The notes under the pieces: generated by a model
Seen by the model: the letters and a program-made list of their open reading frames with translations, nothing else
Told to the model about the DNA's origin: nothing
Database searches by the model: none
Part shown: in pieces, positions 1 to 64,000 of the stretch
How positions within the stretch are numbered: position 1 is the stretch's first letter
How the letters are laid out: every line of letters starts with the position of its first letter
Virus record (IMG/VR): IMGVR_UViG_3300032167_004205
Strand: one strand, 5' to 3'
Origin: an uncultured virus (IMG/VR IMGVR_UViG_3300032167_004205)
Taxonomy: Duplodnaviria > Heunggongvirae > Uroviricota > Caudoviricetes
Length of the DNA stretch: 64,000 nucleotides
Made by a program: the position numbers and the translations under genes

Positions 1-1
1 C

Positions 2-61
2 GACGGCCAGGGCAAGGCCATTTTGGATGCCCCCGCCGCCATGGGCTGGCCCGCAGAGTAA
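2..61 (+). CDS. 3' end of an upstream gene (partial)
   Basis: Open frame DGQGKAILDAPAAMGWPAE ends in TAA at 59-61, directly before the AAGGAGG RBS of the next gene. Confidence 0.4.
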   Translation, partial: DGQGKAILDAPAAMGWPAE

Positions 62-77
62 AGGAGGCGCGTAACTT

Positions 78-3000
78 ATGAAATTGAAGAAATTGTTCGC
101 GCTGGCTTTGGCTGTGTGCATGATGGCTCTGGCCGTCCCCGCCGCTTTCGCCGCCGGCCTGACGCTGGACTATGGCACCACTCCCACCACCCCCGTGGTG
201 GAGGTGCCGACTCCCGTGGTGTATAATACCCGCACCACCAGCCGTGCCACAACGGCGCTGAGAAGCGATGAATTGGCGGCTATCGAGGCCGTTGATGCCG
301 ATCCCGATAAACTCAGCATTGACAAAGAAGTCGTTGAGGAATTGAAGGTTGAGGGATCAAACGCTCCTTATTATAAAATCGATTTGTCTGCTAAGGCGGA
401 GTCGAATATCGTTGTGCAGACGCAGGCTAAGGCCATCGATGTCATTTTGGTTCTGGATTGTTCCGGAAACATGGCCTTGGATAATCGCATGGGCGATTTG
501 ATCAAAGCAATCAATGGCGATGGTACAGACCAGAACAAAGGCTTTTTGGCAAATGTTAAGGCGACAGCAAAGGATAGTCGTGTTGCTGTGGTGACCTATG
601 CTGACCAAGGTGAATCTGAAGTAATCAGCGGCACAAAAGACATCAGTAACGGTGCATTTGTTAAACTGAGTGAAGAAGCCTCGTATGAGACCCTGCGTAA
701 GGAAATCAGTAGTTTAACTGCAATTTCTGGCGCCGACGCCTATTCGAATGAAGGTTTTGCAAATGCCGCAAAGCTTTTCCAGTCTGTTCCCGGTAACGAC
801 GGAAACTATGACAATCCTCGAATTGTTGTATTCTTTACTGCCGGCATTCCCGGTGTGTATAATGCAGGTTGGGAGTATCATACCGGTAATGGTCGATCTG
901 CAGTATATCCCGCCTATAATATTGCGCAGGAATCTATTCATTGGAGCCGGGTTTTAAAAGAGGGAAAAGGCGACCGTGTAACTTTAGATTTGTCTCAAGA
1001 GTTTTGGACTTGGGAGGGTTGGATATCTTCTTATGATAAAGGTGATTCCCGAACCCCCGAGGAGACATTTCTCGGTCCTCAAGATACGGATTACCGGATT
1101 GGTTGCGGCGCAACAGTATACTGTATTGGCTTGAACTTGCCTAAATGTGAGCAGAATAATCATGATGAGGATGGCTGTTCGGGTACTCGTGTCAATGAGT
1201 ATCTGTATCGTATTTCCAGCCATAGACCGGACGGATCTCATGTTGGCAGCAGAAATAAGTACAATCCTTGGGAAGAAGAAACAAGATACGATTGGGGTTC
1301 TACTTATAAGGATTATTATACTCGAAATATTTCGTCTACCTTTGGTAAGAAATATCCCGAAAAAGCAGCCATTTCTTACTATCAGGAGGGTGATGTTTCA
1401 GAAATCAGCAAAATGTTCGAATTAATCGATGTTAATGTCGAACAGAATCAACCCATCACTAACGTCACCGTCCGTGACTACTTAGCTCCTGGTTTTGTGC
1501 CTTGTGATGATCAGGGTACTCCGCTGCGTGATGGTGACACTTTTGCCGGCGGCACTGTGGTAAAAGATGGTGATGTCTATTACATCAAGTGGGAGTCTGT
1601 TACCCTCGAACCGAATGAGACAGAATTTACCGAATCGATTTATGTAAAACCTGTCGATGATTATTACGGCGGTAATGGTGTCCAGACAAATATTTACGGA
1701 CCTTCCGGCCTTTATTCTGGCGACACTCTGTTTGCCAGTTTCCCGGATTGCCGCACAAATGTCCCGGTCAAAGCAATCGATCCCGCTGTGCAGCATCAAA
1801 CGGTTTATTTGTCCAACACTGCAGACCTGTTAAAGCTGCGGGAAAGCAGCATTGATTCCACGCTGAACGGTAAGAACAATGTTGGAGTTATCGTGACCTA
1901 TGAACTGAAGGACGGCACAAACACCATCGCAACTTATGAAATTGCAAAGGGCGCAACCTCCGGTGTTTGGAAGCGGAATGCAGACGGCGAAGTAATCACT
2001 TCTTGGCCTATTACTCCGACCGAATGCGCCTCCTACACCCTGACCTGTACGGTTAACGGCGGCACCGGCAACGTTTCCGATCCCAAATCTGCTACCGCCA
2101 CCGTCCACGTGCTGAAGCCCACGGTGGAAACTAAGGAAGAAATTATTCACCTGGGTAACAACGTTACTATGACAGGCAACATCGTTGATGGCGGTTGGTC
2201 CTGCGCAGATCCTTGCTCCGACAAAAAGACTACGCCTACAACAACCGATGCCCCTCCTGTTAGTACTGATCTCACTTGGTCTTTTGTAAAAAAGTCTGAT
2301 GAAAGCTCCAGTATTCAGGGCGTAAAGCTGTCTGATTGTACAGAGGTTATTGCTATTGGTACTCTGTTTGATCAGCCGTTTAAGAGTGCCCCTGTTTGGG
2401 TCCATGTTCTGAAGCCTGAAGTGGCTGCCGGAGAGACCACAACCTACATTGGCAACCAGGTGACGCTGCCTGATGGCGCGGTAAATGATTGGAAGGACAC
2501 CAATCATACTACTATTGACAAGAGCAAAGCGCAGGATTCTGCACCTACAAATCTTACTTGGGCCTACTATAATGGCGAGACTCTGCTGGGTGCAAGCGGC
2601 ACCAAGTTTATTGCTTCTGACAAAACTTGTGACACTTTGACTGCCGTGTTGAGCATCAACAACGAATCTTATACCAATGCGTACAACAATGAGTATGTGG
2701 TCCATGTCCTGACTCCCGAACTGAAAGCTCATGAAACCGCCATTTATCTGTCCGATAAGGTTGATCTGAACGAGCGGATGTATGTGGAAAGTTGGAAAAA
2801 CTGTACGCATGGAAAGACAACAAAAGAGGTTCCCAACGGAACAACAGTGCCAGTTCCCAACAACTGTACCTTTAAGGTGGGTAAGGACACAGTCTCTAAT
2901 CCTGGTCAGTATACCAATACAGAATGCGAGTCTGTGAATGCTGAATGGAATCTGGGTAATGAAAAGTATTCCACTACTTTCTTGGTTCACGTTTTGGAGC

Positions 3001-4700
3001 CCCAGTATCGGCTGACCGGCACCACGATCTATTATGGCGAGGATGCAAATCTGAATCCTACCGTAGACGGTTGGCAGTGTGCTGATCATTCTAATATTAC
3101 AACGCCCGCTCCTGTTGCAGATGCCCCCGTCCTGACAACTCTGTATCAGTATTTTGACAGTAAAGGAACTGTCAGCCTTGAAGAAATGACTGACTGCAAG
3201 GAAAAGGTTTACGCATCGGTCGACTTAGGGGGTAAAGAAGTCCTTAGCTTAAACAAGGTCGATGTCCATGTGCTCAAGCCGACCATCTCTGCTGAAGAGC
3301 ATACATTGTATTGGACGCAGTCCAGAGATCTGAATGCATGTATGCCGATCGAGGATCTTTGGAAGTGTGATCACACCGATCATGTGGAAGCTAAGCTGGG
3401 ACCTGTTCCTGCTACTGATTTTGCATTCAAGCTCGGAGAAAGTATTGTAACCGACGAAACCGTTGTGCTGGACGATTGTACCACTTACACCGTCACTGCT
3501 AAGATCAACGGCTTGGACTTCCCGCTGGACAAAAACAACAACAGCGTTACCGTTCATGTGGTCAAGCCTGTGATCTCTTGCGATAATGTTTCCATCTATT
3601 TGGGCAATACGGTTAACCTCAACGATCAGATGACCGAGGCCGATTTCTGGAAGTGCAAGACTCCTGCTTGCCAGAGAAAGAAAGAATTGCCCGCTTACGA
3701 GACCGTTGGAGATGTAAAAACACGCATCAGTGGTATTCCCGCACTGGATCATGAGTTCAGTACCGGCGCCGAGGAGGCTGCCTATAAGCCCGAAACCTGC
3801 ACACCTGTGAGGGGTACTTCTGCTATCACCACCGGCAATGTCAACAGGAATGTGACTCCCGAACAGAATACCTTCACCGTCCATGTGTATGTGCCTCAGT
3901 TCACCGTGACCGCGCAGGATCTGTGGGCTGACTACGGCAGCAAGGTGCCTCTGTATGATACAAAAGCCTCTATCGATGCTATTGTCAGCATCGATTACAG
4001 AAACTGGGTCGACCGCAAGGGCGATGATAACACGCCTCCCACAGCTGGAGCACAGGAAATTAAGGACATTGATGTTCAGTTCAGCATTGATAATCCCATT
4101 GAATCGATGGGCGAATCCGATATGGATGTGAACGTTAACTCCCTGACTTGCGAGGTCAACGGCGTTGATTATACCGCAGTTGAAAAGCAGAGCGAAAAAA
4201 TTGGTGATGAGCAGCTGGTTGTCGTACCCTTTGACGCTGCCGGCCACGATTTCACCGTCCACGTCAACAAGTTCAAGGCCGTTATCACCAACAACGGTAC
4301 GCAGAATGCTATCTACACGCTGAGTGGTGGAACGCTCAAGAGCAACATTCAGATTGCTGTTCCTGCAGGTGGTAATGTGACCGTTTCCGGCCTGCTGTGC
4401 GGTAAAGATGCTGATGGCAATCTTTTAACCTATACCGTCACTGAAGAGGAAGACGAGAATAACGACTGGACCTGGCGGTATAATACCCCCGCAAAGCAGC
4501 AGACCATTTCCAAGGTTATCGACGGAGTGAATATCGGAGATAGCAAGAGCGAAGTCAATGCGCCGATGAATTATGAACTCGCGTCCAATACCAAGTGGCT
4601 GGCCGGCGAGGATTATGCCATCAATAAGATTGATCCTTCGACCCAACAGGCTGTTGTGATTCCTGAAGACAGAAGAAAAAAGGAGGGTGCTAACACATGA
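78..4700 (+). CDS. Large secreted vWA-domain adhesin-like protein with ~100-aa repeats
   Basis: Signal peptide; vWA-like DVILVLDCSGNM...IVVFFTAGIP; about 7-8 repeats ending VHVLKP-like; AAGGAGG RBS. Confidence 0.8.
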   Translation: MKLKKLFALALAVCMMALAVPAAFAAGLTLDYGTTPTTPVVEVPTPVVYNTRTTSRATTALRSDELAAIEAVDADPDKLSIDKEVVEELKVEGSNAPYYKIDLSAKAESNIVVQTQAKAIDVILVLDCSGNMALDNRMGDLIKAINGDGTDQNKGFLANVKATAKDSRVAVVTYADQGESEVISGTKDISNGAFVKLSEEASYETLRKEISSLTAISGADAYSNEGFANAAKLFQSVPGNDGNYDNPRIVVFFTAGIPGVYNAGWEYHTGNGRSAVYPAYNIAQESIHWSRVLKEGKGDRVTLDLSQEFWTWEGWISSYDKGDSRTPEETFLGPQDTDYRIGCGATVYCIGLNLPKCEQNNHDEDGCSGTRVNEYLYRISSHRPDGSHVGSRNKYNPWEEETRYDWGSTYKDYYTRNISSTFGKKYPEKAAISYYQEGDVSEISKMFELIDVNVEQNQPITNVTVRDYLAPGFVPCDDQGTPLRDGDTFAGGTVVKDGDVYYIKWESVTLEPNETEFTESIYVKPVDDYYGGNGVQTNIYGPSGLYSGDTLFASFPDCRTNVPVKAIDPAVQHQTVYLSNTADLLKLRESSIDSTLNGKNNVGVIVTYELKDGTNTIATYEIAKGATSGVWKRNADGEVITSWPITPTECASYTLTCTVNGGTGNVSDPKSATATVHVLKPTVETKEEIIHLGNNVTMTGNIVDGGWSCADPCSDKKTTPTTTDAPPVSTDLTWSFVKKSDESSSIQGVKLSDCTEVIAIGTLFDQPFKSAPVWVHVLKPEVAAGETTTYIGNQVTLPDGAVNDWKDTNHTTIDKSKAQDSAPTNLTWAYYNGETLLGASGTKFIASDKTCDTLTAVLSINNESYTNAYNNEYVVHVLTPELKAHETAIYLSDKVDLNERMYVESWKNCTHGKTTKEVPNGTTVPVPNNCTFKVGKDTVSNPGQYTNTECESVNAEWNLGNEKYSTTFLVHVLEPQYRLTGTTIYYGEDANLNPTVDGWQCADHSNITTPAPVADAPVLTTLYQYFDSKGTVSLEEMTDCKEKVYASVDLGGKEVLSLNKVDVHVLKPTISAEEHTLYWTQSRDLNACMPIEDLWKCDHTDHVEAKLGPVPATDFAFKLGESIVTDETVVLDDCTTYTVTAKINGLDFPLDKNNNSVTVHVVKPVISCDNVSIYLGNTVNLNDQMTEADFWKCKTPACQRKKELPAYETVGDVKTRISGIPALDHEFSTGAEEAAYKPETCTPVRGTSAITTGNVNRNVTPEQNTFTVHVYVPQFTVTAQDLWADYGSKVPLYDTKASIDAIVSIDYRNWVDRKGDDNTPPTAGAQEIKDIDVQFSIDNPIESMGESDMDVNVNSLTCEVNGVDYTAVEKQSEKIGDEQLVVVPFDAAGHDFTVHVNKFKAVITNNGTQNAIYTLSGGTLKSNIQIAVPAGGNVTVSGLLCGKDADGNLLTYTVTEEEDENNDWTWRYNTPAKQQTISKVIDGVNIGDSKSEVNAPMNYELASNTKWLAGEDYAINKIDPSTQQAVVIPEDRRKKEGANT

Positions 4701-5278
4701 GAGTGAAATCGAATGGTAAAAAGCCGCTGCTGATCGGCGCAGCTCTGGCGTTAGTCGTGGCCCTCTCCATCGGCCTGACCTCCGCCTTTCTGACTTCTCA
4801 AGAAGGCCTGACCAACACCTTTACCCCCGGTAAAGTAAGCTGCAAAGTGGTAGAGGAATTTGTTGGCAACGCGAAATCCTCGATCAAGGTGCAGAACATT
4901 GCCGAGAATGATACGGAGAACACGAAACTCGTTCCCGCATACATCCGTGTGGCCGTGGTGGCCAATACCGTGGACGAGAAGGGCAACATCACCGGGTCTA
5001 CCAATGTCAGTGGAAAGCTGGGTGGCACGGATTGGACGCAGGGTGCCGACGGATACTATTATTACACCAAGATCGTGGAGCCGCAGCAGTTCACTTCTGA
5101 ATTGGTCAAGACGGATATCCCCCTTTCCGGTATTCAGGTAACCGTTCTGGCTCAGGCCATCCAGGCGCATGGTGTTACAGGCGAAACTGCTGCGGTGAAA
5201 GATGCCTGGGGCTCGGGCGTGAGCGATGTTGCAGCCGATGGCTCTTTGGTCATCAAAACTGCAGTTGCCGGCAACTAA
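4697..5278 (+). CDS. SipW-dependent-type signal peptide protein (TasA/camelysin-like fibre subunit)
   Basis: Hydrophobic leader followed by IGLTSAFLTS...NTFTPGKV; later PAYIRV and DGYYYY motifs typical of this class. Confidence 0.7.
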   Translation: MRVKSNGKKPLLIGAALALVVALSIGLTSAFLTSQEGLTNTFTPGKVSCKVVEEFVGNAKSSIKVQNIAENDTENTKLVPAYIRVAVVANTVDEKGNITGSTNVSGKLGGTDWTQGADGYYYYTKIVEPQQFTSELVKTDIPLSGIQVTVLAQAIQAHGVTGETAAVKDAWGSGVSDVAADGSLVIKTAVAGN

Positions 5279-5292
5279 GGAGGTGAACGGTC

Positions 5293-6651
5293 ATGAAACA
5301 TTTTAAACTTCGCAATCTGGTGGCCGTTTGCCTGGCCGTTGCTCTGTTGGGTGGCGTCCTCACTGTCTTTTCCCTGGCAGGAGCTGATCTGCCTACTGTC
5401 ACCTACGATCACAAACTGAAAGAGTTTGTTTTCAATCGCACGCCGTATGTTACGGGCAATGACCAGCGTCAGTATCCGGATCTTTTTGATGGTTTCAAGG
5501 ACATGATGCCCGGTGACGCGGTCACGCAAAAGATCACCGTCAAGGCAGAAAACCTCAGCGGCGGTACTGCGTATATTTACCTTCGCACCGATCCGGATAA
5601 CAAAGGTGACATCACCGAAGCCGAGAAAGAAGATTATCAGAAGCTGCTTAACAGTCAGCTGGTGACTTTGGAAGTTAAGCAGAATGATACTGTTCTTTCC
5701 AACGGCACATTGAGTGACGAAGGCGTTCTGCTGGGCAAGTTCAAAAGCGGTGACGTGACAGAACTGGATGTGACATTGAAGATCGATATTACAGCTGGTA
5801 ACGAACTGCAGGGTCTTCAGGCTGGTATCGGCTGGGTCTTTACCGCCGAATATTACGAACAGCCTGATCGTCCGTCGTCCAAACCCGCTCTGAGCTCGGT
5901 GGATCATTTCGCCTACATCGTAGGTTATCCCGATGGCCTGGTCCATCCTGAGCGTCTGATCACCCGTGCCGAAGCTGCGACGATCTTCTTCCGTATGCTG
6001 ACCGATGAACTCCGTGAGGATTTCTGGTCTCAGGTCAATCCGTATTATGACGTTCTGCCGCAGGATTGGTTCAACAATGCTATTTCCACGCTGACTTATG
6101 CCGGCGTTCTGAATGGTTATCCCGATGGAAACTTCCTGCCCAACTCCGATATTACCCGTGCTGAGTTTGCCGCCATGGCGGTGCGCTTCTTCGAGGGTGA
6201 CGATGAAGAGATTGAGGGCGATGCCTTCCCGGATATCCGCAATCACTGGGCCAATGCTGAGATCAACCTGGCATATGCCAAGGGTTTGATCGAGGGTTAT
6301 CCCGACGGTACCTTCAAGCCTGATCAGGCTATCACTCGTGCCGAAGCGGTCACCATCGTCAACCGCGTCCTGGAGCGTGCTCCTCACAAGGATCATCTGC
6401 TGGACGACATGATCGAATGGCCGGATAACATGGATGAGGATATGTGGTACTATGAAGCGATTCAGGAAGCTACCAACTCTCACGTCTTTAACCGTCACTA
6501 TGACAAGGAAAAGCAGCCTTATGAGGTCTGGACCGAGCTGCTGCCTGTCCGTGACTGGGTCGCTCTGGAGCGTGAATGGTCCGAGTACAATTCCTCTCGC
6601 AATCCCGGTGAGGTCGTTTCCTCCAAGGATGCAGCCATATTCAAAAATTGA
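5293..6651 (+). CDS. SLH-domain surface protein
   Basis: Signal peptide; three SLH repeats (GYPDG..P...ITRAE). Confidence 0.9.
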   Translation: MKHFKLRNLVAVCLAVALLGGVLTVFSLAGADLPTVTYDHKLKEFVFNRTPYVTGNDQRQYPDLFDGFKDMMPGDAVTQKITVKAENLSGGTAYIYLRTDPDNKGDITEAEKEDYQKLLNSQLVTLEVKQNDTVLSNGTLSDEGVLLGKFKSGDVTELDVTLKIDITAGNELQGLQAGIGWVFTAEYYEQPDRPSSKPALSSVDHFAYIVGYPDGLVHPERLITRAEAATIFFRMLTDELREDFWSQVNPYYDVLPQDWFNNAISTLTYAGVLNGYPDGNFLPNSDITRAEFAAMAVRFFEGDDEEIEGDAFPDIRNHWANAEINLAYAKGLIEGYPDGTFKPDQAITRAEAVTIVNRVLERAPHKDHLLDDMIEWPDNMDEDMWYYEAIQEATNSHVFNRHYDKEKQPYEVWTELLPVRDWVALEREWSEYNSSRNPGEVVSSKDAAIFKN

Positions 6652-6662
6652 TCTCATTATAG

Positions 6663-6697
6663 AAAAGGCTCCCCCTTCCGTTGAAGGGGGAGCTTTT
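6663..6697 (+). terminator. Intrinsic terminator
   Basis: GCTCCCCCTTC-CGTT-GAAGGGGGAGC followed by TTTT. Confidence 0.85.
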
Positions 6698-6949
6698 GTT
6701 AAAGGGTATAGTTTTTGTGGTTTGAGGTCTGCTTTATTATGCTAACGCAAAGGGTTGTTGACATTGTGCCGAAAACCAGGATCTCCACGGATACGGACTG
6801 TCGCTGCCGGAGCCGGCCGTCATATGACATTTAAGCTCGGCACAAACAACGGACTATCAAATGGAAAGAACGGGATAGTGCAATAATATAAACATATAAA
6901 AAAAGGATATGAGAAATGATAACTCATATCCTTTTATACAATTAGTAAC

Positions 6950-7444
6950 TTAAGTAACAGGAAAATTCTGATAATTAGCTTCCAATTTTCCAAAATCACA
7001 ACATGTCTTATTCAAAAAGGGATTATGTTTTGTTGTCCGAGCCGTATGAACCTGCATAGCTTTTTTGATAATCTTATCCTTATTCTTTCTTATGAAACGA
7101 ATTTCATTAGACTCATATGTATCTATTTCAGCATCTATCGCTAATGCACTATACACACCAGCTTTTACAGGAAACATGTTGTTATGCAATATATTGGCTA
7201 TCTCATTGCCTGCACTGTCTTTAACAAAAGTTGTAATGTTAGAAGCTCTTTTCTTTTTTCCTACTTTTTTTCTTTCCTGGGTAGTCTGTGAAGTGAGTGG
7301 CAAAACATATGTAGTACCATTTAACATGGTAACTATTCCAACAAATGGCCTGTTATTATATTTTACACTGATTCGACTATCAATACTGTGCATATATTTC
7401 AAATATGCAGGGTCGACTTTACACAAGCACAAATTCTGTTCCAT
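6950..7444 (-). CDS. toxN: Type III toxin-antitoxin toxin, ToxN/AbiQ family
   Basis: YLKY..SID, RPFVGIV, YVLPLTS, NNMFPV and CCDF.KLE motifs. The likely start is ATG 7444 (MEQNL), after the repeat array and terminator. Confidence 0.88.
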   Translation of the reverse strand: MEQNLCLCKVDPAYLKYMHSIDSRISVKYNNRPFVGIVTMLNGTTYVLPLTSQTTQERKKVGKKKRASNITTFVKDSAGNEIANILHNNMFPVKAGVYSALAIDAEIDTYESNEIRFIRKNKDKIIKKAMQVHTARTTKHNPFLNKTCCDFGKLEANYQNFPVT

Positions 7445-7465
7445 TTTCTCTCCAAACAATATAAA

Positions 7466-7495
7466 TGGGTTGCTTACCCTAAAGTAAACAACCCA
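7466..7495 (-). terminator. Terminator between toxI array and toxN
   Basis: Minus strand TGGGTTGTTTACT-TTAG-GGTAAGCAACCCA followed by TTTATATT. Confidence 0.8.
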
Positions 7496-7563
7496 AATTT
7501 TGAATCGTCCACTAAAGCAGGACCTCTCTAATTTTGAATCGTCCACTAAAGCAGGACCTCTCT
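7496..7563 (-). ncRNA. toxI: Type III antitoxin RNA: two exact 34-nt repeats
   Basis: AGAGAGGTCCTGCTTTAGTGGACGATTCAAAATT x2, with a GTCC/GGAC stem and an A-rich presumptive cleavage site; TTGAAT-16-TATAAT promoter upstream. Confidence 0.85.
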
Positions 7564-7760
7564 TTACTATATTATACTCTATTTTCCTCAAAATTCAATA
7601 TTGATTTATTTGAGTAAATGTGGTATATTAAAAAATTTAAATTCCAATCGAGTGTTGAGGAGGCATGCCCGTGCAGGAAGTAAAAGAAAACAGAATTATG
7701 AGGGTTTGTACAGACGGAAATAGAGTATATTTTCCTAACGACAGTAGAGATTTTCTTCTG

Positions 7761-7961
7761 CTATAATATTCGTCTGCCTAACGTCAACAAGAACTCTTCC
7801 GGCGTGGGTTTTCCGTTCGGGAAAAGAAGTGTCTGATACACGATTGCGACCGGATCATCGGTTTCCCAAGCTTCATCAATAGACGCCTGGATTTCCCGTC
7901 GAACTTCTTCCGGAGTCGTTTTGTACTTCTTTGCGATGCTCTTAAACAGTTTATTGTTCAT
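7761..7961 (-). CDS. Stand-alone Spo0A C-terminal (effector)-like small protein
   Basis: LFKSIAKKYKTT...V.REI...I.EAW...KPT..EF parallels the Spo0A DNA-binding domain; no receiver domain. Confidence 0.7.
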   Translation of the reverse strand: MNNKLFKSIAKKYKTTPEEVRREIQASIDEAWETDDPVAIVYQTLLFPNGKPTPEEFLLTLGRRIL

Positions 7962-8109
7962 GGTGTATAACCTCCTTTTTGGGGAGATTATACACCCAGG
8001 GCCATGTCGAAAACGGTCAAAACAGGGGTGGATTCCAAAACTATCTTGACGATTCCAAAGAAATCAGAATAATTATAGGTAACAATTCCATAAAGGAGGA
8101 CCGAACAAA

Positions 8110-8580
8110 ATGAAACCCTTGTCCGAGTTTCTTACCGATCGTGAGATTTATATATTGGAAAACCACCCTCAAAAGACGTATCACGCAATAGGGGAAGAAT
8201 TAGGAATCACAAATACGCGTGTTCGACAAATAAAAGTTGGTGCTGAACGAAAAATACGCGAAGAAAAACGCCGTGAACAAGTGGAAGAAGCCGGTCAAAT
8301 CCCCGTTTCGTTAACCCTTCTCAGAAAAGAATTGTGGGTCCTCTATCGAGCGCTCAAAGAGTATCACTATCAAATGGAACACAAATATCGGTATGGCTTA
8401 GGAGCCTATTGTGACGAATTAGAACCCGACTGCAGGACAACCCAGACGCTGCTTCTTGAGTTGCACAAAATACTTAATCAAGATCCTACAAAATCACTAA
8501 CCATTATCAGCCAAAATGATGACCACATACTGATTGAACAACATAACAGTGAGAGGCCTACCGGCAATGAGCCCCTATAG
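8110..8580 (+). CDS. Sigma-70 region-4-like HTH protein
   Basis: LTDRE..IL......TY..IGEELGIT..RVRQI...A.RKIR; AAGGAGG RBS. Confidence 0.75.
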   Translation: MKPLSEFLTDREIYILENHPQKTYHAIGEELGITNTRVRQIKVGAERKIREEKRREQVEEAGQIPVSLTLLRKELWVLYRALKEYHYQMEHKYRYGLGAYCDELEPDCRTTQTLLLELHKILNQDPTKSLTIISQNDDHILIEQHNSERPTGNEPL

Positions 8581-8610
8581 TGCTTACTCAACCACCGGAT
8601 TAGCCGGTGG

Positions 8611-9174
8611 TTACGACTCGGCTTTTTCCGCGGCAAGCTCAGCTTCGAGCTCAGCAATGCGCTCCAAAAGCATCTTTTCTCGCTCGGCCAAAAACCGCGT
8701 CCGTTTTTCTGATGCGATTTTGAGGGCGGTATCAGAATCATCAGCAAAAACAGAAACATAAAAATCATCGGCAGGATTGTTGAGGCCTTCGGTGAAATAT
8801 GCTGTTTGATAATAATGAAACTCATTGGTTCCGTTTTTGACCTCCTTTAAGGAGCCGTCCTTACCGAACCGAACAAACCAAAGAGGTTTCTGTACGACCT
8901 CAGCATTAGGGAAATTGGAAGCAACTTTCTTCAAAAACGCTCGATATTGCCGTTCGTGTTTCCTCACTTCCTCGGAGATAAAACCGTTTCCAGCTACCAG
9001 AATCTCGTCGTCCAGTTTGGCATCGACGAAAGCAACATCGCAACATACCTCGCCAGCTGCTTGATTCACCTGGTCCATCGCGTAGGCGATAGCATCGGTG
9101 GTGTGCTCTTGCATGTCACCATCGAGCCAAGGGGCATCATCAAATTCAAAGGTGATAGTCAATTCTCTTTTCAT
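8611..9174 (-). CDS. Hypothetical protein
   Basis: Likely start ATG 9174 (MKRELT); packed in the minus-strand operon. Confidence 0.65.
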   Translation of the reverse strand: MKRELTITFEFDDAPWLDGDMQEHTTDAIAYAMDQVNQAAGEVCCDVAFVDAKLDDEILVAGNGFISEEVRKHERQYRAFLKKVASNFPNAEVVQKPLWFVRFGKDGSLKEVKNGTNEFHYYQTAYFTEGLNNPADDFYVSVFADDSDTALKIASEKRTRFLAEREKMLLERIAELEAELAAEKAES

Positions 9175-9202
9175 GGAGGTTCCTTTCTGTACACATTGCA
9201 GC

Positions 9203-9568
9203 TCAGATCCACTCAAAACGAATACGAATAGCCTCATAGAAGTAGGGGGCATACTCAGCGTTACAGAAGATTTCGTCCACGGCATAATACCCGGAGGTTT
9301 CTTCCGGATTTTCAGCCGCGACGTCTTTATGGCAGCCATTCCAGAGGTTGAACATCAACCGAGTAGCGCGCCGGCTCGAAGAGGTCTGCCAGCCGGCGAA
9401 GATGCCTTCGTGACGGATCCCGTCCTCCTCAAAGTCGAACACATCAGAGGGAACCAGATCGGCCAGCGCCATGAGATACGCTGCAGATTTGTGGTAAGGG
9501 TCGGTATTCTGCATCTTAGACAGCAATGCGTAATACTGTTGTTCATGTCGTTCGTTCTGGAATTTCAT
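9203..9568 (-). CDS. DUF6075-like protein
   Basis: MKF.N..H...Y, D.YH....Y, WQTSSS.R..RL.FNLWNG and Y.PYF.EAIRIRF motifs. Confidence 0.75.
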   Translation of the reverse strand: MKFQNERHEQQYYALLSKMQNTDPYHKSAAYLMALADLVPSDVFDFEEDGIRHEGIFAGWQTSSSRRATRLMFNLWNGCHKDVAAENPEETSGYYAVDEIFCNAEYAPYFYEAIRIRFEWI

Positions 9569-9582
9569 GTTTTTTCTCCTTT

Positions 9583-10260
9583 TTATATCAGTGTCACATT
9601 GTTTTCGATGGCAGCTTCCAGTTTCTCAGGCTGGATGCCGATATACCGCTGAGTTGTAGCGGGGCTGGAGTGCTGCAGGAGTTTTTGCACCAAGGCGATA
9701 TCGTAGCCATTTTTGGTGTAGATCTGCGTGGCGAAGAACTTCCGGAAGCTGTGCGTCCCGATGTTTTCATAGTCCAGGTACTCACAGACACGCTGCAGGT
9801 GTTCTTGGAGTGTGCGCACACTGACCGGGAAAATGCGGTCTTTGGGACCAATGCCATTCCGCAAACAGTAGTTGTCGATGTACATGTGCACCTGGCCCGG
9901 CACCGTGAACGTGCGGGCTTTTCCGGTTTTCGATTCGCTGATATTCAGGCGCCAACGGTCACCATCCCGCACAAAATCGGAAGGCTTCAGTTTAAGCACA
10001 TCACCGATTCGCAACCCAAGATTAGCCTGGATAACAAGAGCGGTCGCATTTCGATTGTTGGCTCGGAATCCACAACCGCCCGCTCTCATGGTGTCGATGA
10101 TCTCGTGATATTGTTCGACTGTCAACACGCGAGTGGCCTTGCCTTTCTCTTGGGGCCGTTTTTTCTTCGGCGCTGCCTCTTTTTGACCTTTTGCCTCGGC
10201 CAGTTCTGCTTCCAGCTTACGAATACGCTCGATCAACTCGTTATTTTCTTCATGTGTCAT
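9583..10260 (-). CDS. Small tyrosine recombinase (catalytic domain only)
   Basis: GLRIGD, KTGK, HSFRK, LLQHSS and TQRY catalytic motifs; 225 aa. Confidence 0.92.
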   Translation of the reverse strand: MTHEENNELIERIRKLEAELAEAKGQKEAAPKKKRPQEKGKATRVLTVEQYHEIIDTMRAGGCGFRANNRNATALVIQANLGLRIGDVLKLKPSDFVRDGDRWRLNISESKTGKARTFTVPGQVHMYIDNYCLRNGIGPKDRIFPVSVRTLQEHLQRVCEYLDYENIGTHSFRKFFATQIYTKNGYDIALVQKLLQHSSPATTQRYIGIQPEKLEAAIENNVTLI

Positions 10261-10279
10261 ATGTCGTTAAATCCTCCTT

Positions 10280-10363
10280 TTACCAGCGGCGCTTCTTTTT
10301 CTTGGGTGTGGCTTTCAGAACCACAGCAACAGGGGAGAAGAGGATCGCAAGAAGATAATACAT
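10280..10363 (-). CDS. 27-aa hydrophobic/basic peptide MYYLLAILFSPVAVVLKATPKKKKRRW
   Basis: GGAGG RBS and ATG; fills the gap between two genes; below the ORF-track cutoff. Confidence 0.7.
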   Translation of the reverse strand: MYYLLAILFSPVAVVLKATPKKKKRRW

Positions 10364-10376
10364 AAAGTGAAGCCTC

Positions 10377-10679
10377 CTAATCTTTTGCATAAAACGCTAC
10401 CCAAATATCGGTGTCAGGGTATATGCCGCGCATGATCCGGAAGGGAACACGGGGGAGACAAGCGACGGTAACTCCTTCGTCAATGGAACTCCACCGATTA
10501 TCGTCACCCTCATTCAGCCAGGCCAGTTGGTCTTGTATAAAACTGTCTAGGTCTGGGGCATCGGCATCATAGTATTCTCCTACGGCATAAAATACGTCAG
10601 GGATCAATCCGGGTTGTGGGTGGGATAAAACGCCTGGGGTCACTCCGGGCAATAGGTGTGAAAAATAGATTTTTTTCAT
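10377..10679 (-). CDS. Hypothetical protein
   Basis: GAGGAG RBS; operon context. Confidence 0.65.
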   Translation of the reverse strand: MKKIYFSHLLPGVTPGVLSHPQPGLIPDVFYAVGEYYDADAPDLDSFIQDQLAWLNEGDDNRWSSIDEGVTVACLPRVPFRIMRGIYPDTDIWVAFYAKD

Positions 10680-10883
10680 GTGTGGCTCTCCTCTCCGCCC
10701 CTTGTCTGGCCGGGGCGCTGCCTGCCTAATCTGTTTTCACCGGGTGCGGTGGCAATTCACCCGCTTGCCTTGGAGGGGCCGGCTCCCTCTGGCAGCGTCT
10801 GCTGTTCGCTCCGCACCATGGCGGGCGTTCTGTGCCGGTTTTTTCCTGTTGTTTTTCAATCAGAGCTTTTATATACTACAAGA

Positions 10884-10960
10884 GCTCCCTTTTCCTAAAC
10901 TTCTTTCAATACATTTGGGGGAGTGACCCGTCCTTGGTGGCCTTGGACGGGTCTTTTTTT
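10884..10960 (+). ncRNA. Putative ~75-nt antisense sRNA
   Basis: TTGTTT-17-TATACT (10849-10877), a hairpin, then terminator GACCCGTCC...GGACGGGTC-T7. Confidence 0.5.
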
Positions 10961-11027
10961 ATTCCCGCAACTTTTAGATTCAATTAAATGATGCTCTGAT
11001 GGACTGATCATCGTTTCGATTGCTTAT

Positions 11028-11056
11028 ATTCTAAATTAATTCCGCGCGTTTGTCAA
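11028..11056 (-). promoter_or_regulatory. SigA-type promoter for the recombinase operon
   Basis: Minus strand TTGACA-17-TAGAAT, overlapped by CCGCG(C/T)GTTT motifs. Confidence 0.7.
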
Positions 11057-11127
11057 TAAAAACCGCGTGTTTTTACAAAAATCAACGATGTAAGGCTTTT
11101 TTGAGTGGCCAACAGGCGTCAAGTAGG

Positions 11128-11529
11128 TTATTCTGCTTGGGGAGTTTGAACCTCTTCGACTTTCTGCAGCGCCCAACCTTCGGCATTCTCCTTGCCTTTT
11201 GCTTCTGCTTCTTCATAGGTGATAGCGTGAACGATGCTTTGGATGATTTTCCCTGTTGTGGGATGCTGGTAGGTACACCACCAACTTTTGAGTTCCCCAT
11301 ACGCCCACAGATAATTAGTATGTTGACCCCGCTTGCCGTGGTGCTGCTTCTCTACCAGATAGCACTCCGGGCGCAGTCTGTCCCAGGCGTCGGAGCGGAT
11401 ACGGTCACCCAGCTTGCCAGTCTGATCCTGCACATACACCAGATTTGCCCCGCGAAACTGGGGAATGACCAGTATCCGGCAACCCTCTTTCATCAAGGCT
11501 TGCGCCTGTCTATAACCTAAGTACCTCAT
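11128..11529 (-). CDS. Hypothetical protein
   Basis: AAAGGA RBS; operon context. Confidence 0.6.
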   Translation of the reverse strand: MRYLGYRQAQALMKEGCRILVIPQFRGANLVYVQDQTGKLGDRIRSDAWDRLRPECYLVEKQHHGKRGQHTNYLWAYGELKSWWCTYQHPTTGKIIQSIVHAITYEEAEAKGKENAEGWALQKVEEVQTPQAE

Positions 11530-11546
11530 ACGTTTCCTTTCTGCCC

Positions 11547-11771
11547 TTACTGGGTCTTGTTTTCTTCATTTATAATGTATTGCATCATCTGGATTAACTC
11601 GGCTTGCACGACACTTCGCACAAAAGCCTCCAGAAACAGTCGATTAAAGTTGCGACGGCTCAGAGTGGGGAAGTGGTCACATTGCATCGCGTCCAGCATC
11701 TCATCAGTGGTGGCAATGCGCTCAGCCTTGGTGCCGTCCCACTCCATCACACAATCAGGGAGTTTAGGCAT
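11547..11771 (-). CDS. Hypothetical protein
   Basis: AAGGTGA RBS; overlaps the upstream stop. Confidence 0.6.
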   Translation of the reverse strand: MPKLPDCVMEWDGTKAERIATTDEMLDAMQCDHFPTLSRRNFNRLFLEAFVRSVVQAELIQMMQYIINEENKTQ

Positions 11772-11997
11772 CTGTCAACTCACCTTCCTCGTCAGCAAAA
11801 CCGGCCGCAATGGTTTCCCGGTTCTCTTCGTCGGTGATTGTAAAGAAGATCGGGAAGAACAACCACCAATCCTCGCTACTCGTGTCCACGGCCTGAGTAA
11901 TAGCACAGGTTTCAACGATATGGATAGCTTCGTCCAGGGTCTCAGCGCTGTCGTAGTGTTCAAAGCCGTTTTTGTAGGTCAACGTGATATGTAACAT
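11764..11997 (-). CDS. Hypothetical protein
   Basis: AGGAGG RBS before ATG 11997. Confidence 0.6.
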   Translation of the reverse strand: MLHITLTYKNGFEHYDSAETLDEAIHIVETCAITQAVDTSSEDWWLFFPIFFTITDEENRETIAAGFADEEGELTDA

Positions 11998-12001
11998 TTT
12001 T

Positions 12002-12289
12002 TTAACCCTCCTTTTTGCTATCTCCGGTGGATGCCTCGTCAAAACTCTGGATTATGCTCCACTCGATCAGAGGCAGCGGCTCCATGTGGAGCATATCCCG
12101 CAAGGCCTCGTCTGTTCCGCAGGGGTTGCAGATATAGACGGTAGCACGACGGCTCAGAGCGTTGCGTGTGGGTTTGCAGTCCATAGTGTTTCGACCACAG
12201 CGGGGACAAGGGAGACCAACCGCAAGGCCCTTGCTCTGCATCTTTCCTAAGCTCTCCAACATAGTGCGAGCTTCTTCGATAGTTTTCAT
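12002..12289 (-). CDS. Small CxxC-CxxC zinc-ribbon protein
   Basis: CPRCG...NALSR....YIC..CGTDEAL motif; GGAGG RBS. Confidence 0.75.
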   Translation of the reverse strand: MKTIEEARTMLESLGKMQSKGLAVGLPCPRCGRNTMDCKPTRNALSRRATVYICNPCGTDEALRDMLHMEPLPLIEWSIIQSFDEASTGDSKKEG

Positions 12290-12303
12290 AGCATATTTCC
12301 TCC

Positions 12304-12486
12304 TTATTTATATAGTTCGGCCAGTTCAGACAGGATCGGCTCAGGCAATCCCCGGCAGCTGTAACCCTGGGTGGCGTATTTCTCTAAAATCTGGTCGATT
12401 GCGTTTCGGTCGGCGTCGTCCATGTCGGTGATCCAGAATGATATGGTGCCGTCGCCGTAATCTTCGACCATGCAAAACTCGCTCAT
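12304..12486 (-). CDS. Hypothetical protein
   Basis: GGAGG RBS; ATGA overlap. Confidence 0.6.
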   Translation of the reverse strand: MSEFCMVEDYGDGTISFWITDMDDADRNAIDQILEKYATQGYSCRGLPEPILSELAELYK

Positions 12487-12962
12487 GCAATATCCTCCTT
12501 CAGCAGTTCGATTTGGGTGTCAACGGCTACTTCGAACGACTCGAACGACTCGGGGCAGACGTAGAACTCCACGGTCTTTCCCATGAAAGACAGAACAAAC
12601 TTGGCATTATAGAACTCTTCGCAATCGTCGCTTTCTGCAAAAGCACTGTCTAACTTTTCGTGCATGTGGGCTTTAAAATCCTCGAACTGCTTGAGTTCCG
12701 CTTCGTTCCGTTTTCGGTACTCATAGGGCGTGACATACTCCGCAACGGTTTTCTCCAGCTCGGCCAGATTTCCCGTGATGGTGTCCTCACCATAGAACCA
12801 ACCGACGATTTGATCCGGTTCGTTGGCGCTGCCGCTATCCCAAATAATGACCTTATCGCTCGATGCAGAACCTCCCAGACAGCGCAACCCTTCCAATGCG
12901 TACTCCTTTTTTGTGCGGTCGCTCACATAAGAGAAACCGTTACGGGGATTAAACTTCAGCAT
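12483..12962 (-). CDS. Hypothetical protein
   Basis: AGGAGG RBS. Confidence 0.65.
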   Translation of the reverse strand: MLKFNPRNGFSYVSDRTKKEYALEGLRCLGGSASSDKVIIWDSGSANEPDQIVGWFYGEDTITGNLAELEKTVAEYVTPYEYRKRNEAELKQFEDFKAHMHEKLDSAFAESDDCEEFYNAKFVLSFMGKTVEFYVCPESFESFEVAVDTQIELLKEDIA

Positions 12963-13094
12963 GATTTGACCTCCTAATTTTAATTTTGATAGGGTGCGGC
13001 GTTTTCCGGCACACCGCCCAGGGCCTTGTGGGATCTAACTTCGATTTTTTCATTCCTCCGCATTCGATCCACCGTTTATAAGCTCCATTTTGGC

Positions 13095-13310
13095 TTAGAA
13101 ATATTGGCGGGGTTGTTGTTCCCACCCAGGGAAATACTCCCCGTAAGTACGGGCGCGGTAAGCTCTTTTGTTTTGTTTCTTTAACATGTTTTCAAAACGG
13201 ACAGCGTCAACAACTTCCGCAACATAATCAACTTTTGCGGTGCGGGGATCATATTTTTCAGGGGTATTTTTAACGACAATCCAAAGATAAGGCGCAATTT
13301 CTTTATTCAT
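13095..13310 (-). CDS. Hypothetical protein
   Basis: AAGGAGG RBS. Confidence 0.6.
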   Translation of the reverse strand: MNKEIAPYLWIVVKNTPEKYDPRTAKVDYVAEVVDAVRFENMLKKQNKRAYRARTYGEYFPGWEQQPRQYF

Positions 13311-13322
13311 CTGTTTCCTCCT

Positions 13323-14045
13323 TTACCGTACCGCATAGCGGGCCGACTGCGTCCAACCATCAAACCCATACAGGACCACGTCCGCGGGGAGGCCTCCGGC
13401 TTCGTTGGCAATTTCGGCGCGGATTTGCTCATCGTTCCAGCCGTGACAGTACATACAAAAGCCGCTGATTTCCTCGGGGGTTTCGGGGTCGGTTTCCTCG
13501 TCGTGGATCATCCACTCGCTGCCTGTGTTGAAATACTCGGTTTCGAAAATCTCGATCTCGGTGCGGGTCCAGTCGGCGGGGTGATACATGGTTTGCCAGT
13601 CGCTCTGACAGGTGCCGCGGATCGTAGTACACTCCCACGGCTTGCCGGTGATAAGCTCCAGTAACTCGCACATAGCGTCATCCTCGTCGGCGGGGCCGTT
13701 GCCCTCCATGAACAAGCGCCATTTATGCTTTTGCTGATTGCTCCAGGGCTTTCCGTCCTCGCGGGTAAAACCATAGTCGCGCAGAATTTCACCAATGGTG
13801 TAATCGTGCTTTTTGGGGTGCTGTCTGTAACCGTACCCAATCGACACATAATAACAACCATCGTTTTCCCATTCTCCCGCCATTTCGTCGAAATAACGGT
13901 TGATATGGTCATAAGCGGGGATCGTGTGGCTATTGAGCCGGGTGTTACCATCCAGTATCACGTTATCGGGCCAGAACTCATCGTCCAGAAACAAGGGGCT
14001 TTCTTGATGCTCTGGGGGAATCTGCCTTGCATAGACTTTTTTCAT
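13323..14045 (-). CDS. Hypothetical acidic phage protein
   Basis: GGAGG RBS; 240 aa. Confidence 0.7.
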   Translation of the reverse strand: MKKVYARQIPPEHQESPLFLDDEFWPDNVILDGNTRLNSHTIPAYDHINRYFDEMAGEWENDGCYYVSIGYGYRQHPKKHDYTIGEILRDYGFTREDGKPWSNQQKHKWRLFMEGNGPADEDDAMCELLELITGKPWECTTIRGTCQSDWQTMYHPADWTRTEIEIFETEYFNTGSEWMIHDEETDPETPEEISGFCMYCHGWNDEQIRAEIANEAGGLPADVVLYGFDGWTQSARYAVR

Positions 14046-14121
14046 GGTGCAAAACCTCCATATTATATAATTTTGAATGGAATGGGGTTGATAGGCTCAG
14101 CCCCTTAAAAGCCGCCGGGGA

Positions 14122-14274
14122 TCACAGGATTTCGAATGGATTAAAGGCGGTCGCTTTCTCCAGTACGGTTTCGATTACGGGGAAGTGGTTCAGCAAGGTT
14201 TCCCATGCGGGGGTTAGAACGGACAGAATACCAACGGCAGCCAAAGGCAAGCCCACAGAAAACAAGGTCAGCAC
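14122..14274 (-). CDS. 50-aa putative membrane peptide (MLTLFSVGLPLAAVGILSVL...)
   Basis: AAGGAGG RBS and GTG start; hydrophobic N-terminus; not in the ORF track. Confidence 0.6.
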   Translation of the reverse strand: MLTLFSVGLPLAAVGILSVLTPAWETLLNHFPVIETVLEKATAFNPFEIL

Positions 14275-14286
14275 GGCGATCCTCCT

Positions 14287-14889
14287 TTAGTGTTCATAGA
14301 ATGCGATTTCCTCGCCCTTTTTCAGTTCCCAGCAGCCGACGCCCTGACACGCGCACTCGGTACAATTGCCTCCGCAGATTTTCCAATGTTCTGCGGGCTG
14401 TTCACCCTTAAAAATTACATTCGCGACGGGCAGCTCGTGGGGGTTGGGCATATCCATCCCAGGCCATGCGGAAAAAATCAATTTCAGATTTTCGGGGATC
14501 GACTCGGTTTCCATGAACTGATTCACAATTTCATACTGTTTCGTAAACGCAAGGAATTGAGTCATGGGAAGTTCTCGCGCAATTCGGACCATCATTTTTA
14601 AATAATCCATGTTGACGATATCGCCCGACACATGCCAACGGAAAAAGCGGCTTGTGCAAGCAGCACTTTTCACTTGAAGCTCAAACGCTTCGGGGAACTC
14701 GTTCCACGCCTGAAAATTTCGGGTGTATGCGTTGCAGACGGATGGACGGATGCGGCAAATTCTCAGGGCGTAACAAACGCCATCTTTTCCGCATAGGCAG
14801 CCCTTTTTGCAAGTGATGACAGGCGGGAGGCTTACACTGGGCACAGCACCCAGTTTCGTGTTTCCGGGGGAAACGCTAATTTTCAACAT
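14287..14889 (-). CDS. GP88-like Cys-rich phage protein
   Basis: GNTKLG...SLP...TC...C.C.....CYA, FRWHVSGD and C.GNC..C.....CW motifs. Confidence 0.7.
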   Translation of the reverse strand: MLKISVSPGNTKLGAVPSVSLPPVITCKKGCLCGKDGVCYALRICRIRPSVCNAYTRNFQAWNEFPEAFELQVKSAACTSRFFRWHVSGDIVNMDYLKMMVRIARELPMTQFLAFTKQYEIVNQFMETESIPENLKLIFSAWPGMDMPNPHELPVANVIFKGEQPAEHWKICGGNCTECACQGVGCWELKKGEEIAFYEH

Positions 14890-14937
14890 TTTTCGCCCTC
14901 CTATTGACGATAGCGGCGGGCGGGTTTATAATAGCCT

Positions 14938-15010
14938 CGCCCTTGTTTGGTTCGGTTCCTTCGGGGGTTGCCTCGGATGCGGTCGCAACGCTCCGGGGCT
15001 TTTACTTTTT
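14938..15010 (+). ncRNA. Putative antisense sRNA
   Basis: TTGACG-16-TATAAT (14904-14931), then terminator GCCTCGGA...TCCGGGGC-TTTTACTTTTT. Confidence 0.5.
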
Positions 15011-15026
15011 GGGGATTTCGTGACTT

Positions 15027-15086
15027 CCCGCGACGGCCCAGTTTGGACCGTTTCGGCCGATCGTCAGTCGGCCATCGTCAGGCGGG
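15027..15086 (-). ncRNA. Hammerhead ribozyme (type I topology)
   Basis: CCCGC CUGACGA U GGCCGA-loop-UCGGCC GAAA CGGUCC-loop-GGGCCG UC GCGGG. Confidence 0.85.
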
Positions 15087-15087
15087 G

Positions 15088-15441
15088 TTATTCGGTATAA
15101 ATCAGCTTGTATGCCTTGCCCGCGTCGGGGTGCGTTTCTAAGGCTTCGCGGATAATCTCCCGCTCCGTTTCACCCCATCCGCAAGCCTCCAGACGGGTGT
15201 CCAAATAATCAAGGTGAATCGGCCAGACGGTCAAACTCTGAAGCTTTTCTTTGATGTCATCCAGATCGGAAAAGCTGGAGCACGTCCAAATCACGGCGGC
15301 CAGGGTGTCCACGCTTGCACCAGTTCGCAACAGGCTAAACAAACGGCTGTATTGCTCATTGTCACCCGAAGTAAACCAATCGTTTTCGATACACAGGTTG
15401 CGGAGATCGTCGGCCTCGATTTTGTTTTCGTATTTCTTCAT
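15088..15441 (-). CDS. Hypothetical protein
   Basis: AAAGGA RBS before ATG 15441 (MKKYEN); the upstream ORF extension is the ribozyme. Confidence 0.7.
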   Translation of the reverse strand: MKKYENKIEADDLRNLCIENDWFTSGDNEQYSRLFSLLRTGASVDTLAAVIWTCSSFSDLDDIKEKLQSLTVWPIHLDYLDTRLEACGWGETEREIIREALETHPDAGKAYKLIYTE

Positions 15442-15483
15442 ATCTGTTCCTTTCCGGCCGTTCTGGCCTTTCCGTTTCGGTTT

Positions 15484-15544
15484 CCCGTGACGCTCCTTTG
15501 TTGGAGCGTTTCGGCTTGTAACCATCAAGCCATCGTCAGACGGG
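15484..15544 (-). ncRNA. Hammerhead ribozyme (type I topology)
   Basis: CCCGU CUGACGA U GGCUUG-loop-CAAGCC GAAA CGCUCC-loop-GGAGCG UC ACGGG. Confidence 0.85.
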
Positions 15545-15997
15545 TTAAAGCAGATTCGCGCAATATTCACACTTTCCATTTTCTAGTGCGCGGGTGTCAT
15601 GCCATTTGCCACAACTTCCACACTTTTCGAAGTCTGCCCAATCCCCGCCGACCATGTGAACACTTTTGATGTTGTTTTCTTCGGCATAGCGGGTGGCATC
15701 GTCGAGGCTTTCATGTGGAGTTGTGACGGTTTGGCCGTGGGGGTCGGTGTGGGTCGTTTCATAGTAAATTGTGCAATAGACTTCTTCGATTGCGCCTTTC
15801 TGCACTTCGGTCTGTGCAATGATTTCTCCGGTTTGTTGGCTTTCAACAAGAAACTGTTCCGTATTTAATAAACGGTAGCTTGCGGGGTCGTGGATAATCT
15901 CCAGTGCTTTCTCTAAGGTGTAAGATCCAACCGTATACCATGCGGGGCGCTCATCATTGGGGTTATGCTCCCAAAACTTTACGGTTACATAATTCAT
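15545..15997 (-). CDS. Hypothetical protein with C-terminal CxxC-CxxC
   Basis: GGAGG RBS; CGSC...CEYC. Confidence 0.7.
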   Translation of the reverse strand: MNYVTVKFWEHNPNDERPAWYTVGSYTLEKALEIIHDPASYRLLNTEQFLVESQQTGEIIAQTEVQKGAIEEVYCTIYYETTHTDPHGQTVTTPHESLDDATRYAEENNIKSVHMVGGDWADFEKCGSCGKWHDTRALENGKCEYCANLL

Positions 15998-16203
15998 TTT
16001 GTGACCTCCTCCAAAAATCCGTTCTTGCTCAGACAGTCGAGAATGTACTGGTAAAAGGTTCGACCGTCGCGGTTGTCCTCGTCCATGCTCCGGAACTGTT
16101 CAAACAATTCCACTTCATTAATAATGTGTCCATCCTCGGTATCACGGTAAAGGCGCGCGGGGTTGGGTGTGTACTGGTTGGTCATGCGCTCCACTCCTTT
16201 CAT
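15994..16203 (-). CDS. Hypothetical protein, first gene of the leftward operon
   Basis: AAAGGAG RBS (true start is probably the second Met). Confidence 0.6.
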   Translation of the reverse strand: MKGVERMTNQYTPNPARLYRDTEDGHIINEVELFEQFRSMDEDNRDGRTFYQYILDCLSKNGFLEEVTK

Positions 16204-16216
16204 TTATCTATATACA

Positions 16217-16281
16217 ATTATACGCAATCGTTGCGTATATGTCACCGGCAAGGACCCACAAAATACGCAATCGTTGCGTAT
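16217..16281 (-). promoter_or_regulatory. Leftward promoter with two identical palindromic operators
   Basis: GTGACA-17-TATAAT on the minus strand; ATACGCAA-TCG-TTGCGTAT at 16220-16238 and 16263-16281. Confidence 0.75.
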
Positions 16282-16349
16282 ATTCTTTTAGGCGGATTGC
16301 CGGTGGTCGGTTCGGTTGCGGGTGTGGGTTAAGTTCACAGATTTTTTGT

Positions 16350-16900
16350 GCCCACAAAACGCGCGCGTATTTTTGTCCTCAGACGGGCTGTGTTGGTCGT
16401 TTGGGGTTTGGGTCATGTTGGCGCAAAACCGCGCGTTTTCGTCGATTATGCCGCGCGTTTTAATGGTTAAAATACGCCATTTTCGAAAACCCTTGTTTTT
16501 ACTGAATTTCACTCCGCGTGTTTTATGCAAAATGCGCGGAATAGGGGGAACCCTGGTGGAACCCACCCTGGGGGTGCTGCCGGACGGTCCTGGGTTGCTA
16601 CTAAGCCCCGACAGTAGCCGCAAAAATAAAAAGGGACCTTTCTAATTGTTGTGATACGGTTGTGACACATTTGTGATACAGCGCAAATCCCATTACACCA
16701 AGGATTGATGGGTTATTTGTATCACATGTATCAGTACTCATGAACAGTAGACGAAAACTGGAAGTGTGTTTCCATAATCCGAAAGGGGAGTGGGGGAGCG
16801 TACAAGTGATACAAAATTCGGGTGAGGGTCAATCCCGCGCCACGCCTGGCTCGACCATGTATCACACACTGTATCAGTAAAGTACTGGAAGTGATTTTTT
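16350..16900. repeat. Non-coding region with CCGCG(C/T)GTTTT and TGTATCA/TGATAC repeat clusters
   Basis: About 5 CGCG-type motifs (16359-16540) and about 7 GTATCA-type motifs in both orientations (16650-16880). Confidence 0.6.
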
Positions 16901-17010
16901 AAGATTTTTTTAATAAAAGAATTTAGTGTAAATGGTATCTTTTTGGAATATTCTGTGCTATTATGTTTTCAGAATATTCTGTCACTTGCAGTTTCGAAGG
17001 AGGTTATATT

Positions 17011-19446
17011 GTGAAAATGAAAAAGATCCTGGCGATGGTCCTGACCATTGCGATGGCCCTGTCGGTGTGCAGTGTCAGCGCGGTTGCTGCATATGGCGAC
17101 CCGTATGAGTATGACTTTGAGTACACCATACCGTACACCGGAAGCGCTTATTACGATCAGGTCAATCTGTGGAGTGAACTGGAAACCGAGTTGTCCTATG
17201 ATCTTGATGAAGACATCGTGATCGAGGATATCGATTTTTGGACCGAAAGCGACTATGATGTGATCATGGACTACGGCAGTCTGGATCTCAGTGGTTATGA
17301 CAAGGGCACCTATGAGGTGGACCTGACCGATGAAGCTTATGATGCTCTCTATGAGGATGGCTATTTGTATGAAAATACCATCTATTACTGGGCTACCGAT
17401 GGTTATTGGGATTACGAGGGCGAGATTGATATCACCATTACTACAGATGATTATGATCTGGAATACGATTTGGAGGGTGATGCTGAGTTTTATCTGGGTC
17501 AGCGGCTCGCCAACGACCTGAATCACCTCATGAGTGATACTTTAGATTACGTCTACCTGGAAGAGGACCGTGACAACGATTGCGGTACCCTGTATGTGGA
17601 CGATTATGCCGAAGAAGTATTCGATGACAATCAGAAGTACTATTATAACGAGGATGACCGCTATTATTACGATGTGGAAGATCTGTATTTCGTTGCTGAT
17701 GGTACCGAGGGCGAGTTCATTCTGTACTATTATGCCTATGGTTTGAACGACGAGGAAATCGAGGGTGTCATCACTATCTACTGTGACGGTGGTCTGCTGA
17801 TCGAAGTGGATATTGCCAACGACGGTATTTACACCTTTGACTCCGCTGTGTTCCAGGAGGCTGTAGACGAGTGGAACGACGATTACACTCTGATTTATAT
17901 TGACAATGTGAAACTGGCCGACTCCACTGATGGTACTTTGTACTATGACTATGAGGAAGGCAGCAAACGTAATGTCGAGATTTCCAATAGGGAAGAATAT
18001 TATGTGGACCAGAATAAGGATGATGTTCTCGACTACATTTCCTTTGTTCCCGCTGAAGACACCACCGGCACTGTAAATGTTTCCTTTGATGCTTTTGTTG
18101 AGAAGAGAAAGGGCAGTGATGAGACTCTGGCCGGTACGCTGAAGATCAACGTGACCAAGGCAGCTGATATCACCGTTTATGCTGCCGAGGAAGAAGAAGT
18201 TGCTATCGATTGGGAAGACTTCCAGAACTATCTGGAAGAAGATATCGACAACGATGATTATGACGTGGCTTATGTTGTCATCAGCGGCGCCCCCAGAACC
18301 GAGCAGACCGGTTATCTGATTTGCGAGGGTGACGATCTGACTAGTCGCGGCGATAAGACTTTCTATATGGATCCCACCCGCACCCAGTATGATTTGACAG
18401 AACTGTCCTATATGGGCGGCACCAAGAAGGGTACTTACAGCGCGACCTTTACCGTCTATTATTACAAGAACAGCACCAACCGCGTTTATTCCACTCATGA
18501 AGGTACCATTAACTTTGTGGTTGGTCAGAGTTCCAATGTGGGCAATAGCCTGAGCGGTATTATTTCTGCAGCCGAGACGATGAACTTTGCTGCCAGTGTC
18601 AGCGCATTCGAGGCTCTGGGCGGTAACGATAATGAGTACATCACCTTCACTACCTATCCTGTGGGTGGTAAGCTGGTCTATGGCTGGGGCACCGCCAACC
18701 AGGAGGATGTCCAGATCGGCGCCAAGTATTATTTGAGCTATAAGGCTGGCGAGAAGCTGCTGAGCAACATCACCTTCGTTCCCAGCTATTCCGCCAACAA
18801 GACCCAGAAGACCGTGACCATTGGCATCCGCGGCTATAACGATAAAGACAAGGCTGTTCTGGGCACGATCAATATTGGCATTACCTATGCCGCACGTTCC
18901 AAGCAGTTCACCGACGTGACCACCAATACCTACGCTGACTCGGTCGACTTCCTGCTGAACCAGGGCATCACCACCGGCGCCACCACCTACACCTTCAATC
19001 CCAACGGCAATGTCAAGCGCGCCGAGTTCGTCACCTTCCTGTGGCGTGCCGCCGGCAAGCCCGAGCCCTCTGCCTACGTCACCAACAAGTTCACCGACGT
19101 CAAGAACTCCGGTGAGTATCAGTACGCTTACAAGGCCATCTTGTGGGCCGTTGAGAAGGGCATCACCACCGGCACCACCGCCACCACCTTCAGCCCCGCT
19201 GCCAACGTGACTCACGAGCAGCTGATCGCCTTCCTGTATCGCTATGATGTCAACCTGCTGGGCCATTCCGGCGCCGGTGGCTATGGTGTCAGCTATGCCG
19301 GTTGGAGCTCCGTCCCCGAGTATGCTCAGGCTCCCGCTAAGTGGGCCGCTTACAAGGGCATCCTGACTGACTCCACCACCTATCCCACCACCGCCGGCAC
19401 CCGTGCCACCGTAGCTCTGTGGCTGCATCGTATGTTGACCCTGTAA
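17011..19446 (+). CDS. Acidic S-layer-like protein with C-terminal SLH domains
   Basis: GGAGG RBS; signal peptide; very D/E/Y-rich N-terminal half; FTDV...GITTG...F.P....RAEF SLH repeats. Confidence 0.88.
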   Translation: MKMKKILAMVLTIAMALSVCSVSAVAAYGDPYEYDFEYTIPYTGSAYYDQVNLWSELETELSYDLDEDIVIEDIDFWTESDYDVIMDYGSLDLSGYDKGTYEVDLTDEAYDALYEDGYLYENTIYYWATDGYWDYEGEIDITITTDDYDLEYDLEGDAEFYLGQRLANDLNHLMSDTLDYVYLEEDRDNDCGTLYVDDYAEEVFDDNQKYYYNEDDRYYYDVEDLYFVADGTEGEFILYYYAYGLNDEEIEGVITIYCDGGLLIEVDIANDGIYTFDSAVFQEAVDEWNDDYTLIYIDNVKLADSTDGTLYYDYEEGSKRNVEISNREEYYVDQNKDDVLDYISFVPAEDTTGTVNVSFDAFVEKRKGSDETLAGTLKINVTKAADITVYAAEEEEVAIDWEDFQNYLEEDIDNDDYDVAYVVISGAPRTEQTGYLICEGDDLTSRGDKTFYMDPTRTQYDLTELSYMGGTKKGTYSATFTVYYYKNSTNRVYSTHEGTINFVVGQSSNVGNSLSGIISAAETMNFAASVSAFEALGGNDNEYITFTTYPVGGKLVYGWGTANQEDVQIGAKYYLSYKAGEKLLSNITFVPSYSANKTQKTVTIGIRGYNDKDKAVLGTINIGITYAARSKQFTDVTTNTYADSVDFLLNQGITTGATTYTFNPNGNVKRAEFVTFLWRAAGKPEPSAYVTNKFTDVKNSGEYQYAYKAILWAVEKGITTGTTATTFSPAANVTHEQLIAFLYRYDVNLLGHSGAGGYGVSYAGWSSVPEYAQAPAKWAAYKGILTDSTTYPTTAGTRATVALWLHRMLTL

Positions 19447-19460
19447 ATTGATATTCCCCA

Positions 19461-19488
19461 AGAAAACGGCTCTTCGGAGCCGTTTTCT
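19461..19488. terminator. Intrinsic terminator
   Basis: AGAAAACGGCTC-TTCG-GAGCCGTTTTCT. Confidence 0.85.
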
Positions 19489-19514
19489 TATCACTTTTAT
19501 AATGGTGCTTATTT

Positions 19515-20177
19515 ATGATAAAGAAAACATTATTGAACGCTAATCCAGACATTGCGGCTGAATGGCATCCCACCAAAAATGGCTCGCTTACTCCTGAGCG
19601 TGTAGCGCTTCGGAGCAATAAAAAAGTATGGTGGAAATGTAAAAAGGGGCACGAATGGGAAGCGTATATCTCCAATCGAACACGCTGGGATGGCTGCCCC
19701 TACTGTGTCGGACGGCTGCCGATTGTTGGAGAAACGGACCTATTGACCACGCATCCGCAACTGGCTGCTGAGTGGCATTCTACAAAGAATGGTTTTGGAC
19801 CAGATACCGTTTCGGCCGGAAGTCATAAAAAGGTGTGGTGGATCTGTTCGCGTGGCCATGAGTGGAACACTACTGTTAATAGCAGAACTGCAACCCCCCT
19901 TGGCTGCCCTTATTGTGCGAACAAGAAGCTCCTGAAAGGGTTCAATGACTTTGCCACACGGTATCCGGAAATTGCAAAAGAGTGGCACCCGACAAAAAAT
20001 GCCCCCCTCCTCCCCTCTGAGTTTATCCTTACCCAGGATAAGGCTTGGTGGATCTGTTCCTCTTGTGGTCACGAATGGCTTGCTTATATCAAAAACCGAG
20101 CAAAAGGGAGCGGCTGCCCCGCTTGTGCGAATAAACGAAAAGGCAGAAATACGCAGCTGATGGAGAAACGCAAATGA
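19515..20177 (+). CDS. Triple zinc-ribbon (DUF4379-like) protein
   Basis: Three repeats of P..A.EWHPTKN...KVWW.C..GHEW......R....GCPYC; no nuclease domain. Confidence 0.85.
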   Translation: MIKKTLLNANPDIAAEWHPTKNGSLTPERVALRSNKKVWWKCKKGHEWEAYISNRTRWDGCPYCVGRLPIVGETDLLTTHPQLAAEWHSTKNGFGPDTVSAGSHKKVWWICSRGHEWNTTVNSRTATPLGCPYCANKKLLKGFNDFATRYPEIAKEWHPTKNAPLLPSEFILTQDKAWWICSSCGHEWLAYIKNRAKGSGCPACANKRKGRNTQLMEKRK

Positions 20178-20794
20178 AAAATCTGACCGGACAACGATTC
20201 GGCCGGCTTATTGCCATTCGGCCAACCGAGGAAAGGCGACATGGGTCGGTTGTGTGGGAATGCACCTGTGATTGCGGAATCACTGCATTTATTGCGAGTG
20301 CAGAACTGCGCGACGGCAAAACAAAATCCTGTGGTTGCCTGAGAAAAGAGCTTGCAGCAAAACTTAGCACTCGGGCACATAAGGATTTTATAGGCCAGAG
20401 ATTTGGCCGGCTTACTGTGATCAGGGAAAGCGAAAGACGGCTGAACGATGCTTTGCTATGGGAATGTCTGTGTGATTGTGGAAATATCGCCTATGCAACA
20501 GGTTATCAGCTGAAAAGTGGGCGATCACGGTCTTGCGGATGTCTGCGTAAAGAATATATGGTGAAGCGCGGGCAGGCGCGAAAGATTGATCTGACAGGCA
20601 AACGGTTTGGACGCCTGATGGTTGTTCGTGAAATGGAAGAGCGACGAAAGAAAGCTGTCATGTGGGAATGCGTTTGCGATTGCGGGAACACAACAGTTGC
20701 CAGTAGCTACGCATTGAAAAGCGGAGGTAAAAGGTCTTGTGGGTGTCTCAGAAAAGAAAACACCAAGATGCTAAGTGCTATGCGCAGAAAGTAA
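20174..20794 (+). CDS. Protein of three DLTGQRFGRL/WECxCDCG/SCGC repeats
   Basis: Repeat domain usually seen N-terminal to HNH/AP2 domains; no catalytic domain here. Confidence 0.85.
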   Translation: MKNLTGQRFGRLIAIRPTEERRHGSVVWECTCDCGITAFIASAELRDGKTKSCGCLRKELAAKLSTRAHKDFIGQRFGRLTVIRESERRLNDALLWECLCDCGNIAYATGYQLKSGRSRSCGCLRKEYMVKRGQARKIDLTGKRFGRLMVVREMEERRKKAVMWECVCDCGNTTVASSYALKSGGKRSCGCLRKENTKMLSAMRRK

Positions 20795-20855
20795 AGGTTC
20801 ACGTCTGTGCAAGCAAGCGAAAAGGCAAACGTTTCAAAAATACGCAGCGACAGCG

Positions 20856-20884
20856 TTGACAAGATTGGTATTTAGTGGTACAAT
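20856..20884 (+). promoter_or_regulatory. SigA-type promoter
   Basis: TTGACA-17-TACAAT with extended TG. Confidence 0.75.
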
Positions 20885-20917
20885 GAAACCACAAAGAAAG
20901 AAGGAGCGTTTAGAGCT

Positions 20918-21235
20918 ATGAGCGGTGCTGATATCATATATGCAATGCTGAAACAGAAAGGTTGGACCCAGGCTCGCTTAAATGAAGCCATGGGCTATAC
21001 TTCTCCCGGCACCATGTCTAACCGGCTCCGGCGTGGCAGTATGTCTGTGAAGGTATTCAGTGACATCGTGGATGTATTGGGTTTTCAGATCCATATCCAC
21101 CCGATAGCTGAGCCGGGAAAAACGGTCAATATTGCCCAGTTCTGCGAAACGGAACTGAATGTCAAAACCTTGTTTGATGTAATGGATATCTTGGGGTATA
21201 AGATGACTTTTTCCCCAGAGTTAGAAATCAATTAA
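20918..21235 (+). CDS. Cro/XRE-like HTH protein
   Basis: KQKGWTQARL.EAMG.....MSNRL.RG motif; partly duplicated C-terminal half. Confidence 0.75.
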   Translation: MSGADIIYAMLKQKGWTQARLNEAMGYTSPGTMSNRLRRGSMSVKVFSDIVDVLGFQIHIHPIAEPGKTVNIAQFCETELNVKTLFDVMDILGYKMTFSPELEIN

Positions 21236-21325
21236 AATCAGGTGCACCCAACCATTAAGGGCTTGCGTTACCTCGGTCATTTCCAACCGATCTAAATGGA
21301 AAACTGTAAAATATAATATCAACTT

Positions 21326-21367
21326 AGTGCCTGAGTGCCTTGGAGAAATCCGGGGCACTCTTTTTTT
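21326..21367 (+). terminator. Leader terminator with tandem AGTGCC motif (site 1)
   Basis: AGTGCC-T-GAGTGCCTTGGA-GAAA-TCCGGGGCACTC-T7, ending 26 nt before the terminase ATG. Confidence 0.85.
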
Positions 21368-21393
21368 ATTGCCCTGAGCAGGAGGTTTTTTAC

Positions 21394-23043
21394 ATGACGG
21401 AGGACAGAGCCAATCTGATCGAGCGGCTATTCGCATCCGACACAAACGATGTAAAAATTGTTCGAGGCATTTTTGACTTGGCCCGAGCGGAAAATTCTAT
21501 GTCCATCGGACGCCGGGTGCGCAACCTGGCAGCGGAAAAGACCCGTACCCACCGGGGCAAACCCCAGCAAAAAGAGTTTATGGAATTGTATTGGGATATC
21601 ATGCTGTGGCTGGCGCCGAATGATTTTGACAGCTTCATGCTATACCTAGAGCGGAATCGTAAACCACAGGACAGGTTCTATCAGCCACGCCGCAAGCAGT
21701 TGAAACCCATTTGTGATTCCTTGCAGGCGTTGGTCGATGATGAAATAGATCAGTTGTTTTTGAGCTGCCCTCCCCGTATCGGCAAGAGCGCCATCGTCAA
21801 CTTTTTCTTTGCGTGGATTATGGGCCGAGACCCAGAGGTTTCGAACCTATACAGTTCATACAGTGCTTATGTAACCAAGACTTTTTACACCGGTGTTCTG
21901 GAGGTTTTGAATGACCCGGACACCTACTGTTTCAGTGAGATCTTCCCAAAAGCAAAACTGGCGTCCACTGATGCTCAGGACTTACGCTTGGATATGGGAA
22001 GAAAGAAAAAGTATCCTACTTTGACTTGCCGTTCCATAGACGGTGCGCTCAATGGCGGGGCCGATTGTCAAGGGATATTATGCGGGGATGACCTCGTAGA
22101 AGGGATCGAAGAGGCCGTTTCTCCTGACCGTCTGACAAAAAAATGGAGCACGGTACTGAACAACCTCCTTCCTCGTCAGGTCGGAGACCGCGGAAAAATC
22201 CTGTTTATAGGTACGCGCTGGAGCTTGGCAGACCCCATCGGGAAGCAAATCGACTTGCTGGAGAACAACCCAGACTATGCTAACGTGCGGTATACTGTCA
22301 TTAATATTCCCGCCCTGAATGAAAACGAGGAATCCAACTTCGATTATGAATATGGCAAGGGCATGAGCACCCAGCAATACAAGCAGCGCCGTGCGGCCAT
22401 GGAGGAAGCCGGCCAAATCGCAGACTGGGAAGCACAATACATGGGAAATCCCATAGAGCGTAACGGACAACTGTTCAATCCGGACATGATGCGCTTTTAT
22501 AACGGCACCTTGCCAGACGGGGAACCTGACCGGGTGTTTGCTTTTGTTGACCCGGCTTATGGCGGGGGCGATTATGTCAGCTCACCGATAGCCTATCAGT
22601 ATGGCTCCGATGTCTACATTCATGATGTTGTATACGATAACTCCGATAAGTTTGTCACCCGGCCGCTGCTGGTGTCCGCTTTCAAGCGAAATAGTGTCGG
22701 TTCTGCCATGTTTGAAGGCACTAAGACGGTTTCTGAGTACCGGGAATGGATTGATAATAAACTGCGAGAAGATGGATACCGGGTGAACATTCAGAGTAAG
22801 GCTGCCTCCACTCGCGTCCGGAAAGAAGAACGGATTTTTGAGCGGGCGCCGGAGATCCGCGAGTTCTATTTCCGCGATGCAGCTCACAGAAACTCGGAAT
22901 ATGCAGCGTTTATGCGGTGCCTACATGCCTTCACCATGACCGGGAAGAATAAATGGGACGATGCACCCGACTCATTGGCTGGACTATGTGACATGATTCA
23001 TCGGACGGCTCGAAAAGCAAAAATCATCGACCGACCTTTTTAA
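21394..23043 (+). CDS. terL: Terminase large subunit
   Basis: Walker A CPPRIGKS, Walker B GDDLVE, IGTRW, nuclease motifs VDPA.GG.D and DDAPDSL; GGAGG RBS before ATG 21394. Confidence 0.93.
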   Translation: MTEDRANLIERLFASDTNDVKIVRGIFDLARAENSMSIGRRVRNLAAEKTRTHRGKPQQKEFMELYWDIMLWLAPNDFDSFMLYLERNRKPQDRFYQPRRKQLKPICDSLQALVDDEIDQLFLSCPPRIGKSAIVNFFFAWIMGRDPEVSNLYSSYSAYVTKTFYTGVLEVLNDPDTYCFSEIFPKAKLASTDAQDLRLDMGRKKKYPTLTCRSIDGALNGGADCQGILCGDDLVEGIEEAVSPDRLTKKWSTVLNNLLPRQVGDRGKILFIGTRWSLADPIGKQIDLLENNPDYANVRYTVINIPALNENEESNFDYEYGKGMSTQQYKQRRAAMEEAGQIADWEAQYMGNPIERNGQLFNPDMMRFYNGTLPDGEPDRVFAFVDPAYGGGDYVSSPIAYQYGSDVYIHDVVYDNSDKFVTRPLLVSAFKRNSVGSAMFEGTKTVSEYREWIDNKLREDGYRVNIQSKAASTRVRKEERIFERAPEIREFYFRDAAHRNSEYAAFMRCLHAFTMTGKNKWDDAPDSLAGLCDMIHRTARKAKIIDRPF

Positions 23044-23395
23044 CTGAATGGTTATTTGATTTTTCGGCAATAAAAAAAGGTGGTAAGCAATGCTTGCCAC
23101 CTTCATTCATTGTGGGAAAAACACATTAAAACCAGCTATACATATATCGTTTAACACTGCAAACCGATAAAATTATACTTTTTGAAAAAGAACCCATTAA
23201 ATATAACCGATTCTGTAACCCGGCGGTGCTATAATAACCTAAAATTGGGGTTACTATACTTTGTAAAAAAGTAGACCTCTTAACCATCGAAAATACACTC
23301 CCATCACCCTGATACGATTTGCCGAATCGTCCTAAGTTTTACTCCGAATTTCATCATACCGCATCCCACTATTTTCGAGAAAGGAGGACAGGGTT

Positions 23396-26300
23396 TTGCA
23401 GAAGTATGATATAAACATGGCGAAGCATTTTCAAGTGCGCCGCCGATGGAACAACATCTGGAAAAGAATCACGATGGCCCTGGCCTCCGTGGTGGTTTTC
23501 TGCACCGTTTACGCTTTGATCCTGCCCGCTATTACTATGGAACCCGAGTATATATGCGGCCAAGAATCTCATCTTCATACAGAGGCATGCTATCAGCTGC
23601 CCGAACTGACGACCCTATCCAGCCTGATCTGCACCTCTGACACTTTAGGAGTCCATAACCATACACCCGAATGTTACGACGAAAACGGCGAGCCCAAGTG
23701 CGGTATCGCCGACTTTGTGTTGCATACACATCATTCTGATTGCTTTGATGTAAACGGTGAATTGGTTTGTTCACTGCCTGAAATTAAAGCGCACATTCAC
23801 GACGAAGCCTGCTGGCAGCATCCTCATGTTCATGATGAACCCTGCTTCATCCAGCAGCATGGCGAGCTCCTTTGTACTCTGGAAGAGGGAAGTTTACATA
23901 CCCACCTGGATACCTGCTATATCCAGCAGCAAAACCTAATCTGCTCGCTCCCTGAAACAGAGTCTCATACCCATACCACGGAAGCCTGCTATACGGAAAC
24001 AAAGACTCTGCTCTGCAACCAGTCTGAGGTAGAAGCCCACACCCATTCTGACAACTGTTATACCATAGAAACTATTCAGATCTGCTCCCAAGAAGAAACT
24101 GAAGGTCATACTCATGGCGATGGTTGTTTTGCAGAGGATGGTTCCACAATCTGTGTCTTACCCGAGATTGCTAGTCATACCCATACGGACGCCTGTTTCC
24201 AGACCACTTCCAATTTCACCTGTACACTGACGGAGACTGCAGGGCACAGCCACAGCGATACCTGCTACTCCGAGCCGACCAGTACCCTTATCTGCACAAC
24301 TGAAGAAACCGACGGCCACACCCACAGCGACACTTGTTATGAAACTGTAAGTGTGGTTACTTGTGCCCTTGAAGAGAATATTCCTCACGCGCACACCGAC
24401 TCCTGTTTTGTTTGCACTCCCGTTCTGCAGTGCGCTCAGCCGACTGGAGAAGACGCTGTTTCTGTCCTGAACTGTGAAAAGAAAGAGCTGATCCTCCACA
24501 CCCACGAAAGTGCTTGCTTTGACCAGACTGGCGCCTGTGTTTGCGGTTTGCTGGAGATTTCTGAACATATTCATGACTATACCTGCTTTGTGATTACCCA
24601 AGCTCAAACCGCCGAACCTGTCCTTGTTTGTGACTATGAGGAGCATGAACACACCGAGGTTTGTATCGCTCAGAAAGAAACGGACAACATAATCACCAGC
24701 GACCAGCTCATTGCCGAAGGTTTTTATTGCGGCATTGCGAAACACATCCATAAACCCGAAAACGGCTGTTTCGTTGAGGATGGCATGCTCATGTGTACCA
24801 TGACCGAGCATGAGCACACCGAGTTGTGTAATCTGGACCCCGCCAAACGGGACCAGACCGACCCCGCCGATGACTGGACCTTCTGGCTGGAGTCCATGCC
24901 CGCGCCCACCGGTGTTGCAGCCGACGACCTACTGGAAGTGGCCCGCTTGCAGCTGGATTACAGACAGAGCGCCGACTATTACACCGTCACCGAAGAAGAG
25001 GAAATCCTCTATTACAACCGTTATGCTGGTTGGTGGGCGTCGTTATATGATGAAGTGCCTTATGGCGACTGGAACGCCAAGCTGATTGCCTTCTGTCTGT
25101 CGGCTGCCGACATTCCCTTCCCCCTGGCAGAAACCCCTTCCGACTGGCTTTGGGATCCTGAACTGGCTGATTACCTACTTGCTGAAGGCGAGCTCCCCTT
25201 CCCCGCCGACATAGTCTTTTTGGACAACAACCGGGTGGGCATTGTCACTGCAGTGGACGCTGAAAAGGGTAAGCTGGATGTCATCCTCGAATGGAACGGC
25301 AAAGTCCGTGAAAAGACCTTCGCCCTGGACAAAGACGTTTTGGCCTTGGCCCGCATTCCCGGCAACCAGCCTGAAGGATCTTTGGAACCTCTTCCCGGCG
25401 AGATCGTCCTGCCGGAACAGTTCGTGTATGAAGACGAATGGCTGACCATGGTGCTCACGGTGGAGGGCAACGCCGCTCTGCCCGAGGGCGCCGTCCTGTC
25501 GGAAGAGACGCTTCTGCCCGAGCCTGTTCTGACCGTTCAGATGCTGGATGACGAAAGCGATTTGTACTGGCAACTGATGGACGCCGCCCAGGAGCACGGC
25601 GAAGAGGGCGGCCTGCTGGGCCTCACCGCTATGGAGCTTCAGTTCTGGTACGGTGAGTATCTGCTGGACACCACCGCCTGCGCCATGACCGCCCAGATCA
25701 CCCTGAAAGAAACCCTGCTGGCTCCGCCGGTGCAGACCTATTCCCTGCGCGCGGCAGTCCCCACCCCCGCGCCTGAGGCCGAGACTGGTGTGGAAGTGGC
25801 GGTCATCCAGGCCGACGGCACGGCTATCACCGGTACGGATACTGCTTTCTTTGAGACCGGCGCGCCGTCTCCCACCATGACCTTCGCCGTGACCAATAAT
25901 GTGATTGCGGTAGCCACTTCCACGACCGCTAACCCTCACTTCACGGTGCAATATTACGCCAACATCCCTCGTGTTCAGTGGAGCGATACGGCTACTACGA
26001 GTGGCACCTTGCAGATTATTAATACAGAAGGTGGCAATTTGCCGAAAAACGGTCAGTCCATCCCCATGAAGTATTTGCGGCTGGACAACAACATGACGGT
26101 TCTGCGGCAAAACACATTGACTGAGGTTTATGCGGAGCACAACTATGAATATATTACTGCGCCCAACCTGATCTACTTCAACCGTTTATACGAAAATGCA
26201 AACTATTCGTTAAAAGAAGTCTGGATGCTGAAATCTGGTCGTTCTGCTGAAAGTATGAATCGCGAGGATTGGAATTTTTACAATCCAAACACGATCCACT

Positions 26301-27955
26301 TCACGAATCGTGATGAATCGGTATCCGACACGACCATTCTGATTGATGATGGTGCGATCATCCGACTGGTTTATGACACGACACAGACCGACTATCAAAA
26401 CAAGGTTAATTTCTACGATTACGATATTACCGACGGCAAGCTGTATACCACCGAAGCAAATGCACGGGCGCAGTCTTCTCCGGTTTCTTCAGCAGCTGCT
26501 GGCACGAAATATTTTATGAAGTCTGACAGTTTTGCCGGTGATGACCAGGAAGGTATCAACTCCCACACAAACTATGGATCTACCGGCATAAAGTTTGCCT
26601 TCGGTAACGCAAACACCCGAGTTAAATTATGCCTCAATAGCTGGAATGGTCAGACTCTCAACAAAGCCAATTCCAATAACGCAACTGCTTGCACCTACGG
26701 TATCGCCAGCACACTTACAAATGGGAAGATTCAATATGCCGACGGAATCGCGGTGCCAAAGCTATTTGACGATGGCGCGGCTCTCGGAAAAACCGAATTC
26801 CCGAATTGCACGTTGGAGTTTGGTCGTGTAGGCGATACGTATACGCTGAAAAAGGTATATGACAAATCGGGAACGGTCATCGACAGTGGGCTGGATACTT
26901 TTACTGAGCGAACTAATTGGAACAAAACTAAAATAATGTACGCCAACGACTTCTGGCCGTTGGATAAAGCTCACTCTTATACAAACAACTATGCCTCTGG
27001 CCATGATATGCTGTTTGGTGCAACAGAGAATCAATTAACTTTTGTTGGAGCTCCTTATGATCTTAGTGATAAACAGAAAAACGATGATGGTCTGGAAAAC
27101 AACCCCACGAGTGACGACGCTATCGATCACAACGCCTACTTCGGTATGCAGTACGCGGTCAACTTTGAACTGACCGAAGATTATATTGGCCCTCTGGAAT
27201 ACCTGTTCTTCGGTGACGATGATATGTGGGTGTTCCTGACCCATCCGAACGGTAAATGCGAGTTGATTTGCGACATCGGCGGCGTCCACTCCTCCGTGGG
27301 TGAATACGTCAACCTGTGGGACTATATCGACGATGACGCATCCGGCACCCATACCCTGAGCTTCTACTACACTGAGCGCGGAGCTTCCGGTTCTTCCTGC
27401 TATATGCAGTTTACCTTACCCTCGGTTTCCTCTGCCACCCCTGAGCAGAGCACCGGACACCTTCGAGTCGAAAAAGAAGTAGCTGGTGCAGTAGTCGATC
27501 AGGAAAAGGAGTACCACTTCGATATCAAATTTACCGATGCTGCGGGCAACCGTCTGCTGGATGAGTATTCTTACACTCGCTATGCCAAAGATGGAAGAGT
27601 CATCAAAACCGACATTATTCTGTACGATGGAGGCAGTTTTGAACTGCGGGGTGGAGAATACATCATTGTTCGCTACCTGCCAAATGGTGCAAAATACGAA
27701 ATTACAGAAGCGAACCCAGACAACAGCTTTATAACGACTGTAAACGGAGTGGAAACTGCAACTGTATCCGGAACCATCGAAAAGATGAATACAGAAGTTG
27801 TAAGGTATACCAACACCTTCTACTATGAGCTGCCGGAGACCGGTGGCGGAGGTGCGGCAAACTACTGGATCTGTGGAGGCCTGCTGGCGATTATGCCCTG
27901 TTTGTGGCTGCTGCGCCGGCAGCGATACAGAGGAAGGAGGGTTACCGGTGGCTGA
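23396..27955 (+). CDS. LPxTG-anchored pilus-associated adhesin with His/Cys repeats, degenerate CHAP-like and fibro-slime domains
   Basis: About 18 C-x(4-8)-HxH-x(3-5)-C repeats; FFGDDDMWVF...DIGGVH...FYYTERG; LPETG plus TM segment and basic tail. Confidence 0.85.
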   Translation: MQKYDINMAKHFQVRRRWNNIWKRITMALASVVVFCTVYALILPAITMEPEYICGQESHLHTEACYQLPELTTLSSLICTSDTLGVHNHTPECYDENGEPKCGIADFVLHTHHSDCFDVNGELVCSLPEIKAHIHDEACWQHPHVHDEPCFIQQHGELLCTLEEGSLHTHLDTCYIQQQNLICSLPETESHTHTTEACYTETKTLLCNQSEVEAHTHSDNCYTIETIQICSQEETEGHTHGDGCFAEDGSTICVLPEIASHTHTDACFQTTSNFTCTLTETAGHSHSDTCYSEPTSTLICTTEETDGHTHSDTCYETVSVVTCALEENIPHAHTDSCFVCTPVLQCAQPTGEDAVSVLNCEKKELILHTHESACFDQTGACVCGLLEISEHIHDYTCFVITQAQTAEPVLVCDYEEHEHTEVCIAQKETDNIITSDQLIAEGFYCGIAKHIHKPENGCFVEDGMLMCTMTEHEHTELCNLDPAKRDQTDPADDWTFWLESMPAPTGVAADDLLEVARLQLDYRQSADYYTVTEEEEILYYNRYAGWWASLYDEVPYGDWNAKLIAFCLSAADIPFPLAETPSDWLWDPELADYLLAEGELPFPADIVFLDNNRVGIVTAVDAEKGKLDVILEWNGKVREKTFALDKDVLALARIPGNQPEGSLEPLPGEIVLPEQFVYEDEWLTMVLTVEGNAALPEGAVLSEETLLPEPVLTVQMLDDESDLYWQLMDAAQEHGEEGGLLGLTAMELQFWYGEYLLDTTACAMTAQITLKETLLAPPVQTYSLRAAVPTPAPEAETGVEVAVIQADGTAITGTDTAFFETGAPSPTMTFAVTNNVIAVATSTTANPHFTVQYYANIPRVQWSDTATTSGTLQIINTEGGNLPKNGQSIPMKYLRLDNNMTVLRQNTLTEVYAEHNYEYITAPNLIYFNRLYENANYSLKEVWMLKSGRSAESMNREDWNFYNPNTIHFTNRDESVSDTTILIDDGAIIRLVYDTTQTDYQNKVNFYDYDITDGKLYTTEANARAQSSPVSSAAAGTKYFMKSDSFAGDDQEGINSHTNYGSTGIKFAFGNANTRVKLCLNSWNGQTLNKANSNNATACTYGIASTLTNGKIQYADGIAVPKLFDDGAALGKTEFPNCTLEFGRVGDTYTLKKVYDKSGTVIDSGLDTFTERTNWNKTKIMYANDFWPLDKAHSYTNNYASGHDMLFGATENQLTFVGAPYDLSDKQKNDDGLENNPTSDDAIDHNAYFGMQYAVNFELTEDYIGPLEYLFFGDDDMWVFLTHPNGKCELICDIGGVHSSVGEYVNLWDYIDDDASGTHTLSFYYTERGASGSSCYMQFTLPSVSSATPEQSTGHLRVEKEVAGAVVDQEKEYHFDIKFTDAAGNRLLDEYSYTRYAKDGRVIKTDIILYDGGSFELRGGEYIIVRYLPNGAKYEITEANPDNSFITTVNGVETATVSGTIEKMNTEVVRYTNTFYYELPETGGGGAANYWICGGLLAIMPCLWLLRRQRYRGRRVTGG

Positions 27956-28028
27956 GAAACGGCCCCTTTTCCAAACTTTTCCGCAAAAATTATTTTGTTA
28001 TAGAGAAAGAAGAAAGGAAGAAAATCGA

Positions 28029-29462
28029 ATGAAAAAGTTTTTAGCGATCTTGATGACCCTGGTTCTCATGCTCTCCCTGGCCGTGCCGGCAATGGCTGTG
28101 GGCGATGGTAAAATTACCATTGACAATGCTGTTAAAGACCAGACTTACACTATTTATAAGATTTTTGATTTGGAAAGCTTTAGCGGCGAAAACTATGCCT
28201 ATAAAATTGCAAATACCAGCCCGTGGTATGCTTTTGTCACTGGCACTGGTGCAGGTGCTGATTATGTGACCATTGACGCCCAAGGATATGTAACTTGGAC
28301 TGCTAAAGAAGATGATGCAACTGCTGCAGCCTTTGCCAAAGCTGCTCAGGCTTACGCCAAGACAAAGAGCATTTCTAATCAGGGTGAAAAAATTGCTGTA
28401 AATGCTACTGTTGAGTTTACCGGCCTTGATTTAGGTTATTATCTGGTAGACACTACCTTGGGTACTCTGTGCTCTCTGAATACCACAGATAAAGAGGTCA
28501 CCATCAAAGAAAAGAACGTAGCTCCCGTCATTACCAAGAAAGTTGAGGAAGATTCCAACAACTTTTGGGGCGAGACTAACGATGCCGACATCAATCAGGT
28601 TGTCAACTTTAAGGCCACTATCACCGTTCAGAAGGGTGCCGAAAACTACATCCTGCACGATACCATGTCTACTGGCCTGACCTATAATGGTGTTACGTCC
28701 GTTAAGAGCGGTAATACTGCTGTGACTGCTGCGAACTACCAAGTGATTGATAATCCTACCGATAGTTGCACTTTTGAAGTCAAATTTGACAATGCATATA
28801 TTACTTCTTTGCCTGCTGGCACGGAGATTGTGGTTGAATACTCTGCCACTCTGAATGAGAACGCTGTTGTTGGTCTGGACGGAAACACCAATAAAGTCAA
28901 ATTGCAATATGGTGACGAGAATAAGCCCTCCTATACTCCCGAGGATACTACCGTTACCTACACTTGGGATGCAAAAGTTGTGAAGTACACCCAAAATGGT
29001 GCCACTGAAGTCATGCTGGCAGATGCTACTTTCAAACTGAGCACCGACAATGCAGCCACTACTGTTCTCAAGCTCCATAATCTGGGCGACAATAAGTATG
29101 AAGTCTGTGCTAAGGGCGATTGCGGCGAGAATCATGTGACTGAAATCACCACTGATGCCACCGGTATTTTCAATATTGAGGGCTTGGATTCTGGTACTTA
29201 CTATTTGACCGAAACTGCTGCTCCCGCTGGTTATAACAAACTGGCCAATCCTGTGACCATTGAGATTACGGGTGCTACTACCGGTGATGATGATAAGTTG
29301 ATTTACAGCACCGTTGAAACTAAGGTTCTGAACCAGTCCGGCACCGAGCTCCCCGAAACCGGCGGTATGGGCACCACCATCTTCTACATCGTGGGCGGCG
29401 TCATGGTCGTGGCCGCTGTGGTCCTGCTGATCACCAAGAAGCGTATGGGCACCGAGGGTTAA
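28029..29462 (+). CDS. Backbone pilin (SpaH/EbpC-like)
   Basis: Signal peptide from ATG 28029; E-box YYLTETAAPAGY; LPETGG sorting signal. Confidence 0.92.
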   Translation: MKKFLAILMTLVLMLSLAVPAMAVGDGKITIDNAVKDQTYTIYKIFDLESFSGENYAYKIANTSPWYAFVTGTGAGADYVTIDAQGYVTWTAKEDDATAAAFAKAAQAYAKTKSISNQGEKIAVNATVEFTGLDLGYYLVDTTLGTLCSLNTTDKEVTIKEKNVAPVITKKVEEDSNNFWGETNDADINQVVNFKATITVQKGAENYILHDTMSTGLTYNGVTSVKSGNTAVTAANYQVIDNPTDSCTFEVKFDNAYITSLPAGTEIVVEYSATLNENAVVGLDGNTNKVKLQYGDENKPSYTPEDTTVTYTWDAKVVKYTQNGATEVMLADATFKLSTDNAATTVLKLHNLGDNKYEVCAKGDCGENHVTEITTDATGIFNIEGLDSGTYYLTETAAPAGYNKLANPVTIEITGATTGDDDKLIYSTVETKVLNQSGTELPETGGMGTTIFYIVGGVMVVAAVVLLITKKRMGTEG

Positions 29463-29542
29463 ACTACATAGCTGATTTCATCACATAAACACCCAAACCG
29501 GGGAGGGGAAACCCTCCCCGGTTACAGTATCAAGGAGAGTCC

Positions 29543-30367
29543 ATGAAGAAGCATCTTTCTACCATCATTTTAATACTTATCTTCCTTATTGGCCTGTCCT
29601 TGGTGCTATACCCCACGGTGGCAGACTACTGGAACTCTCTCCACCAGTCACGAGCCATCGCCACCTACGCCGAAGAAGTCGCCAACATCGACACTGACAA
29701 ATATACCGAAGTTTGGCAGACAGCGGTAGAATACAATCGGAGCCTGCGGAACCGAGACAACATCTTTATCCTGTCTGACGAACAAAAAGTACAGTATGAT
29801 GAGCTTTTGAATGTGGGCGGCAACGGTGTTATGGGTTATATTGAGATCCCCAGCATCGGCGTCTCCCTTCCGGTCTATCATGGTACCGACGAGGCGGTTT
29901 TGCAGATCGCCATCGGCCATCTGGAGTGGACAAGCCTGCCGGTGGGCGGCGAAAGCACCCATTGCGTGGTCTCCGGCCACACCGGTCTACCCTCAGCTAA
30001 GCTGTTTACCAACCTGAATCAGCTGGAAAAGGGGGATACCTTCCTGTTTCGCATTCTGGACGAGACCCTTACTTATGAGGTAGACCAGATTTTGATCGTC
30101 CTACCCCAGGAAACCGACGCGCTGCACATCGAAGAGGACAAGGATCTTTGCACACTGGTGACCTGCACGCCCTACGGCGTTAACAGCCACCGGCTTTTGG
30201 TGCGGGGACACCGGGTAGAGAACGCCGAGATCGCAAAGACCATCCGTGTCACAGCCGACGCCATGCAGATTGAGCCGCTGATCGTGGCACCGCTGGTGGC
30301 AGTACCCATGCTGCTGGTGTTGCTGATCATGGTCATGTTCGGCGGTAGAAAGAAGGGAGGAAGGTGA
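29543..30367 (+). CDS. srtC: Class C sortase
   Basis: SGHTGLP, TLVTCTPYGVNSHRLLVRG; N- and C-terminal TM segments. Confidence 0.95.
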   Translation: MKKHLSTIILILIFLIGLSLVLYPTVADYWNSLHQSRAIATYAEEVANIDTDKYTEVWQTAVEYNRSLRNRDNIFILSDEQKVQYDELLNVGGNGVMGYIEIPSIGVSLPVYHGTDEAVLQIAIGHLEWTSLPVGGESTHCVVSGHTGLPSAKLFTNLNQLEKGDTFLFRILDETLTYEVDQILIVLPQETDALHIEEDKDLCTLVTCTPYGVNSHRLLVRGHRVENAEIAKTIRVTADAMQIEPLIVAPLVAVPMLLVLLIMVMFGGRKKGGR

Positions 30368-30368
30368 A

Positions 30369-31223
30369 GTGATGGGCAATCAAAAGACCAACTACCCCAA
30401 AATTACCGTTGGCTACCGTGTGGGCAAACTAATGGTGGCCGAACCTACGGACAACCGAAAAAACGGCTATATGATCTGGCGCTGTTCCTGTAACTGTGGG
30501 GGAGAAATTCTGTTGGATACCCGCACCCTTCAGCGCGGAACGATTTCCGATTGTGGCTGCGCTACGAGGGTTTCTCCCGGACAAAAAGACCTCACCGGTA
30601 TGCGCTTTGGGCATCTTGTATGTCTGGAACCTACGAATCAGCGCAGCAAAGGTGGCAGTACAATCTGGCAGTGCAAATGTGACTGCGGCAGCGAATGTTT
30701 CGCCGCCAGCAAACAGTTGACGCGGGGATATAAAAAAAGCTGTGGTTGCCTGAGCCATCCTCCCTTGAAAGACTATGTTGGGAAACGATTTGGTCAGCTG
30801 ACCGTCGTAAACTATTATGGCAAACTGGAAGGTGCCCACCGTTGGGCGTGCAAATGCGACTGCGGCAACACGACAATCGTCCACCAGACACTGCTGCAAT
30901 CCGGCAAAACCAAAAGCTGCGGCTGCCTGCAGGCCAACATTATCAAGGACAACATGAAGTTCGTGGATGGAACGTCCGTAACGATGTTGGAGAATGCTGA
31001 AAAACGGCTGATCTGCTCCAACTCCAGCGGTCATAATGGTGTTTATTTGAACAAAAAAACAAAAAAATGGGTCGCGCAAATCACGTTTAAAGGGAAGACC
31101 TATTACCTTGGCACCTTTGCGAAAATCGAAGACGCCGTCACTGCCCGGAAGAAGGCAGAAGAGCGCATGTATGGCGAGTTTTTGGCGTGGTATCACGAAG
31201 AATACACCTCCCAAAATCCATAA
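30369..31223 (+). CDS. Three CxCDCG/SCGC repeats fused to an AP2 domain
   Basis: Repeats followed by N.SGHNGV.......KWVAQI.......YLG.F...EDA..AR..AE; no HNH motif. Confidence 0.85.
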   Translation: MMGNQKTNYPKITVGYRVGKLMVAEPTDNRKNGYMIWRCSCNCGGEILLDTRTLQRGTISDCGCATRVSPGQKDLTGMRFGHLVCLEPTNQRSKGGSTIWQCKCDCGSECFAASKQLTRGYKKSCGCLSHPPLKDYVGKRFGQLTVVNYYGKLEGAHRWACKCDCGNTTIVHQTLLQSGKTKSCGCLQANIIKDNMKFVDGTSVTMLENAEKRLICSNSSGHNGVYLNKKTKKWVAQITFKGKTYYLGTFAKIEDAVTARKKAEERMYGEFLAWYHEEYTSQNP

Positions 31224-31276
31224 GGTTCCGGTAAGTCCGCGGGCCGTGGTCCAATTGCCATCTCAGAGAAAGAGCA

Positions 31277-31322
31277 AAAATCCCGCAAACCCTTGAAACA
31301 ACAGGGGTTGCGGGATTTTTTT
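31277..31322. terminator. Bidirectional terminator closing the pilus block
   Basis: AAAAATCCCGCAAACCCT...AGGGGTTGCGGGATTTTTT. Confidence 0.8.
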
Positions 31323-31499
31323 GTGTTTTTGTGCGGTTATAATCCCAGGGCAAGGCCGTCCCGGTGGGGGTCGGCGGCAAATGTAGTTTTGAAGCATTGC
31401 CGCTGCTTCTTTGTATTGGATGTAAAAGGCAACCTCCCTACCGTACAATTGCTATGAGCGTTTGCGATAAAACTTGACTGAAAGTTCCGTTAAATCATA

Positions 31500-31528
31500 T
31501 TGACAGTATGAAATAAGCTCGGTAAAAT
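31500..31528 (+). promoter_or_regulatory. SigA-type promoter upstream of the head operon
   Basis: TTGACA-17-TAAAAT; the -35 is overlapped by the near-palindrome TCATATTG-A-CAGTATGA. Confidence 0.75.
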
Positions 31529-31666
31529 TTAAGTAGGTACTTTTTCCTACACAGTACTCAGATGGCTCCCTGCAGAGCGGTAAAGCCCACTTCCTCCCCC
31601 CTCCCCTTTTCCGTGTCGGTTGACAATGATGGTGGAAGTACGGCACTCCTTTTTTATTTGCAAAGC

Positions 31667-31840
31667 GGGGATTCACTGGGGAAGACAGTTTTGCAGTTTC
31701 CAGACCTTCTCCCCCCTCAAATTGGTCAAGCGAAACGCCGGCATACAGGCAAAGCCGCAAACCTGTATATGCCGCTGAATGCGGCACCCTGGGAACTGCA
31801 TATTTGGGCAAAGTGGGTTCAACTCCCGCAATTCCCATCA
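31667..31840 (+). ncRNA. tRNA-like structured RNA with a large insert
   Basis: Acceptor-like GGGGATT/AATTCCC+A; T-arm GTGGG-TTCAACT-CCCGC; D-like ACTG-GGGAAGA-CAGT; 12-bp stem 31692-31703/31789-31800. Confidence 0.6.
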
Positions 31841-31860
31841 AATCAAACTAAAACAGGTCG

Positions 31861-32046
31861 GTGAATGTATTTTTGCCAAACGACATCGTAAAGGTTTTCT
31901 GCCCCGCTTGCAGCACATGGCTGTGTATGGTCGGAACAGAAACTACCGGCCGGATCGCTCCCTATTGCAAGCGATGTAAAAAGAATATCATTATTAAACT
32001 AAGTGCCGAGTGCCAGTCATCTTGTACGCAGAACGCAAGTGTATGA
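31861..32046 (+). CDS. Mu Com-like zinc-finger protein
   Basis: 61 aa, VFCPACSTWL...YCKRCKKNIII; CxxC...CxxC layout and size resemble Com. Confidence 0.7.
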   Translation: MNVFLPNDIVKVFCPACSTWLCMVGTETTGRIAPYCKRCKKNIIIKLSAECQSSCTQNASV

Positions 32047-32070
32047 GTTGACTGGCACTTTTTTGTTTTT
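32002..32070 (+). terminator. Leader terminator with tandem AGTGCC motif (site 2)
   Basis: AGTGCC-G-AGTGCCAGTCA...TGACTGGCACT-TTTTTGTTTTT directly before the portal RBS. Confidence 0.85.
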
Positions 32071-32084
32071 GGAGGTGTTTTTTA

Positions 32085-33551
32085 TTGCTAGGCAGACGAA
32101 AAATATTCTGCGATGCTGACACAATCCATACCGGCAATATTGAAGAGATCATCGCAGAAGCCTTACGCATTCATCACCAGAATGCCAGAGAAATCAAATA
32201 CCTCCGTCGTTACCTTGCCGGCGATCAGCCAATTTTGCACCGGACAAAGAAGACCCGTGAGGATATCACCAACAAAGTCGTTGTAAACACCGCCAGTGAG
32301 GTCATGGACTTCAAATTATCCTATATCTTTGGCTCACCTATCGACATCGTCCGCTCTGCCAACTCAGACACGACTGTTGACATCACACCATTTCAGCAAA
32401 TGATGGATGAGCAAGGCAAAGACGACGTTGATCAGACAATCGCGCTGGATATGCTCACTTGCGCCTTGGGTTATCGCGGTATATTGCCTAACCCAAACGA
32501 TGGGGACCTCTCCCCTTTTTGTATTGTGGACATGGCTCCGGAAACTACCTTTTGCGTCTATCAAAACGACGTGTTCAAACGAAAAGTCCTTGGTGTGTCT
32601 TACCTGAAAAAGCTGGATGGCTCCATGTACCTGACAGCCTATTCTGACACCACCCGTTTTGAACTTGCTTCGGTATCTCCAGGCGATACTCTGAAATTGA
32701 TCGGGGTCTCTCCCAACGGCATTGGTGCGATCCCCATTGTGGAATACGCCATGCCCGAGCTTATGGGGGCATTTGAAAAAGCCATCCCTTTAATGGATGC
32801 ATTAAATACCTCCGCTTCCAATCGTGTGGATGATTTGGAGCAGTTTGTTCAGAGCATTTTATGGATCTCCGGCGTTGATTTAGACGAACATGCTCAGGCA
32901 CAGCTGAAGGAATCCCTATGTCTCCTTACACCAAATGTCCAGGATGGAGTTCAGCCGCAGGTTAAATTCCTTGTAAACAACCTGGACCAGGCGGGCATTC
33001 AGGGCATGGTGGACGACCAGTACTATCACATTTTAGAGGTGTGCTCCGTCCCCGGCCGTGAGCAAAGCAGCGGTGGAAACACCGGCGCCGCTACCGAACT
33101 GGGGGCCGGCGGCTGGCGCAAAGCGCAATACAGCGCCGACCGCATCATTTCCGCTTGGAAAAAGGGTGACCGTGAAATGTACCGTGTGGCCCTGGCCATC
33201 CTTGAAAAAAGCTCCAAAACCCCGGCTTCCTTAGCCGGTCTGAAGGTCACAGACCTTCAAACTAAGTTCACTTTGAGCAAGTCCAATGACCTTCTTACCA
33301 AAACACAGGGTATGTTAAACCTGATGCAGGCAGGTGTCTCCCCTCGCATCGCCTATCGTGAGGTGGGTGTGTTCTCTGACCCTGAACAGGTTTATGAAGA
33401 GAGCAAGAACACCGCCGACAAAGCTATGGAGAAGATGCACGGCACCGAGGATAAGTCCCTGGGCGCTGTGGATGTGACTAATCAGCCCCAGACGGCAGAC
33501 AGTTTGGAACGGAATGTTACCGGCAAGGGCAACATCCAGAAGCAGGACTAA
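32085..33551 (+). CDS. Portal protein (SPP1 gp6-like)
   Basis: NKVVVN.A....DFK.SY.FGSPI, NGIGAIPIVEY and D.LN...SNR.DD.EQFVQS motifs; GGAGGTG RBS and TTG start. Confidence 0.9.
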   Translation: MLGRRKIFCDADTIHTGNIEEIIAEALRIHHQNAREIKYLRRYLAGDQPILHRTKKTREDITNKVVVNTASEVMDFKLSYIFGSPIDIVRSANSDTTVDITPFQQMMDEQGKDDVDQTIALDMLTCALGYRGILPNPNDGDLSPFCIVDMAPETTFCVYQNDVFKRKVLGVSYLKKLDGSMYLTAYSDTTRFELASVSPGDTLKLIGVSPNGIGAIPIVEYAMPELMGAFEKAIPLMDALNTSASNRVDDLEQFVQSILWISGVDLDEHAQAQLKESLCLLTPNVQDGVQPQVKFLVNNLDQAGIQGMVDDQYYHILEVCSVPGREQSSGGNTGAATELGAGGWRKAQYSADRIISAWKKGDREMYRVALAILEKSSKTPASLAGLKVTDLQTKFTLSKSNDLLTKTQGMLNLMQAGVSPRIAYREVGVFSDPEQVYEESKNTADKAMEKMHGTEDKSLGAVDVTNQPQTADSLERNVTGKGNIQKQD

Positions 33552-33554
33552 CCT

Positions 33555-34151
33555 ATGCTCCCTATCGACGAGTTAAATGTTCTGCGCTCTCAGCTTCGGG
33601 AATTGGTTTCCGCCGTACAGCGTGAAGTCGTACAGTATGACAACATTGATTTTCTGATAGACCTCCTTGCCTCCACGGTAGTCCCTATTGTGGAAGAGTG
33701 GTTGGAGACAGAGTACGACAAAGCCTACCGTTCCGGTATTGAGCCATGGCTCAACGCCCTCCCGGATGATGCCGCTCGAACACGGGCGCTTTACACATCG
33801 GTAGGTGGAAAAACCTTTGTCGAGCGCATCGAAGAATATGCTGCCGGGGATCTAGGGCTGTTTGTCTCAAAAGTAGAAACGCTTTTAAAGACAGACGGCC
33901 ATCGTGTCCGCTCAACGGGCACATTACACGCCGGCGAAACGCTATCCTCCGTGGGTCTGACGGTGCATAAGACCTGGCGTGGTGTTTTGGACGAACAGGA
34001 GCGGGATGCCCACATTGCTCTGGAAGGTGTAAGCCTGCCATTGGACGGCCTGTTTCAGGTGGCCGAGCACACCGCTCCCGCTCCGGGCCTGTTTAACAAC
34101 CCGGCCCTGGACTGTAACTGCCGATGTGAACTGGAAATCAGCGTAACATGA
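33555..34151 (+). CDS. Head morphogenesis protein (Mu gpF/SPP1 gp7-like)
   Basis: KTW...D...R..H..L.G...P.D..F...PG...NCRC motif; follows the portal. Confidence 0.8.
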   Translation: MLPIDELNVLRSQLRELVSAVQREVVQYDNIDFLIDLLASTVVPIVEEWLETEYDKAYRSGIEPWLNALPDDAARTRALYTSVGGKTFVERIEEYAAGDLGLFVSKVETLLKTDGHRVRSTGTLHAGETLSSVGLTVHKTWRGVLDEQERDAHIALEGVSLPLDGLFQVAEHTAPAPGLFNNPALDCNCRCELEISVT

Positions 34152-34204
34152 CACAAGTCTTGTGTATGACTTAAAAATCACTTGTATATACCTGAAATTA
34201 TTTT

Positions 34205-34262
34205 AGTGCCATCAGTGCCGTTCTTCTCCTCTTTTTGGAGGTTATGGAACGGCACTTTTTTT
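34205..34262 (+). terminator. Leader terminator with tandem AGTGCC motif (site 3)
   Basis: AGTGCC-ATC-AGTGCCGTTC...GAACGGCACT-T6 upstream of the scaffold gene. Confidence 0.85.
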
Positions 34263-34343
34263 ATATTTCGGGTCCCCGGCCCCGTATTGCCGGAGAACAC
34301 ATTCCGCGGCCCCAACCGCTGTATCAAATGGAGGACATACAAA

Positions 34344-34931
34344 ATGGATTTGAAAACCCTGTTAGGCGACGCCTATAAAGACGACATGACCTTGGAAGAC
34401 ATCAATACCGCATTATCCAACCGCACGTTATTTGACGAAAGCGAACTGGAATCTCGTGTGGCCAACCGCACTGCAGCACAAAAGCGCCTGTTAGACACTG
34501 CCAACAAAAAATTGGCAGACGCGTTGGCCAAGCACAACGCCACCAGCGGCGAAAATGCAGATCTCCTGGCCCGTATCGCTACCTTGGAAACAGAATCCAT
34601 GGAAAACAAACGTGCCGCTGCCATCGCAAGAGAAACGGCATCCTATGTCTCCATGGGCTATCCGGAGGAGCTTGCAAGATCCACGGCTGAGGCATTGGTC
34701 GATGGCGATACCGTCACGATCAACGCTAACCTTGCGACCTTTATCACACAAAAAACAGCTGCCATTCGTGAAGAACTGATGAAAAGCACGCCTGCACCTT
34801 CTGCCAGCGGCAACACAAGTGCGCTTACTATGGATTACTCCAAAGCCAAACTGGACGCACTCAGCGCCGGTGATGAAGTGGCCTATATGCGTATCTGCCG
34901 TGAAGAAATGGAGCAACTTGCTCAACAATGA
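34344..34931 (+). CDS. Capsid scaffolding protein
   Basis: GGAGG RBS, MDLKTLLGDAY start; coiled-coil character; position before the capsid gene. Confidence 0.75.
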   Translation: MDLKTLLGDAYKDDMTLEDINTALSNRTLFDESELESRVANRTAAQKRLLDTANKKLADALAKHNATSGENADLLARIATLETESMENKRAAAIARETASYVSMGYPEELARSTAEALVDGDTVTINANLATFITQKTAAIREELMKSTPAPSASGNTSALTMDYSKAKLDALSAGDEVAYMRICREEMEQLAQQ

Positions 34932-35614
34932 CGGTGATCAAGTCTATCTCCTATGACCAGTCTGAGATCATCAAAAACATTTTAAAGCTGTATGTTCCTG
35001 ATGAACGCATCGACGTCGACAGCACCTACAGCAGGGGTTATTTCTACAAAAACACTGGCATCGCGGAGCCGCGATACAAGTTTGACATTTCCCCGCAAAG
35101 CGAATCTGTTTCGTTCGGAGACAGCCGCAACCTTCCACTCCCTGGCCAAAGTGTGCAGTGCATGATGTTTGACCCGCCGTTTTTGGCCACAACGGGGAAA
35201 TCGCTTAATGAGGACACAGGAAATATCATCAACCGCCGTTTTGGTGTGTATGCCAGTGAACACGCGCTGCATCAGTTTTATGTAGACAGCCTAACTGAGG
35301 CACATCGTGTGCTCAAACCAAACGGCATCTTGATTTTCAAATGCCAGGACAAGGTCAGCAGTGGAAAGCAATACATGAGCCATGTATTTATCGCAAACGC
35401 CGCTGTAAAGGCCGGATTTTATCCGAAAGACCTGTTTATTTTGCTTGCCAAATCCCGCTTGGTGGCCAACTGGCAGGCCAAAAACCAAAAACACGCACGG
35501 AAATACAATGCTTACTTTTGGGTTTTTGAGAAATCCAGTAAGCGAATACAGTACTTAGCCGAAAACACTTGCGAGAGCGGTTCAGTCGTTCCAGGAGCCA
35601 TCCACGCAAACTAA
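34928..35614 (+). CDS. Amino (N6-A/N4-C) DNA methyltransferase
   Basis: D.TYS.G SAM-binding-like motif, FDPPF catalytic motif, EAHRVLKPNG. Confidence 0.85.
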   Translation: MTVIKSISYDQSEIIKNILKLYVPDERIDVDSTYSRGYFYKNTGIAEPRYKFDISPQSESVSFGDSRNLPLPGQSVQCMMFDPPFLATTGKSLNEDTGNIINRRFGVYASEHALHQFYVDSLTEAHRVLKPNGILIFKCQDKVSSGKQYMSHVFIANAAVKAGFYPKDLFILLAKSRLVANWQAKNQKHARKYNAYFWVFEKSSKRIQYLAENTCESGSVVPGAIHAN

Positions 35615-35632
35615 CTTTCTGGAGGAATGACC

Positions 35633-36949
35633 ATGCCAATCAATATCAATAACTATATCGCGTCAGGCAATCCCGCCTTATACGCCGGTCCCATCCTATT
35701 CCGCCAAGGCAGAGCAGACACGCCTTTACTGAGCATGATCGGGAACCGCAGACGCACCACAAATTCCGAAATTTTCATTGTCGGCCAGCACTTTGCATCA
35801 CCAGTCGCGGGTGACAGCGTTGTGTCCGAGACACAATCGGCAACAGAAATCCCTGATTTCGCGCCTATTGGCCGTAAGCAAACGACAAATGTCACGCAAA
35901 TTCATACGAAATCCATTGCCTGGACGGACTACGGCACAGGTAACCGTGGGCTGTTAAACGGTCCGAACCTTGCCAACCAACAGGGCAATCCCAATTCGGA
36001 AGTAGACTTCCAACGCGCACACAAGGCTCTTGAGCTGGCTCAGGACATTGAATATGCCATCATCAACAGCAAATACCAGTTCCGCGACGGAAACAACAAC
36101 ATTGCCAATCGCACACGCGGTCTACTTGACTCCATCAAGACCAACGTCATGGATCTACGCGGTAATGAAATGAGCTGGCAAGTCCTGAACGAAATGCTAA
36201 TCGCCATGGCGGACAATGGTGCACCATCCACAGACCTCATTTTAGGCTGTAACGACATCACTGCTACGCAACTTGCTATCGAGGCGAAAGCCGAACACTT
36301 CGAGATTGTAACCGGATTAAGTGCTGTCAACGGCATCGCTGTAACCGAGATCCACACTGTCCGCGGTGTTGTTCGTCTTGTGAACCTTCGCTATCTTCCG
36401 GACGGCACGGCACTGCTTTTGAACATCGGTGCACTCTCCATCGTAGAGCAACCGTTCCAGAATGGTAACTGGAACTGGATGCGCATTGGCCGTCAAGCCG
36501 CATCCGAAGTGGAAATGTTGGCTGGAGCATGGGGGTTAGATTGTGGGTACGAAGGTCTTCATGGGGTCTTTACGGGCATAGCAACTTCCTACTCTCCATA
36601 CACAGGGACTAAGGTATTCATCGCCAATCAGTCTGTGGAAACTACGGAAGTTGGCGCTACGCTGGATAAAGTCGTCCTTGGTGCAGCACAAGTCGGTGTG
36701 GCAACGGCTGATTTAGGTCTGACATACAACACGGAACCTACTGAGGAACCAATCCTTGCCTACCAGTGGAAAATAGGAAGCTCCACTTCTGGCCTATTTT
36801 ACGACATCGAAGGGGCTACGGATGCTACCTATACGCCTACCGAAGACCAAGTTGGTAAATACCTCAAAGTCGAGGTCGTTTCAACTGGTGGCGCTGTCGG
36901 TCAAGTACTTTCCAACGCTCGTAAAATCGCTGCTGCTGACGGCGAATAA
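35633..36949 (+). CDS. Major capsid protein with C-terminal Ig-like extension
   Basis: TPLLSMIG, NVTQI, L.ELAQDIEYAIIN and TRGLL.SI motifs (DUF5309/SU10-like); C-terminal YQW...IEGAT.ATYTPT.D.VGKYLKVEV. Confidence 0.85.
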   Translation: MPININNYIASGNPALYAGPILFRQGRADTPLLSMIGNRRRTTNSEIFIVGQHFASPVAGDSVVSETQSATEIPDFAPIGRKQTTNVTQIHTKSIAWTDYGTGNRGLLNGPNLANQQGNPNSEVDFQRAHKALELAQDIEYAIINSKYQFRDGNNNIANRTRGLLDSIKTNVMDLRGNEMSWQVLNEMLIAMADNGAPSTDLILGCNDITATQLAIEAKAEHFEIVTGLSAVNGIAVTEIHTVRGVVRLVNLRYLPDGTALLLNIGALSIVEQPFQNGNWNWMRIGRQAASEVEMLAGAWGLDCGYEGLHGVFTGIATSYSPYTGTKVFIANQSVETTEVGATLDKVVLGAAQVGVATADLGLTYNTEPTEEPILAYQWKIGSSTSGLFYDIEGATDATYTPTEDQVGKYLKVEVVSTGGAVGQVLSNARKIAAADGE

Positions 36950-36963
36950 GGGAGTGACCGAGG

Positions 36964-37290
36964 ATGTCTCAGCTGGAAAAACTGAAATTGTGGCTGCCTG
37001 ACGTTGCCGATGACACGTTAATGGAGTCTGCTCTTGAACGAGCCAAGCTGATTATCCTCGAACTTCGCTTCCCTTTTGGTTATTCCGATGGTCAAGACCT
37101 GGAACCTCAATACATGGGGCTTCAGGTCGAAATGGCCATTGAATTGATTTCCAAAATGGGCGCGGAAGGCGAAACGGCACACAGTCAAAGCGGCGTGTCA
37201 CGTACTTATGAAAATGCCGGCATCTCAGATAGCCTAAAGCGTCGGGTCGTGCCGGTGGCCAAAGTGGTGATATACGATGCGGGATCTTAG
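36964..37290 (+). CDS. Head-tail connector
   Basis: K.GAEGE..HS.SGVSRTY motif; position after the capsid gene. Confidence 0.85.
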   Translation: MSQLEKLKLWLPDVADDTLMESALERAKLIILELRFPFGYSDGQDLEPQYMGLQVEMAIELISKMGAEGETAHSQSGVSRTYENAGISDSLKRRVVPVAKVVIYDAGS

Positions 37291-37630
37291 GCGAAATCAG
37301 CTGCAGATCTATTATGCGTTGCGCAAACTTTCCCTTGATACCGATGAATGGGGCAACACCCATGAGGTAAAGGGCTATACATCTCCGATTCCTCTGGCTA
37401 TTTGTATCTCGGCAAATAAAGGCGAAGCAGAAGCTCAGGCCTTTGGCGCCGATCTGCAATATGACCGCGAGATGGTCACTCATGACCTATCATGCCCCAT
37501 CGATGAATACTCCCGCCTGTGGTTAGATGGGCGCTCCATTGAGGAAACGCACAATTTTGAAGTAGCTGCCGTAAGTAAGTCCCTGAACTGTATTCGGTAT
37601 GCCATAAGGCGGGTGAATGTATCCCGATGA
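37277..37630 (+). CDS. Head closure protein
   Basis: Synteny; ISANKGE....FG....YD motif. Confidence 0.7.
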   Translation: MRDLRRNQLQIYYALRKLSLDTDEWGNTHEVKGYTSPIPLAICISANKGEAEAQAFGADLQYDREMVTHDLSCPIDEYSRLWLDGRSIEETHNFEVAAVSKSLNCIRYAIRRVNVSR

Positions 37631-38127
37631 GGAAAGTCATCAAGGTGCGGCTTGACCCCCATAGCATCGCCAATGCGGTGACCGAACTGAATGAGTACAA
37701 AGCGGACCTGGAACGGCGCATCCGACTCCTGGTCGAGACATTAACCGACCGTGGCGCGGATATCGCCCGAGCGAAAGTAGTTGAAATGGACGCCGTTTAC
37801 AGCGGAGATCTACTGAAGTCTATTAACAGCTATCTATTTTCTTTCGGTAAGAATCCGGTGGGATTTATCCGGGTCAATGCGGAGTACGGCATATTTGTCG
37901 AGTTTGGCACGGGAATCGTGGGGAAAACCAGCCCGTATCACCCCGCCCACAGCGCGTTCGATTGGGAGCATGACGTACATGATCACGGAAATGCCGGGTG
38001 GTTCTATCCCGGTGACGATGGAAAGGCTCATTGGACAAAAGGCCAGCCAAGCCGTCCGTTTCTGTACGAAACGGCACTGCGGCTGAAGCAAGAGTTTCCG
38101 AAAATCGTCAAGGAGGTGTTTGGATGA
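37627..38127 (+). CDS. HK97 gp10-like tail completion protein
   Basis: SG.L..SI, Y..FVEFGTG and T.GQP.RPFLY motifs. Confidence 0.85.
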   Translation: MRKVIKVRLDPHSIANAVTELNEYKADLERRIRLLVETLTDRGADIARAKVVEMDAVYSGDLLKSINSYLFSFGKNPVGFIRVNAEYGIFVEFGTGIVGKTSPYHPAHSAFDWEHDVHDHGNAGWFYPGDDGKAHWTKGQPSRPFLYETALRLKQEFPKIVKEVFG

Positions 38128-38522
38128 TCGACCACGAAAATCGGATTTTCGATGCGGTCTCCGAAGCCTTGCGAACGGCATTTGACCCAATTTTTATAAC
38201 AGGCGTCGAACTGGTGAACACCCCTCCCCAGTTCCCCGCCGTATCTATCGTCCAGAAAAACACAGAGGTCAACACGCGTTATTCCACATTTGACCGGGTG
38301 GAGAATGTGACCTCCGAAGAATATGAGTTTGGTGTTTTTTCCAATCTGGAACGTTCGAGGGATGCCAAAGAACAGACCAAGGCCATTGTGTCTGTCATTG
38401 ACGGGGTGATGGCCAATCTGTATTATCCCCGAACTTTCTGTCAGTTGATTGCCAATGCTGACACTACAATCACCCGCCGTATAACACGATACGCAAAAGA
38501 CCATGTAACGACGGAGGTATAA
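38124..38522 (+). CDS. Tail terminator
   Basis: Synteny; P.FPAVSI motif; GGAGGTG RBS before ATG 38124. Confidence 0.7.
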   Translation: MIDHENRIFDAVSEALRTAFDPIFITGVELVNTPPQFPAVSIVQKNTEVNTRYSTFDRVENVTSEEYEFGVFSNLERSRDAKEQTKAIVSVIDGVMANLYYPRTFCQLIANADTTITRRITRYAKDHVTTEV

Positions 38523-38524
38523 AA

Positions 38525-38995
38525 ATGGCTGGAATTGCTCTTTCTACAGCCGGTGTGAAGGTGTGGTACGCCGTTGAGGAAACGGCCAACACTCGCCCGA
38601 CCGCCGGCTATACACATATATCGGATTTAAAAGAAGTTCCTGACTTCAACCCAGAACCGGAGACCCATGAGGCCACGGATTTAGAGGAAACAGAGTACAA
38701 GTTCTATGTTGCCGGTTTAAAGGATGTCGGCGGTGCTCTTGGGTTCCTGGCCAACTTCACGGAAGCTCTGCAAACTCAGTGGGAAGGTATTGTGGAGGCT
38801 TATGAAACTGGTATTACATCTCAAAAGCGTATGTGGTTCCAGATCAGCCACCCCAAACTGCCGAAAGCGGTATTCTTCACCGGTGAACCCGCTGCCATGG
38901 GGCTTCCGGGTATTGCTGTAAATGGTGTATTGGAAACCACTGTATACATCACGCCGACCAGCGCTCCCATCTGGGAAACCAAAGTTGATCAGTAA
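38525..38995 (+). CDS. Major tail tube protein
   Basis: EVPDF..EPET.E.TDL......YVAGLKD.GG motif. Confidence 0.85.
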   Translation: MAGIALSTAGVKVWYAVEETANTRPTAGYTHISDLKEVPDFNPEPETHEATDLEETEYKFYVAGLKDVGGALGFLANFTEALQTQWEGIVEAYETGITSQKRMWFQISHPKLPKAVFFTGEPAAMGLPGIAVNGVLETTVYITPTSAPIWETKVDQ

Positions 38996-39012
38996 GAATG
39001 GAGGCTACGCCG

Positions 39013-39336
39013 ATGGCGACGAAAATCACGTTTTCTTATGAGGGCAAAGATTATTGCCTTGAATATACCCGTAAAACGGTTAGACAGATGGAAGAACAGG
39101 GGTTCGTGGCCTCTCGTATCGACACAGCACCTATGACCATCCTCCCCGACCTGTTTGCCGGCGCTTTCAAAGCTAATCACAGGTTTACGGACCGTGCGGT
39201 GATCGACGCGATTTATGACAAGATGCTGGACAAAAAATCGCTGATTGATACCCTTGCCCAGATGTATAGCGAACCTATTCAGGCCTTAACTGCTGACGGT
39301 GACGAGGGAAACGGCATCGCGTGGGCGACGAACTAA
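39013..39336 (+). CDS. Tail assembly chaperone (G)
   Basis: Lies between tail tube and tape measure genes; ends with slippery G GGA AAC. Confidence 0.8.
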   Translation: MATKITFSYEGKDYCLEYTRKTVRQMEEQGFVASRIDTAPMTILPDLFAGAFKANHRFTDRAVIDAIYDKMLDKKSLIDTLAQMYSEPIQALTADGDEGNGIAWATN

Positions 39337-39728
39337 ACAGCGTCGACCCACACCCACCCCAAACATTCTCGGAAATATTCGATGAGCACTTCCCTTTTTA
39401 TCTGTCCATCGGCATGTCTTCAGCGGAATACTGGGAAGGCGACCCTTCCCTCCCCCGTTATTTCCGCAAGGCATTTCAAATGCGACAAGAATATGAAAAC
39501 AACCAAGCCTGGCTCGAAGGCTTGTATGTGTATGATGCCGTGAGCTCCGCTTTGACGCACCTCAGCCCAAACAAGAAAGACCACCGGAGCTATGCCGAGA
39601 AACCGTATTCCTTTAACTCCTCCGCTGCTGCCGCGCACGAAGAGGCAAAAGTCGAAGAGGCGCAGGCGCAAGCCGAAATGTGGCTGAAATCCTGGGCCGC
39701 GGCAACACAAAAACAGTTCCGTTCCTGA
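39306..39728 (+). CDS. Tail assembly chaperone extension (T) via -1 frameshift
   Basis: The -1 frame from GGGAAAC (39306-39312) is open through YLSIGMS..EYW.GD to 39728. Confidence 0.75.
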   Translation, partial: GKRHRVGDELNSVDPHPPQTFSEIFDEHFPFYLSIGMSSAEYWEGDPSLPRYFRKAFQMRQEYENNQAWLEGLYVYDAVSSALTHLSPNKKDHRSYAEKPYSFNSSAAAAHEEAKVEEAQAQAEMWLKSWAAATQKQFRS

Positions 39729-39759
39729 GCCAGAATTGGTTATCGGGAGTTGATCATAA

Positions 39760-42300
39760 ATGGCGCTAACCATTGAAAACTTGGAGATCCAGATTGAGGC
39801 CAATGCCACCAGAACAGCTTCCGGCATCGATGCCCTGACGCGTGCGCTTGAAGATCTCCGGATCGCTGTGAGCGCTCTGACCCCGCAGCTCTCACAAGCC
39901 TCAATGACATTAAGAAACATGGGCAATAGGAACGTTCCACAGGCGTCCAGGTCCTTCAATAACCTCGGAAAATCGTTTACCAAAGGCCTTGCTAAAATAA
40001 CAGCCTTTACCCTCGGAATGGACAGGCTGACCGATATTTTTGCGGATGCCTTCAATGAAAGTAACGAATATATCGAGAGTCTGAACCTGTTCCGCGTGAC
40101 CATGGGTGAAGGTGCCGATTCGGCTATGGAATTTGCAAATAAAATTGAAGATTTGATGGGAATTGATATCTCCGAGTGGATCACCAACCAAGGTGTATTC
40201 ATGCGAATGGCGACCGGATTTGGTGTTTCTGCCGATAAGGCCGAACTGATGAGCCAGAACTTGACCCAATTGGGATATGACCTGTCTTCTTTCTTCAATA
40301 CGGATATCGACACAGCGATGCAGAAACTCCAGTCCGGTATGACCGGGCAAATTAAGGGTCTGAAAGCCTTTGGTTACAACTTGTCTGTGGCTGCCCTGCA
40401 GGAAACCGCGTTTGCCCACGGTATTGAGCAGAGCGTCCGCACGATGACCGAGGCGCAAAAAGCGCAACTGCGGTACATCACGCTGATTGAGAACTCCAAC
40501 GGTATTATGGGCGACATGGCCCGGACGCTTATCACCCCAGCGAACGCCATGCGTATCCTGTCAGCCCAACTGGTTCAGCTGAAACGTGCATTGGGTAACA
40601 TCGTTTCCGTCATCGCCACTCAGGTCATCCCTTGGGTGCGGGCTTTTGTGGAAATCATGACCGAAGCGGCGACCGCCCTTGCACATCTTCTTGGGTTCCA
40701 ACTTCCGGAGATCGACTATTCCGGTATGGATAACATTGGCTCCGATATCGAGGATGGCCTGGATGCCGCAATCGGCAGCGCTAAAGAATTGAAACGACAG
40801 CTGTTAGGCATTGATGAGTTGACTATCTTGGACAGCCCGAATTCTGGTTCCGGCGGGTCTGCCCTGGGCGGCGACTTAGGCATTGAACTACCTGAGTACA
40901 ACTTTCTCGATGGCCTTACGGAGCGCACGGATGAAATCAAAAAACGATTGAAAACCATCCTGACGCTTGCGGGATTGATCGGCGCCGCATTTTTAGCTTG
41001 GAAGTTCGGCGGTGCATTCCTCTCTGGCCTAAAGGACGTAGCAACTGCCCTGGGGTATCTGCTGGGTATCACCCCTACCGTGTTGACGCAAAGCCAATCG
41101 ATGATAGCTTCCTTCCTGAAGTTTGGAGCTGTAGCCGCCGTGATTGGTACTATCGCTCTGCGGTTTTTGGACCTGTATACCAACAGTGAACAATTTCGCG
41201 TTGGTGTAAAACGTGTGGGCGAGGCCTTGTCCGGTGTTTTCGGTTTTGTGAAAGCTATTCTCGTGGATGTTTGGGGTGTACTAAAAGATATTGGCCTTGC
41301 TGTCCTTGATATGCTCCCTGACAGCGTGAAAAATTACATTCTCGGTGCTCTAAAGGAGATTCAGGGATGGATCACCACACTGGATCTGGACTGGAAAGAC
41401 CTATTGATTACCATTGCCGGCCTTGGTCTGATGTTCGTGCCGGGTGGACAAATCCTCGGCATTGTGTTGCTGGCCTTTGAAGGCATCACAGTCGCGTTGC
41501 GAACATTAGGCCTCGTTTCTGACGAAACCTGGATGAAGATCAAATCCGCTGCCACCACTGTCGCAACCGCCGTGAAAGACTTCTTTATTGCTTGCCTGCA
41601 AGGGGTCATCAATTACTTTGTAGGCACATGGACCATGGATTGGCGACAAGCATGGGACGGCCTGAGCATTATTGCGGGTGCTGCTCTCGACCTGATTGGT
41701 ACCCTGACCGAGACATTATTCGGTGTGAATATTGTCAATGTGGTCAAAAACTGGTTCGAAAACCACGTGAAGCCATGGTTTACGGTCGAAAAGTGGTCCG
41801 AGCTGGGCAACAGCGTTAAACAGGCCATCAAAAACGGAGTCAATGGTGCTATCGGTGTACTGAACCAGTTTATCGACTGGTGCAATAGGAAACTGAGTAT
41901 CACCATCCCGTCTATTTCCATCTTGGGCGAGACCATCACCAAAGCCAAGACCTTTCGGCTGTTCACGATTCCAAAAATCCCAACATTCGCAGGCGGGGGT
42001 TTCCCTTCTCAGGGTGAAATGTTTATCGCCCGTGAAGCCGGTCCTGAGCTGGTAGGTCGTATCGGCAGCAAAAGTGCCGTGGCCAACAACAGCCAGATTG
42101 TTGATGGGATTTCCGCCGGTGTACGTAACGCTAATGAAGATGTCGTGAATGCTGTTTTTGCGGTGGCTCAGCAGATTATTGGAGCCATCCGTGAAAACGG
42201 TGGCGATATCTACCTGGACGGCTCAAAAGTCGGTCAGAAAACCACCGAGATCCAAAACCGCCGAAACCGTATGTACGGCAAGGCGTTGAACAACGCATAA
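39760..42300 (+). CDS. Tape measure protein
   Basis: 846 aa, helical, W-spaced repeats, FAGGG...EAGPELV C-terminal motif. Confidence 0.9.
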   Translation: MALTIENLEIQIEANATRTASGIDALTRALEDLRIAVSALTPQLSQASMTLRNMGNRNVPQASRSFNNLGKSFTKGLAKITAFTLGMDRLTDIFADAFNESNEYIESLNLFRVTMGEGADSAMEFANKIEDLMGIDISEWITNQGVFMRMATGFGVSADKAELMSQNLTQLGYDLSSFFNTDIDTAMQKLQSGMTGQIKGLKAFGYNLSVAALQETAFAHGIEQSVRTMTEAQKAQLRYITLIENSNGIMGDMARTLITPANAMRILSAQLVQLKRALGNIVSVIATQVIPWVRAFVEIMTEAATALAHLLGFQLPEIDYSGMDNIGSDIEDGLDAAIGSAKELKRQLLGIDELTILDSPNSGSGGSALGGDLGIELPEYNFLDGLTERTDEIKKRLKTILTLAGLIGAAFLAWKFGGAFLSGLKDVATALGYLLGITPTVLTQSQSMIASFLKFGAVAAVIGTIALRFLDLYTNSEQFRVGVKRVGEALSGVFGFVKAILVDVWGVLKDIGLAVLDMLPDSVKNYILGALKEIQGWITTLDLDWKDLLITIAGLGLMFVPGGQILGIVLLAFEGITVALRTLGLVSDETWMKIKSAATTVATAVKDFFIACLQGVINYFVGTWTMDWRQAWDGLSIIAGAALDLIGTLTETLFGVNIVNVVKNWFENHVKPWFTVEKWSELGNSVKQAIKNGVNGAIGVLNQFIDWCNRKLSITIPSISILGETITKAKTFRLFTIPKIPTFAGGGFPSQGEMFIAREAGPELVGRIGSKSAVANNSQIVDGISAGVRNANEDVVNAVFAVAQQIIGAIRENGGDIYLDGSKVGQKTTEIQNRRNRMYGKALNNA

Positions 42301-42309
42301 ACGGAGGTA

Positions 42310-42678
42310 ATGCGCATGATCCTCGATATCGACGGTGTAGACATTACCCCCTACATCGCATATGGCGGCGTACAGTGGCAGCGCTCTGACGTGGACGGTG
42401 AGGGCGCGGGTCGTGACCTGAAAGGCGACCTGCGCCGAAATCGTGTGGCAACGAAGCGGCGGTTGGATATCACTTGCCGTCCGTTGAAATCCAAGGAAGC
42501 ACAGACCGTATTGACCCTTATCATGCCGGAATGGGTCACGGTACGCTACACCGACCCCCAGGCGGGAGTGGTCACACGAAAGATGTACGCCAATAACCAC
42601 CCTGCTTCTTTCTTGATGGTGAAACCGGACGGAACAGAATGGTGGACTGGAATCACATTTCCGCTGATAGAGGGGTGA
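42310..42678 (+). CDS. Distal tail-like protein
   Basis: Follows the tape measure gene; D.DG..AGR...G.L.R.RVA.K motif. Confidence 0.7.
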   Translation: MRMILDIDGVDITPYIAYGGVQWQRSDVDGEGAGRDLKGDLRRNRVATKRRLDITCRPLKSKEAQTVLTLIMPEWVTVRYTDPQAGVVTRKMYANNHPASFLMVKPDGTEWWTGITFPLIEG

Positions 42679-42683
42679 TTTAA

Positions 42684-43304
42684 CTGGGCTATCAGTACAA
42701 GTTTGATATCGCGGGCATTGAGTATGGAATGTCCGACGTGGCTGCGGTCAAACTGGAGCATCCCCTATTTGATAAATTGTCTGTCGGCAATACCTGTTCG
42801 GCAGAGCTGGATATCACGTTCTGGCCAAAAGGTGATATCCCCAAAATGGCGAAGATTGTTCCTTGGGTACTTTTGGAGGACAGTACCTGGTATCAGCTTG
42901 GCGTGTTCTGGACGGACACCCGGATACAGGTGGGCGATAAGCTGAACATCATCGCATACGATGCCATGATGCGGGGTGATATCGTGTGGGTTCCCGACCA
43001 GTCTTTGGTTTTCCCGATGGCTATGCCCCAAGCAGTGCAAGTCATTTGTGATTTGATGGGGGTGGAACTGGACAGCCGAACGGTGCTGAACAGCGCTTAT
43101 ACCATCGACTATCCGGCGAACGACTGGACGCTGCGGGACGTGCTGGGCTTCATCGGCGCGGCCCACGGCGGCAACTGGATCTTCACCAACGCGGGTAAGT
43201 TGCTGTTGGTGCCGCTGTTCGATAGTATGCCCGAGGAAACCCACTACCTGGTGGACGAGGACGGCGACCCCATCACGTTTGGAGGTGAACGCATCCTGGT
43301 ATGA
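42684..43304 (+). CDS. Baseplate/tail protein (possible CTG start)
   Basis: SVGNTCSAEL and TLRDVLGFI motifs; the frame is open from CTG 42684 behind a GAGGGGTG RBS. Confidence 0.65.
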   Translation: MGYQYKFDIAGIEYGMSDVAAVKLEHPLFDKLSVGNTCSAELDITFWPKGDIPKMAKIVPWVLLEDSTWYQLGVFWTDTRIQVGDKLNIIAYDAMMRGDIVWVPDQSLVFPMAMPQAVQVICDLMGVELDSRTVLNSAYTIDYPANDWTLRDVLGFIGAAHGGNWIFTNAGKLLLVPLFDSMPEETHYLVDEDGDPITFGGERILV

Positions 43305-44764
43305 ACAATAAGCACATTGTAGGAAAGCGTGTTTCCTCTTTTGAACTTTATGACAAGCTCGGTCCGATCACCGGAATTGCCCTGCTTCTGGATGATGAAA
43401 ACGAGCTGATCGCCGGTGACGATACCGGCTATATGCTAGAGGTCAGTTGTCCTTATGGCACACAGACTATGGCGGACAACCTTCTGACAAAGTTGCAGGG
43501 CAAAACATATCAAGGGTATCGGGCCGAAAACGCCATCCTCTCCCCTACTGCCGAGCTGGGTGACGGCATTACGGTCAACGGCATCTATTCCCTTCTGGCC
43601 TATCGGGTCGTGAACTTTGGCCCCGGCCACATGAGTGAGATTGCCGCACCGGGCGAAAGCGCTCTGGAACATGAATATTCGTGGAAAAGCCCTGAAAAGA
43701 AAGAGTTCGACCGCAAGCTGGCCGAGACCCGAAGCCTGATTTCCAAGACGGCTGAAGAGGTCAAAATCTCGGTAGAGGAACTGAACGGCAAATACACCGC
43801 CCTTTCGGTGACGCTGGACGGTGTGACCATCACCGACCCGGACGGCACCACCAAAATCAAGGGAAGCAGCATTGAGACCGACAGCCTTTATGTGAACGCC
43901 GCGAATATCACCGGAAAACTGACGGCCAGTCAAGTGGAGATCGACCTTTCGGGCAGCATCAAATGGACAGACCTTTCTGCCGATGTGCGGAACGAGATCA
44001 ATGAGGCTTATTCTCTGGCGGCAGACGCCGAGGCCGCAGCAGCTGACGCCGCCGACACGGTGGACGGCTGGCGGTACAACGGCGGCACTTACATCGACGG
44101 CAATATGCTGATGACCGGCACGGTCAAGGCCTCTGAACTGCTGGGCGGCACGGTTGGCCTTTTGACCAACAGAGAGGTCCTTGCCGGCGGCATTGACATC
44201 ACCGGCGCCACCTCCAGTGGCTTTGCAATCGAGCTGTATTCTGATGGCGCTCTGCGACTGGAGGCCTATGACGGCGCGGCCTATCTGGGGTCGAACGAAG
44301 GGGCCAGCATTGAGGTTTCCGACCGTATCTGGATGAACGACCATATGTACCCCAGCGACCCGGAGGCCTATAACTGCGGCAACAACAACTATCCCTGGGC
44401 CATGGTAAGCGCCGTGGACGTTTATGTGGACGGCACGGCGGTGACCTCTGACCGAAACAAAAAGCACGATATTTTTTACGGTCTGGACGGTTACGATGCT
44501 CTGTTTGACGCGCTGCGTGCTGTGGGCTACAAGCTGAACAACGGCAAATCCGACCGGGTGCATATCGGCATGATCGCACAGGAAGTGGAAGAAGCTTTGC
44601 TGCTCTGTGGGCTGACCAACCAGGACTTTGGCGCCGTGGTTCGAGAAATCGCAGAGGACGGCACCGAGCGGTATTTCCTTCGTTATATGGAGTTTATCGG
44701 TCTTCTGATCGACCAGGTGCAGAAATTAAAGGCCCGCGTGGGGCAACTGGAGGCGAGAGTATGA
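43301..44764 (+). CDS. Tail spike/fibre with C-terminal intramolecular chaperone (peptidase S74-like)
   Basis: TSDRNKK.DI...HIG.IAQEVE...LRY.EFI..LI..VQ motif. Confidence 0.85.
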   Translation: MNNKHIVGKRVSSFELYDKLGPITGIALLLDDENELIAGDDTGYMLEVSCPYGTQTMADNLLTKLQGKTYQGYRAENAILSPTAELGDGITVNGIYSLLAYRVVNFGPGHMSEIAAPGESALEHEYSWKSPEKKEFDRKLAETRSLISKTAEEVKISVEELNGKYTALSVTLDGVTITDPDGTTKIKGSSIETDSLYVNAANITGKLTASQVEIDLSGSIKWTDLSADVRNEINEAYSLAADAEAAAADAADTVDGWRYNGGTYIDGNMLMTGTVKASELLGGTVGLLTNREVLAGGIDITGATSSGFAIELYSDGALRLEAYDGAAYLGSNEGASIEVSDRIWMNDHMYPSDPEAYNCGNNNYPWAMVSAVDVYVDGTAVTSDRNKKHDIFYGLDGYDALFDALRAVGYKLNNGKSDRVHIGMIAQEVEEALLLCGLTNQDFGAVVREIAEDGTERYFLRYMEFIGLLIDQVQKLKARVGQLEARV

Positions 44765-44925
44765 GCACCAAACAGGTAAAAGAACACATGGACAAGGCCT
44801 ATGCCTGGCTGAGCAAGATCCCTGTCAGCGGAGAGGCGGTGGACGCCATGGCCATGGCCCGACAGGAGCTGCGGGCGGCCTTTAAGCTTTTGCCAGAAGA
44901 AAAAGAGGTGAAGAAGGATGGCTGA
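44761..44925 (+). CDS. Small tail-associated hypothetical protein (54 aa)
   Basis: ATGA overlap, GGAGG RBS; MSTKQVKEHMDKAY... Confidence 0.6.
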   Translation: MSTKQVKEHMDKAYAWLSKIPVSGEAVDAMAMARQELRAAFKLLPEEKEVKKDG

Positions 44926-45448
44926 TAAGACGATCGGCGCGCTGCCCAAGCTGGCGGACATTTCGGATGATGCGCTTTTGGTGGTGGAGTTCCAGGGCAC
45001 AGCCTATCACATCACCGGCGCGCAGTGGAAGGCCTATGCCGTGGCGGCGGCCCAGGGTGTCAACAAGGGCGATCCGGGCAAGGACGGCGTTTCTCCCACC
45101 GTTTCGGTTGCGGATATCACCGGTGGCCATCGTGTGAGCTTTACCGACGCCAAGGGCACCACGACCGTCGATGTTATGGACGGTGAGAACGGCTCTCCCG
45201 GCACCTCCCCTACCCTTTTTGTTACGAACATTGAAAACGGCCACCGCATCACTATCACTGATGCCACCGGAACCAAGAGCTTTGACGTGCTTAACGGTGC
45301 GGATGGCGATGGTTCGGGTGATATGCTCAAGACCGATTACGATGCTGACGGTGCGGTGAAGATCGCCGGGGGCATCGCGGCTTATGTAAACGGTATCGTT
45401 GGCACTATCAACACCGCGCTAGATGAAATCAACGGGGAGGTGGTCTGA
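44918..45448 (+). CDS. Tail fibre-associated protein with short collagen-like repeats
   Basis: KGDPGKDGVSPT and DGENGSPGTSPT duplicated unit. Confidence 0.75.
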   Translation: MADKTIGALPKLADISDDALLVVEFQGTAYHITGAQWKAYAVAAAQGVNKGDPGKDGVSPTVSVADITGGHRVSFTDAKGTTTVDVMDGENGSPGTSPTLFVTNIENGHRITITDATGTKSFDVLNGADGDGSGDMLKTDYDADGAVKIAGGIAAYVNGIVGTINTALDEINGEVV

Positions 45449-46467
45449 TGGGTACCTCGGCTGACAAGCTGACGCTTTTGAAGGTCACCAAAGCCGACCT
45501 GAAAGCGGCGCTGACCGAAAAAGGCCAGACCCCCGGCGATGTGTTTGGCACCTATCCTGATTTGGTGCGGGCCATTGAGACTGGGACGCAGCTGCCCGAG
45601 TTGACTTCTCCCGGCGGTGCCGCCGATCTGCGGCAGGGAAAGCAGCTGATCGACCAGGAGGGCGCTGTGGTGGAGGGAACGTTGGTGGAACTGGACACCT
45701 CTGACGCCACCGCCACCGCTGCCGATATGGCAAGCGGAAAGACGGCTTATGTCAACGGCAAGAAGGTGACAGGTGGACTTCCGGTACATGATGAAAATGG
45801 CGGCGCTTGGAGTAATTTTGAATTGGATTTTCTGTGGCAAAGTACGGGAGTCGATTATCTTGAAGTCATATCTACCGCAACAAGTGAAGGCATTCTACAT
45901 TCTGGCGGAGATGTTGCCGTGAAGGTCCCTCATTCCGAATTTGGCGATGCCACCGCCGCTGACGTGGCAGCTGGCAAGACCTTTACTTCTGCGGCTGGTT
46001 TGAAAGTGACCGGCATGGCAAGCGCTGGGGGCGGTGATGTAGTGCCGTTGCAAGTGGGCGAAATTGCCTGCAGCAGTTTTGAAAACGGCCAGGTTCTTAG
46101 CAACAACAACTACACCCTTGTGTGGACATTATCAAATGTAACAATCAATGGTCAATCACTTTCTGCATATCAAAGCGGCAAGGTGGCAGGCGTATCTCAT
46201 ATCGGCTTTGGTAATATTTACAAAGTGACAAACGAGGATTATTCAGTAGCTGCTTGTTCCGTTGGCTTTGCCAGAAATGGTGTAGGCATAGGTTATGTAC
46301 TCACAAAAAAAAATCGAGAGTACAGAACAGGAAATTGTACTGCCGTAATAGATAAGGCAAACAGCAAGATTACGATAACTGTAAATCTTGTGACCACAAA
46401 TTCCATAGCATTTGACCCGACCTATTACTATAAACTTATGACTCTAGGGTTATATGTAGATCCTTAA
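45448..46467 (+). CDS. Tail fibre protein
   Basis: DATA.AAD...GKT repeats; divergent AT-richer C-terminal domain. Confidence 0.75.
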   Translation: MGTSADKLTLLKVTKADLKAALTEKGQTPGDVFGTYPDLVRAIETGTQLPELTSPGGAADLRQGKQLIDQEGAVVEGTLVELDTSDATATAADMASGKTAYVNGKKVTGGLPVHDENGGAWSNFELDFLWQSTGVDYLEVISTATSEGILHSGGDVAVKVPHSEFGDATAADVAAGKTFTSAAGLKVTGMASAGGGDVVPLQVGEIACSSFENGQVLSNNNYTLVWTLSNVTINGQSLSAYQSGKVAGVSHIGFGNIYKVTNEDYSVAACSVGFARNGVGIGYVLTKKNREYRTGNCTAVIDKANSKITITVNLVTTNSIAFDPTYYYKLMTLGLYVDP

Positions 46468-46522
46468 TAGGCAGTCACCCCGCCCGAAGTGGAAAACAAA
46501 AGAATAAGAGAGGTGTAAACCC

Positions 46523-47455
46523 ATGAGTGGAGAAAAAGTATTAACTCTGAGAGGGAAAAAGACCGTATGGGCACCGGGCGGCGGCACCGGCCCTATCGAC
46601 CCCAAGCGCCTGCCCGAGGGCGTTCCCTATGCCCAGGAAGTCTATGACGAGTGGGGCGAAGTGACGGTTGAGGCCGTCGGAGGGAAGGAAAGTGAAACCT
46701 TTCAACCTGTGCCGTTTTATGACAAAAACGGGAATGTGAGGTTTTTTGAACATGGCAAGCGATACCGGTGTGTATTCGACGGCGTGGAATATATTCTGAC
46801 CGGAGTAAAGCAGAATATGTTGACCGCCTATGTAAGACATGGGGATTTTTCGTATTATACCGGCGGAGAACAAAATACGGCCCTCGACTCAAAGAGCAGA
46901 GTAATTTTGTATAATACCACCGCTGGCAAGCACACCTTCTCCGTCGCCGAGATCGTGGAGAATGTACAGAAGATCGATCCCAAGTGTATCCCCGAGGGGT
47001 ATCCGCATAAGGAGAGTGTGACCATTGAGTGGGATGGTAACAGCGAGGGGCGAGAGCACTATTCGGCAATTGGTTTGGATTTTTACTGGATTTCGGGAGA
47101 AATCCTCACTGACGGAGAAATTAAAAGCGGAACTGCTATTTCTAGTGATGGCGGCACTTCGGAAATGGCTTCGTATTGGGATCAGTTTGTGTCGAACGGG
47201 TATGTAACCGAAGGTGCAACCTTGACAACATCGATGGCTGTTATCCGGAAAGCTTATGCAGTCGTTGCTGGCGTAGAGTTCAAGACTCCCGGCATTTACT
47301 TTGTGAGCAGTGGTGACACATTTATCACAAGTTTTGCCAATGAAATCACCAACCCGATGGCCGAGGAGTTTCTGCCTGAGCTGACTTCTCCCAACGGCAC
47401 CAAATACAAGCTGACCGTTGCGGATGACGGCACTCTGTCCGCTGTGACTGTCTAA
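46523..47455 (+). CDS. Modular fibre/receptor-binding-like protein, copy A
   Basis: N-cap, PEG.PY junctions and LTSPNGTKYKL.V..DGTLSAV C-cap shared with 47837-48745. Confidence 0.7.
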   Translation: MSGEKVLTLRGKKTVWAPGGGTGPIDPKRLPEGVPYAQEVYDEWGEVTVEAVGGKESETFQPVPFYDKNGNVRFFEHGKRYRCVFDGVEYILTGVKQNMLTAYVRHGDFSYYTGGEQNTALDSKSRVILYNTTAGKHTFSVAEIVENVQKIDPKCIPEGYPHKESVTIEWDGNSEGREHYSAIGLDFYWISGEILTDGEIKSGTAISSDGGTSEMASYWDQFVSNGYVTEGATLTTSMAVIRKAYAVVAGVEFKTPGIYFVSSGDTFITSFANEITNPMAEEFLPELTSPNGTKYKLTVADDGTLSAVTV

Positions 47456-47503
47456 CTCCACTGTATACAAACCGCATGAGAAAATGACAGAGGAGGTGCC
47501 TAG

Positions 47504-47818
47504 ATGGAGACCACGATCGAGCACCGCTTGACAGAAGTTGAGCAGAGAAGCAAATCCAATATGCACCGGCTGGAAAAACTGGAACAGGAACAGGCAGCCA
47601 TTCACTCGATGGCGTCCAGTCTGCAGGTGATGGCCGCCGAACAGAAGCACCAGACTGAGGCCATCCAAAGCGTCAAGACCGATGTGGGCCGGCTTGAGAG
47701 CAAGGTTGATGTTCTGGAGAGCAAGCCCGGCAAACGCTGGGAGGGCGTGGTGGACAAGCTCCTGTGGGGCGTGGCCGGCGCGGTGCTGGCGTTTCTTTTG
47801 GCAAAGATCGGACTTTAA
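47504..47818 (+). CDS. XhlA/holin-like coiled-coil membrane protein
   Basis: EHRLTEVE.RSKSN.HRL..LE coiled coil with a C-terminal TM segment. Confidence 0.75.
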   Translation: METTIEHRLTEVEQRSKSNMHRLEKLEQEQAAIHSMASSLQVMAAEQKHQTEAIQSVKTDVGRLESKVDVLESKPGKRWEGVVDKLLWGVAGAVLAFLLAKIGL

Positions 47819-47836
47819 TGAGAGAGGTGTAAACCC

Positions 47837-48745
47837 ATGAGTGGAGAAAAAGTATTGACCCTGCGGGGAAAGAAGACCGTATGGGCACCGGGCGGCGGCA
47901 CCGGCCCTATCGACCCCAAGCGCCTGCCCGAGGGGTATCCGTATAAGGAAAGCAGCGAGGTGGTGATCTGCGAGGAGTTCACTTCGGAAAGTAGTGGCAC
48001 TTTTGCTAATAGTCCCGACGGCAGCTATGGTGTAAATGCAGGAGATGTCTTACACACTCCGACCGAAAATGCTAAGTATACAATTACGCTTAACGGCGTT
48101 TCTTATGATGCCGTGTGTAAAAAGTACAACGGTCAGGAAAATAACTTCATCATTTCGGCAGATGGATGTGTGGTTACATATTGGGTGCGGGCATATAACA
48201 ATGTCGATTGGACTGCTTCTGTATACGCCGACAATGGTGTTCTTGGTTTTACTATGAAACTGACTTCTATCGCTGAAACCATCCACACGATGGACCCGGA
48301 GTTTCTGCCGGAAGGTTATCCGTATAAGGAAGAAACCTATATGGATAACTACGAAGGTCAGGTCACGGTAACAATCGGCGCTGATGGAACTAATACCGAA
48401 GATATGATTTGCGCTGTCGATGACGGCGCAAAGTATAAGGTTACTTGGGATGGCAAGGACTATTTTGCAACTGCTAAAGCAGATGAACAAGATGCAGACA
48501 AAATCTACGCTTTTAGAACTGCAGATGGTTTTCCGTTTGATATGTACTGCACTTTTGTATCGGGTGGTATGCCGAAACTGATTATCGAAAACGCAGTTCC
48601 CGGAGACCATACTTTCCAAATTTTCTTTGTTACAGAAACCGTTCATCCGATGGACGAAGAGTATATTCAGCTGACTTCTCCCAACGGCACCAAGTACAAG
48701 CTTTCTGTTGCCAATGACGGCACCCTGTCTGCTGTTAAGGCCTAA
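47837..48745 (+). CDS. Modular fibre/receptor-binding-like protein, copy B
   Basis: Same caps and junctions as copy A, with different modules. Confidence 0.7.
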   Translation: MSGEKVLTLRGKKTVWAPGGGTGPIDPKRLPEGYPYKESSEVVICEEFTSESSGTFANSPDGSYGVNAGDVLHTPTENAKYTITLNGVSYDAVCKKYNGQENNFIISADGCVVTYWVRAYNNVDWTASVYADNGVLGFTMKLTSIAETIHTMDPEFLPEGYPYKEETYMDNYEGQVTVTIGADGTNTEDMICAVDDGAKYKVTWDGKDYFATAKADEQDADKIYAFRTADGFPFDMYCTFVSGGMPKLIIENAVPGDHTFQIFFVTETVHPMDEEYIQLTSPNGTKYKLSVANDGTLSAVKA

Positions 48746-48760
48746 CCCCGTGCACGTTAT

Positions 48761-48790
48761 CCCGGCCCTGAAATATGGGCCGGGTTCTTT
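48761..48790 (+). terminator. Hairpin/terminator before the lysis genes
   Basis: CCCGGCCC-TGAAATAT-GGGCCGGG-TTCTTT. Confidence 0.6.
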
Positions 48791-48847
48791 CCAGGAGGCA
48801 TGCCATGAGCAAGCATTCGCAGGGAGTACAGCAAGATTTCGGTCACC

Positions 48848-49153
48848 ATGATCGTTGCGACTTTCTGCCTGTTAGCCGTGAGGTTTGTCATTTTCGTATG
48901 TTACGAGATGTACAGACTGAAAGACCTCTCCCCTGTCGCCTATATCGGGCCGAGCATTGTCGGTCCGCTGGCGACCGTTCTGGGTTTTTATATGTGGCGA
49001 GCAAATGCCAAGGACAAGTCCGACCTGGAGTGGGAGAAGACCAAGAAGCTCACACAACTGAAAACGAAACACCCCGCTTCGTTCAGCCAGGGCTATGTAG
49101 CTCTGAGCGATACGGACGTTTACACTGACACCGAAAACGGAGGTAATGGATGA
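48848..49153 (+). CDS. Two-TM holin-like protein (start uncertain)
   Basis: Two hydrophobic segments and GFY.W.A motif; lies in the lysis cassette. Confidence 0.6.
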   Translation: MIVATFCLLAVRFVIFVCYEMYRLKDLSPVAYIGPSIVGPLATVLGFYMWRANAKDKSDLEWEKTKKLTQLKTKHPASFSQGYVALSDTDVYTDTENGGNG

Positions 49154-49500
49154 TGTTATCTTTGAACGATATTCTCTATGTGATACTGATGGTTTTTTTA
49201 TCGTTGGTGGTGCGTGGAGCATGTCAATATTTCTCTGTTAAGTATGCTGACAGCAAGTACGCAGCTGCCATCAACGACATCTGCAGCGCTGTTAATTATG
49301 TGAATCAAACTTTTGTAGACAACCTAAAACAATCCGGTTGTTTTGATGCCGAGGCACAGAAAATAGCGTTGAAAAAGTCCAAGGATGCGGCTCTAAATAC
49401 CATGAGTGCATCTACTTATCGTTGGTTGGAAAAAACAGTTTCTGATGTGGATAATTGGTTAGAAGTAAAAATCGAAAGCTCCATAAAGGCGGTGAAGTAG
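49150..49500 (+). CDS. Holin-like protein
   Basis: N-terminal TM segment; V..VNQTFVD.LK..G.FD...QK.A motif; precedes the endolysin. Confidence 0.75.
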   Translation: MMLSLNDILYVILMVFLSLVVRGACQYFSVKYADSKYAAAINDICSAVNYVNQTFVDNLKQSGCFDAEAQKIALKKSKDAALNTMSASTYRWLEKTVSDVDNWLEVKIESSIKAVK

Positions 49501-50424
49501 ATGGTGAAAGTTTGCCTGGATGCGGGGCATTACGGCAACTATAATCGCTCTCCGGTCAACTCTTCGTACTACGAATCCGTGCGCATGTGGAAGCTCCACG
49601 AACTGCTTGCGGAGGCTTTGCAAGCTCGTGGAATCGCCGTAATAAAGACCCGTTCCAACCAAAAAAAGGATCTCGCACTCACCTCTCGCGGAAAAAAAGC
49701 GAAGGGCTGCGACCTCTTTATCAGCCTCCATTCGAACGCTTCAAACTCTGAATCCGTTGATTATCCAGTCGCAATTGTGTTCCAAAAAAATGATAAAACA
49801 ACGATCGATGAGCGCTCTGAAGACATTGGATTGAGACTTGCAAAAGTTGTTCAGAAGATCATCGGAACAACTCAACCCGCCCGTACAACGACGCGAAAAT
49901 CCAGTTCAGATCGCAACAAAAACGGGTTGCTTGATGATGAATACTACGCGGTTTTGCACGGTGCAAGGACCGTAAATGTTCCTGGAATTATTCTCGAACA
50001 CAGTTTTCATACAAACAAAAAAGCAACGGAATGGTTGCTTGATGATACCAATTTATGTAAATTAGCGGAGGCTGAAGCGGACTGCATCGCTGATTTTTTA
50101 CAACCAAAAAATGTTAATTCGTCCGCACCAAAACCATCTGAAACGACCGTTTCAACTCCCAAAACGAAAGTCGATTCAGCCAAATCAAAAGATAAAAAAC
50201 TTGCTCGAACCTACACGGTAAACGCCTCATCAGGTCTAAATTTGCGTGCCGGAGCAGGCGTGAACAGAACTATTTTAGCGACGTTGCCGGACAAAACAAA
50301 GGTGACTTGCTATGGTTATTTCACTATGAATGGAAACACAAAATGGTTGTATGTAAGAGTGACGGACAGCTCTTCGAAACATAAAAACAAGGTTGGATTC
50401 GTGAGTAAATCATACTTAAAGTAG
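49501..50424 (+). CDS. Endolysin: Amidase_3 with C-terminal SH3b-like domain
   Basis: LDAGH, E, FISLHSNA, ILEHSF; LNLRAGAG...W.YV...GFVS..YL. Confidence 0.92.
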   Translation: MVKVCLDAGHYGNYNRSPVNSSYYESVRMWKLHELLAEALQARGIAVIKTRSNQKKDLALTSRGKKAKGCDLFISLHSNASNSESVDYPVAIVFQKNDKTTIDERSEDIGLRLAKVVQKIIGTTQPARTTTRKSSSDRNKNGLLDDEYYAVLHGARTVNVPGIILEHSFHTNKKATEWLLDDTNLCKLAEAEADCIADFLQPKNVNSSAPKPSETTVSTPKTKVDSAKSKDKKLARTYTVNASSGLNLRAGAGVNRTILATLPDKTKVTCYGYFTMNGNTKWLYVRVTDSSSKHKNKVGFVSKSYLK

Positions 50425-50425
50425 C

Positions 50426-50457
50426 AAAAAAAGGAGCTGTTAAAGGCTCCTTTTTTC
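50426..50457. terminator. Bidirectional terminator
   Basis: AAAAAAGGAGC...GCTCCTTTTTT. Confidence 0.75.
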
Positions 50458-50850
50458 TGTCGTTGTCAACTTATAAACTACATGTGAGATGGCCAACATA
50501 TCTTCTTGATTCAATCTTGTTATGGCTGCGTAAAGACGTCTTGCGTTTGGATTTTCGTGCAATTCTGTAGCGATTTCAATGATCTCTCGGTTCATATTTG
50601 GCGTTTCAATTTTGTTGTGAAAGTCTACTGTGAGGTCGTATTCAGTGACCCCTAAAGCCTTTGCTAAGAGAGAAAGTTTCTCTGGCCGCGGGAATGCGCG
50701 AGCTTTCATCCAATCGTTTACAGATCCTCGACTGACTCCACACAGGTCTGCGATTTGCGATTGATTTAGGTAACTATTGGCAACAGCACAACGCAGATTC
50801 CGAGAAAATGTTTTCCTTTTTATGGAAATCCCCTCTTCACTTCCAGACAT
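50440..50850 (-). CDS. XRE-family HTH repressor-like protein
   Basis: NQSQIADLCGVSRGSVNDW......PR...L..LAKALGV. Confidence 0.85.
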   Translation of the reverse strand: MSGSEEGISIKRKTFSRNLRCAVANSYLNQSQIADLCGVSRGSVNDWMKARAFPRPEKLSLLAKALGVTEYDLTVDFHNKIETPNMNREIIEIATELHENPNARRLYAAITRLNQEDMLAISHVVYKLTTTEKRSL

Positions 50851-51078
50851 GTTTACGTCTGCCCCCTCTTCCTTCTTAACTAATTATTTTGTGAAAATTT
50901 TATCATTTTCCGTGCGTCAAAGTCAACATTCTGTTCCGCTATATCATACGAACCAGGCGAATCCTGCTTGTCTGATCACAGTCCACAACGTCATCGAAAA
51001 GATAGAATAGTCCTCTCAGCATGATTTGATATAGCGGAAATGTAAGGCGTTGTCTGTAAGTTTTAAAAATAGTTTCGT

Positions 51079-51107
51079 TTGACATTTTATGTAAAATATG
51101 GTATAAT
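51079..51107 (+). promoter_or_regulatory. Consensus SigA promoter of the mob operon
   Basis: TTGACA-17-TATAAT with extended TG. Confidence 0.8.
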
Positions 51108-51122
51108 ATGATATTAAATTAA

Positions 51123-51275
51123 AGTATCTGGGGTGGATACCCCAGACTTCGAGGCGAAGCCGGTTGCGCAGCAACTCGATACGGTCCCGCCAGTAGGCGG
51201 TGGCCAGAATCGAGGGGGGTCATAGGGGGTATCCCCCTGAAAGCCGACAAGGAAGGTGGTTTGTCCACCTACCGT
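51123..51275. other. Candidate oriT (cluster of short inverted repeats)
   Basis: Six short hairpins including CCGCC-AGTA-GGCGG, followed by TGGCCAGAAT and AGGGGG-TAT-CCCCCT, upstream of mobC and the relaxase. Confidence 0.5.
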
Positions 51276-51342
51276 AGTAAGGCGATGCTCGCTAATGTAC
51301 ATAATGTACGAAATCTGATTTGACGCAGGAAAGGAGTAAGTT

Positions 51343-52140
51343 ATGCGTATCAAAGCGTTCCGAACTGAGATAAATGACATTGAAATCTACGCCATCCTCT
51401 CCCCTGAAACGAAGGAAGTCTTTATCGGAAAAACAAAATATCCGAACCATTATCAGGCATACAAAGACCATGCAAGACTAAAAAATTTACCTACAAAAAA
51501 TTTATTTACGAACGCAGCTCAAACCCAAATATTTCCTCGAATGTACTTGCTTGAACGTCTGGAAGCAACTGAAAACGTTGCATACGCACACATAGTTGCG
51601 TGGACGAAATACTTTTTAGGCAAAGGGTTTAATGTCCTGGCACACCAAAAAAATCTGGATTATGCAGAAGACCTATTGGATGAAAACAAATTGTTTTTCC
51701 TTAGCATCAAAGATAAACCATTGGAAGAAATAACCTCTGAAGATAAAGTTTTAGTTTCAAATTATAAGCAAAACAAAAAGACAAATGAGAATAAAACGCC
51801 TAGCATGATTTGCTTTTATGTAGCAACAGAAGAATACGAAGAAATCTGTAAAAAAGCAGAGCAAGTTGGCAAGAGTATGTCAATGTATTGTAAACAAACT
51901 GTACTGAATGGAGCTATTGTGCGTATATCTTTTTCTGAATTTGTGGACGAGTTAAGGGCTATCAAAAGAGTGCTGCGAGAGATCCAACTCGGTATTTACC
52001 AGAGCGGAAAATACTTTCCCGCAGACCTTGAGAACATGGAAAAAATGATTGAACGCATCAATCAAAATCATAAACATGTCATTCGTTACATCGATAGACA
52101 GGTCAAAAAACTGAACAAGATGCGAGGTGATAGAAAATGA
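51343..52140 (+). CDS. MobC-like relaxosome protein with N-terminal GIY-YIG-like domain
   Basis: C-terminal ICFYV..EEY..I..KA...G.SMS.Y RHH-like motif; N-terminal EIYAI......VFIGKT. Confidence 0.6.
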   Translation: MRIKAFRTEINDIEIYAILSPETKEVFIGKTKYPNHYQAYKDHARLKNLPTKNLFTNAAQTQIFPRMYLLERLEATENVAYAHIVAWTKYFLGKGFNVLAHQKNLDYAEDLLDENKLFFLSIKDKPLEEITSEDKVLVSNYKQNKKTNENKTPSMICFYVATEEYEEICKKAEQVGKSMSMYCKQTVLNGAIVRISFSEFVDELRAIKRVLREIQLGIYQSGKYFPADLENMEKMIERINQNHKHVIRYIDRQVKKLNKMRGDRK

Positions 52141-54308
52141 TTGTAAAAATATGGCCCATAAAAGGTGAGCGAGGCACCCGAAATTGTATGCTCTACATAG
52201 ACAATGATGAAAAAGTTCTTAAGGTTCAAAAGGATGACGAAGGCCATCTTCTCGATCGAGAGGTCATAAATACCAGAGAAGAGTTCGGTCTTGACGCTGA
52301 TTCATTTTTCATTGAGCAGGAAGAAAACATTGACCGTGTCTTTCAGTATATGGCCAATCAGGATAAGACCAAATCAAAATATGTGTCCGGTTATATGTGC
52401 GATCCTGATACCGTGTTGGATGATTTCCGAGGTGCGATTATCGAAAACGATTTTAATGGCGACGTCCGTCATCGAGATAAAGATAACGAGAGGATGGCCT
52501 ACCACCTGGTGCAATCTTTTCCCGAGGGTCTGAATATCTCTGATGAAGAAGTCCATCAGTGTGGCATTGAATTGCTGAAAAAAATCGATAAGCATCAGGG
52601 AGTTGTCTGCTCACACGTGCATCCTGTTATAGATGAAGAGGGTGAAGTGCGTGGCAAGTGCAAACATAATCACATCCTGCTCAATGCGTTTATCCATCCG
52701 AAAAAAATCGATCCGCAGCATCCGGAACGAGTGAAGTATCACGCTTGCAACGAGTCTTATGCGCAGCTGCAGATTTGGAATGACGAGATCGCAATTGACC
52801 ACGGATTGCCGATCATCCTGAATCCCGACTTGGATAAGGTGTATTCCTGGACGGAAAACTCCATGATTAAAGCCGGCCGATCGTGGAAAGAAAGAATGCG
52901 ATTGGACATTGAAGCTGCCCGACGTGCAACCGGAAACTGGGATGATTTTGTGGAATATATGAAGGGTGAAGGCTATCAGATCCGAGAGGGTGCGCATGTC
53001 ACTTACACCGCTCCAGACGGTGATAAAAAAGCCAGAGGCAAAACGCTTGGCGCTCCGTATACCCGTGAAGGATTGGAAATGCACTGGGCGCTTCGGGATC
53101 GTGAAGAGCGTGAGTTTGTCCGTACGCTGCAGGAAAACGAAGCCCCTCCCCTCTTCAAATTATCTCTCCAACATCCCGGGCCGCTCACTGTTGATGTACC
53201 TTTGGGTACTGCGCTCAGCAAGCAGCGGTCCTACTATCCCCTGCCACTGGAGAAAGCAAACAGACCTCGTTCGGTGCTCAATACCTACTTTAATGAGCGA
53301 GATCTTTATGATGTAAAGGACGCGAATGGCAAAGTGATCGGTGCTGCCACCGGAGCTGAGATCGTAGAATATTTTGAAAGTCTCCGTCGTGGTGATGATG
53401 AACGATACCGTCGGCTGATGGAAGATGCTGAACGCACCGAAGAAGAAAAGCAGGCACAGTGGGAAGATATTCTGCGCCAGGAACGAGAAGCTGCTGAGCA
53501 AAAACAGCGTGAACGAAATCAGTACAGAGAGCGCTATTATTACTCAAGATATAAGAACAGTCGGACTGGTCAACCATACTATACCAATCTTTACGACGAG
53601 AACGGCCGCAGACGGTCTACTTTGGAATTGATATTCATGATTGCGGCTGTCACCATTAAGAGCGAGGACGGCCTGTGGGAGGTCAAAAACCCACCTCCTG
53701 AATATCGGAACGAACCGAACTTCGGCCCGACAGACTGGAAGGTGCAGCATATGTTGGATGCGTTGCATGTTTCTCGGGAAGAAGGTCTGGAAGGCCCTTC
53801 CGATGTTGCAGACAAACTAAACGAAGTTGGTGCTGCATACAGCCGAGCCAGAGCCGCAGTCAACCGCAGTCAGAAATCCTTGGATAAAATGAAAGCACTC
53901 GCCTTCGCTCTGCAGGAGTATGAAGCCACACACACGATCGTGGAGAAGATCGACGCTCTGCCCAATGGCCCTGAAAAGGAACAGCTGCTTGAACAGTATG
54001 CTAAAGATATTGACCGATACAAACATGCCAAGGCTATCATGAACGGATACAAAGTAAGTACCCAGGCTGAGATCGATGACTTCTGGAAACGTTACGATGA
54101 CATCAACCGAAACTTGCCGGAGATGGAAGAACGTTATGAAACTCTGAAAGAAGAGTATCGAAAAATCAAGACGCTCAACTATCGTCTGACGCTGGCACAA
54201 ACAGAACTCTTCGTCTTCGGACCAGCTTATGTTCCTGAACGAGCTGCCAACCGTGGGGATCTCGGACGCAAGATGTCCAAAAAAGAGTTTGACGCTCTTG
54301 AACGGTAA
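52137..54308 (+). CDS. Relaxase (MOBP/VirD2-like)
   Basis: AYHLVQSFP, CSH.H...HNHILLN HUH motif; coiled-coil C-terminus. Confidence 0.88.
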   Translation: MIVKIWPIKGERGTRNCMLYIDNDEKVLKVQKDDEGHLLDREVINTREEFGLDADSFFIEQEENIDRVFQYMANQDKTKSKYVSGYMCDPDTVLDDFRGAIIENDFNGDVRHRDKDNERMAYHLVQSFPEGLNISDEEVHQCGIELLKKIDKHQGVVCSHVHPVIDEEGEVRGKCKHNHILLNAFIHPKKIDPQHPERVKYHACNESYAQLQIWNDEIAIDHGLPIILNPDLDKVYSWTENSMIKAGRSWKERMRLDIEAARRATGNWDDFVEYMKGEGYQIREGAHVTYTAPDGDKKARGKTLGAPYTREGLEMHWALRDREEREFVRTLQENEAPPLFKLSLQHPGPLTVDVPLGTALSKQRSYYPLPLEKANRPRSVLNTYFNERDLYDVKDANGKVIGAATGAEIVEYFESLRRGDDERYRRLMEDAERTEEEKQAQWEDILRQEREAAEQKQRERNQYRERYYYSRYKNSRTGQPYYTNLYDENGRRRSTLELIFMIAAVTIKSEDGLWEVKNPPPEYRNEPNFGPTDWKVQHMLDALHVSREEGLEGPSDVADKLNEVGAAYSRARAAVNRSQKSLDKMKALAFALQEYEATHTIVEKIDALPNGPEKEQLLEQYAKDIDRYKHAKAIMNGYKVSTQAEIDDFWKRYDDINRNLPEMEERYETLKEEYRKIKTLNYRLTLAQTELFVFGPAYVPERAANRGDLGRKMSKKEFDALER

Positions 54309-54337
54309 CGATGTGCTCAAGATAAACTATGAATAAG

Positions 54338-54372
54338 AAAAGGCTCCAGCCACAAGATGGCTGGGGCCTTTT
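54338..54372. terminator. Bidirectional terminator
   Basis: AAAAGGCTCCAGCCA-CAAGA-TGGCTGGGGCCTTTT. Confidence 0.8.
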
Positions 54373-54375
54373 ATA

Positions 54376-54452
54376 TTGATCCGAGAGGCACCTGAACGCA
54401 CAATCGTCAGCCGTCCAAATCTCTGCCCAGTCAGATCCATGATACTCTTCAT
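54376..54452 (-). pseudogene. Truncated DLTGQRFGRL repeat
   Basis: MKSIMDLTGQRFGRLTIVR is in frame after the TAA of the upstream repeat gene, then similarity stops. Confidence 0.7.
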
Positions 54453-54455
54453 CGA

Positions 54456-54851
54456 TTATTTTGCCGTGTTCTCTTTCCGCAAGCAGCCGCAGGATTTCCT
54501 TTTTCCATGTGTCAGCGAACTTCCAATTACATACGCAATATTGCCGCAGTCACACTGGCATTCCCATATGATGAAGCCACGTTTTCTCTCTTCTGTGGGC
54601 CGAACGGCAATAAGCCGGCCAAATCTCTGGCCGGTCAGATCCATGATATTTTTGGATGAGCGTTTCGCTGCATCCTCTTTCCGCAAGCAGCCACAAGATC
54701 TCGTATTGCCATATGTCAGCTTGCTTCCAACTACATAAGCGGTATTCCCACAGTCGCACTTGCACTCCCATACGACGAATCCTCGTTTTCGCTGCTCTGT
54801 GGGTCGGATCGCAACAAGCCGGCCGAATCGTTGTCCGCTCAGATCTTTCAT
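54456..54851 (-). CDS. Two-repeat CxCDCG/SCGC protein
   Basis: Two repeats; GGAG RBS before ATG 54851. Confidence 0.85.
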   Translation of the reverse strand: MKDLSGQRFGRLVAIRPTEQRKRGFVVWECKCDCGNTAYVVGSKLTYGNTRSCGCLRKEDAAKRSSKNIMDLTGQRFGRLIAVRPTEERKRGFIIWECQCDCGNIAYVIGSSLTHGKRKSCGCLRKENTAK

Positions 54852-54974
54852 TTGCATTTCTCCGTCAAGCAATGACCGGCCTTCGGAAGACCACCATCGT
54901 ATTTGCACACACCTGTCAACCATTGCGCCCTACTCGGTTTCGTTTCGCGCATCGCAGCAAGACTTCTGAAACTC

Positions 54975-55391
54975 CTATTTCCTTGTTTGGCTTCTTATTC
55001 TTGCCATATTTTCTTTTCGCAGACAACCGCAAGATGTTGTATTCCCGTTTTTCAGCGCAGTTCCTATAACAAAGACCGTATTTCCGCAGTCGCATTTACA
55101 TTCCCACACGACTTTCTCATTCCTTCGCTGATCAGTAGGCCGAACGGCTATGAGCCGGCCAAACCTCTGTCCGGTCAAATCTGAGATTCTTTTTTTTGCA
55201 ATATCTGCTGCCTTCTCCTTTTGCAAGCAACCGCAGGATTGTGTATGGCCACATGCCAGCTTTCTGCTGCTTACATACGCAATACTGCCGCAGTCACACT
55301 GGCATTCCCATATGACGCAAGTCCCTTGCTTCTGCTCTGTGGGCCTGATTGCCGTCAGTCGCCCAAACTTCATACCGGTCAAGTTCTTCAT
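54975..55391 (-). CDS. Two-repeat CxCDCG/SCGC protein
   Basis: Two repeats; ATGA overlap with the upstream paralogue. Confidence 0.85.
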   Translation of the reverse strand: MKNLTGMKFGRLTAIRPTEQKQGTCVIWECQCDCGSIAYVSSRKLACGHTQSCGCLQKEKAADIAKKRISDLTGQRFGRLIAVRPTDQRRNEKVVWECKCDCGNTVFVIGTALKNGNTTSCGCLRKENMARIRSQTRK

Positions 55392-55873
55392 GAATTATCT
55401 TGTGCCCCTTGTTCTTCTTGTGCGGCGGGAGGATTAAGTCTATGTATTCGCGCAGCCGTTTCCCTACGCAGGCAACCACAGGATTTCGTGTTCCCATAAT
55501 TCAGCGAGGAGCCCCGGACAAACACGGTGCTACCACAATCGCAGCGGCATTCCCAAATAAGATTACCGCTTTTCCGTTTTCCGCTGGCTCCACCGTCTTC
55601 TACTCCCTGTTGTATACGATTAAGTTCTTCAGCAGGACGGATCGCGGTTAATCTGCCGAACCGCTGCCCCGTCAGATCTTTTCTTTTGGCATTATGTTCT
55701 TTTCCCATGCACCCGCAGGACTTAGTCGTCCCGCCTGTCAGCGCACCACGCTTTATATACACCGTGCTTCCACAATCACATTTACATTCCCACACGACAA
55801 AGCCGTTTTTGCGCATCTCTGTCGGCTGGATCGCAACAAGGCGTCCAAATCTTTGTCCAGTTAAATCTTTCAT
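55388..55873 (-). CDS. Two-repeat CxCDCG/SCGC protein
   Basis: Two repeats, the second with an insertion; start at ATG 55873. Confidence 0.85.
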   Translation of the reverse strand: MKDLTGQRFGRLVAIQPTEMRKNGFVVWECKCDCGSTVYIKRGALTGGTTKSCGCMGKEHNAKRKDLTGQRFGRLTAIRPAEELNRIQQGVEDGGASGKRKSGNLIWECRCDCGSTVFVRGSSLNYGNTKSCGCLRRETAARIHRLNPPAAQEEQGAQDNS

Positions 55874-55999
55874 GATGTTGCCCTCAGTTCTACACTTCAC
55901 GCTCTATCCATGCGTGATAAGGAGCACCACCGGGGATACCATCTATCCAACCAGTTTCCTGCTCCAGACGAATATGGACTGGGTTGCTGCACTCTATCA

Positions 56000-56602
56000 T
56001 TATTCCGTTTCTTCGGCATCAGGCGGGAGGATTCCGAATAATGATTGTGCAGCCTTCTCCCGGTGGTATCGCTCTACCACTTCCCTATCCACTTTCCGGC
56101 GCTCTACAGCGCTCAGGCTGGCACAACGGTCGCAAAGGGTAAGATACCAGCCTGACTTGCTAACAGGCCGGCCAGGGCCGCCACACGCCTCGCAAACGCC
56201 ATTGGCCGCCTGTTCCATCTGCTGAGCGATCTGATACAGGGTTTTGCGTGTATCATCGTTCTCAGTCATGATATCGGCTCGGAGGGTTCCGAACTTCTCT
56301 TTGACCTCCACGGTGCAATCCGGGTCTATTGTGTGGGCTTCTTCCATATAGCGGTCGATGATGGACCACCAGCCGGGTCCGACGAGATAGGGCCTATCCA
56401 TGTCAATTACGCCGTTAGGATACTCTTCCTGCTCCAGCTCACCGGCAGCGATGGCGTTGGAAAGATAGTCTTGCAGCTCATAGCAAGCCGCCAGGGCCTT
56501 CACTTTGCGATAATCCGGGATATGGAGCTCCGGGTCATCGTGATCCATCTCCAACTTTGCTTGCAGTTCCATGATGGCGTCATACATTCCGTTCAAATCC
56601 AT
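56000..56602 (-). CDS. Hypothetical protein with KEKFG.LR and CxxC-CxxC motifs
   Basis: VGPGW, VKEKFGTLR, CEACG...TLCDRC; GGAGG RBS. Confidence 0.7.
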   Translation of the reverse strand: MDLNGMYDAIMELQAKLEMDHDDPELHIPDYRKVKALAACYELQDYLSNAIAAGELEQEEYPNGVIDMDRPYLVGPGWWSIIDRYMEEAHTIDPDCTVEVKEKFGTLRADIMTENDDTRKTLYQIAQQMEQAANGVCEACGGPGRPVSKSGWYLTLCDRCASLSAVERRKVDREVVERYHREKAAQSLFGILPPDAEETE

Positions 56603-56605
56603 ATT

Positions 56606-56965
56606 TTATTGCCCTCCTTCCGCACAGAAGCCCAACACCAGGGCTTTGAAATGCAGATAGGCTTCATGTGGCGTATCGAAGCGATGTGTTGCCGGAAAAA
56701 GTGCAGACAACTGTATCGATGCGTCTGGGTCTTCCCCTCGTTGTCTGGTCCAATCTGCAAACTGTCTCAAAAGCCCCTGCAGATATTTCTTGGCGTCCTC
56801 ACGCTCTCGAAAATGGTAAATCTCCACGTCATAGTAAAACTCGTCGTTGATCTTGTCATACACCAAAGCCAAATCGTTATCCGTCCAGATAGTTATGTCG
56901 GCGCCTGTAAACTCAACACCGGACTTAACGCCCCACACCATTTCAAGTCCTCTCACGTGGACCAC
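56606..56965 (-). CDS. Hypothetical protein
   Basis: Operon context. Confidence 0.55.
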   Translation of the reverse strand: MVHVRGLEMVWGVKSGVEFTGADITIWTDNDLALVYDKINDEFYYDVEIYHFREREDAKKYLQGLLRQFADWTRQRGEDPDASIQLSALFPATHRFDTPHEAYLHFKALVLGFCAEGGQ

Positions 56966-57086
56966 TCCCCTATTTTATGTCATGGCCGGGCCAGAACCTC
57001 CTGCAACAGTCTTGCGTCGGCCAAATGATATGACGCTCAATTCCCGTTTATTTTTCAGGTTTCAACAAATATGCCTTCATAAAGGT

Positions 57087-57488
57087 TTATTTTCTTTTAC
57101 TTTTATAAATCTCGTTTAGGATTTGATTGACCAGGTAAGAGCGGGACACACCTCTTTCAGCTGCATCCTCGTCCAGGATCTTGACCAACTCTTCGTCGCC
57201 ATAAGTAGAAAAAGTAATCTTTTTAGCCTTCTTTTTCTTTTTTCCGACGATCTGATCCAGTATGTCGATAGAAGGCTCAGAAGCGGCCTGTACGGGCTTT
57301 TTCGGCTTGGGGGTGTTAGTAGTCGTCTTAGCCTCTTTTTGCGGCTCCTGGGCCGTTTTCGCGGGCTTCTGAGTGGGTTCCGGCGTTTCCGGTGTTACGT
57401 TTTCGGTTTTGCCTGCTTCAAAAGCTTCCTGGGCAATGCGTTTCTCTGCCATCTTTTCTGCCATCAATTCGGCTTTTGTTTTTGCCAT
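57087..57488 (-). CDS. Small ParG/RHH-type partition partner
   Basis: Disordered N-terminus; C-terminal TFSTY.DEEL...LD..A...GVSRS.LVNQIL; directly follows parA. Confidence 0.75.
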   Translation of the reverse strand: MAKTKAELMAEKMAEKRIAQEAFEAGKTENVTPETPEPTQKPAKTAQEPQKEAKTTTNTPKPKKPVQAASEPSIDILDQIVGKKKKKAKKITFSTYGDEELVKILDEDAAERGVSRSYLVNQILNEIYKSKRK

Positions 57489-57489
57489 C

Positions 57490-58251
57490 TTACTTCATCT
57501 CCTTCAAAATCTCTTTGACAAGGGCGTAATAGTCCTTGGCCGGCTTGCTCTTGGGCGCATATTCCGAAAGGGTTTGCGCGAAGCCATTAGCCTCCTGAAC
57601 AACAACTGCGGTTCGGATGCGGGTTTTCAGAACCTTGGTTCCGATCTGCTTTGCGATAGCTTCGATATCCTTTCCCATGTTGGAATTGAATATGGTGCGA
57701 CCGTTGAACATGGTAATTACAATGCCGATGATCTTCATTTCTGGGTTATACTTTTTCCGGATATCCTCGATGCTTTCGTGAAGCTGGCCGATACCCTGGG
57801 CACATTCAGATGTGGCCCAAGAAGGGATCAATACATAATCAGCGGCACAGAGCGCCATAGAGGGCATTATGCCTACAGAAGGCGGCGTGTCGATGATGAT
57901 GAAATCGTATCGATCCCGGACGGACAGTAGCGCCGCGGACAGCCGGTAGATATCATCCTCTTCAGCAAAATCGTTGCTGGCATCACCCAGCTGCTTGTCG
58001 GCAATAATGATATCCAGGTTGGTCCGGACGGTCTGAATGGCGTCTGCCGTTTCCACGTCGCCGGTCAAAACATCGTAGATCGTTACGGCTTTGAAATCTG
58101 CGCCAAGGTTTCGGGAAAGATTTCTGGACGGGTCTGTGTCGATCAGCAGGACCCTTTTTTTCATTTCAGCCAGATAGGCTCCGACCTCTTTTGCTGTTGT
58201 AGACTTAGCTACTCCGCCTTTCTGAACGGTTGTGGCGATCACCAGTGCCAT
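57490..58251 (-). CDS. parA: ParA/Soj partition ATPase
   Basis: QKGGVAKST, LIDTDP and IIDTPP motifs; start ATG 58251. Confidence 0.93.
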   Translation of the reverse strand: MALVIATTVQKGGVAKSTTAKEVGAYLAEMKKRVLLIDTDPSRNLSRNLGADFKAVTIYDVLTGDVETADAIQTVRTNLDIIIADKQLGDASNDFAEEDDIYRLSAALLSVRDRYDFIIIDTPPSVGIMPSMALCAADYVLIPSWATSECAQGIGQLHESIEDIRKKYNPEMKIIGIVITMFNGRTIFNSNMGKDIEAIAKQIGTKVLKTRIRTAVVVQEANGFAQTLSEYAPKSKPAKDYYALVKEILKEMK

Positions 58252-58273
58252 TTGAGTTCCCCTCTTCTCCATT

Positions 58274-58800
58274 GGTTTTCTATTGGAAATCTATTGTTAT
58301 TTCTGTTAGAAAACCAATAGTTTTAATAATTGGATTGTATTTTCTAATGAGTTTCTAATAGAATTGTATTAGATGTTCTATTAGAACTGAAATAGCCATT
58401 CTATTGGAAAAACAATGGTTTTCTATTGGAAATCTATTGTTTTGTCTGTTAGAAAGCTAATAGTTTGTAATATTTGAATTGTGTTTCCTAATGGGTTTCC
58501 AACAGAACTCTAATGGCTGTTTTATTAGAGTTGCAATAGATTTTCTATTGGAAAAACAACATATTTTTAATAAAAACATAACACACTTTCAACGGCATGT
58601 CAATATATTCTCATTGTTTTTCTATTGAATATGCAATAGGATTTTATTGTTTTTATATTAGAAATACATTAGGATTACATTTCATTTCAGATAATATTTC
58701 AATATTTATCTAATGTTTTTTTAATGGAAACACATTAGTAAACCAATATATATTTAACAGATTTCCATTTATTTTCTATCAATAAGTTAATAGAGCATCA
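58274..58800. repeat. AT-rich centromere-like array upstream of parA
   Basis: Many CTATTG/CAATAG-type units; 143-bp degenerate tandem duplication starting at 58274 and 58417. Confidence 0.7.
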
Positions 58801-58984
58801 ACAGAAATATGTTGTGTTTTTGATGGAAGTTCTTTTTATTTAACATGAATCTTAGGAACATAGTTGTTTGTGAACATAGTTTCTAACCTACATGCTTTGT
58901 ATAGATCTTAAACCCCTTTTATCAAAATAAACAGACTAACCAGCAATCTGGCGAACGGATGTATCTTACATTATACCGCTATCG

Positions 58985-59556
58985 AAAAGTCATAACGATG
59001 TAGGGGCAAAAAAAGAATTTCTTGTTTGTTAGTTTATTTATAAAGTATTTATTATCTTGTTTGTTTCTTGTTTATAGGGACGCATAAAGCCAGTAATTTC
59101 AAGGGTTTCCGAAGATTAAAGTCATAGACTTGTAGGGGTAAGGACATAGACTTGTAGGGGTAAGGACATAGACTTGTAGGGGTAAAGCTATAAAATTTAC
59201 ATACCTAAAGTCATAAAAGTTGCAGAGCAAACAGAATAAGGTCATAGAAGTTGCAGGCCCAAAAAACGAAAAGGTCATAGAAGTTGCAGGCCTAAATTGT
59301 TTAAAGGTCATAAAAGTTACAGGGTAAAAAAGAGAAAAATAGCATACAAGATATAGGGTGAAGATGATAAAAAGCCATACAAAATACAGAGTTAAGAAGA
59401 AAAGTAGGAGTTCAAGAAACTATTTAAAGGTCATAAAAGTTACAGGGCAAAAAGGAAAAGGTCATAAAAGGTGCAGGGCTATAAAAGGTAAAAGGTCATA
59501 GAAGTTGCAGGGTTATAAAGGGTAAAAGGCAAAAGGTCATAGAGTTTGCAGGGCAA
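58985..59556 (+). repeat. Iteron array (replication origin)
   Basis: 22-bp CATAGACTTGTAGGGGTAAGGA x~3 (59123-59185) plus about 9 GTCATA.AAGTT.CAGG variants, mostly 31-34 bp apart. Confidence 0.88.
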
Positions 59557-59616
59557 AATAGTATGACAAGCTCCAAAAAACAACTACCTACAACCACAAA
59601 AAGACATAACTTTATA

Positions 59617-59645
59617 TTGACATTATGACTTATGTGTTGTATAGT
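59617..59645 (+). promoter_or_regulatory. rep promoter with an inverted iteron core in the spacer
   Basis: TTGACA-17-TATAGT; the spacer contains TTATGACTT (reverse complement of AAGTCATAA). Confidence 0.7.
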
Positions 59646-59666
59646 GCCTGTAAGGAGGGTCGAATC

Positions 59667-60701
59667 ATGCTTAAAGAGAACAATTTAGTCGAAAAATCAA
59701 AAGCTTTGGTGTGGGCACAGTTCAAGGATTATGGAACCGGAGAGTTAAAGATCCTGGATACATATTTGTCACGCATCAATGCAAGAGATCCCGACTCTTC
59801 TTACGTGATTTTCACGAAGAAAGAATATGCTGAATTGATGGGGCTAGATGGTGACCTTCGAACAAGTCAGCTGAAAAATTATACACGTGGTCTTTTGGCG
59901 AATGTTGTAACACTTGAATTACCCAATGAAAAAGGTTATGTGCAATATCCGCTGTTTTCAGAGGCAAAATGTAGATATGACGAAAAAGCCAATCAAACGG
60001 TCGTCGAAATTGATTGTAATCCGAAGCTCAAACAGGTTTTTTTTGATATTGCCGAAGACGGTTATGTGCGGTATCAGTTGAAAAATGTTATTGCTTTGCG
60101 TAGTCAGTACAGCATTCGCCTTTATTCAATTCTGAAGGATAGACCGTTTGGCTGGAATGTAGAAGTGGACAACCTGCGAAAGCTTATTGGTGCGACTTCT
60201 CCGACTTACGACGAGTTCAAAAGATTTAACGGTCTTATTTTAAAGAAATCTGTCGAAGAAATCAATGATGTAACAGATATTACTGTTGAGATGAAAAGCG
60301 TCAGAAAAGGACGATCTGTATCATCAATTGAGTTCAAGATTACTAATAAAACCATCATAAAGCAGCTTCCACCGGACGAGAAAACGATTGAGGTTGAAGT
60401 AGAACCAGAAGACGAAAGCTCACAGGTTGCGGATCCGTTTGCTGTACCTGATGCCGATGACGAACTGGCCATCTGTACCGAGGCCTTACCGGAAGGCTTC
60501 ACCCGAGATCAAGTAGAGGCACTACGTTTTATGGCTCTCAAAATCGTACCATTTGATCCACATGACAATATTCCTTATGAATGCAGATTAGCTGAGTATC
60601 TTCGTAGCAAGGTATTGTTGATGAAAGCGTCCACAAAACCGGTGGAAAAACCGTTCGGATGGCTCAGAAGTGTTATTCAAAGCGATTTAAAAAACCATTG
60701 A
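59667..60701 (+). CDS. repB: Plasmid replication initiator, Rep_3/RepB family
   Basis: L.SQYSIRLY..L, LR.LIG....Y..F..F...IL.K.V.EIN..TD and K.GR.V..I.F motifs; adjacent iterons. Confidence 0.9.
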   Translation: MLKENNLVEKSKALVWAQFKDYGTGELKILDTYLSRINARDPDSSYVIFTKKEYAELMGLDGDLRTSQLKNYTRGLLANVVTLELPNEKGYVQYPLFSEAKCRYDEKANQTVVEIDCNPKLKQVFFDIAEDGYVRYQLKNVIALRSQYSIRLYSILKDRPFGWNVEVDNLRKLIGATSPTYDEFKRFNGLILKKSVEEINDVTDITVEMKSVRKGRSVSSIEFKITNKTIIKQLPPDEKTIEVEVEPEDESSQVADPFAVPDADDELAICTEALPEGFTRDQVEALRFMALKIVPFDPHDNIPYECRLAEYLRSKVLLMKASTKPVEKPFGWLRSVIQSDLKNH

Positions 60702-60796
60702 TAGCAAAAAATACGTTCTTTAGTTTGCTGTCGATTTTTTGACAAGCAAAACCTAAATAATTATAACTGAAATAATTTTCAAAAAAATATTGCTCT

Positions 60797-60852
60797 ACGG
60801 CCTTTGATTTGGTACCGTTTAATTAGACGGACAAATCGAGGGCCGTTTTTTT
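60797..60852 (+). terminator. Long hairpin terminator between rep and the recombination operon
   Basis: ACGGCCTTTGATTTG...CAAATCGAGGGCCGT followed by a T-tract. Confidence 0.75.
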
Positions 60853-60907
60853 TGACCCATTTTGTATGGTTTAACGGTACTTTGAGTATGGAAAGGAGAG
60901 TGCCCCT

Positions 60908-61423
60908 ATGACTGAAAAGCTCACACACTGGAAGCAGACACAACACCCCGATTATTTAGGCACTTGGGCGCTCCAACCAAGAGAAGAGCCGGTGCTGACC
61001 ATCACGGCTGCCGGTGTAGAAAAAGTTGTCGGAACGGACGGAAAAAAGGAAGAATGCCTTGTTATTCGTTATAACGGTGATGTTGGCCCTGGCAAGATGA
61101 TCGTCAATGCAACCAATGCCAAAGCCATATCCAAAGTCGCTGATTCACCATTTTTGGAGCAATGGCCAGGCGTGAAGATTCAAGTCTACTCTGAAAAGGT
61201 CAAAGCATTTGGAGAGGTTGTTGATGCGATACGGGTCAAGCCTTTCAAAGTAAAAGAGATGAAATCTACACCAAAATGTTCAGCTTGTGGCGGTGAAATT
61301 AAGCCCGCCTATAACAAATCGATAGAGGCGCTTGCTAAATACACTCTTGAGAAGTTTGGCGCTCCTATGTGTGCTCCTTGCGCAGAAAAGCGTGTTTCTG
61401 AAGGCGAGGACAATCAGGGATGA
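60908..61423 (+). CDS. Phage recombination-module protein with C-terminal zinc ribbon
   Basis: THWK....DYLG.W.L, N.TN.K.I, CSACG...CAPCA. Confidence 0.7.
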   Translation: MTEKLTHWKQTQHPDYLGTWALQPREEPVLTITAAGVEKVVGTDGKKEECLVIRYNGDVGPGKMIVNATNAKAISKVADSPFLEQWPGVKIQVYSEKVKAFGEVVDAIRVKPFKVKEMKSTPKCSACGGEIKPAYNKSIEALAKYTLEKFGAPMCAPCAEKRVSEGEDNQG

Positions 61424-62265
61424 TCCTGACTGAAGAAAATTACTATGGATGCGAAGCCACACAGAAATACATGTCCGTCAGCCAATTCAAAGCCTTTCAA
61501 ACCTGTGAGGCTGCGGCTTATGCAGAAATTCTCGGACTCTATAGCAGACCGACATCAACGGCCATGCTGGTAGGTTCTTATGTGGACTCGAAACTGGAGG
61601 GTTCTGAATCTTTCGAAAGGTTTGTTTCGGAACATCCGGCAATCTTCAAGAAAGATGGTTCTTTAAAATCCGAGTTCGCTCAAGCAGAGAAGATCTATCA
61701 ACGCATTCAGTCAGATCGGCTGCTCTCTTTATTGCTATCCGGCCGCAAACAAGTCGTGCTCCAGGGAGAAATCGCCGGTGTTCCATTCAAAGGAAAAATA
61801 GATAGCCTGCTGGATGTCGAAACCTGTCAGGTGATTATGGAAGAGTTCCCCCAGACCATAGAGGTCTTGGGGGGACCTTTTTGCATAGGGGCTATCGTCG
61901 ATGGGAAAGTCATGCGCTCATTCGAGCCAATATGGTCTGAAAAAGAGGGCCGAAAGGTCACATGGGTCCAATCGTGGGGATACATATTGCAAGGAGCCGC
62001 ATATCAGGCCCTAGAAGGCACCTACAAGCCGTTTATTCTTGCCGGGGCATCCAAGGAGCCTGAAACCGATTTAACCGCCCTGTACGTCCCTCAGAGCGAA
62101 TTAGAGGTAGGTTTGCGCATCCTGGAAGAAAATGCGCCCCTTTATCAGGAAATTAAGTCGGGTAATCGAGAGCCTTCCCGATGTGAGAACTGCGCATACT
62201 GTCGCAGAACAAAGAAATTAACCAGTATTAACCACTACAAGGAGGGCTACTATGTCTTTGAATAA
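61420..62265 (+). CDS. PD-(D/E)xK exonuclease-like protein
   Basis: LT.ENYY, YMSVSQFK.F..CEA, FKGKID, GY..Q.A.YQ, RCE.C.YCR. Confidence 0.85.
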   Translation: MILTEENYYGCEATQKYMSVSQFKAFQTCEAAAYAEILGLYSRPTSTAMLVGSYVDSKLEGSESFERFVSEHPAIFKKDGSLKSEFAQAEKIYQRIQSDRLLSLLLSGRKQVVLQGEIAGVPFKGKIDSLLDVETCQVIMEEFPQTIEVLGGPFCIGAIVDGKVMRSFEPIWSEKEGRKVTWVQSWGYILQGAAYQALEGTYKPFILAGASKEPETDLTALYVPQSELEVGLRILEENAPLYQEIKSGNREPSRCENCAYCRRTKKLTSINHYKEGYYVFE

Positions 62266-62632
62266 AATCATCATCATGGGCCGTTTGGCGCAAGATCCTG
62301 AAATCAGACAGGTTTCTTCCGGTTCGAGCGCAGCCAATTTCACACTGGCCGTCGCCCGTGATTTTAAAAATAAGCAAACCAACGAGCGTGAAACGGATTG
62401 GATCGATGTGGTCGCTTGGGACAGCAAAGCTGATTTTGCCAAGAATTATTTGAGCAAAGGTCGCAATGTTGTCGCAGAAGGACGCCTTCAGATCCGTAAA
62501 TGGGAGGACAGCGAAGGGAAGAAACGCACCTCCGCAGAAGTAGTCGCCAGCAACCTTTATTTTGCGGATTCTAAGCAGCAATCAACAGCTGAGTCCACAA
62601 ACGATATGATCACCGACGACATACCGTTTTAA
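62252..62632 (+). CDS. ssb: Single-stranded DNA-binding protein
   Basis: LNK.I..GRL..DPE, FTLAV.R, EGRLQ.R.W; acidic DDIPF tail. Confidence 0.95.
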   Translation: MSLNKIIIMGRLAQDPEIRQVSSGSSAANFTLAVARDFKNKQTNERETDWIDVVAWDSKADFAKNYLSKGRNVVAEGRLQIRKWEDSEGKKRTSAEVVASNLYFADSKQQSTAESTNDMITDDIPF

Positions 62633-62646
62633 GGGAGGGATCTCAT

Positions 62647-63042
62647 TTGGAGAGAGATTTCACCTTCCGAAGAGGCGATATTTGCTGGTACCGTGACCCG
62701 ATGCCGAGTGGCGATAGTTACGTGTTACACGAAACTCGGCCCGCTGTGGTCATATCGTCCGATACATACAACGAAAAATCAGGTACGGTGGTCATCATTC
62801 CGATGACGAGGAACACCACTCGCCGTTGTTTTTCCAATCAAATTGATATTGTGATAGACGGCATACGCAGCCGTATTCGCTGCGATCAAGTCCGTGTGAC
62901 GGATAAATCAACCTTGTTTCCGCCCCATGCGAAGCTGGACGATACAGCCCTGGAAGCGCTGGAGGATGCACTTCTGAATGCATTAGGCTTCAACATGGAG
63001 AAAAAATCAACCGCTACCCTGGCGGTGATGTATGATTGTTGA
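62647..63042 (+). CDS. PemK/MazF-like protein
   Basis: RRGDI, RPAVVISSD.YN...TV..IP.T, CDQVR..DK. Confidence 0.85.
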   Translation: MERDFTFRRGDICWYRDPMPSGDSYVLHETRPAVVISSDTYNEKSGTVVIIPMTRNTTRRCFSNQIDIVIDGIRSRIRCDQVRVTDKSTLFPPHAKLDDTALEALEDALLNALGFNMEKKSTATLAVMYDC

Positions 63043-64000
63043 CGCTCCGAGACTATCAGCAAGATCTATATAACAAAACAAAGGCAGCGTTCCGAGAAGG
63101 AAAGCGCCGGGTATTGGTCTGTGCTCCATGTGGCGCCGGAAAAACAGCCATTGCTGCCGCGATGATGCAGGCTGCCCTGGATGGCAATAGGGAAGGGGAG
63201 TGCCTGATGCTGGTCCACCGGCTTGAGCTGATGAACCAGCATATCGAAACTCTGGCCGGGTATGGAGTAGACACCTCCCGTATTCGGATCGCATCCGTTT
63301 TTACGGAAGCCCGCCGCCTGGGGAAGCACAAAACCCCTCTTTTGTTAGTTCTGGATGAAAGCCATCTCGCCCGTGCGGCCAGTTGGGAAAAGGTTGTGGA
63401 GCATTACAATACATGGACAGTTGGGTTTACGGCCACGCCGGTAAGACTCGATGGTCGCCCGCTTAACCCACCCTTCGAAACGCTTGTTCAAGGCATCACA
63501 CATAAGGAATTGGAAGCGATAGGGCGGTTGGCACCTTACGACTATTACGCGCCTTGCGAGCTGGATCTATTCCATGTAAAAAAGCGTGCCGGCGACTATG
63601 CTGCCAATGAACTGGAAGACTTGGTATGTAACCGCACCATTTATGGCGATGTATTGAAATCCTATCGGAAGTTTGCGGAAGGGAAGAAGGCTATTGCGTT
63701 CTGTGTGAGCGTAAGGCACAGCAGGGAAGTGGCTGACATGTTCAATGCGGCCGGAATCCCTGCAGCCAGTTTGGACGGTTCCATGAGCAAAGCGGCTCGG
63801 TCAGAGATTATGCGAAAATTCCGTGAAAAAGGGATTCAAATCCTGACCAGCTGCAACATCATTTCGGAAGGGATCAGTGTGGATGAGTGTGAGTGCTGTA
63901 TGCTGCTCAGACCCACAGATAGCTTGGCTTTGTATATCCAGCAAGCGTGTCGCTGCCTTCGGTATATGGACGGCAAACGGGCTGTTATCTTAGATTTCTG
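63036..64000 (+). CDS. SF2 DExH helicase (partial, runs off the window)
   Basis: Read manually: LRDYQ, APCGAGKT, LDESH, GFTATP, ISEGI; absent from the ORF track because there is no stop in the window. Confidence 0.9.
   Translation, partial: MLTLRDYQQDLYNKTKAAFREGKRRVLVCAPCGAGKTAIAAAMMQAALDGNREGECLMLVHRLELMNQHIETLAGYGVDTSRIRIASVFTEARRLGKHKTPLLLVLDESHLARAASWEKVVEHYNTWTVGFTATPVRLDGRPLNPPFETLVQGITHKELEAIGRLAPYDYYAPCELDLFHVKKRAGDYAANELEDLVCNRTIYGDVLKSYRKFAEGKKAIAFCVSVRHSREVADMFNAAGIPAASLDGSMSKAARSEIMRKFREKGIQILTSCNIISEGISVDECECCMLLRPTDSLALYIQQACRCLRYMDGKRAVILDF

Follow-up and report, generated by a model that had tools for sequence, protein, structure and literature searches.

A candidate zinc-ribbon RNA switch linked to tandem AGUGCC repeats at the late-gene terminators of a phage of gut Clostridia

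A 61-amino-acid zinc-ribbon protein encoded by this prophage of a gut bacterium is probably a sequence-specific RNA binder of the type of phage Mu Com, which opens the intrinsic terminators standing before the late genes. The window, by which we mean the whole 64-kb stretch of DNA that was analyzed, carries three such terminators, each built on a tandem AGUGCC repeat, and the gene for the putative regulator runs into one of them. We computed the motif and the hairpins with their positions and conservation, the linkage between gene and motif and the co-variation of specificity, and from these we infer the binding, its direction and its timing. The comparisons support a system that acts at the RNA level. 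To our knowledge, little has been learned about how phages of Gram-positive gut anaerobes control their late genes, and our search of the literature found no description in print of a system combining a zinc ribbon with AGUGCC terminators.

The sequence-only reading had placed three tandem AGTGCC-N(2,1,3)-AGTGCC sites upstream of terL, the portal gene and the scaffold gene, and all three are present in the sequence. Site 1 is AGTGCC-TG-AGTGCC at 21326..21339, site 2 is AGTGCC-G-AGTGCC at 32002..32014, within the 3' end of the zinc-ribbon ORF, and site 3 is AGTGCC-ATC-AGTGCC at 34205..34219; all lie on the + strand, and the repeats are proposed as the binding sites of the protein on RNA. Exactly three copies of AGTGCC-N(1-3)-AGTGCC occur in the 64-kb window against 0.03 expected, a scan with the spacer widened to N(0-6) returned only the same three matches, and none of 100 shuffled sequences reached three tandem copies. 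The single AGTGCC is not enriched in the window (32 versus 27.7 expected). Two of the six units, at sites 1 and 2, have a preceding G (GAGUGCC). The motif is non-random and is tied to hairpins.

RNA folding revealed that, at all three sites, the second hexamer serves as the 5' foot of the hairpin, where it is paired with GGCAC(U), followed by the U-tract, just as had been proposed. The GC-rich hairpin and the immediate U-tract are those of predicted intrinsic terminators in each case. The hairpin of site 1 spans 21333-21360 with a U-tract at 21361-21367 (-22 kcal/mol, z -4.4), that of site 2 spans 32008-32060 with a U-rich tract at 32060-32070 (-33.6 kcal/mol, z -5.3), and that of site 3 spans 34214-34256 with a U-tract at 34257-34263 (-26.2 kcal/mol, z -6.3), all on the + strand. 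The upper stems are indeed unrelated: MAFFT misaligned the three sites and found nothing alignable beyond the motif and no wider conservation. The putative recognition word overlaps the 5' arm of the terminator and is kept independently of the remaining stem, as would be expected of passive, site-specific antitermination. No Rfam family reached its gathering score anywhere in the window, a permissive Rfam scan of 31200-32150 gave only chance-level matches (Tymo tRNA-like, E 0.34; a tmRNA 3' end over 17 nt), and ARAGORN detected neither tRNA nor tmRNA in the whole window.

The genes behind these sites, which would be gated by them, are the core packaging and head genes, all on the + strand. The first gated gene is terL (21394..23043; PHROG 38, E 7e-60; 78% identity to the terL of the relative G002), which starts 26 nt after the site 1 terminator with its RBS at 21380-21385. 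The second is the portal gene (32085..33551; SPP1_portal, E 2e-55), whose RBS (32071-32075) follows the site 2 terminator, and a MuF-like gene (33555-34151; Phage_Mu_F, E 2e-7) comes after it. Site 3 precedes the third gated block (34344..36949), composed of a scaffold-like gene (34344-34931; assigned by its position and by a G002 homologue behind the same kind of site), a DNA methyltransferase gene (34928-35614) and the major capsid protein gene (35627-36949). SigA-like promoters predicted at 20856 and 31500 were recovered as sigma-70-like consensus matches, each 11/12 and on the + strand, and they are the two best such matches within 18-37 kb. One, TTGACA-17-TACAAT with a TG (20856..20884), points into site 1 through a 105-aa helix-turn-helix ORF lying between the two (20918..21235, + strand; weak HTH_37/DUF6471; PHROG 1373 'transcriptional regulator', E 1e-6). 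The other, TTGACA-17-TAAAAT (31500..31528), lies upstream of a leader and the zinc-ribbon gene, pointing into site 2.

The zinc-ribbon gene (31861..32046, + strand; CPAC...CKRC; start GTG 31861 or TTG 31873) is the proposed source of the trans-acting RNA-binding regulator. The earlier observation that a 61-aa CxxC...CxxC ORF runs through site 2 and stops inside the hairpin holds: the motif is read as ...KLSAEC..., and the stop codon (32044-32046) lies within the 3' arm. The four Cys residues are C14, C17, C36 and C39; the first three are invariant in the family, while the fourth ligand is Cys or His. An AF2 model predicts a beta zinc ribbon (pLDDT 75). In size (about 60 aa) and architecture (a four-Cys zinc ribbon at the N-terminus) the protein is like Com, zinc binding being predicted from sequence and model. 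No candidate came out of a word-indexed protein search for the 61-aa ORF; a profile search instead found its family, the CPxC...PYCKxCKKN branch, which comprises 120 clusters at 50% identity, is separate from Cys_rich_KTR and is 23-45% identical to the window protein.

The sequence-only reading had called this protein Com-like, and the profile search did not bear this out. PF10122 (Zn_ribbon_Com, cut-off 22.9 bits), which gives 36.8 bits for Mu Com as a positive control, did not match the window protein even at E up to 10, and matched none of 12 family members at E up to 1; an hhalign comparison of the family with Mu Com gave a probability of 17.5% over 8 columns. Direct comparison by BLASTP gave 29% identity to Mu Com over 34 aa including both knuckles (E 0.001, single comparison). 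Because the PF10122 test was negative, the label 'Com-like' refers here to architecture and to this weak pairwise match. A sequence search of the PDB matched nothing but ribosomal zinc ribbons, with no E value below 0.06, and Foldseek with the AF2 model gave generic zinc ribbons, none of them reaching E 0.001. For PF14205 (Cys_rich_KTR, cut-off 25.5 bits), the window protein had no match even at E 10, and five of 12 family members matched weakly and below the cut-off (best E 0.009).

Comparisons were run through a near-identical IMG/VR provirus (G001) and relatives; searching for loci by the portal gene brought up nothing but copies of the same phage, and blastn of 31400-34400 against GenBank phages gave no match. 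The AGTGCC motif-terminator was found in about 130 viral stretches, with 30 distinct elements whose upper stems are unrelated, and the backwards-pattern control gave 0 stretches. In the nearest diverged relative, G002, the same three site positions carry entirely different stems. Judged from these sequences, the motif is conserved separately from the hairpin. A mobile 'terminator cassette' or a simple duplication was ruled out, as positions are kept across phages and stems are replaced.

Co-occurrence of the gene with motif and terminator in related phages, which the sequence-only reading had named as a check of its antitermination idea, was clearly positive in both directions, and this sequence-level result supports the idea. 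Exactly one zinc-ribbon gene of the CPxC...PYCKxCKKN type, of about 55 aa, is present in 21 of 23 motif-selected records, usually in the terL-portal interval and immediately 5' of a motif-terminator; the two records without it are fragments of 6-10 kb, one of them with a KTR-type gene instead. Relatives that keep the gene have also kept the motif, which is present at 80/80 gene-selected loci, although the sample consists mostly of near-identical phages from one metagenome, so that locus counts overstate independent lineages and distinct-sequence counts are given alongside. At these loci, 261 matches lie on the gene strand versus none on the opposite strand and two in the backwards control, and in 22/22 records all matches are confined to one strand. 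Measured from the gene stop, a site falls between -60 and +450 nt for 14 of 24 distinct proteins, often overlapping the gene; the strict tandem motif is absent after its own gene for the other ten (33/80 loci). Each relative genome carries two to four or more site clusters, before packaging, head and tail genes. These phages have gut Clostridia as hosts, and the cultured Flavonifractor sp. An92 carries such a prophage.

Among 118 distinct elements, the last repeat unit is fully paired in 108, and its 3' partners (GGCAC 84, GGCGC 10, GGCAU 7, GGUAC 3, GGUAU 2 and, opposite GUGCU, AGCAC 2) show pair-compatible changes only; the invariance of the 5' unit is partly circular, since the elements were chosen by the motif. 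Terminators account for 104 of the 118. In about 44 of these a Shine-Dalgarno (SD) sequence is buried too, with an ORF start 4-13 nt after it, and ten elements have no U-tract, three of which are pure SD-masking hairpins upstream of tail genes. Where the start codon comes right after the hairpin there is no room for a promoter, so read-through would be obligatory for expression. The regulator gene has a predicted promoter of its own (at least 10/12 matches) in only eight of 16 representative relatives, and lies behind the terL gate in the others.

A variant of the same arrangement accompanies a different protein type. KTR-type relatives carry AGAGC(C/U)...AGAGCC repeats with a GGCUCU 3' arm at homologous sites, several per genome, and the AGAGCC-type motif occurs in about 470 stretches. 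A KTR or CPxC-type zinc ribbon is present in 19/24 AGAGCC records, and in 9/9 of those that are at least 90% complete. The KTR-type protein of the record L085, a true Cys_rich_KTR member at 38 bits, is encoded immediately ahead of an AGUGCC motif-terminator and terL, and other KTR-type genes precede AGAGCC motif-terminators. These sequence comparisons support a co-variation of specificity, in which the repeat word and the 3' arm change along with the protein type.

Based on these findings, we propose that the protein would recognize single-stranded AGUGCC-N(1-3)-AGUGCC in nascent late-gene RNA. Because the second word doubles as the 5' foot of the terminator, the bound protein would keep this foot from pairing with GGCAC(U); the leftover stem would be too distant from the U-tract, and the polymerase would continue into terL, the portal gene and the scaffold/capsid block. 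In the relatives, opening may also release an SD held in the 3' arm, the effect that Com has on mom. The regulator would be served by its own promoter (31500) with its own gate (site 2) right behind it, so that transcripts would first end after the regulator gene and would reach the structural genes once the protein accumulates. Such a layout would serve as a delay or threshold switch. That the effect is opening rather than stabilizing is what we infer from the logic of the arrangement.

An unlikely alternative is that the protein and the repeats act on the RNA otherwise, by clamping or nucleating the hairpin (assisted termination, translational repression or late-gene feedback) or by protecting or processing 3' ends. 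The same co-occurrence and RNA-level evidence would fit, and feedback is conceivable for a regulator that lies inside the late block and for which no own promoter was found in 8/16 relatives. However, hairpins of -22 to -34 kcal/mol are strong terminators unaided, and the elements that bury the SD with an ORF right after the hairpin imply that essential genes such as terL need a positive factor. The repeats also extend 5' of the stem as a single strand, an arrangement that fits a sequestered 5' arm and agrees with the precedent of Com, which opens a hairpin.

It is quite improbable that another reader, such as a host protein, the helix-turn-helix protein (20918-21235), another phage protein or a small RNA, recognizes the repeats and that the zinc-ribbon gene is just a passenger of the lineage. 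Lineage and gene are confounded, given that terL and portal genes are homologous across most motif phages (29-78% identity), but the linkage persists with unrelated terminases, in the relative G005 and in L085 with its KTR-type protein, and different genes lie upstream of the terL site in different phages. The direct placement of the gene before a site for 14 of the 24 distinct proteins, the shift of the repeat to AGAGCC along with the protein type and the resemblance of the motif to the known Com RNA target all argue for the zinc-ribbon protein itself.

Small zinc-finger late activators such as P2 Ogr exist, and one of 12 family members weakly matches Ogr_Delta (E 0.014), so the repeats could in principle act in DNA, as direct-repeat operators for an Ogr/Delta or RinA/ArpU-type late activator or as a promoter element, with the terminators as independent insulators. 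The strand bias by itself would also fit oriented promoter elements. This reading is nevertheless very improbable: the last repeat is a paired hairpin foot whose 3' partner changes only pair-compatibly, the AGAGCC word is accompanied by a GGCUCU 3' arm, and in many relatives the start codon directly after the hairpin leaves no promoter space. The interval that separates the repeat from the U-tract or gene start is not fixed (27, 51 and 43 nt in the window), which is incompatible with a fixed promoter geometry, and this variable spacing ruled out the promoter-element reading of the repeats. Classic attenuation at site 2, in which translation of the 61-aa ORF rather than the protein sets read-through, would fit a stop codon inside the hairpin but is highly unlikely, as no ORF overlaps sites 1 and 3 (the motif begins 91 and 54 nt beyond the end of the ORF upstream) and the regulator ORF of most relatives ends before or at the first repeat. 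Separately, ribosome-driven attenuation could add to the main mechanism at site 2 without replacing it.

If a zinc-ribbon protein does open these terminators, a protein of about 55 residues and an RNA address of 13-15 nt would together control access to the genes for terminase, portal, head and tail in hundreds of phages from metagenomes (about 130 AGUGCC and 470 AGAGCC stretches combined). The Com paradigm, that of a single accessory gene controlled at translation, would come to cover a whole regulon and the termination of transcription, the uncharacterized Cys_rich_KTR family would gain a testable function, and these proteins would be very small, apparently re-addressable RNA switches. The prophage of Flavonifractor sp. 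An92 resides in a cultured host, and testing is therefore feasible. On a wider proposal our judgment is evenly balanced: Com, Cys_rich_KTR and the CPxC...PYCKxCKKN branch may be one large overlooked superfamily of zinc-ribbon RNA switches of 50-70 aa, with Com as its lone studied member, which would run the whole structural-gene program in phages of gut Clostridia through lineage-specific (AGUGCC or AGAGCC) tandem-hexamer addresses on terminator and ribosome-site hairpins. Such a superfamily would offer a natural set of orthogonal pairs of protein and RNA word, for transcription and translation.

The closest known system is that of Com and mom. Published SELEX work shows the RNA target of Mu Com to be bipartite, GAG(N)2CC-(N)2-3-GAG(N)2CC, with a native site, GAAUGCCUGCGAGCAUCC, that adjoins a translation-inhibition hairpin (PMC6483171). 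Compared with this target, AGUGCC reads as AG-NN-CC with spacers of 1-3 nt instead of 2-3 nt, a resemblance and not an identity. The Mu site lies within com, right after the second CxxC (...CKRHIIMLNACEH), and site 2 of the window likewise lies right after the second CxxC (...CKKNIIIKLSAECQ), the same arrangement. In Mu the RNA site, and in the window and its relatives the candidate RNA site, lies at or overlaps an inhibitory hairpin upstream of the gene to be controlled, in or just after the regulator ORF. Mu Com is also a four-Cys zinc ribbon of about 60 aa, its target lies beside and overlaps a hairpin that prevents the next gene from being expressed, and a few hairpins of the relatives, which lack a U-tract, do no more than mask the start site, which is also how Mu Com/mom works. 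By analogy, Mu supports our proposal as a precedent for a zinc-ribbon RNA switch on a hairpin. The differences are considerable. Com controls one accessory gene, at translation only, whereas the window has three sites before core packaging and head genes and most sites overall are predicted intrinsic terminators; the hosts are gut Clostridia, whereas those of Mu are Proteobacteria; and the published model places the Com site in a hairpin loop (PMC6483171), whereas the repeats here run from a single strand into the 5' arm.

The Cys_rich_KTR proteins (PF14205) are similar as small CxxC...CxxC ribbons of Firmicutes mobile elements encoded upstream of motif-terminators, although the window protein falls in the separate CPxC...PYCKxCKKN branch. 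Among the matches listed in full-text searches by the family names, it is mentioned in passing, and no function is stated.

Among other antitermination systems, HutP, TRAP, LicT/SacY and PyrR are Firmicutes proteins that bind nascent RNA over a terminator or antiterminator arm and decide whether the hairpin forms, and HutP and TRAP recognize tandem 3-nt words with short spacers. The likeness is that the protein site overlaps one hairpin arm, as we propose here. However, these proteins have unrelated folds, are much larger or form oligomeric rings, and none is a zinc ribbon; they respond to metabolites or phosphorylation and control host operons, not phage late genes. Lambda N/nut, lambda Q and HK022 put share with the present case that phage genes behind terminators need a phage-encoded antitermination function. 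There, RNA polymerase is modified once and is processive over many terminators, whereas here each gate carries its own recognition word inside the terminator, which points to a local, terminator-by-terminator action.

The tandem repeat AGTGCC-N(0-6)-AGTGCC occurs three times in the 64 kb of the window, at 21326, 32002 and 34205 and always on the plus strand, against an expectation of 0.03; none of 100 shuffles of the window gave three matches, and the lone hexamer is not enriched (32 observed, 27.7 expected). At all three sites the second hexamer forms the 5' foot of a strong hairpin, which is closed by GGCAC(U) and followed by a U-tract. These plus-strand hairpins span 21333-21360 at site 1 (-22 kcal/mol), 32008-32060 at site 2 (-33.6 kcal/mol) and 34214-34256 at site 3 (-26.2 kcal/mol), with z-scores of -4.4 to -6.3, and their upper stems have nothing in common. 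Site 1 lies between an HTH ORF (20918-21235, +) and terL (21394-23043, +), behind a promoter-like site at 20856 (+, 11 of 12 matches). A second promoter-like site, at 31500 (+, 11 of 12 matches), is followed by a leader of ~330 nt (31535-31860) and by the 61-aa CxxC...CxxC ORF of the candidate regulator (31861-32046, +), whose last codons cross site 2 and whose stop falls inside the hairpin. The portal gene (32085-33551, +) and a MuF-like gene (33555-34151, +) come next, and site 3, from 34205 (+), precedes a scaffold-like gene, a methyltransferase gene and the capsid gene. When repeats, hairpins, ORF, promoter-like sites and gene order were rechecked, the sequence-only reading proved correct on every descriptive point.

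A 7-kb insert (23396-30367) separates terL from the remaining head module, while in relatives the distance from terL to the regulator gene is only 80-700 nt. The insert codes for a 1519-aa DUF7601 surface protein, a 545-aa LPXTG pilin of the SpaA/Cna-B type and a sortase, and by these predicted products it is a sortase-dependent pilus cluster, a prophage moron. Three HNH-type endonuclease-like ORFs flank the terminase region, two of them zinc-finger ORFs at 19515-20794 and the third an HNH-AP2 endonuclease at 30369-31223; the three comprise an ORF with three DUF4379 treble-clef fingers, a match to PHROG 374 and the HNH-AP2 fusion. Farther left is an 827-aa protein with S-layer homology domains (16963-19446). 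G001, a 57.9-kb IMG/VR provirus that is essentially the window's phage and has the identical three sites, begins by coordinate mapping at ~19040, about where this protein ends, and the left prophage boundary therefore probably lies near 19.0-19.5 kb. The leader 31535-31860 looks non-coding and ends (31790-31845) in a tRNA remnant, comprising the T-arm and 3' acceptor, which aligns to a tRNA-like gene at the equivalent place in G002, the nearest diverged relative. ARAGORN called no tRNA in the window; relatives have 1-4 intact tRNA genes where the remnant stands. In the third putatively gated block, the scaffold and major capsid genes enclose a DNA methyltransferase gene (34928-35614; PHROG 24333, E 1e-61). 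The stretch 34264-34343, after the site 3 terminator, is conserved after the third site of G002 (locus L126), unlike the terminator stems; it holds a second small hairpin (ATATTTCGGG...CCGG...GCCGGAGAA) and could serve the scaffold gene as an additional leader element.

We propose that the regulator protein binds the tandem words in the nascent RNA and would thereby hold the 5' foot of the hairpin, so that termination would fail and, in relatives, the ribosome site would be freed too. This antiterminator reading, put forward in the sequence-only reading, is probably right and is the most likely mechanism on the evidence of co-occurrence, pairing and co-variation, from which we infer the binding, the direction of the effect and its timing. 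Site 1 would stand as the gate between the promoter-like site at 20856 and terL. With its own strong promoter-like site and its own gate next, the window's regulator might impose a delay or threshold before the portal and head genes; of 16 relatives, only 8 show a candidate promoter of the regulator's own.

Searching 2.9 million viral contigs for AGTGCC-N(1-3)-AGTGCC-N(10-40)-GGCACTTTTT gave at least 118 viral stretches (~130 in all), and the backwards-read control returned 0. Many loci are near-identical and come from one metagenome, so that distinct-sequence counts are the safer numbers; the stretches comprise at least 30 distinct sequences with unrelated upper stems, and four units, arranged as two pairs, are present in many distinct elements. 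In each of 22 diverse records the matches are on one strand only, 1-10 per record, with the backwards control near zero. Seven of the ten matches in the related record G004 belong to an unrelated tandem array at the contig end (G004:C1:39280-39437; seven copies of GTGCCTCCAGTGCC, 24-nt period), which fits the loose pattern without hairpin coupling. G002 (terL 78% identical) has sites at the window's three positions with wholly different stems.

Among 118 distinct elements examined, all found through the motif, so that the constancy of the 5' unit is partly by construction, 108 have their last GUGCY unit paired along its whole length. The 3' partners of this unit are GGCAC (84), GGCGC (10), GGCAU (7), GGUAC (3), GGUAU (2) and AGCAC (2, opposite GUGCU), and every one of these variants preserves the pairing. 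Terminators account for 104 of the 118; by a script rule that admits a few evident false positives, in 44 of them the 3' arm also includes a Shine-Dalgarno sequence, 4-13 nt ahead of an ORF start. Ten elements have no U-tract, and three of these mask the ribosome site only, before tail genes. A start codon directly behind the hairpin leaves no room for a promoter, and expression of such a gene requires that the hairpin be overcome. We consider it unlikely that the same protein-RNA pair works in the opposite direction, or on RNA stability.

Gene and motif-terminator co-occur in relatives, as the antiterminator reading supposes. Exactly one copy of the gene is present in 21 of 23 motif-selected records, the other two being fragments of 6 and 10 kb. 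In 80 loci (24 distinct proteins) chosen by the gene alone, without regard to the motif, the tandem motif is on the gene strand in all 80, with 261 occurrences on that strand, 0 on the opposite strand and 2 in the backwards control. In 47 of these loci (14 of 24 proteins) the interval from -60 to +450 nt around the regulator stop contains a site, and in several diverged phages the small zinc-ribbon ORF upstream stops at or within the first repeat. The order of site, terL, often tRNA genes, and a 50-70-aa CPxC...PYCKxCKKN gene recurs in 10 of 11 further annotated records, and in eight of the ten this gene directly precedes a motif site and then portal. In the record G005 a gene other than portal follows that site; in G009, not counted among the eight, portal does come next. 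The eleventh record, L085, has a gene of the Cys_rich_KTR (KTR) type directly before the terL site. Additional sites in relatives precede scaffold, major tail and tape-measure genes. The site after the regulator's own gene is missing in some lineages, one of which (29 of 80 loci, 6 proteins) shows a region of structured appearance in its place and, ahead of terL, a site of three units; the regulator ORF overlaps the portal start in two proteins, and the units are degenerate in two others. That region in the 29-locus lineage, seen in loci L155, L146 and L204 at ~300 nt past the regulator gene, is GC-rich, conserved and ~200 nt long, and it has a U-tract at its end.

In most motif-bearing phages terL and portal are homologous to those of the window at 29-78% identity, indicating a broad phage clade; the terminases of G005 and L085 are unrelated to the window's, yet gene and motif are present. 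Where related prophages have a named host, it is Flavonifractor sp. An92, Ruminococcus or Ruminococcaceae; a further match, the fourth, is partial (15 residues, E 5e-5) and comes from an Eggerthellaceae MAG. The window protein aligns with the CPxC...PYCKxCKKN family at 23-45% identity. C14, C17 and C36, three of the four cysteines, are invariant, and the fourth zinc ligand is Cys or His. Among 1.8 billion proteins, the family profile finds 120 clusters at 50% identity, of which 35 reach E ≤1e-10.

In the fragment L085 a true KTR protein (PF14205, 38 bits) is encoded immediately ahead of an AGUGCC motif-terminator and terL. In its relatives at 55-60% identity, the corresponding position holds AGAGC(U/C)-N-AGAGCC, and the 3' arm there is GGCUCU; another site within the same AGAGCC-bearing genome has the identical word. 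Scanning for the AGAGCC version gave 125 stretches in 17 of 64 parts (~470 in all) and 96 distinct elements, 17 of which stand directly after small KTR- or CPxC-type zinc-ribbon ORFs. PF14205 is found in 10 of 24 AGAGCC records, the CPxC-type profile in 11 and either in 19, including all nine that are at least 90% complete. Across sites, both repeat units and the 3' arm shift in concert, along with the protein type, as a direct protein-RNA recognition code predicts. Beside this concerted change, it seems rather improbable that some other factor reads the repeats. We give little credence to a function of the repeats in DNA, set beside a motif with paired RNA partners, or to ribosome-mediated attenuation, which would apply to site 2 only, where the ORF enters the hairpin, and could add to the main mechanism. 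Full-text searches of openly accessible literature turned up no account of this system or of a function for KTR proteins, and no Rfam 15 model covers the motif-terminator element.

The antiterminator reading took its protein to be Com-like. Formal membership fails, since none of 12 family members matches the Pfam profile Zn_ribbon_Com, on which the control, phage Mu Com, scores 36.8 bits; hhalign of the family against Mu Com gave a probability of 17.5%. AF2 models the window protein as a small beta zinc ribbon (pLDDT 75), for which structure searches gave no significant neighbour. In a single BLASTP comparison, the window protein and Mu Com share 29% identity over 34 residues across both knuckles (E 0.001). 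According to the published account (PMC6483171), the 62-aa Mu Com, a zinc-finger protein of the CCCC type, binds mom mRNA beside the translation-inhibition hairpin, making the start signals accessible, and its SELEX motif is bipartite, GAG(N)2CC-(N)2-3-GAG(N)2CC, the native region being GAAUGCCUGCGAGCAUCC. In the Mu record, this native site falls inside com, immediately past the second CxxC (...CKRHIIMLNACEH). The window has the same arrangement within its regulator ORF, where ...CKKNIIIKLSAECQ is encoded over AGUGCC-G-AGUGCC.

What the first reader, a model, noticed from the sequence alone, without database searches (positions are those of the whole stretch)
31667..31840. tRNA-shaped 171-nt RNA with a large structured insert upstream of the Com-like gene
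Seen: GGGGATT (31667-73) pairs with AATTCCC (31830-36, one G-U), followed by A-TCA. There is a canonical T-arm GTGGG-TTCAACT-CCCGC and a D-like ACTG-GGGAAGA-CAGT hairpin. In place of the anticodon arm is a 12-bp stem (TGCAGTTTCCAG/CTGGGAACTGCA) enclosing ~85 nt of further hairpins (GCG-AAA-CGC; CGGCATACAGG/CCTGTATATGCCG). The topology resembles the tmRNA tRNA-like domain, but it is about half tmRNA length and has G-U at pair 4 rather than pair 3. Inference: a tRNA mimic acting as an RNase P/Z processing signal for the late transcript, a decoy against tRNA-targeting defences, or a reduced tmRNA.
Basis: partly seen in the sequence, partly recalled or inferred. Interest (0 to 1): 0.78.

Follow-up and report, generated by a model that had tools for sequence, protein, structure and literature searches.

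The report
tRNA-shaped RNA from a phage tRNA array
A gut-bacterium prophage carries a 171-base stretch that folds like a transfer RNA with a long branched arm in place of the anticodon arm; it sits where related phages keep real tRNA genes, so it is most likely a remodelled tRNA gene that can no longer read codons, and its job is unproven.

Summary
Positions 31667-31837 (+) fold into a 7-bp acceptor stem, a D-like hairpin, a 12-bp stem enclosing 85 nt, a 12-nt linker and a canonical T arm. Shuffled upstream sequence reproduced this layout in 14 of 20,000 trials.

It is not a catalogued RNA. ARAGORN and Rfam found nothing at their normal thresholds.

Context explains much of it. The element lies in a short unit of conserved promoter, structured RNA, small zinc-ribbon ORF and terminator-like hairpin, just before the portal gene. 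The nearest relatives (TerL 81%, portal 61% identical) have four tRNA genes and one armless tRNA-like element in the same slot. The window's T arm and 3' acceptor strand match their last tRNA. Its two inner hairpins match that tRNA's 5' leader, with three compensatory pair changes. The 5' strands have no counterpart in the relatives.

Best reading (0.45): a tRNA-derived, non-decoding, tRNA-shaped RNA cut out by RNase P and RNase Z. Main rival (0.30): a functionless relic of the array.

The tmRNA and intron-bearing tRNA-Gly readings fail their defining tests. There is no covariation for the tRNA-defining helices and no RNA data. Comparable phage RNAs are known (T4 RNAC/RNAD, Lak-phage oversized tRNAs), so interest is moderate.

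The parts
31500..31528 (+). Sigma-70-type promoter, TTGACA-17-TAAAAT. It is conserved in the relatives, where it drives a tRNA array.
   Evidence: 11 of 12 consensus matches; window 31481-31537 matches L009 1139-1195 at 75% over 57 nt, E 4e-9; the same hexamers in L009 at 1158-1186.
31667..31673 (+). Acceptor-stem 5' strand, GGGGAUU. It has no counterpart in the relatives.
   Evidence: the 5' part against L009 is not significant (281 of 300 shuffles score as well).
31675..31689 (+). D-like hairpin ACUG-GGGAAGA-CAGU. The loop carries GG. Only one linker nucleotide (C31674) follows the acceptor.
   Evidence: variant X9 has 31684 G>A, in the loop; it is not a reverse-complement copy of the T arm (832 of 2000 shuffles score as well).
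31692..31703 (+). 5' strand of the 12-bp stem that stands where an anticodon arm would be.
   Evidence: repeat I4; p 0.93-0.94 in all three contexts tested.
31703..31727 (+). Short GACC/GGUC hairpin with a 17-nt C/U-rich loop. The loop repeats a leader motif found at 31589-31603.
   Evidence: (p 0.53). (direct repeat D2, 87%).
31730..31738 (+). GCG-AAA-CGC mini-hairpin.
   Evidence: p 0.66.
31743..31768 (+). Hairpin H1: 7 bp with a 12-nt loop. It is conserved in relatives, with 2 compensatory pair changes and 1 broken pair; 8 of 12 loop bases are identical.
   Evidence: covariance-model alignment to L009 2091-2135, E 3.3e-4. (1 of 300 shuffles). (z -3.1).
31770..31786 (+). Hairpin H2: 6 bp with a 5-nt loop, one nucleotide after H1. 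It is conserved in relatives, with 1 compensatory change.
   Evidence: (p 0.92).
31789..31800 (+). 3' strand of the 12-bp stem. It overlaps GGGAACU, which aligns with the 5' acceptor strand of the relatives' last tRNA.
   Evidence: (alignment A4). X17 has 31789 C>T, which turns G-C into G-U.
31801..31812 (+). 12-nt unpaired linker, UAUUUGGGCAAA, in the variable-region position.
   Evidence: X17 has 31812 A>T, at an unpaired base.
31813..31829 (+). Canonical T arm, GUGGG-UUCAACU-CCCGC.
   Evidence: local tmRNA-model match, 12.3 bits. (p 0.87-1.00).
31830..31840 (+). Acceptor 3' strand AAUUCCC, discriminator A31837, then UCA. No CCA is encoded.
   Evidence: the best local match is the T arm and acceptor of the L009 tRNA at 2139-2216 (12 of 300 shuffles score as well).
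31873..32046 (+). Small zinc-ribbon ORF (57 aa from the TTG start). Its orthologue follows the tRNA array in relatives.
   Evidence: (35% identity, E 4e-8). (no Com family match).
32008..32070 (+). 21-bp hairpin followed by a U run: a terminator-like site between the zinc-ribbon ORF and the portal ribosome-binding site.
   Evidence: z -5.16; the L009 equivalent has z -4.61. (L009 site 2449-2465 plus CTTTTTGTTA).
32085..33551 (+). Portal protein gene (SPP1 Gp6-like).
   Evidence: PF05133, E 2e-55. (phrog_64).

Best explanation
The element is a tRNA-derived, non-decoding, tRNA-shaped RNA. It sits in the slot where the nearest relatives keep a tRNA array, inside a short promoter-to-terminator unit just before the portal gene.

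Shown:
- The slot, the promoter, the zinc-ribbon ORF and the terminator-like hairpin are conserved between the two phage types.
- The relatives have four tRNAs plus one armless tRNA-like element there. The window has no canonical tRNA at all.
- The window's T arm and 3' acceptor strand correspond to the relatives' last tRNA.
- Hairpins H1 and H2 correspond to that tRNA's 5' leader.
- The acceptor 5' strand, the D-like hairpin and the 5' strand of the 12-bp stem are specific to the window type. Together they rebuild a cloverleaf-like four-way junction around the old leader hairpins.

Inferred mechanism:
1. The RNA is transcribed from the promoter at 31500-31528.
2. It folds from the inside out: H1 and H2 first, then the 12-bp stem, then the T arm, then the acceptor.
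3. Its 12-bp acceptor/T-arm stack and its D-loop GG / T-loop corner make it a substrate for RNase P, cutting between 31666 and 31667.
4. Because no CCA is encoded, RNase Z cuts after A31837, followed by CCA addition.
5. This releases a stable RNA of about 171-174 nt and frees the downstream zinc-ribbon mRNA.

It cannot read codons, because the would-be anticodon nucleotides are buried in the 12-bp helix. What the released RNA does afterwards is unknown. Candidates are a scaffold for H1-H2 and the C-rich loop, a decoy, or a regulator.
For: Shape and non-randomness:
- reproduce the fold.
- unique in the window and 0 hits in 862 kb of other loci.
- 14 of 20,000 shuffles.
- All 28 core pairs are standard, with 3 G-U.
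- The D-like hairpin is not just a mirror copy of the T arm.

Context:
- ARAGORN finds Asn, Met, Gly and an odd tRNA immediately upstream of the zinc-ribbon ORF and portal in L009, L010 and L011. Rfam's tRNA model scores them 51-71 bits in L009, the one of the three scanned.
- The promoter is conserved.
- The terminator-like hairpin is conserved.
- TerL is 81% identical up to its stop codon.

Homology of parts:
- H1-H2: E 3.3e-4, with 3 compensatory pair changes, and 1 of 300 shuffles.
- 3' part: best match is the last tRNA, 12 of 300 shuffles (alignment).

Natural variants: within the element, 2 substitutions fall at unpaired bases and 1 turns G-C into G-U.

Non-coding:
- The +C after 31602 in X17 would frameshift both overlapping long ORFs.
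- Those ORFs match no family.

A second CCA-less, armless tRNA-like element (L009 1811-1879, z -3.2) shows that such derivatives live in this array.

RNase P, RNase Z and CCA-enzyme substrate rules are established knowledge, recalled and not tested here.
Against: - There is no covariation for the tRNA-defining helices. All five window-type sequences are identical, and the relatives lack the 5' strands.
- Three structure-neutral SNPs are expected by chance roughly one time in five (my estimate).
- Total folding energy is only z = -1.97.
- With flanks attached, the acceptor is not predicted. The same is true for 2 of 4 real tRNAs.
- Conserved tRNA core features are missing: a single C instead of U8-N9, no normal anticodon loop, and a 12-nt unstructured variable region.
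- No tRNA-model match at E up to 10.
- No expression or processing data exist.
- SNP density inside the element is no lower than in its flanks.
Confidence: 0.45

Rival explanations
1. Functionless relic. The window-type phage lost its tRNA array. What remains is the 3' half of the last tRNA plus its leader hairpins. The upstream complementary strands are a by-product of rearrangement, so the cloverleaf look has no role. Only the promoter, H1-H2 and the terminator would be under selection.
For: - The window has 0 tRNAs where relatives have 4.
- The old 5' half of the tRNA is degenerate and its anticodon arm is deleted.
- There is no covariation for the acceptor, D-like hairpin or long stem.
- Folding z is only -1.97.
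- SNP density is similar to the flanks.
- The region between TerL and portal is a rearrangement hot spot: an 8.4-kb insertion in the window, and the X17 contig diverges upstream of 31476.
Against: - A relic should carry mismatches. Here 28 of 28 core pairs are intact.
- The full layout arises in only 14 of 20,000 shuffles.
- The D-like hairpin is correctly placed and is not explained by an inverted duplication.
- The two phage types are old enough (portal 61%, zinc ribbon 35% identical) for an unselected structure to have decayed.
Confidence: 0.3
2. Cis-acting leader RNA. The structured RNA between the strong promoter and the terminator-like hairpin controls read-through into the portal, head and tail genes. 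H1-H2 and the closing 12-bp stem would be the active part. This would be processive antitermination or attenuation of the kind known for HK022 put, EAR or Tn916 canT. The tRNA-like shape would be incidental, or would serve only for later clean-up.
For: - The promoter, structured RNA, small ORF, strong hairpin with U run, then portal ribosome-binding site layout is conserved in both phage types.
- H1-H2 is the only leader piece conserved with compensatory changes, and its loop is 8 of 12 identical.
- RNA-only processive antiterminators exist in phages and Gram-positive mobile elements (passages of PMC11658703 read).
- That put consists of two hairpins one nucleotide apart is recalled, not checked.
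Against: - There is no sequence or model match to any known antiterminator RNA.
- In relatives, H1-H2 lies between tRNAs that would be cut away from the polymerase by processing.
- Terminator function is not shown.
- This reading does not explain the acceptor and D-like hairpin.
Confidence: 0.15
3. Intron-containing tRNA-Gly(UCC). After removal of a 92-nt insert the RNA would be a 79-nt tRNA with the anticodon loop UUUCCAA.
For: - ARAGORN with introns allowed and its threshold lowered to 80% draws exactly this.
- Relatives carry a tRNA-Gly(UCC) in the array.
- Lak megaphages were reported to carry tRNAs with 'enigmatic introns', including a Gly(TCC) (passages of bioRxiv 10.1101/356790).
Against: - Nothing is called at the default threshold. 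At the same relaxed threshold, 2 junk tRNAs are called in the same 601 nt.
- 92 nt is too short for a group I core, and no intron family matches.
- The 12-bp helix has no bulge-helix-bulge.
- A73 and G2-C71 contradict bacterial Gly identity (U73, C2-G71; recalled).
- The variable region is 12 nt.
- The 5' half has no similarity to the relatives' tRNA-Gly.
Confidence: 0.04
4. Minimal tmRNA or tmRNA-like ribosome-rescue RNA.
For: - The topology matches: a tRNA-like domain whose long helix leads to a structured domain.
- The T arm resembles the tmRNA consensus.
- ARAGORN at a 70% threshold calls it a tmRNA.
Against: - The G-U is pair 4, not pair 3, so the alanine identity element is absent.
- Rfam gives 12.3 bits against a gathering score of 47, for the T arm only.
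- The tag is 'not identified' and does not end like known tags.
- The proposed tag frame lies inside H1 and H2, which are conserved as hairpins upstream of a normal tRNA in relatives.
Confidence: 0.02
5. Decoy or sponge for a host factor that recognises the upper half of a tRNA, such as a tRNA-targeting defence nuclease, a nucleotidyltransferase toxin, or a modification or CCA enzyme.
For: - An intact acceptor/T-arm top half without a decoding function.
- Phage tRNAs are known to counter tRNA-cleaving defences (abstract of PMC11464382 seen in the listing).
Against: - There is no anticodon loop to offer anticodon nucleases.
- No defence or counter-defence gene is linked to it in the window.
- No data bear on it.
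Confidence: 0.05

Closest known systems
Phage T4 stable RNAs RNAC and RNAD (species 1 and 2 RNAs)
   Same: They are small non-decoding RNAs made by a phage alongside its tRNAs, with function still unknown. A passage of PMC9697503 read calls them 'RNAs of yet unknown functions' and late RNAs. That they lie in the T4 tRNA cluster and are matured with the tRNAs is recalled, not checked here.
   Different: No T4 sequence was at hand, so no sequence comparison was possible. T4 is a large lytic myovirus of E. coli, whereas this is a roughly 58-kb temperate siphovirus-type prophage of a gut Firmicute. Here the RNA is the only tRNA-like gene left, and it lies in the leader of a zinc-ribbon/portal unit.
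Oversized 'tRNAs with enigmatic introns' of Lak megaphages (Devoto et al., bioRxiv 10.1101/356790; passages read)
   Same: These are gut-phage tRNA-shaped genes with a large insert at the anticodon region, identical across samples, of unknown processing. One is a Gly(TCC), which is what relaxed ARAGORN calls this element.
   Different: The Lak genes are recognised as tRNAs once the insert is removed. Here the 5' half lacks tRNA core features, and the insert contains hairpins that relatives keep outside the tRNA. The phage type and host are different. No sequences were compared.
tmRNA tRNA-like domain
   Same: Acceptor stem, T arm, and a long helix in place of the anticodon arm that leads to a structured domain.
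   Different: There is no G3-U70, no recognisable tag frame or pseudoknots, it is half the length, it has a real D-like stem, and it scores far below the Rfam gathering score.
tRNA-like processing signals in mRNAs (t-elements; RNase P-processed phage RNAs such as the P1/P7 C4 precursor). Recalled, not checked.
   Same: A tRNA-like fold embedded in a longer transcript, which would be cut by tRNA-processing enzymes and so define the ends of neighbouring RNAs.
   Different: Processing was not tested here. There is no sequence relation.
Bacterial Y-RNA-like YrlA
   Same: A non-decoding RNA with a tRNA-like module and a long helix, often phage-borne (recalled).
   Different: In YrlA the RNA ends lie in the long helix and the acceptor is capped (recalled). 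Here the ends are at the acceptor. There is no YrlA match in the window.

Membership tests
Canonical tRNA (Rfam RF00005 / ARAGORN) | Scores above the detector thresholds | tested here: not met
   ARAGORN at default settings finds 0 genes in 64 kb. Rfam at gathering scores finds 0. No RF00005 match at E up to 10 in 31400-32100.
Canonical tRNA (Rfam RF00005 / ARAGORN) | 7-bp acceptor stem stacked on a 5-bp T stem, with a UUCRANY T loop | tested here: met
Canonical tRNA (Rfam RF00005 / ARAGORN) | 5-bp anticodon stem with a 7-nt loop (U33, three free anticodon bases) | tested here: not met
   The helix runs on for 12 bp and opens into a branched 85-nt domain.
Canonical tRNA (Rfam RF00005 / ARAGORN) | U8-N9 linker and a D arm with the conserved core bases | tested here: not met
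   There is a single C between the acceptor and the D-like stem. The loop GGGAAGA has GG but not the usual A14/A21 pattern (the rule is recalled).
tmRNA (RF00023) | G3-U70 alanine identity pair | tested here: not met
   G-U is the fourth pair, G31670-U31833.
tmRNA (RF00023) | Resume codon and tag reading frame ending in a stop, flanked by pseudoknots | tested here: not met
   It is found only at 70% of ARAGORN's threshold, with the tag AKPQTCICR* marked 'not identified'. That stretch is H1-H2, which is conserved as hairpins upstream of a normal tRNA in relatives.
tmRNA (RF00023) | Model score at or above the gathering score | tested here: not met
   12.3 bits against 47, covering the T arm only.
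Intron-containing tRNA (group I or bulge-helix-bulge) | A recognisable intron core or splice motif | tested here: not met
   No intron family matches. The insert is 92 nt. The 12-bp helix is perfect, with no bulges.
Phage tRNA-cluster non-decoding tRNA-shaped RNAs (T4 RNAC/RNAD-like; an informal kind with no model) | Lies in a phage tRNA gene cluster | tested here: met
   Met by synteny. The same slot in L009, L010 and L011 holds 4 tRNAs and 1 tRNA-like element. The window itself has no other tRNA.
Phage tRNA-cluster non-decoding tRNA-shaped RNAs (T4 RNAC/RNAD-like; an informal kind with no model) | Acceptor and T arm kept, decoding arm replaced | tested here: met
Phage tRNA-cluster non-decoding tRNA-shaped RNAs (T4 RNAC/RNAD-like; an informal kind with no model) | Accumulates as a discrete processed RNA | not testable with these tools
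   No RNA run is listed for this DNA.
Processive antiterminator RNA (put / EAR / canT kind) | Promoter-proximal structured RNA that lets RNA polymerase read through downstream terminators | not testable with these tools
   The layout is compatible. There is no model or assay for it.
YrlA (RF02553) | RNA ends in the long Ro-binding helix, acceptor capped; model match | tested here: not met
   No match in the window. The ends here are at the acceptor.

The most novel reading that the evidence does not exclude
The element is a living example of how phages turn a tRNA gene into a tRNA-scaffolded RNA. The top half of a tRNA has been re-closed around its own former leader hairpins. RNase P and RNase Z would then release a stable, CCA-tailed, non-decoding RNA that displays a conserved two-hairpin module and a C-rich loop. 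That RNA would act in trans, as a regulator, a polymerase- or protein-binding RNA, or a decoy, in a temperate gut Firmicute phage. If so, it links the orphan 'anticodon-less tRNA-shaped RNAs' seen in many phages to a traceable origin and to a testable cargo.
Probability: 0.3. Interest if true: 0.6.

Novelty: new variant of a known kind. Interest (0 to 1): 0.4.

Why it matters
Phages repeatedly carry tRNA-shaped RNAs that cannot decode, such as T4 RNAC/RNAD and the oversized tRNAs of megaphages, and none has an assigned function.

This case is small and tractable. It is a roughly 58-kb prophage with one such RNA, a strong promoter and a clear neighbour gene.

Unusually, its ancestry can be read. 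Relatives still have the intact tRNA array, so one can see which parts were kept (T arm, 3' strand, leader hairpins) and which were newly recruited (the 5' strands).

If the RNA is processed and stable, it gives a model for how tRNA scaffolds are re-used to present other RNA modules. If it is not, it shows that cloverleaf-like shapes can persist as relics. That would be a useful caution for other such calls.

Tried and rejected
**Searches for more homologues**
- blastn (distant mode) of the RNA against 50,697 phage records: no match.
- Exact T-arm/acceptor pattern in IMG/VR: 4 contigs, all identical to the window.
- H1-H2 pattern and promoter pattern in IMG/VR: the same 7 contigs each time, 4 window-type and 3 L009-type.
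- Linker plus T-arm pattern: those 7 plus 2 ordinary tRNA-Glu genes.
- Portal-guided loci: 79 viral, 80 metagenome and 1 genome locus.
- The covariance model R1 found nothing beyond L009-L011 in 75 and then 81 of these loci.
- Portal search in a class-level sample of 399 scored genomes: 2 distant matches at E up to 1e-60.
- Phage records: 71 portal matches, all below 60% identity.

**Expression**
- No RNA holder is listed for this DNA.

**Ideas rejected**
- Remnant of tRNA-Asn in the leader: the local alignment is not significant (67 of 300 shuffles).
- Origin of the 5' part by inverted duplication of the 3' part: the arms resemble each other only through the two stems. The middle is not similar (832 of 2000 shuffles).
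- A target for the C-rich loop elsewhere in the window: none within 3 mismatches.
- Protein-coding reading of the two long overlapping ORFs: no family match, and an indel variant would frameshift them.

**Literature and earlier notes**
- Supplementary tables of PMC10690425 were searched for six of the seven UViG ids: 0 occurrences. Three files could not be searched.
- Literature searches turned up no description of this element. That is not proof that none exists.
- Earlier-scan look-ups by place and by sequence: nothing.
Full report
**What is there.** The window is a Firmicute-type siphovirus prophage.
- Large terminase (TerL) is at 21340-23043.
- The portal gene is at 32085-33551, followed by head, tail and tape-measure genes.
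- Between TerL and portal lie a pilin/sortase island (23396-30367) and an AP2-HNH endonuclease gene (30369-31223).
- A 640-nt gap follows, and it holds the finding.

The free fold of 31667-31840 gives the same picture at -58.8 kcal/mol:
- a 7-bp acceptor stem, with G-U as pair 4;
- a single C;
- a 4-bp D-like hairpin with a GGGAAGA loop;
- two U;
- a 12-bp helix enclosing 85 nt;
- a 12-nt linker;
- a canonical T arm;
- the 3' acceptor strand, then A, then UCA.

Inside the 12-bp helix are four small hairpins. Its inner 7 bp (H1) are favoured. Its outer 4 bp have probability 0.03, because they compete with a second hairpin, H2, GCCGC-UGAAU-GCGGC.

**Is it more than chance?**
- A simple descriptor (acceptor, D hairpin, stem of at least 8 bp, T arm) finds this site once in the window. 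It finds nothing in 862,230 nt of other fetched phage loci, which contain 72 T-arm-like motifs and 22 acceptor+D candidates that I took to be tRNAs without checking them one by one.
- With the T arm and 3' strand fixed and the 278 nt upstream shuffled, the full layout came up in 14 of 20,000 shuffles.

Against this:
- The total folding energy is unremarkable (z -1.97; 9 of 200 shuffles fold as well).
- When leader and trailer are attached, the G-rich 5' strand is predicted to pair elsewhere and the acceptor has p = 0.00.
- I ran the same test on the real tRNAs of a relative inside their 1.2-kb transcript. Two of four also failed, with acceptor p of 0.02 and 0.27. So that test does not discriminate.

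**Not a catalogued RNA.**
- ARAGORN at default settings finds no tRNA or tmRNA in the whole window.
- Rfam at gathering scores finds nothing.
- At E up to 10, the only relevant matches in 31400-32100 are the 17-nt T arm to the tmRNA model (12.3 bits against a gathering score of 47) and a weak Tymo_tRNA-like match (18.3 against 40). There is no tRNA-model match.
- With thresholds lowered, ARAGORN draws the element as tRNA-Gly(UCC) with a 92-nt intron (80% threshold). It also draws it as a tmRNA with the tag AKPQTCICR*, 'not identified' (70% threshold). At the 80% setting it also calls two obviously poor tRNAs in the same 601 nt.

**Context found with relatives.** Four IMG/VR contigs carry the element. 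They are identical to the window over 6.4 kb, so they give no covariation.

The nearest different phages are L009, L010 and L011. They are identical to each other here. Their TerL is 81% identical to the window's right up to its last residue, and their portal is 61% identical.

In these phages, 26 nt after the TerL stop, sits the same promoter as in the window. It is TTGACA-17-TAAAAT, and the surrounding 57 nt are 75% identical (E 4e-9). After it come, in order:
1. tRNA-Asn, tRNA-Met, an armless tRNA-like element (1811-1879), tRNA-Gly(UCC), and an odd tRNA with an 8-nt anticodon loop;
2. the orthologue of the small zinc-ribbon ORF (35% identical);
3. a strong hairpin with a U run;
4. the portal gene.

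The window has the same promoter, zinc-ribbon ORF and terminator-like hairpin (32008-32070, z -5.16). It has only the 171-nt element where the array should be. It also has 8.4 kb of pilin, sortase and HNH genes inserted between TerL and the promoter. A variant contig (X17) departs from the window just upstream of the promoter, at 31476. So the conserved module is promoter, RNA, zinc-ribbon ORF and portal.

**Which parts are old and which are new.**
- A covariance model built from the window element hits L009 at 2091-2135 (24.3 bits, E 3.3e-4). That is H1-H2, lying directly upstream of the odd tRNA. Three pairs are changed on both sides, one pair is broken, and 8 of 12 H1 loop bases are identical.
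- Local alignment against shuffles confirms H1-H2 (1 of 300).
- The same test places the element's 3' part best on the T arm and acceptor of that odd tRNA (12 of 300, marginal).
- The element's 5' part (281 of 300) and the leader (67 of 300) have no significant counterpart.

In the pairwise alignment, the 3' strand of the 12-bp helix overlies the old 5' acceptor strand. The old D arm is degenerate and the anticodon arm is deleted.

So the element is a tRNA 3' half plus its former leader hairpins, re-closed by three new 5' features:
- a new acceptor strand;
- a D-like hairpin;
- the 5' strand of the long helix.

I tested whether the 5' part is just an inverted copy of the 3' part. The two resemble each other only through the two stems. 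The D-like hairpin is not a mirror of the T arm (832 of 2000 shuffles).

**Natural variation.** Contigs of four public DNA runs were laid on 31400-32100.
- Within the element, X9 has 31684 G>A, in the D-like loop.
- X17 has 31789 C>T, which turns the junction-closing G-C into G-U.
- X17 also has 31812 A>T, in the linker.
- X12 is identical over 31588-31818, and X10 does not cover the element.

All three changes are structure-neutral. With about half the bases paired, this is expected by chance roughly one time in five (my estimate). SNP density is no lower than in the flanks. An extra C after 31602 in X17 would frameshift both long ORFs that overlap the region, and those ORFs match no family. 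This argues against a coding reading. The contig depth is only about 5.

**Mechanism.** The best-supported reading is a non-decoding, tRNA-derived, tRNA-shaped RNA. Transcription from the conserved promoter is inferred. In relatives the same transcript must be cut by RNase P and by 3' processing enzymes to release four tRNAs.

The window element keeps what those enzymes need:
- the 12-bp acceptor/T-arm stack;
- the T loop;
- a GG-bearing D-like loop.

It lacks an encoded CCA, which in Firmicutes directs RNase Z cleavage after the discriminator, followed by CCA addition (established knowledge, recalled). The expected products are a stable RNA of 171-174 nt and a zinc-ribbon mRNA starting at 31838. 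The would-be anticodon nucleotides are buried in the 12-bp helix, so decoding is excluded.

What the released RNA does is open. H1-H2 is conserved in two contexts, so it is the best candidate for a functional cargo.

**Rivals.**
- A functionless relic of the lost array. No helix that defines the tRNA shape has covariation support. This is offset by 28 of 28 intact core pairs in a lineage whose zinc-ribbon protein has drifted to 35% identity.
- A cis-acting leader controlling read-through of the terminator-like hairpin into the late genes. RNA-only processive antiterminators are known in phages and Gram-positive elements (passages of PMC11658703). This fits the layout but not the acceptor and D-like hairpin.
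- The intron-bearing tRNA-Gly and minimal tmRNA readings. Both fail their defining features.

**Comparison with what is known.** The kind is not new.
[quoted passage not shown] That they lie in the tRNA cluster is recalled.
- Lak megaphages carry oversized tRNAs with 'enigmatic introns', including a Gly(TCC) (passages of bioRxiv 10.1101/356790).
- A large screen reported tRNA-like candidates in IMG/VR phages (passages of PMC10690425). Six of the seven contig ids were not found in the supplementary files that could be searched.
- Earlier notes of this scan describe similar anticodon-less tRNA-shaped RNAs in other phages. I treat these as leads only.

What is particular here:
- the small temperate phage;
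- the position in a promoter-to-terminator unit before the portal gene;
- the readable origin from a tRNA array.

**Verdict.** This is a new variant of a known but unexplained kind of phage RNA. Function is unproven and interest is moderate.

Noticed in passing
L009 2139-2216 (identical in L010 and L011): The last tRNA of the relatives' array has an 8-nt anticodon loop. ARAGORN reports 'tRNA-???' with the four-base anticodon aata. It scores 52.2 bits on the Rfam tRNA model and has an encoded CCA. It could be a quadruplet-reading or otherwise unusual tRNA.
   Followed up: partly
L009 1811-1879: An armless tRNA-like element sits between tRNA-Met and tRNA-Gly. It has a 7-bp acceptor, one 9-bp interrupted hairpin with an AAAA loop, a 10-nt linker, a T arm, and A-CUA in place of CCA. 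It scores 25.4 bits on the Rfam tRNA model (gathering score 29) and folds at z -3.2. It is the best match of the window-element model among the array members (23.4 bits).
   Followed up: partly
window 23396-30367: A Gram-positive pilus island lies inside the prophage, between TerL and the portal unit. It comprises a 1519-aa protein with DUF7601, a 545-aa backbone pilin with an LPXTG anchor, and a sortase. It is absent from relative L010, where the promoter follows TerL by 26 nt.
   Followed up: partly
window 32008-32070; L009 2432-2475: A strong hairpin plus U run sits between the zinc-ribbon ORF and the portal ribosome-binding site in both phage types. If this promoter drives the portal and late genes, they would need terminator read-through.
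   Followed up: partly
window 31589-31603 and 31704-31718: A C-rich 15-nt direct repeat (87% identical). One copy is in the leader and the other is the apical loop inside the element. No complementary target was found in the window within 3 mismatches.
   Followed up: partly
window 31476: A variant contig (run X17) matches the window from 31476 onward and is unrelated upstream. This is a recombination boundary just 5' of the promoter.
   Followed up: no
window 19515-20794 and 30369-31223: There are three endonuclease-type genes around the packaging module. One is a DUF4379 zinc-finger protein. Two are paralogous phrog_374 HNH endonucleases, and the second has an AP2 domain and sits right upstream of the RNA unit.
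   Followed up: no
window 31276-31320: An 18-nt inverted repeat (94% complementary), flanked by A and T runs, follows the HNH gene. It looks like a bidirectional terminator that insulates the RNA unit from upstream genes.
   Followed up: no
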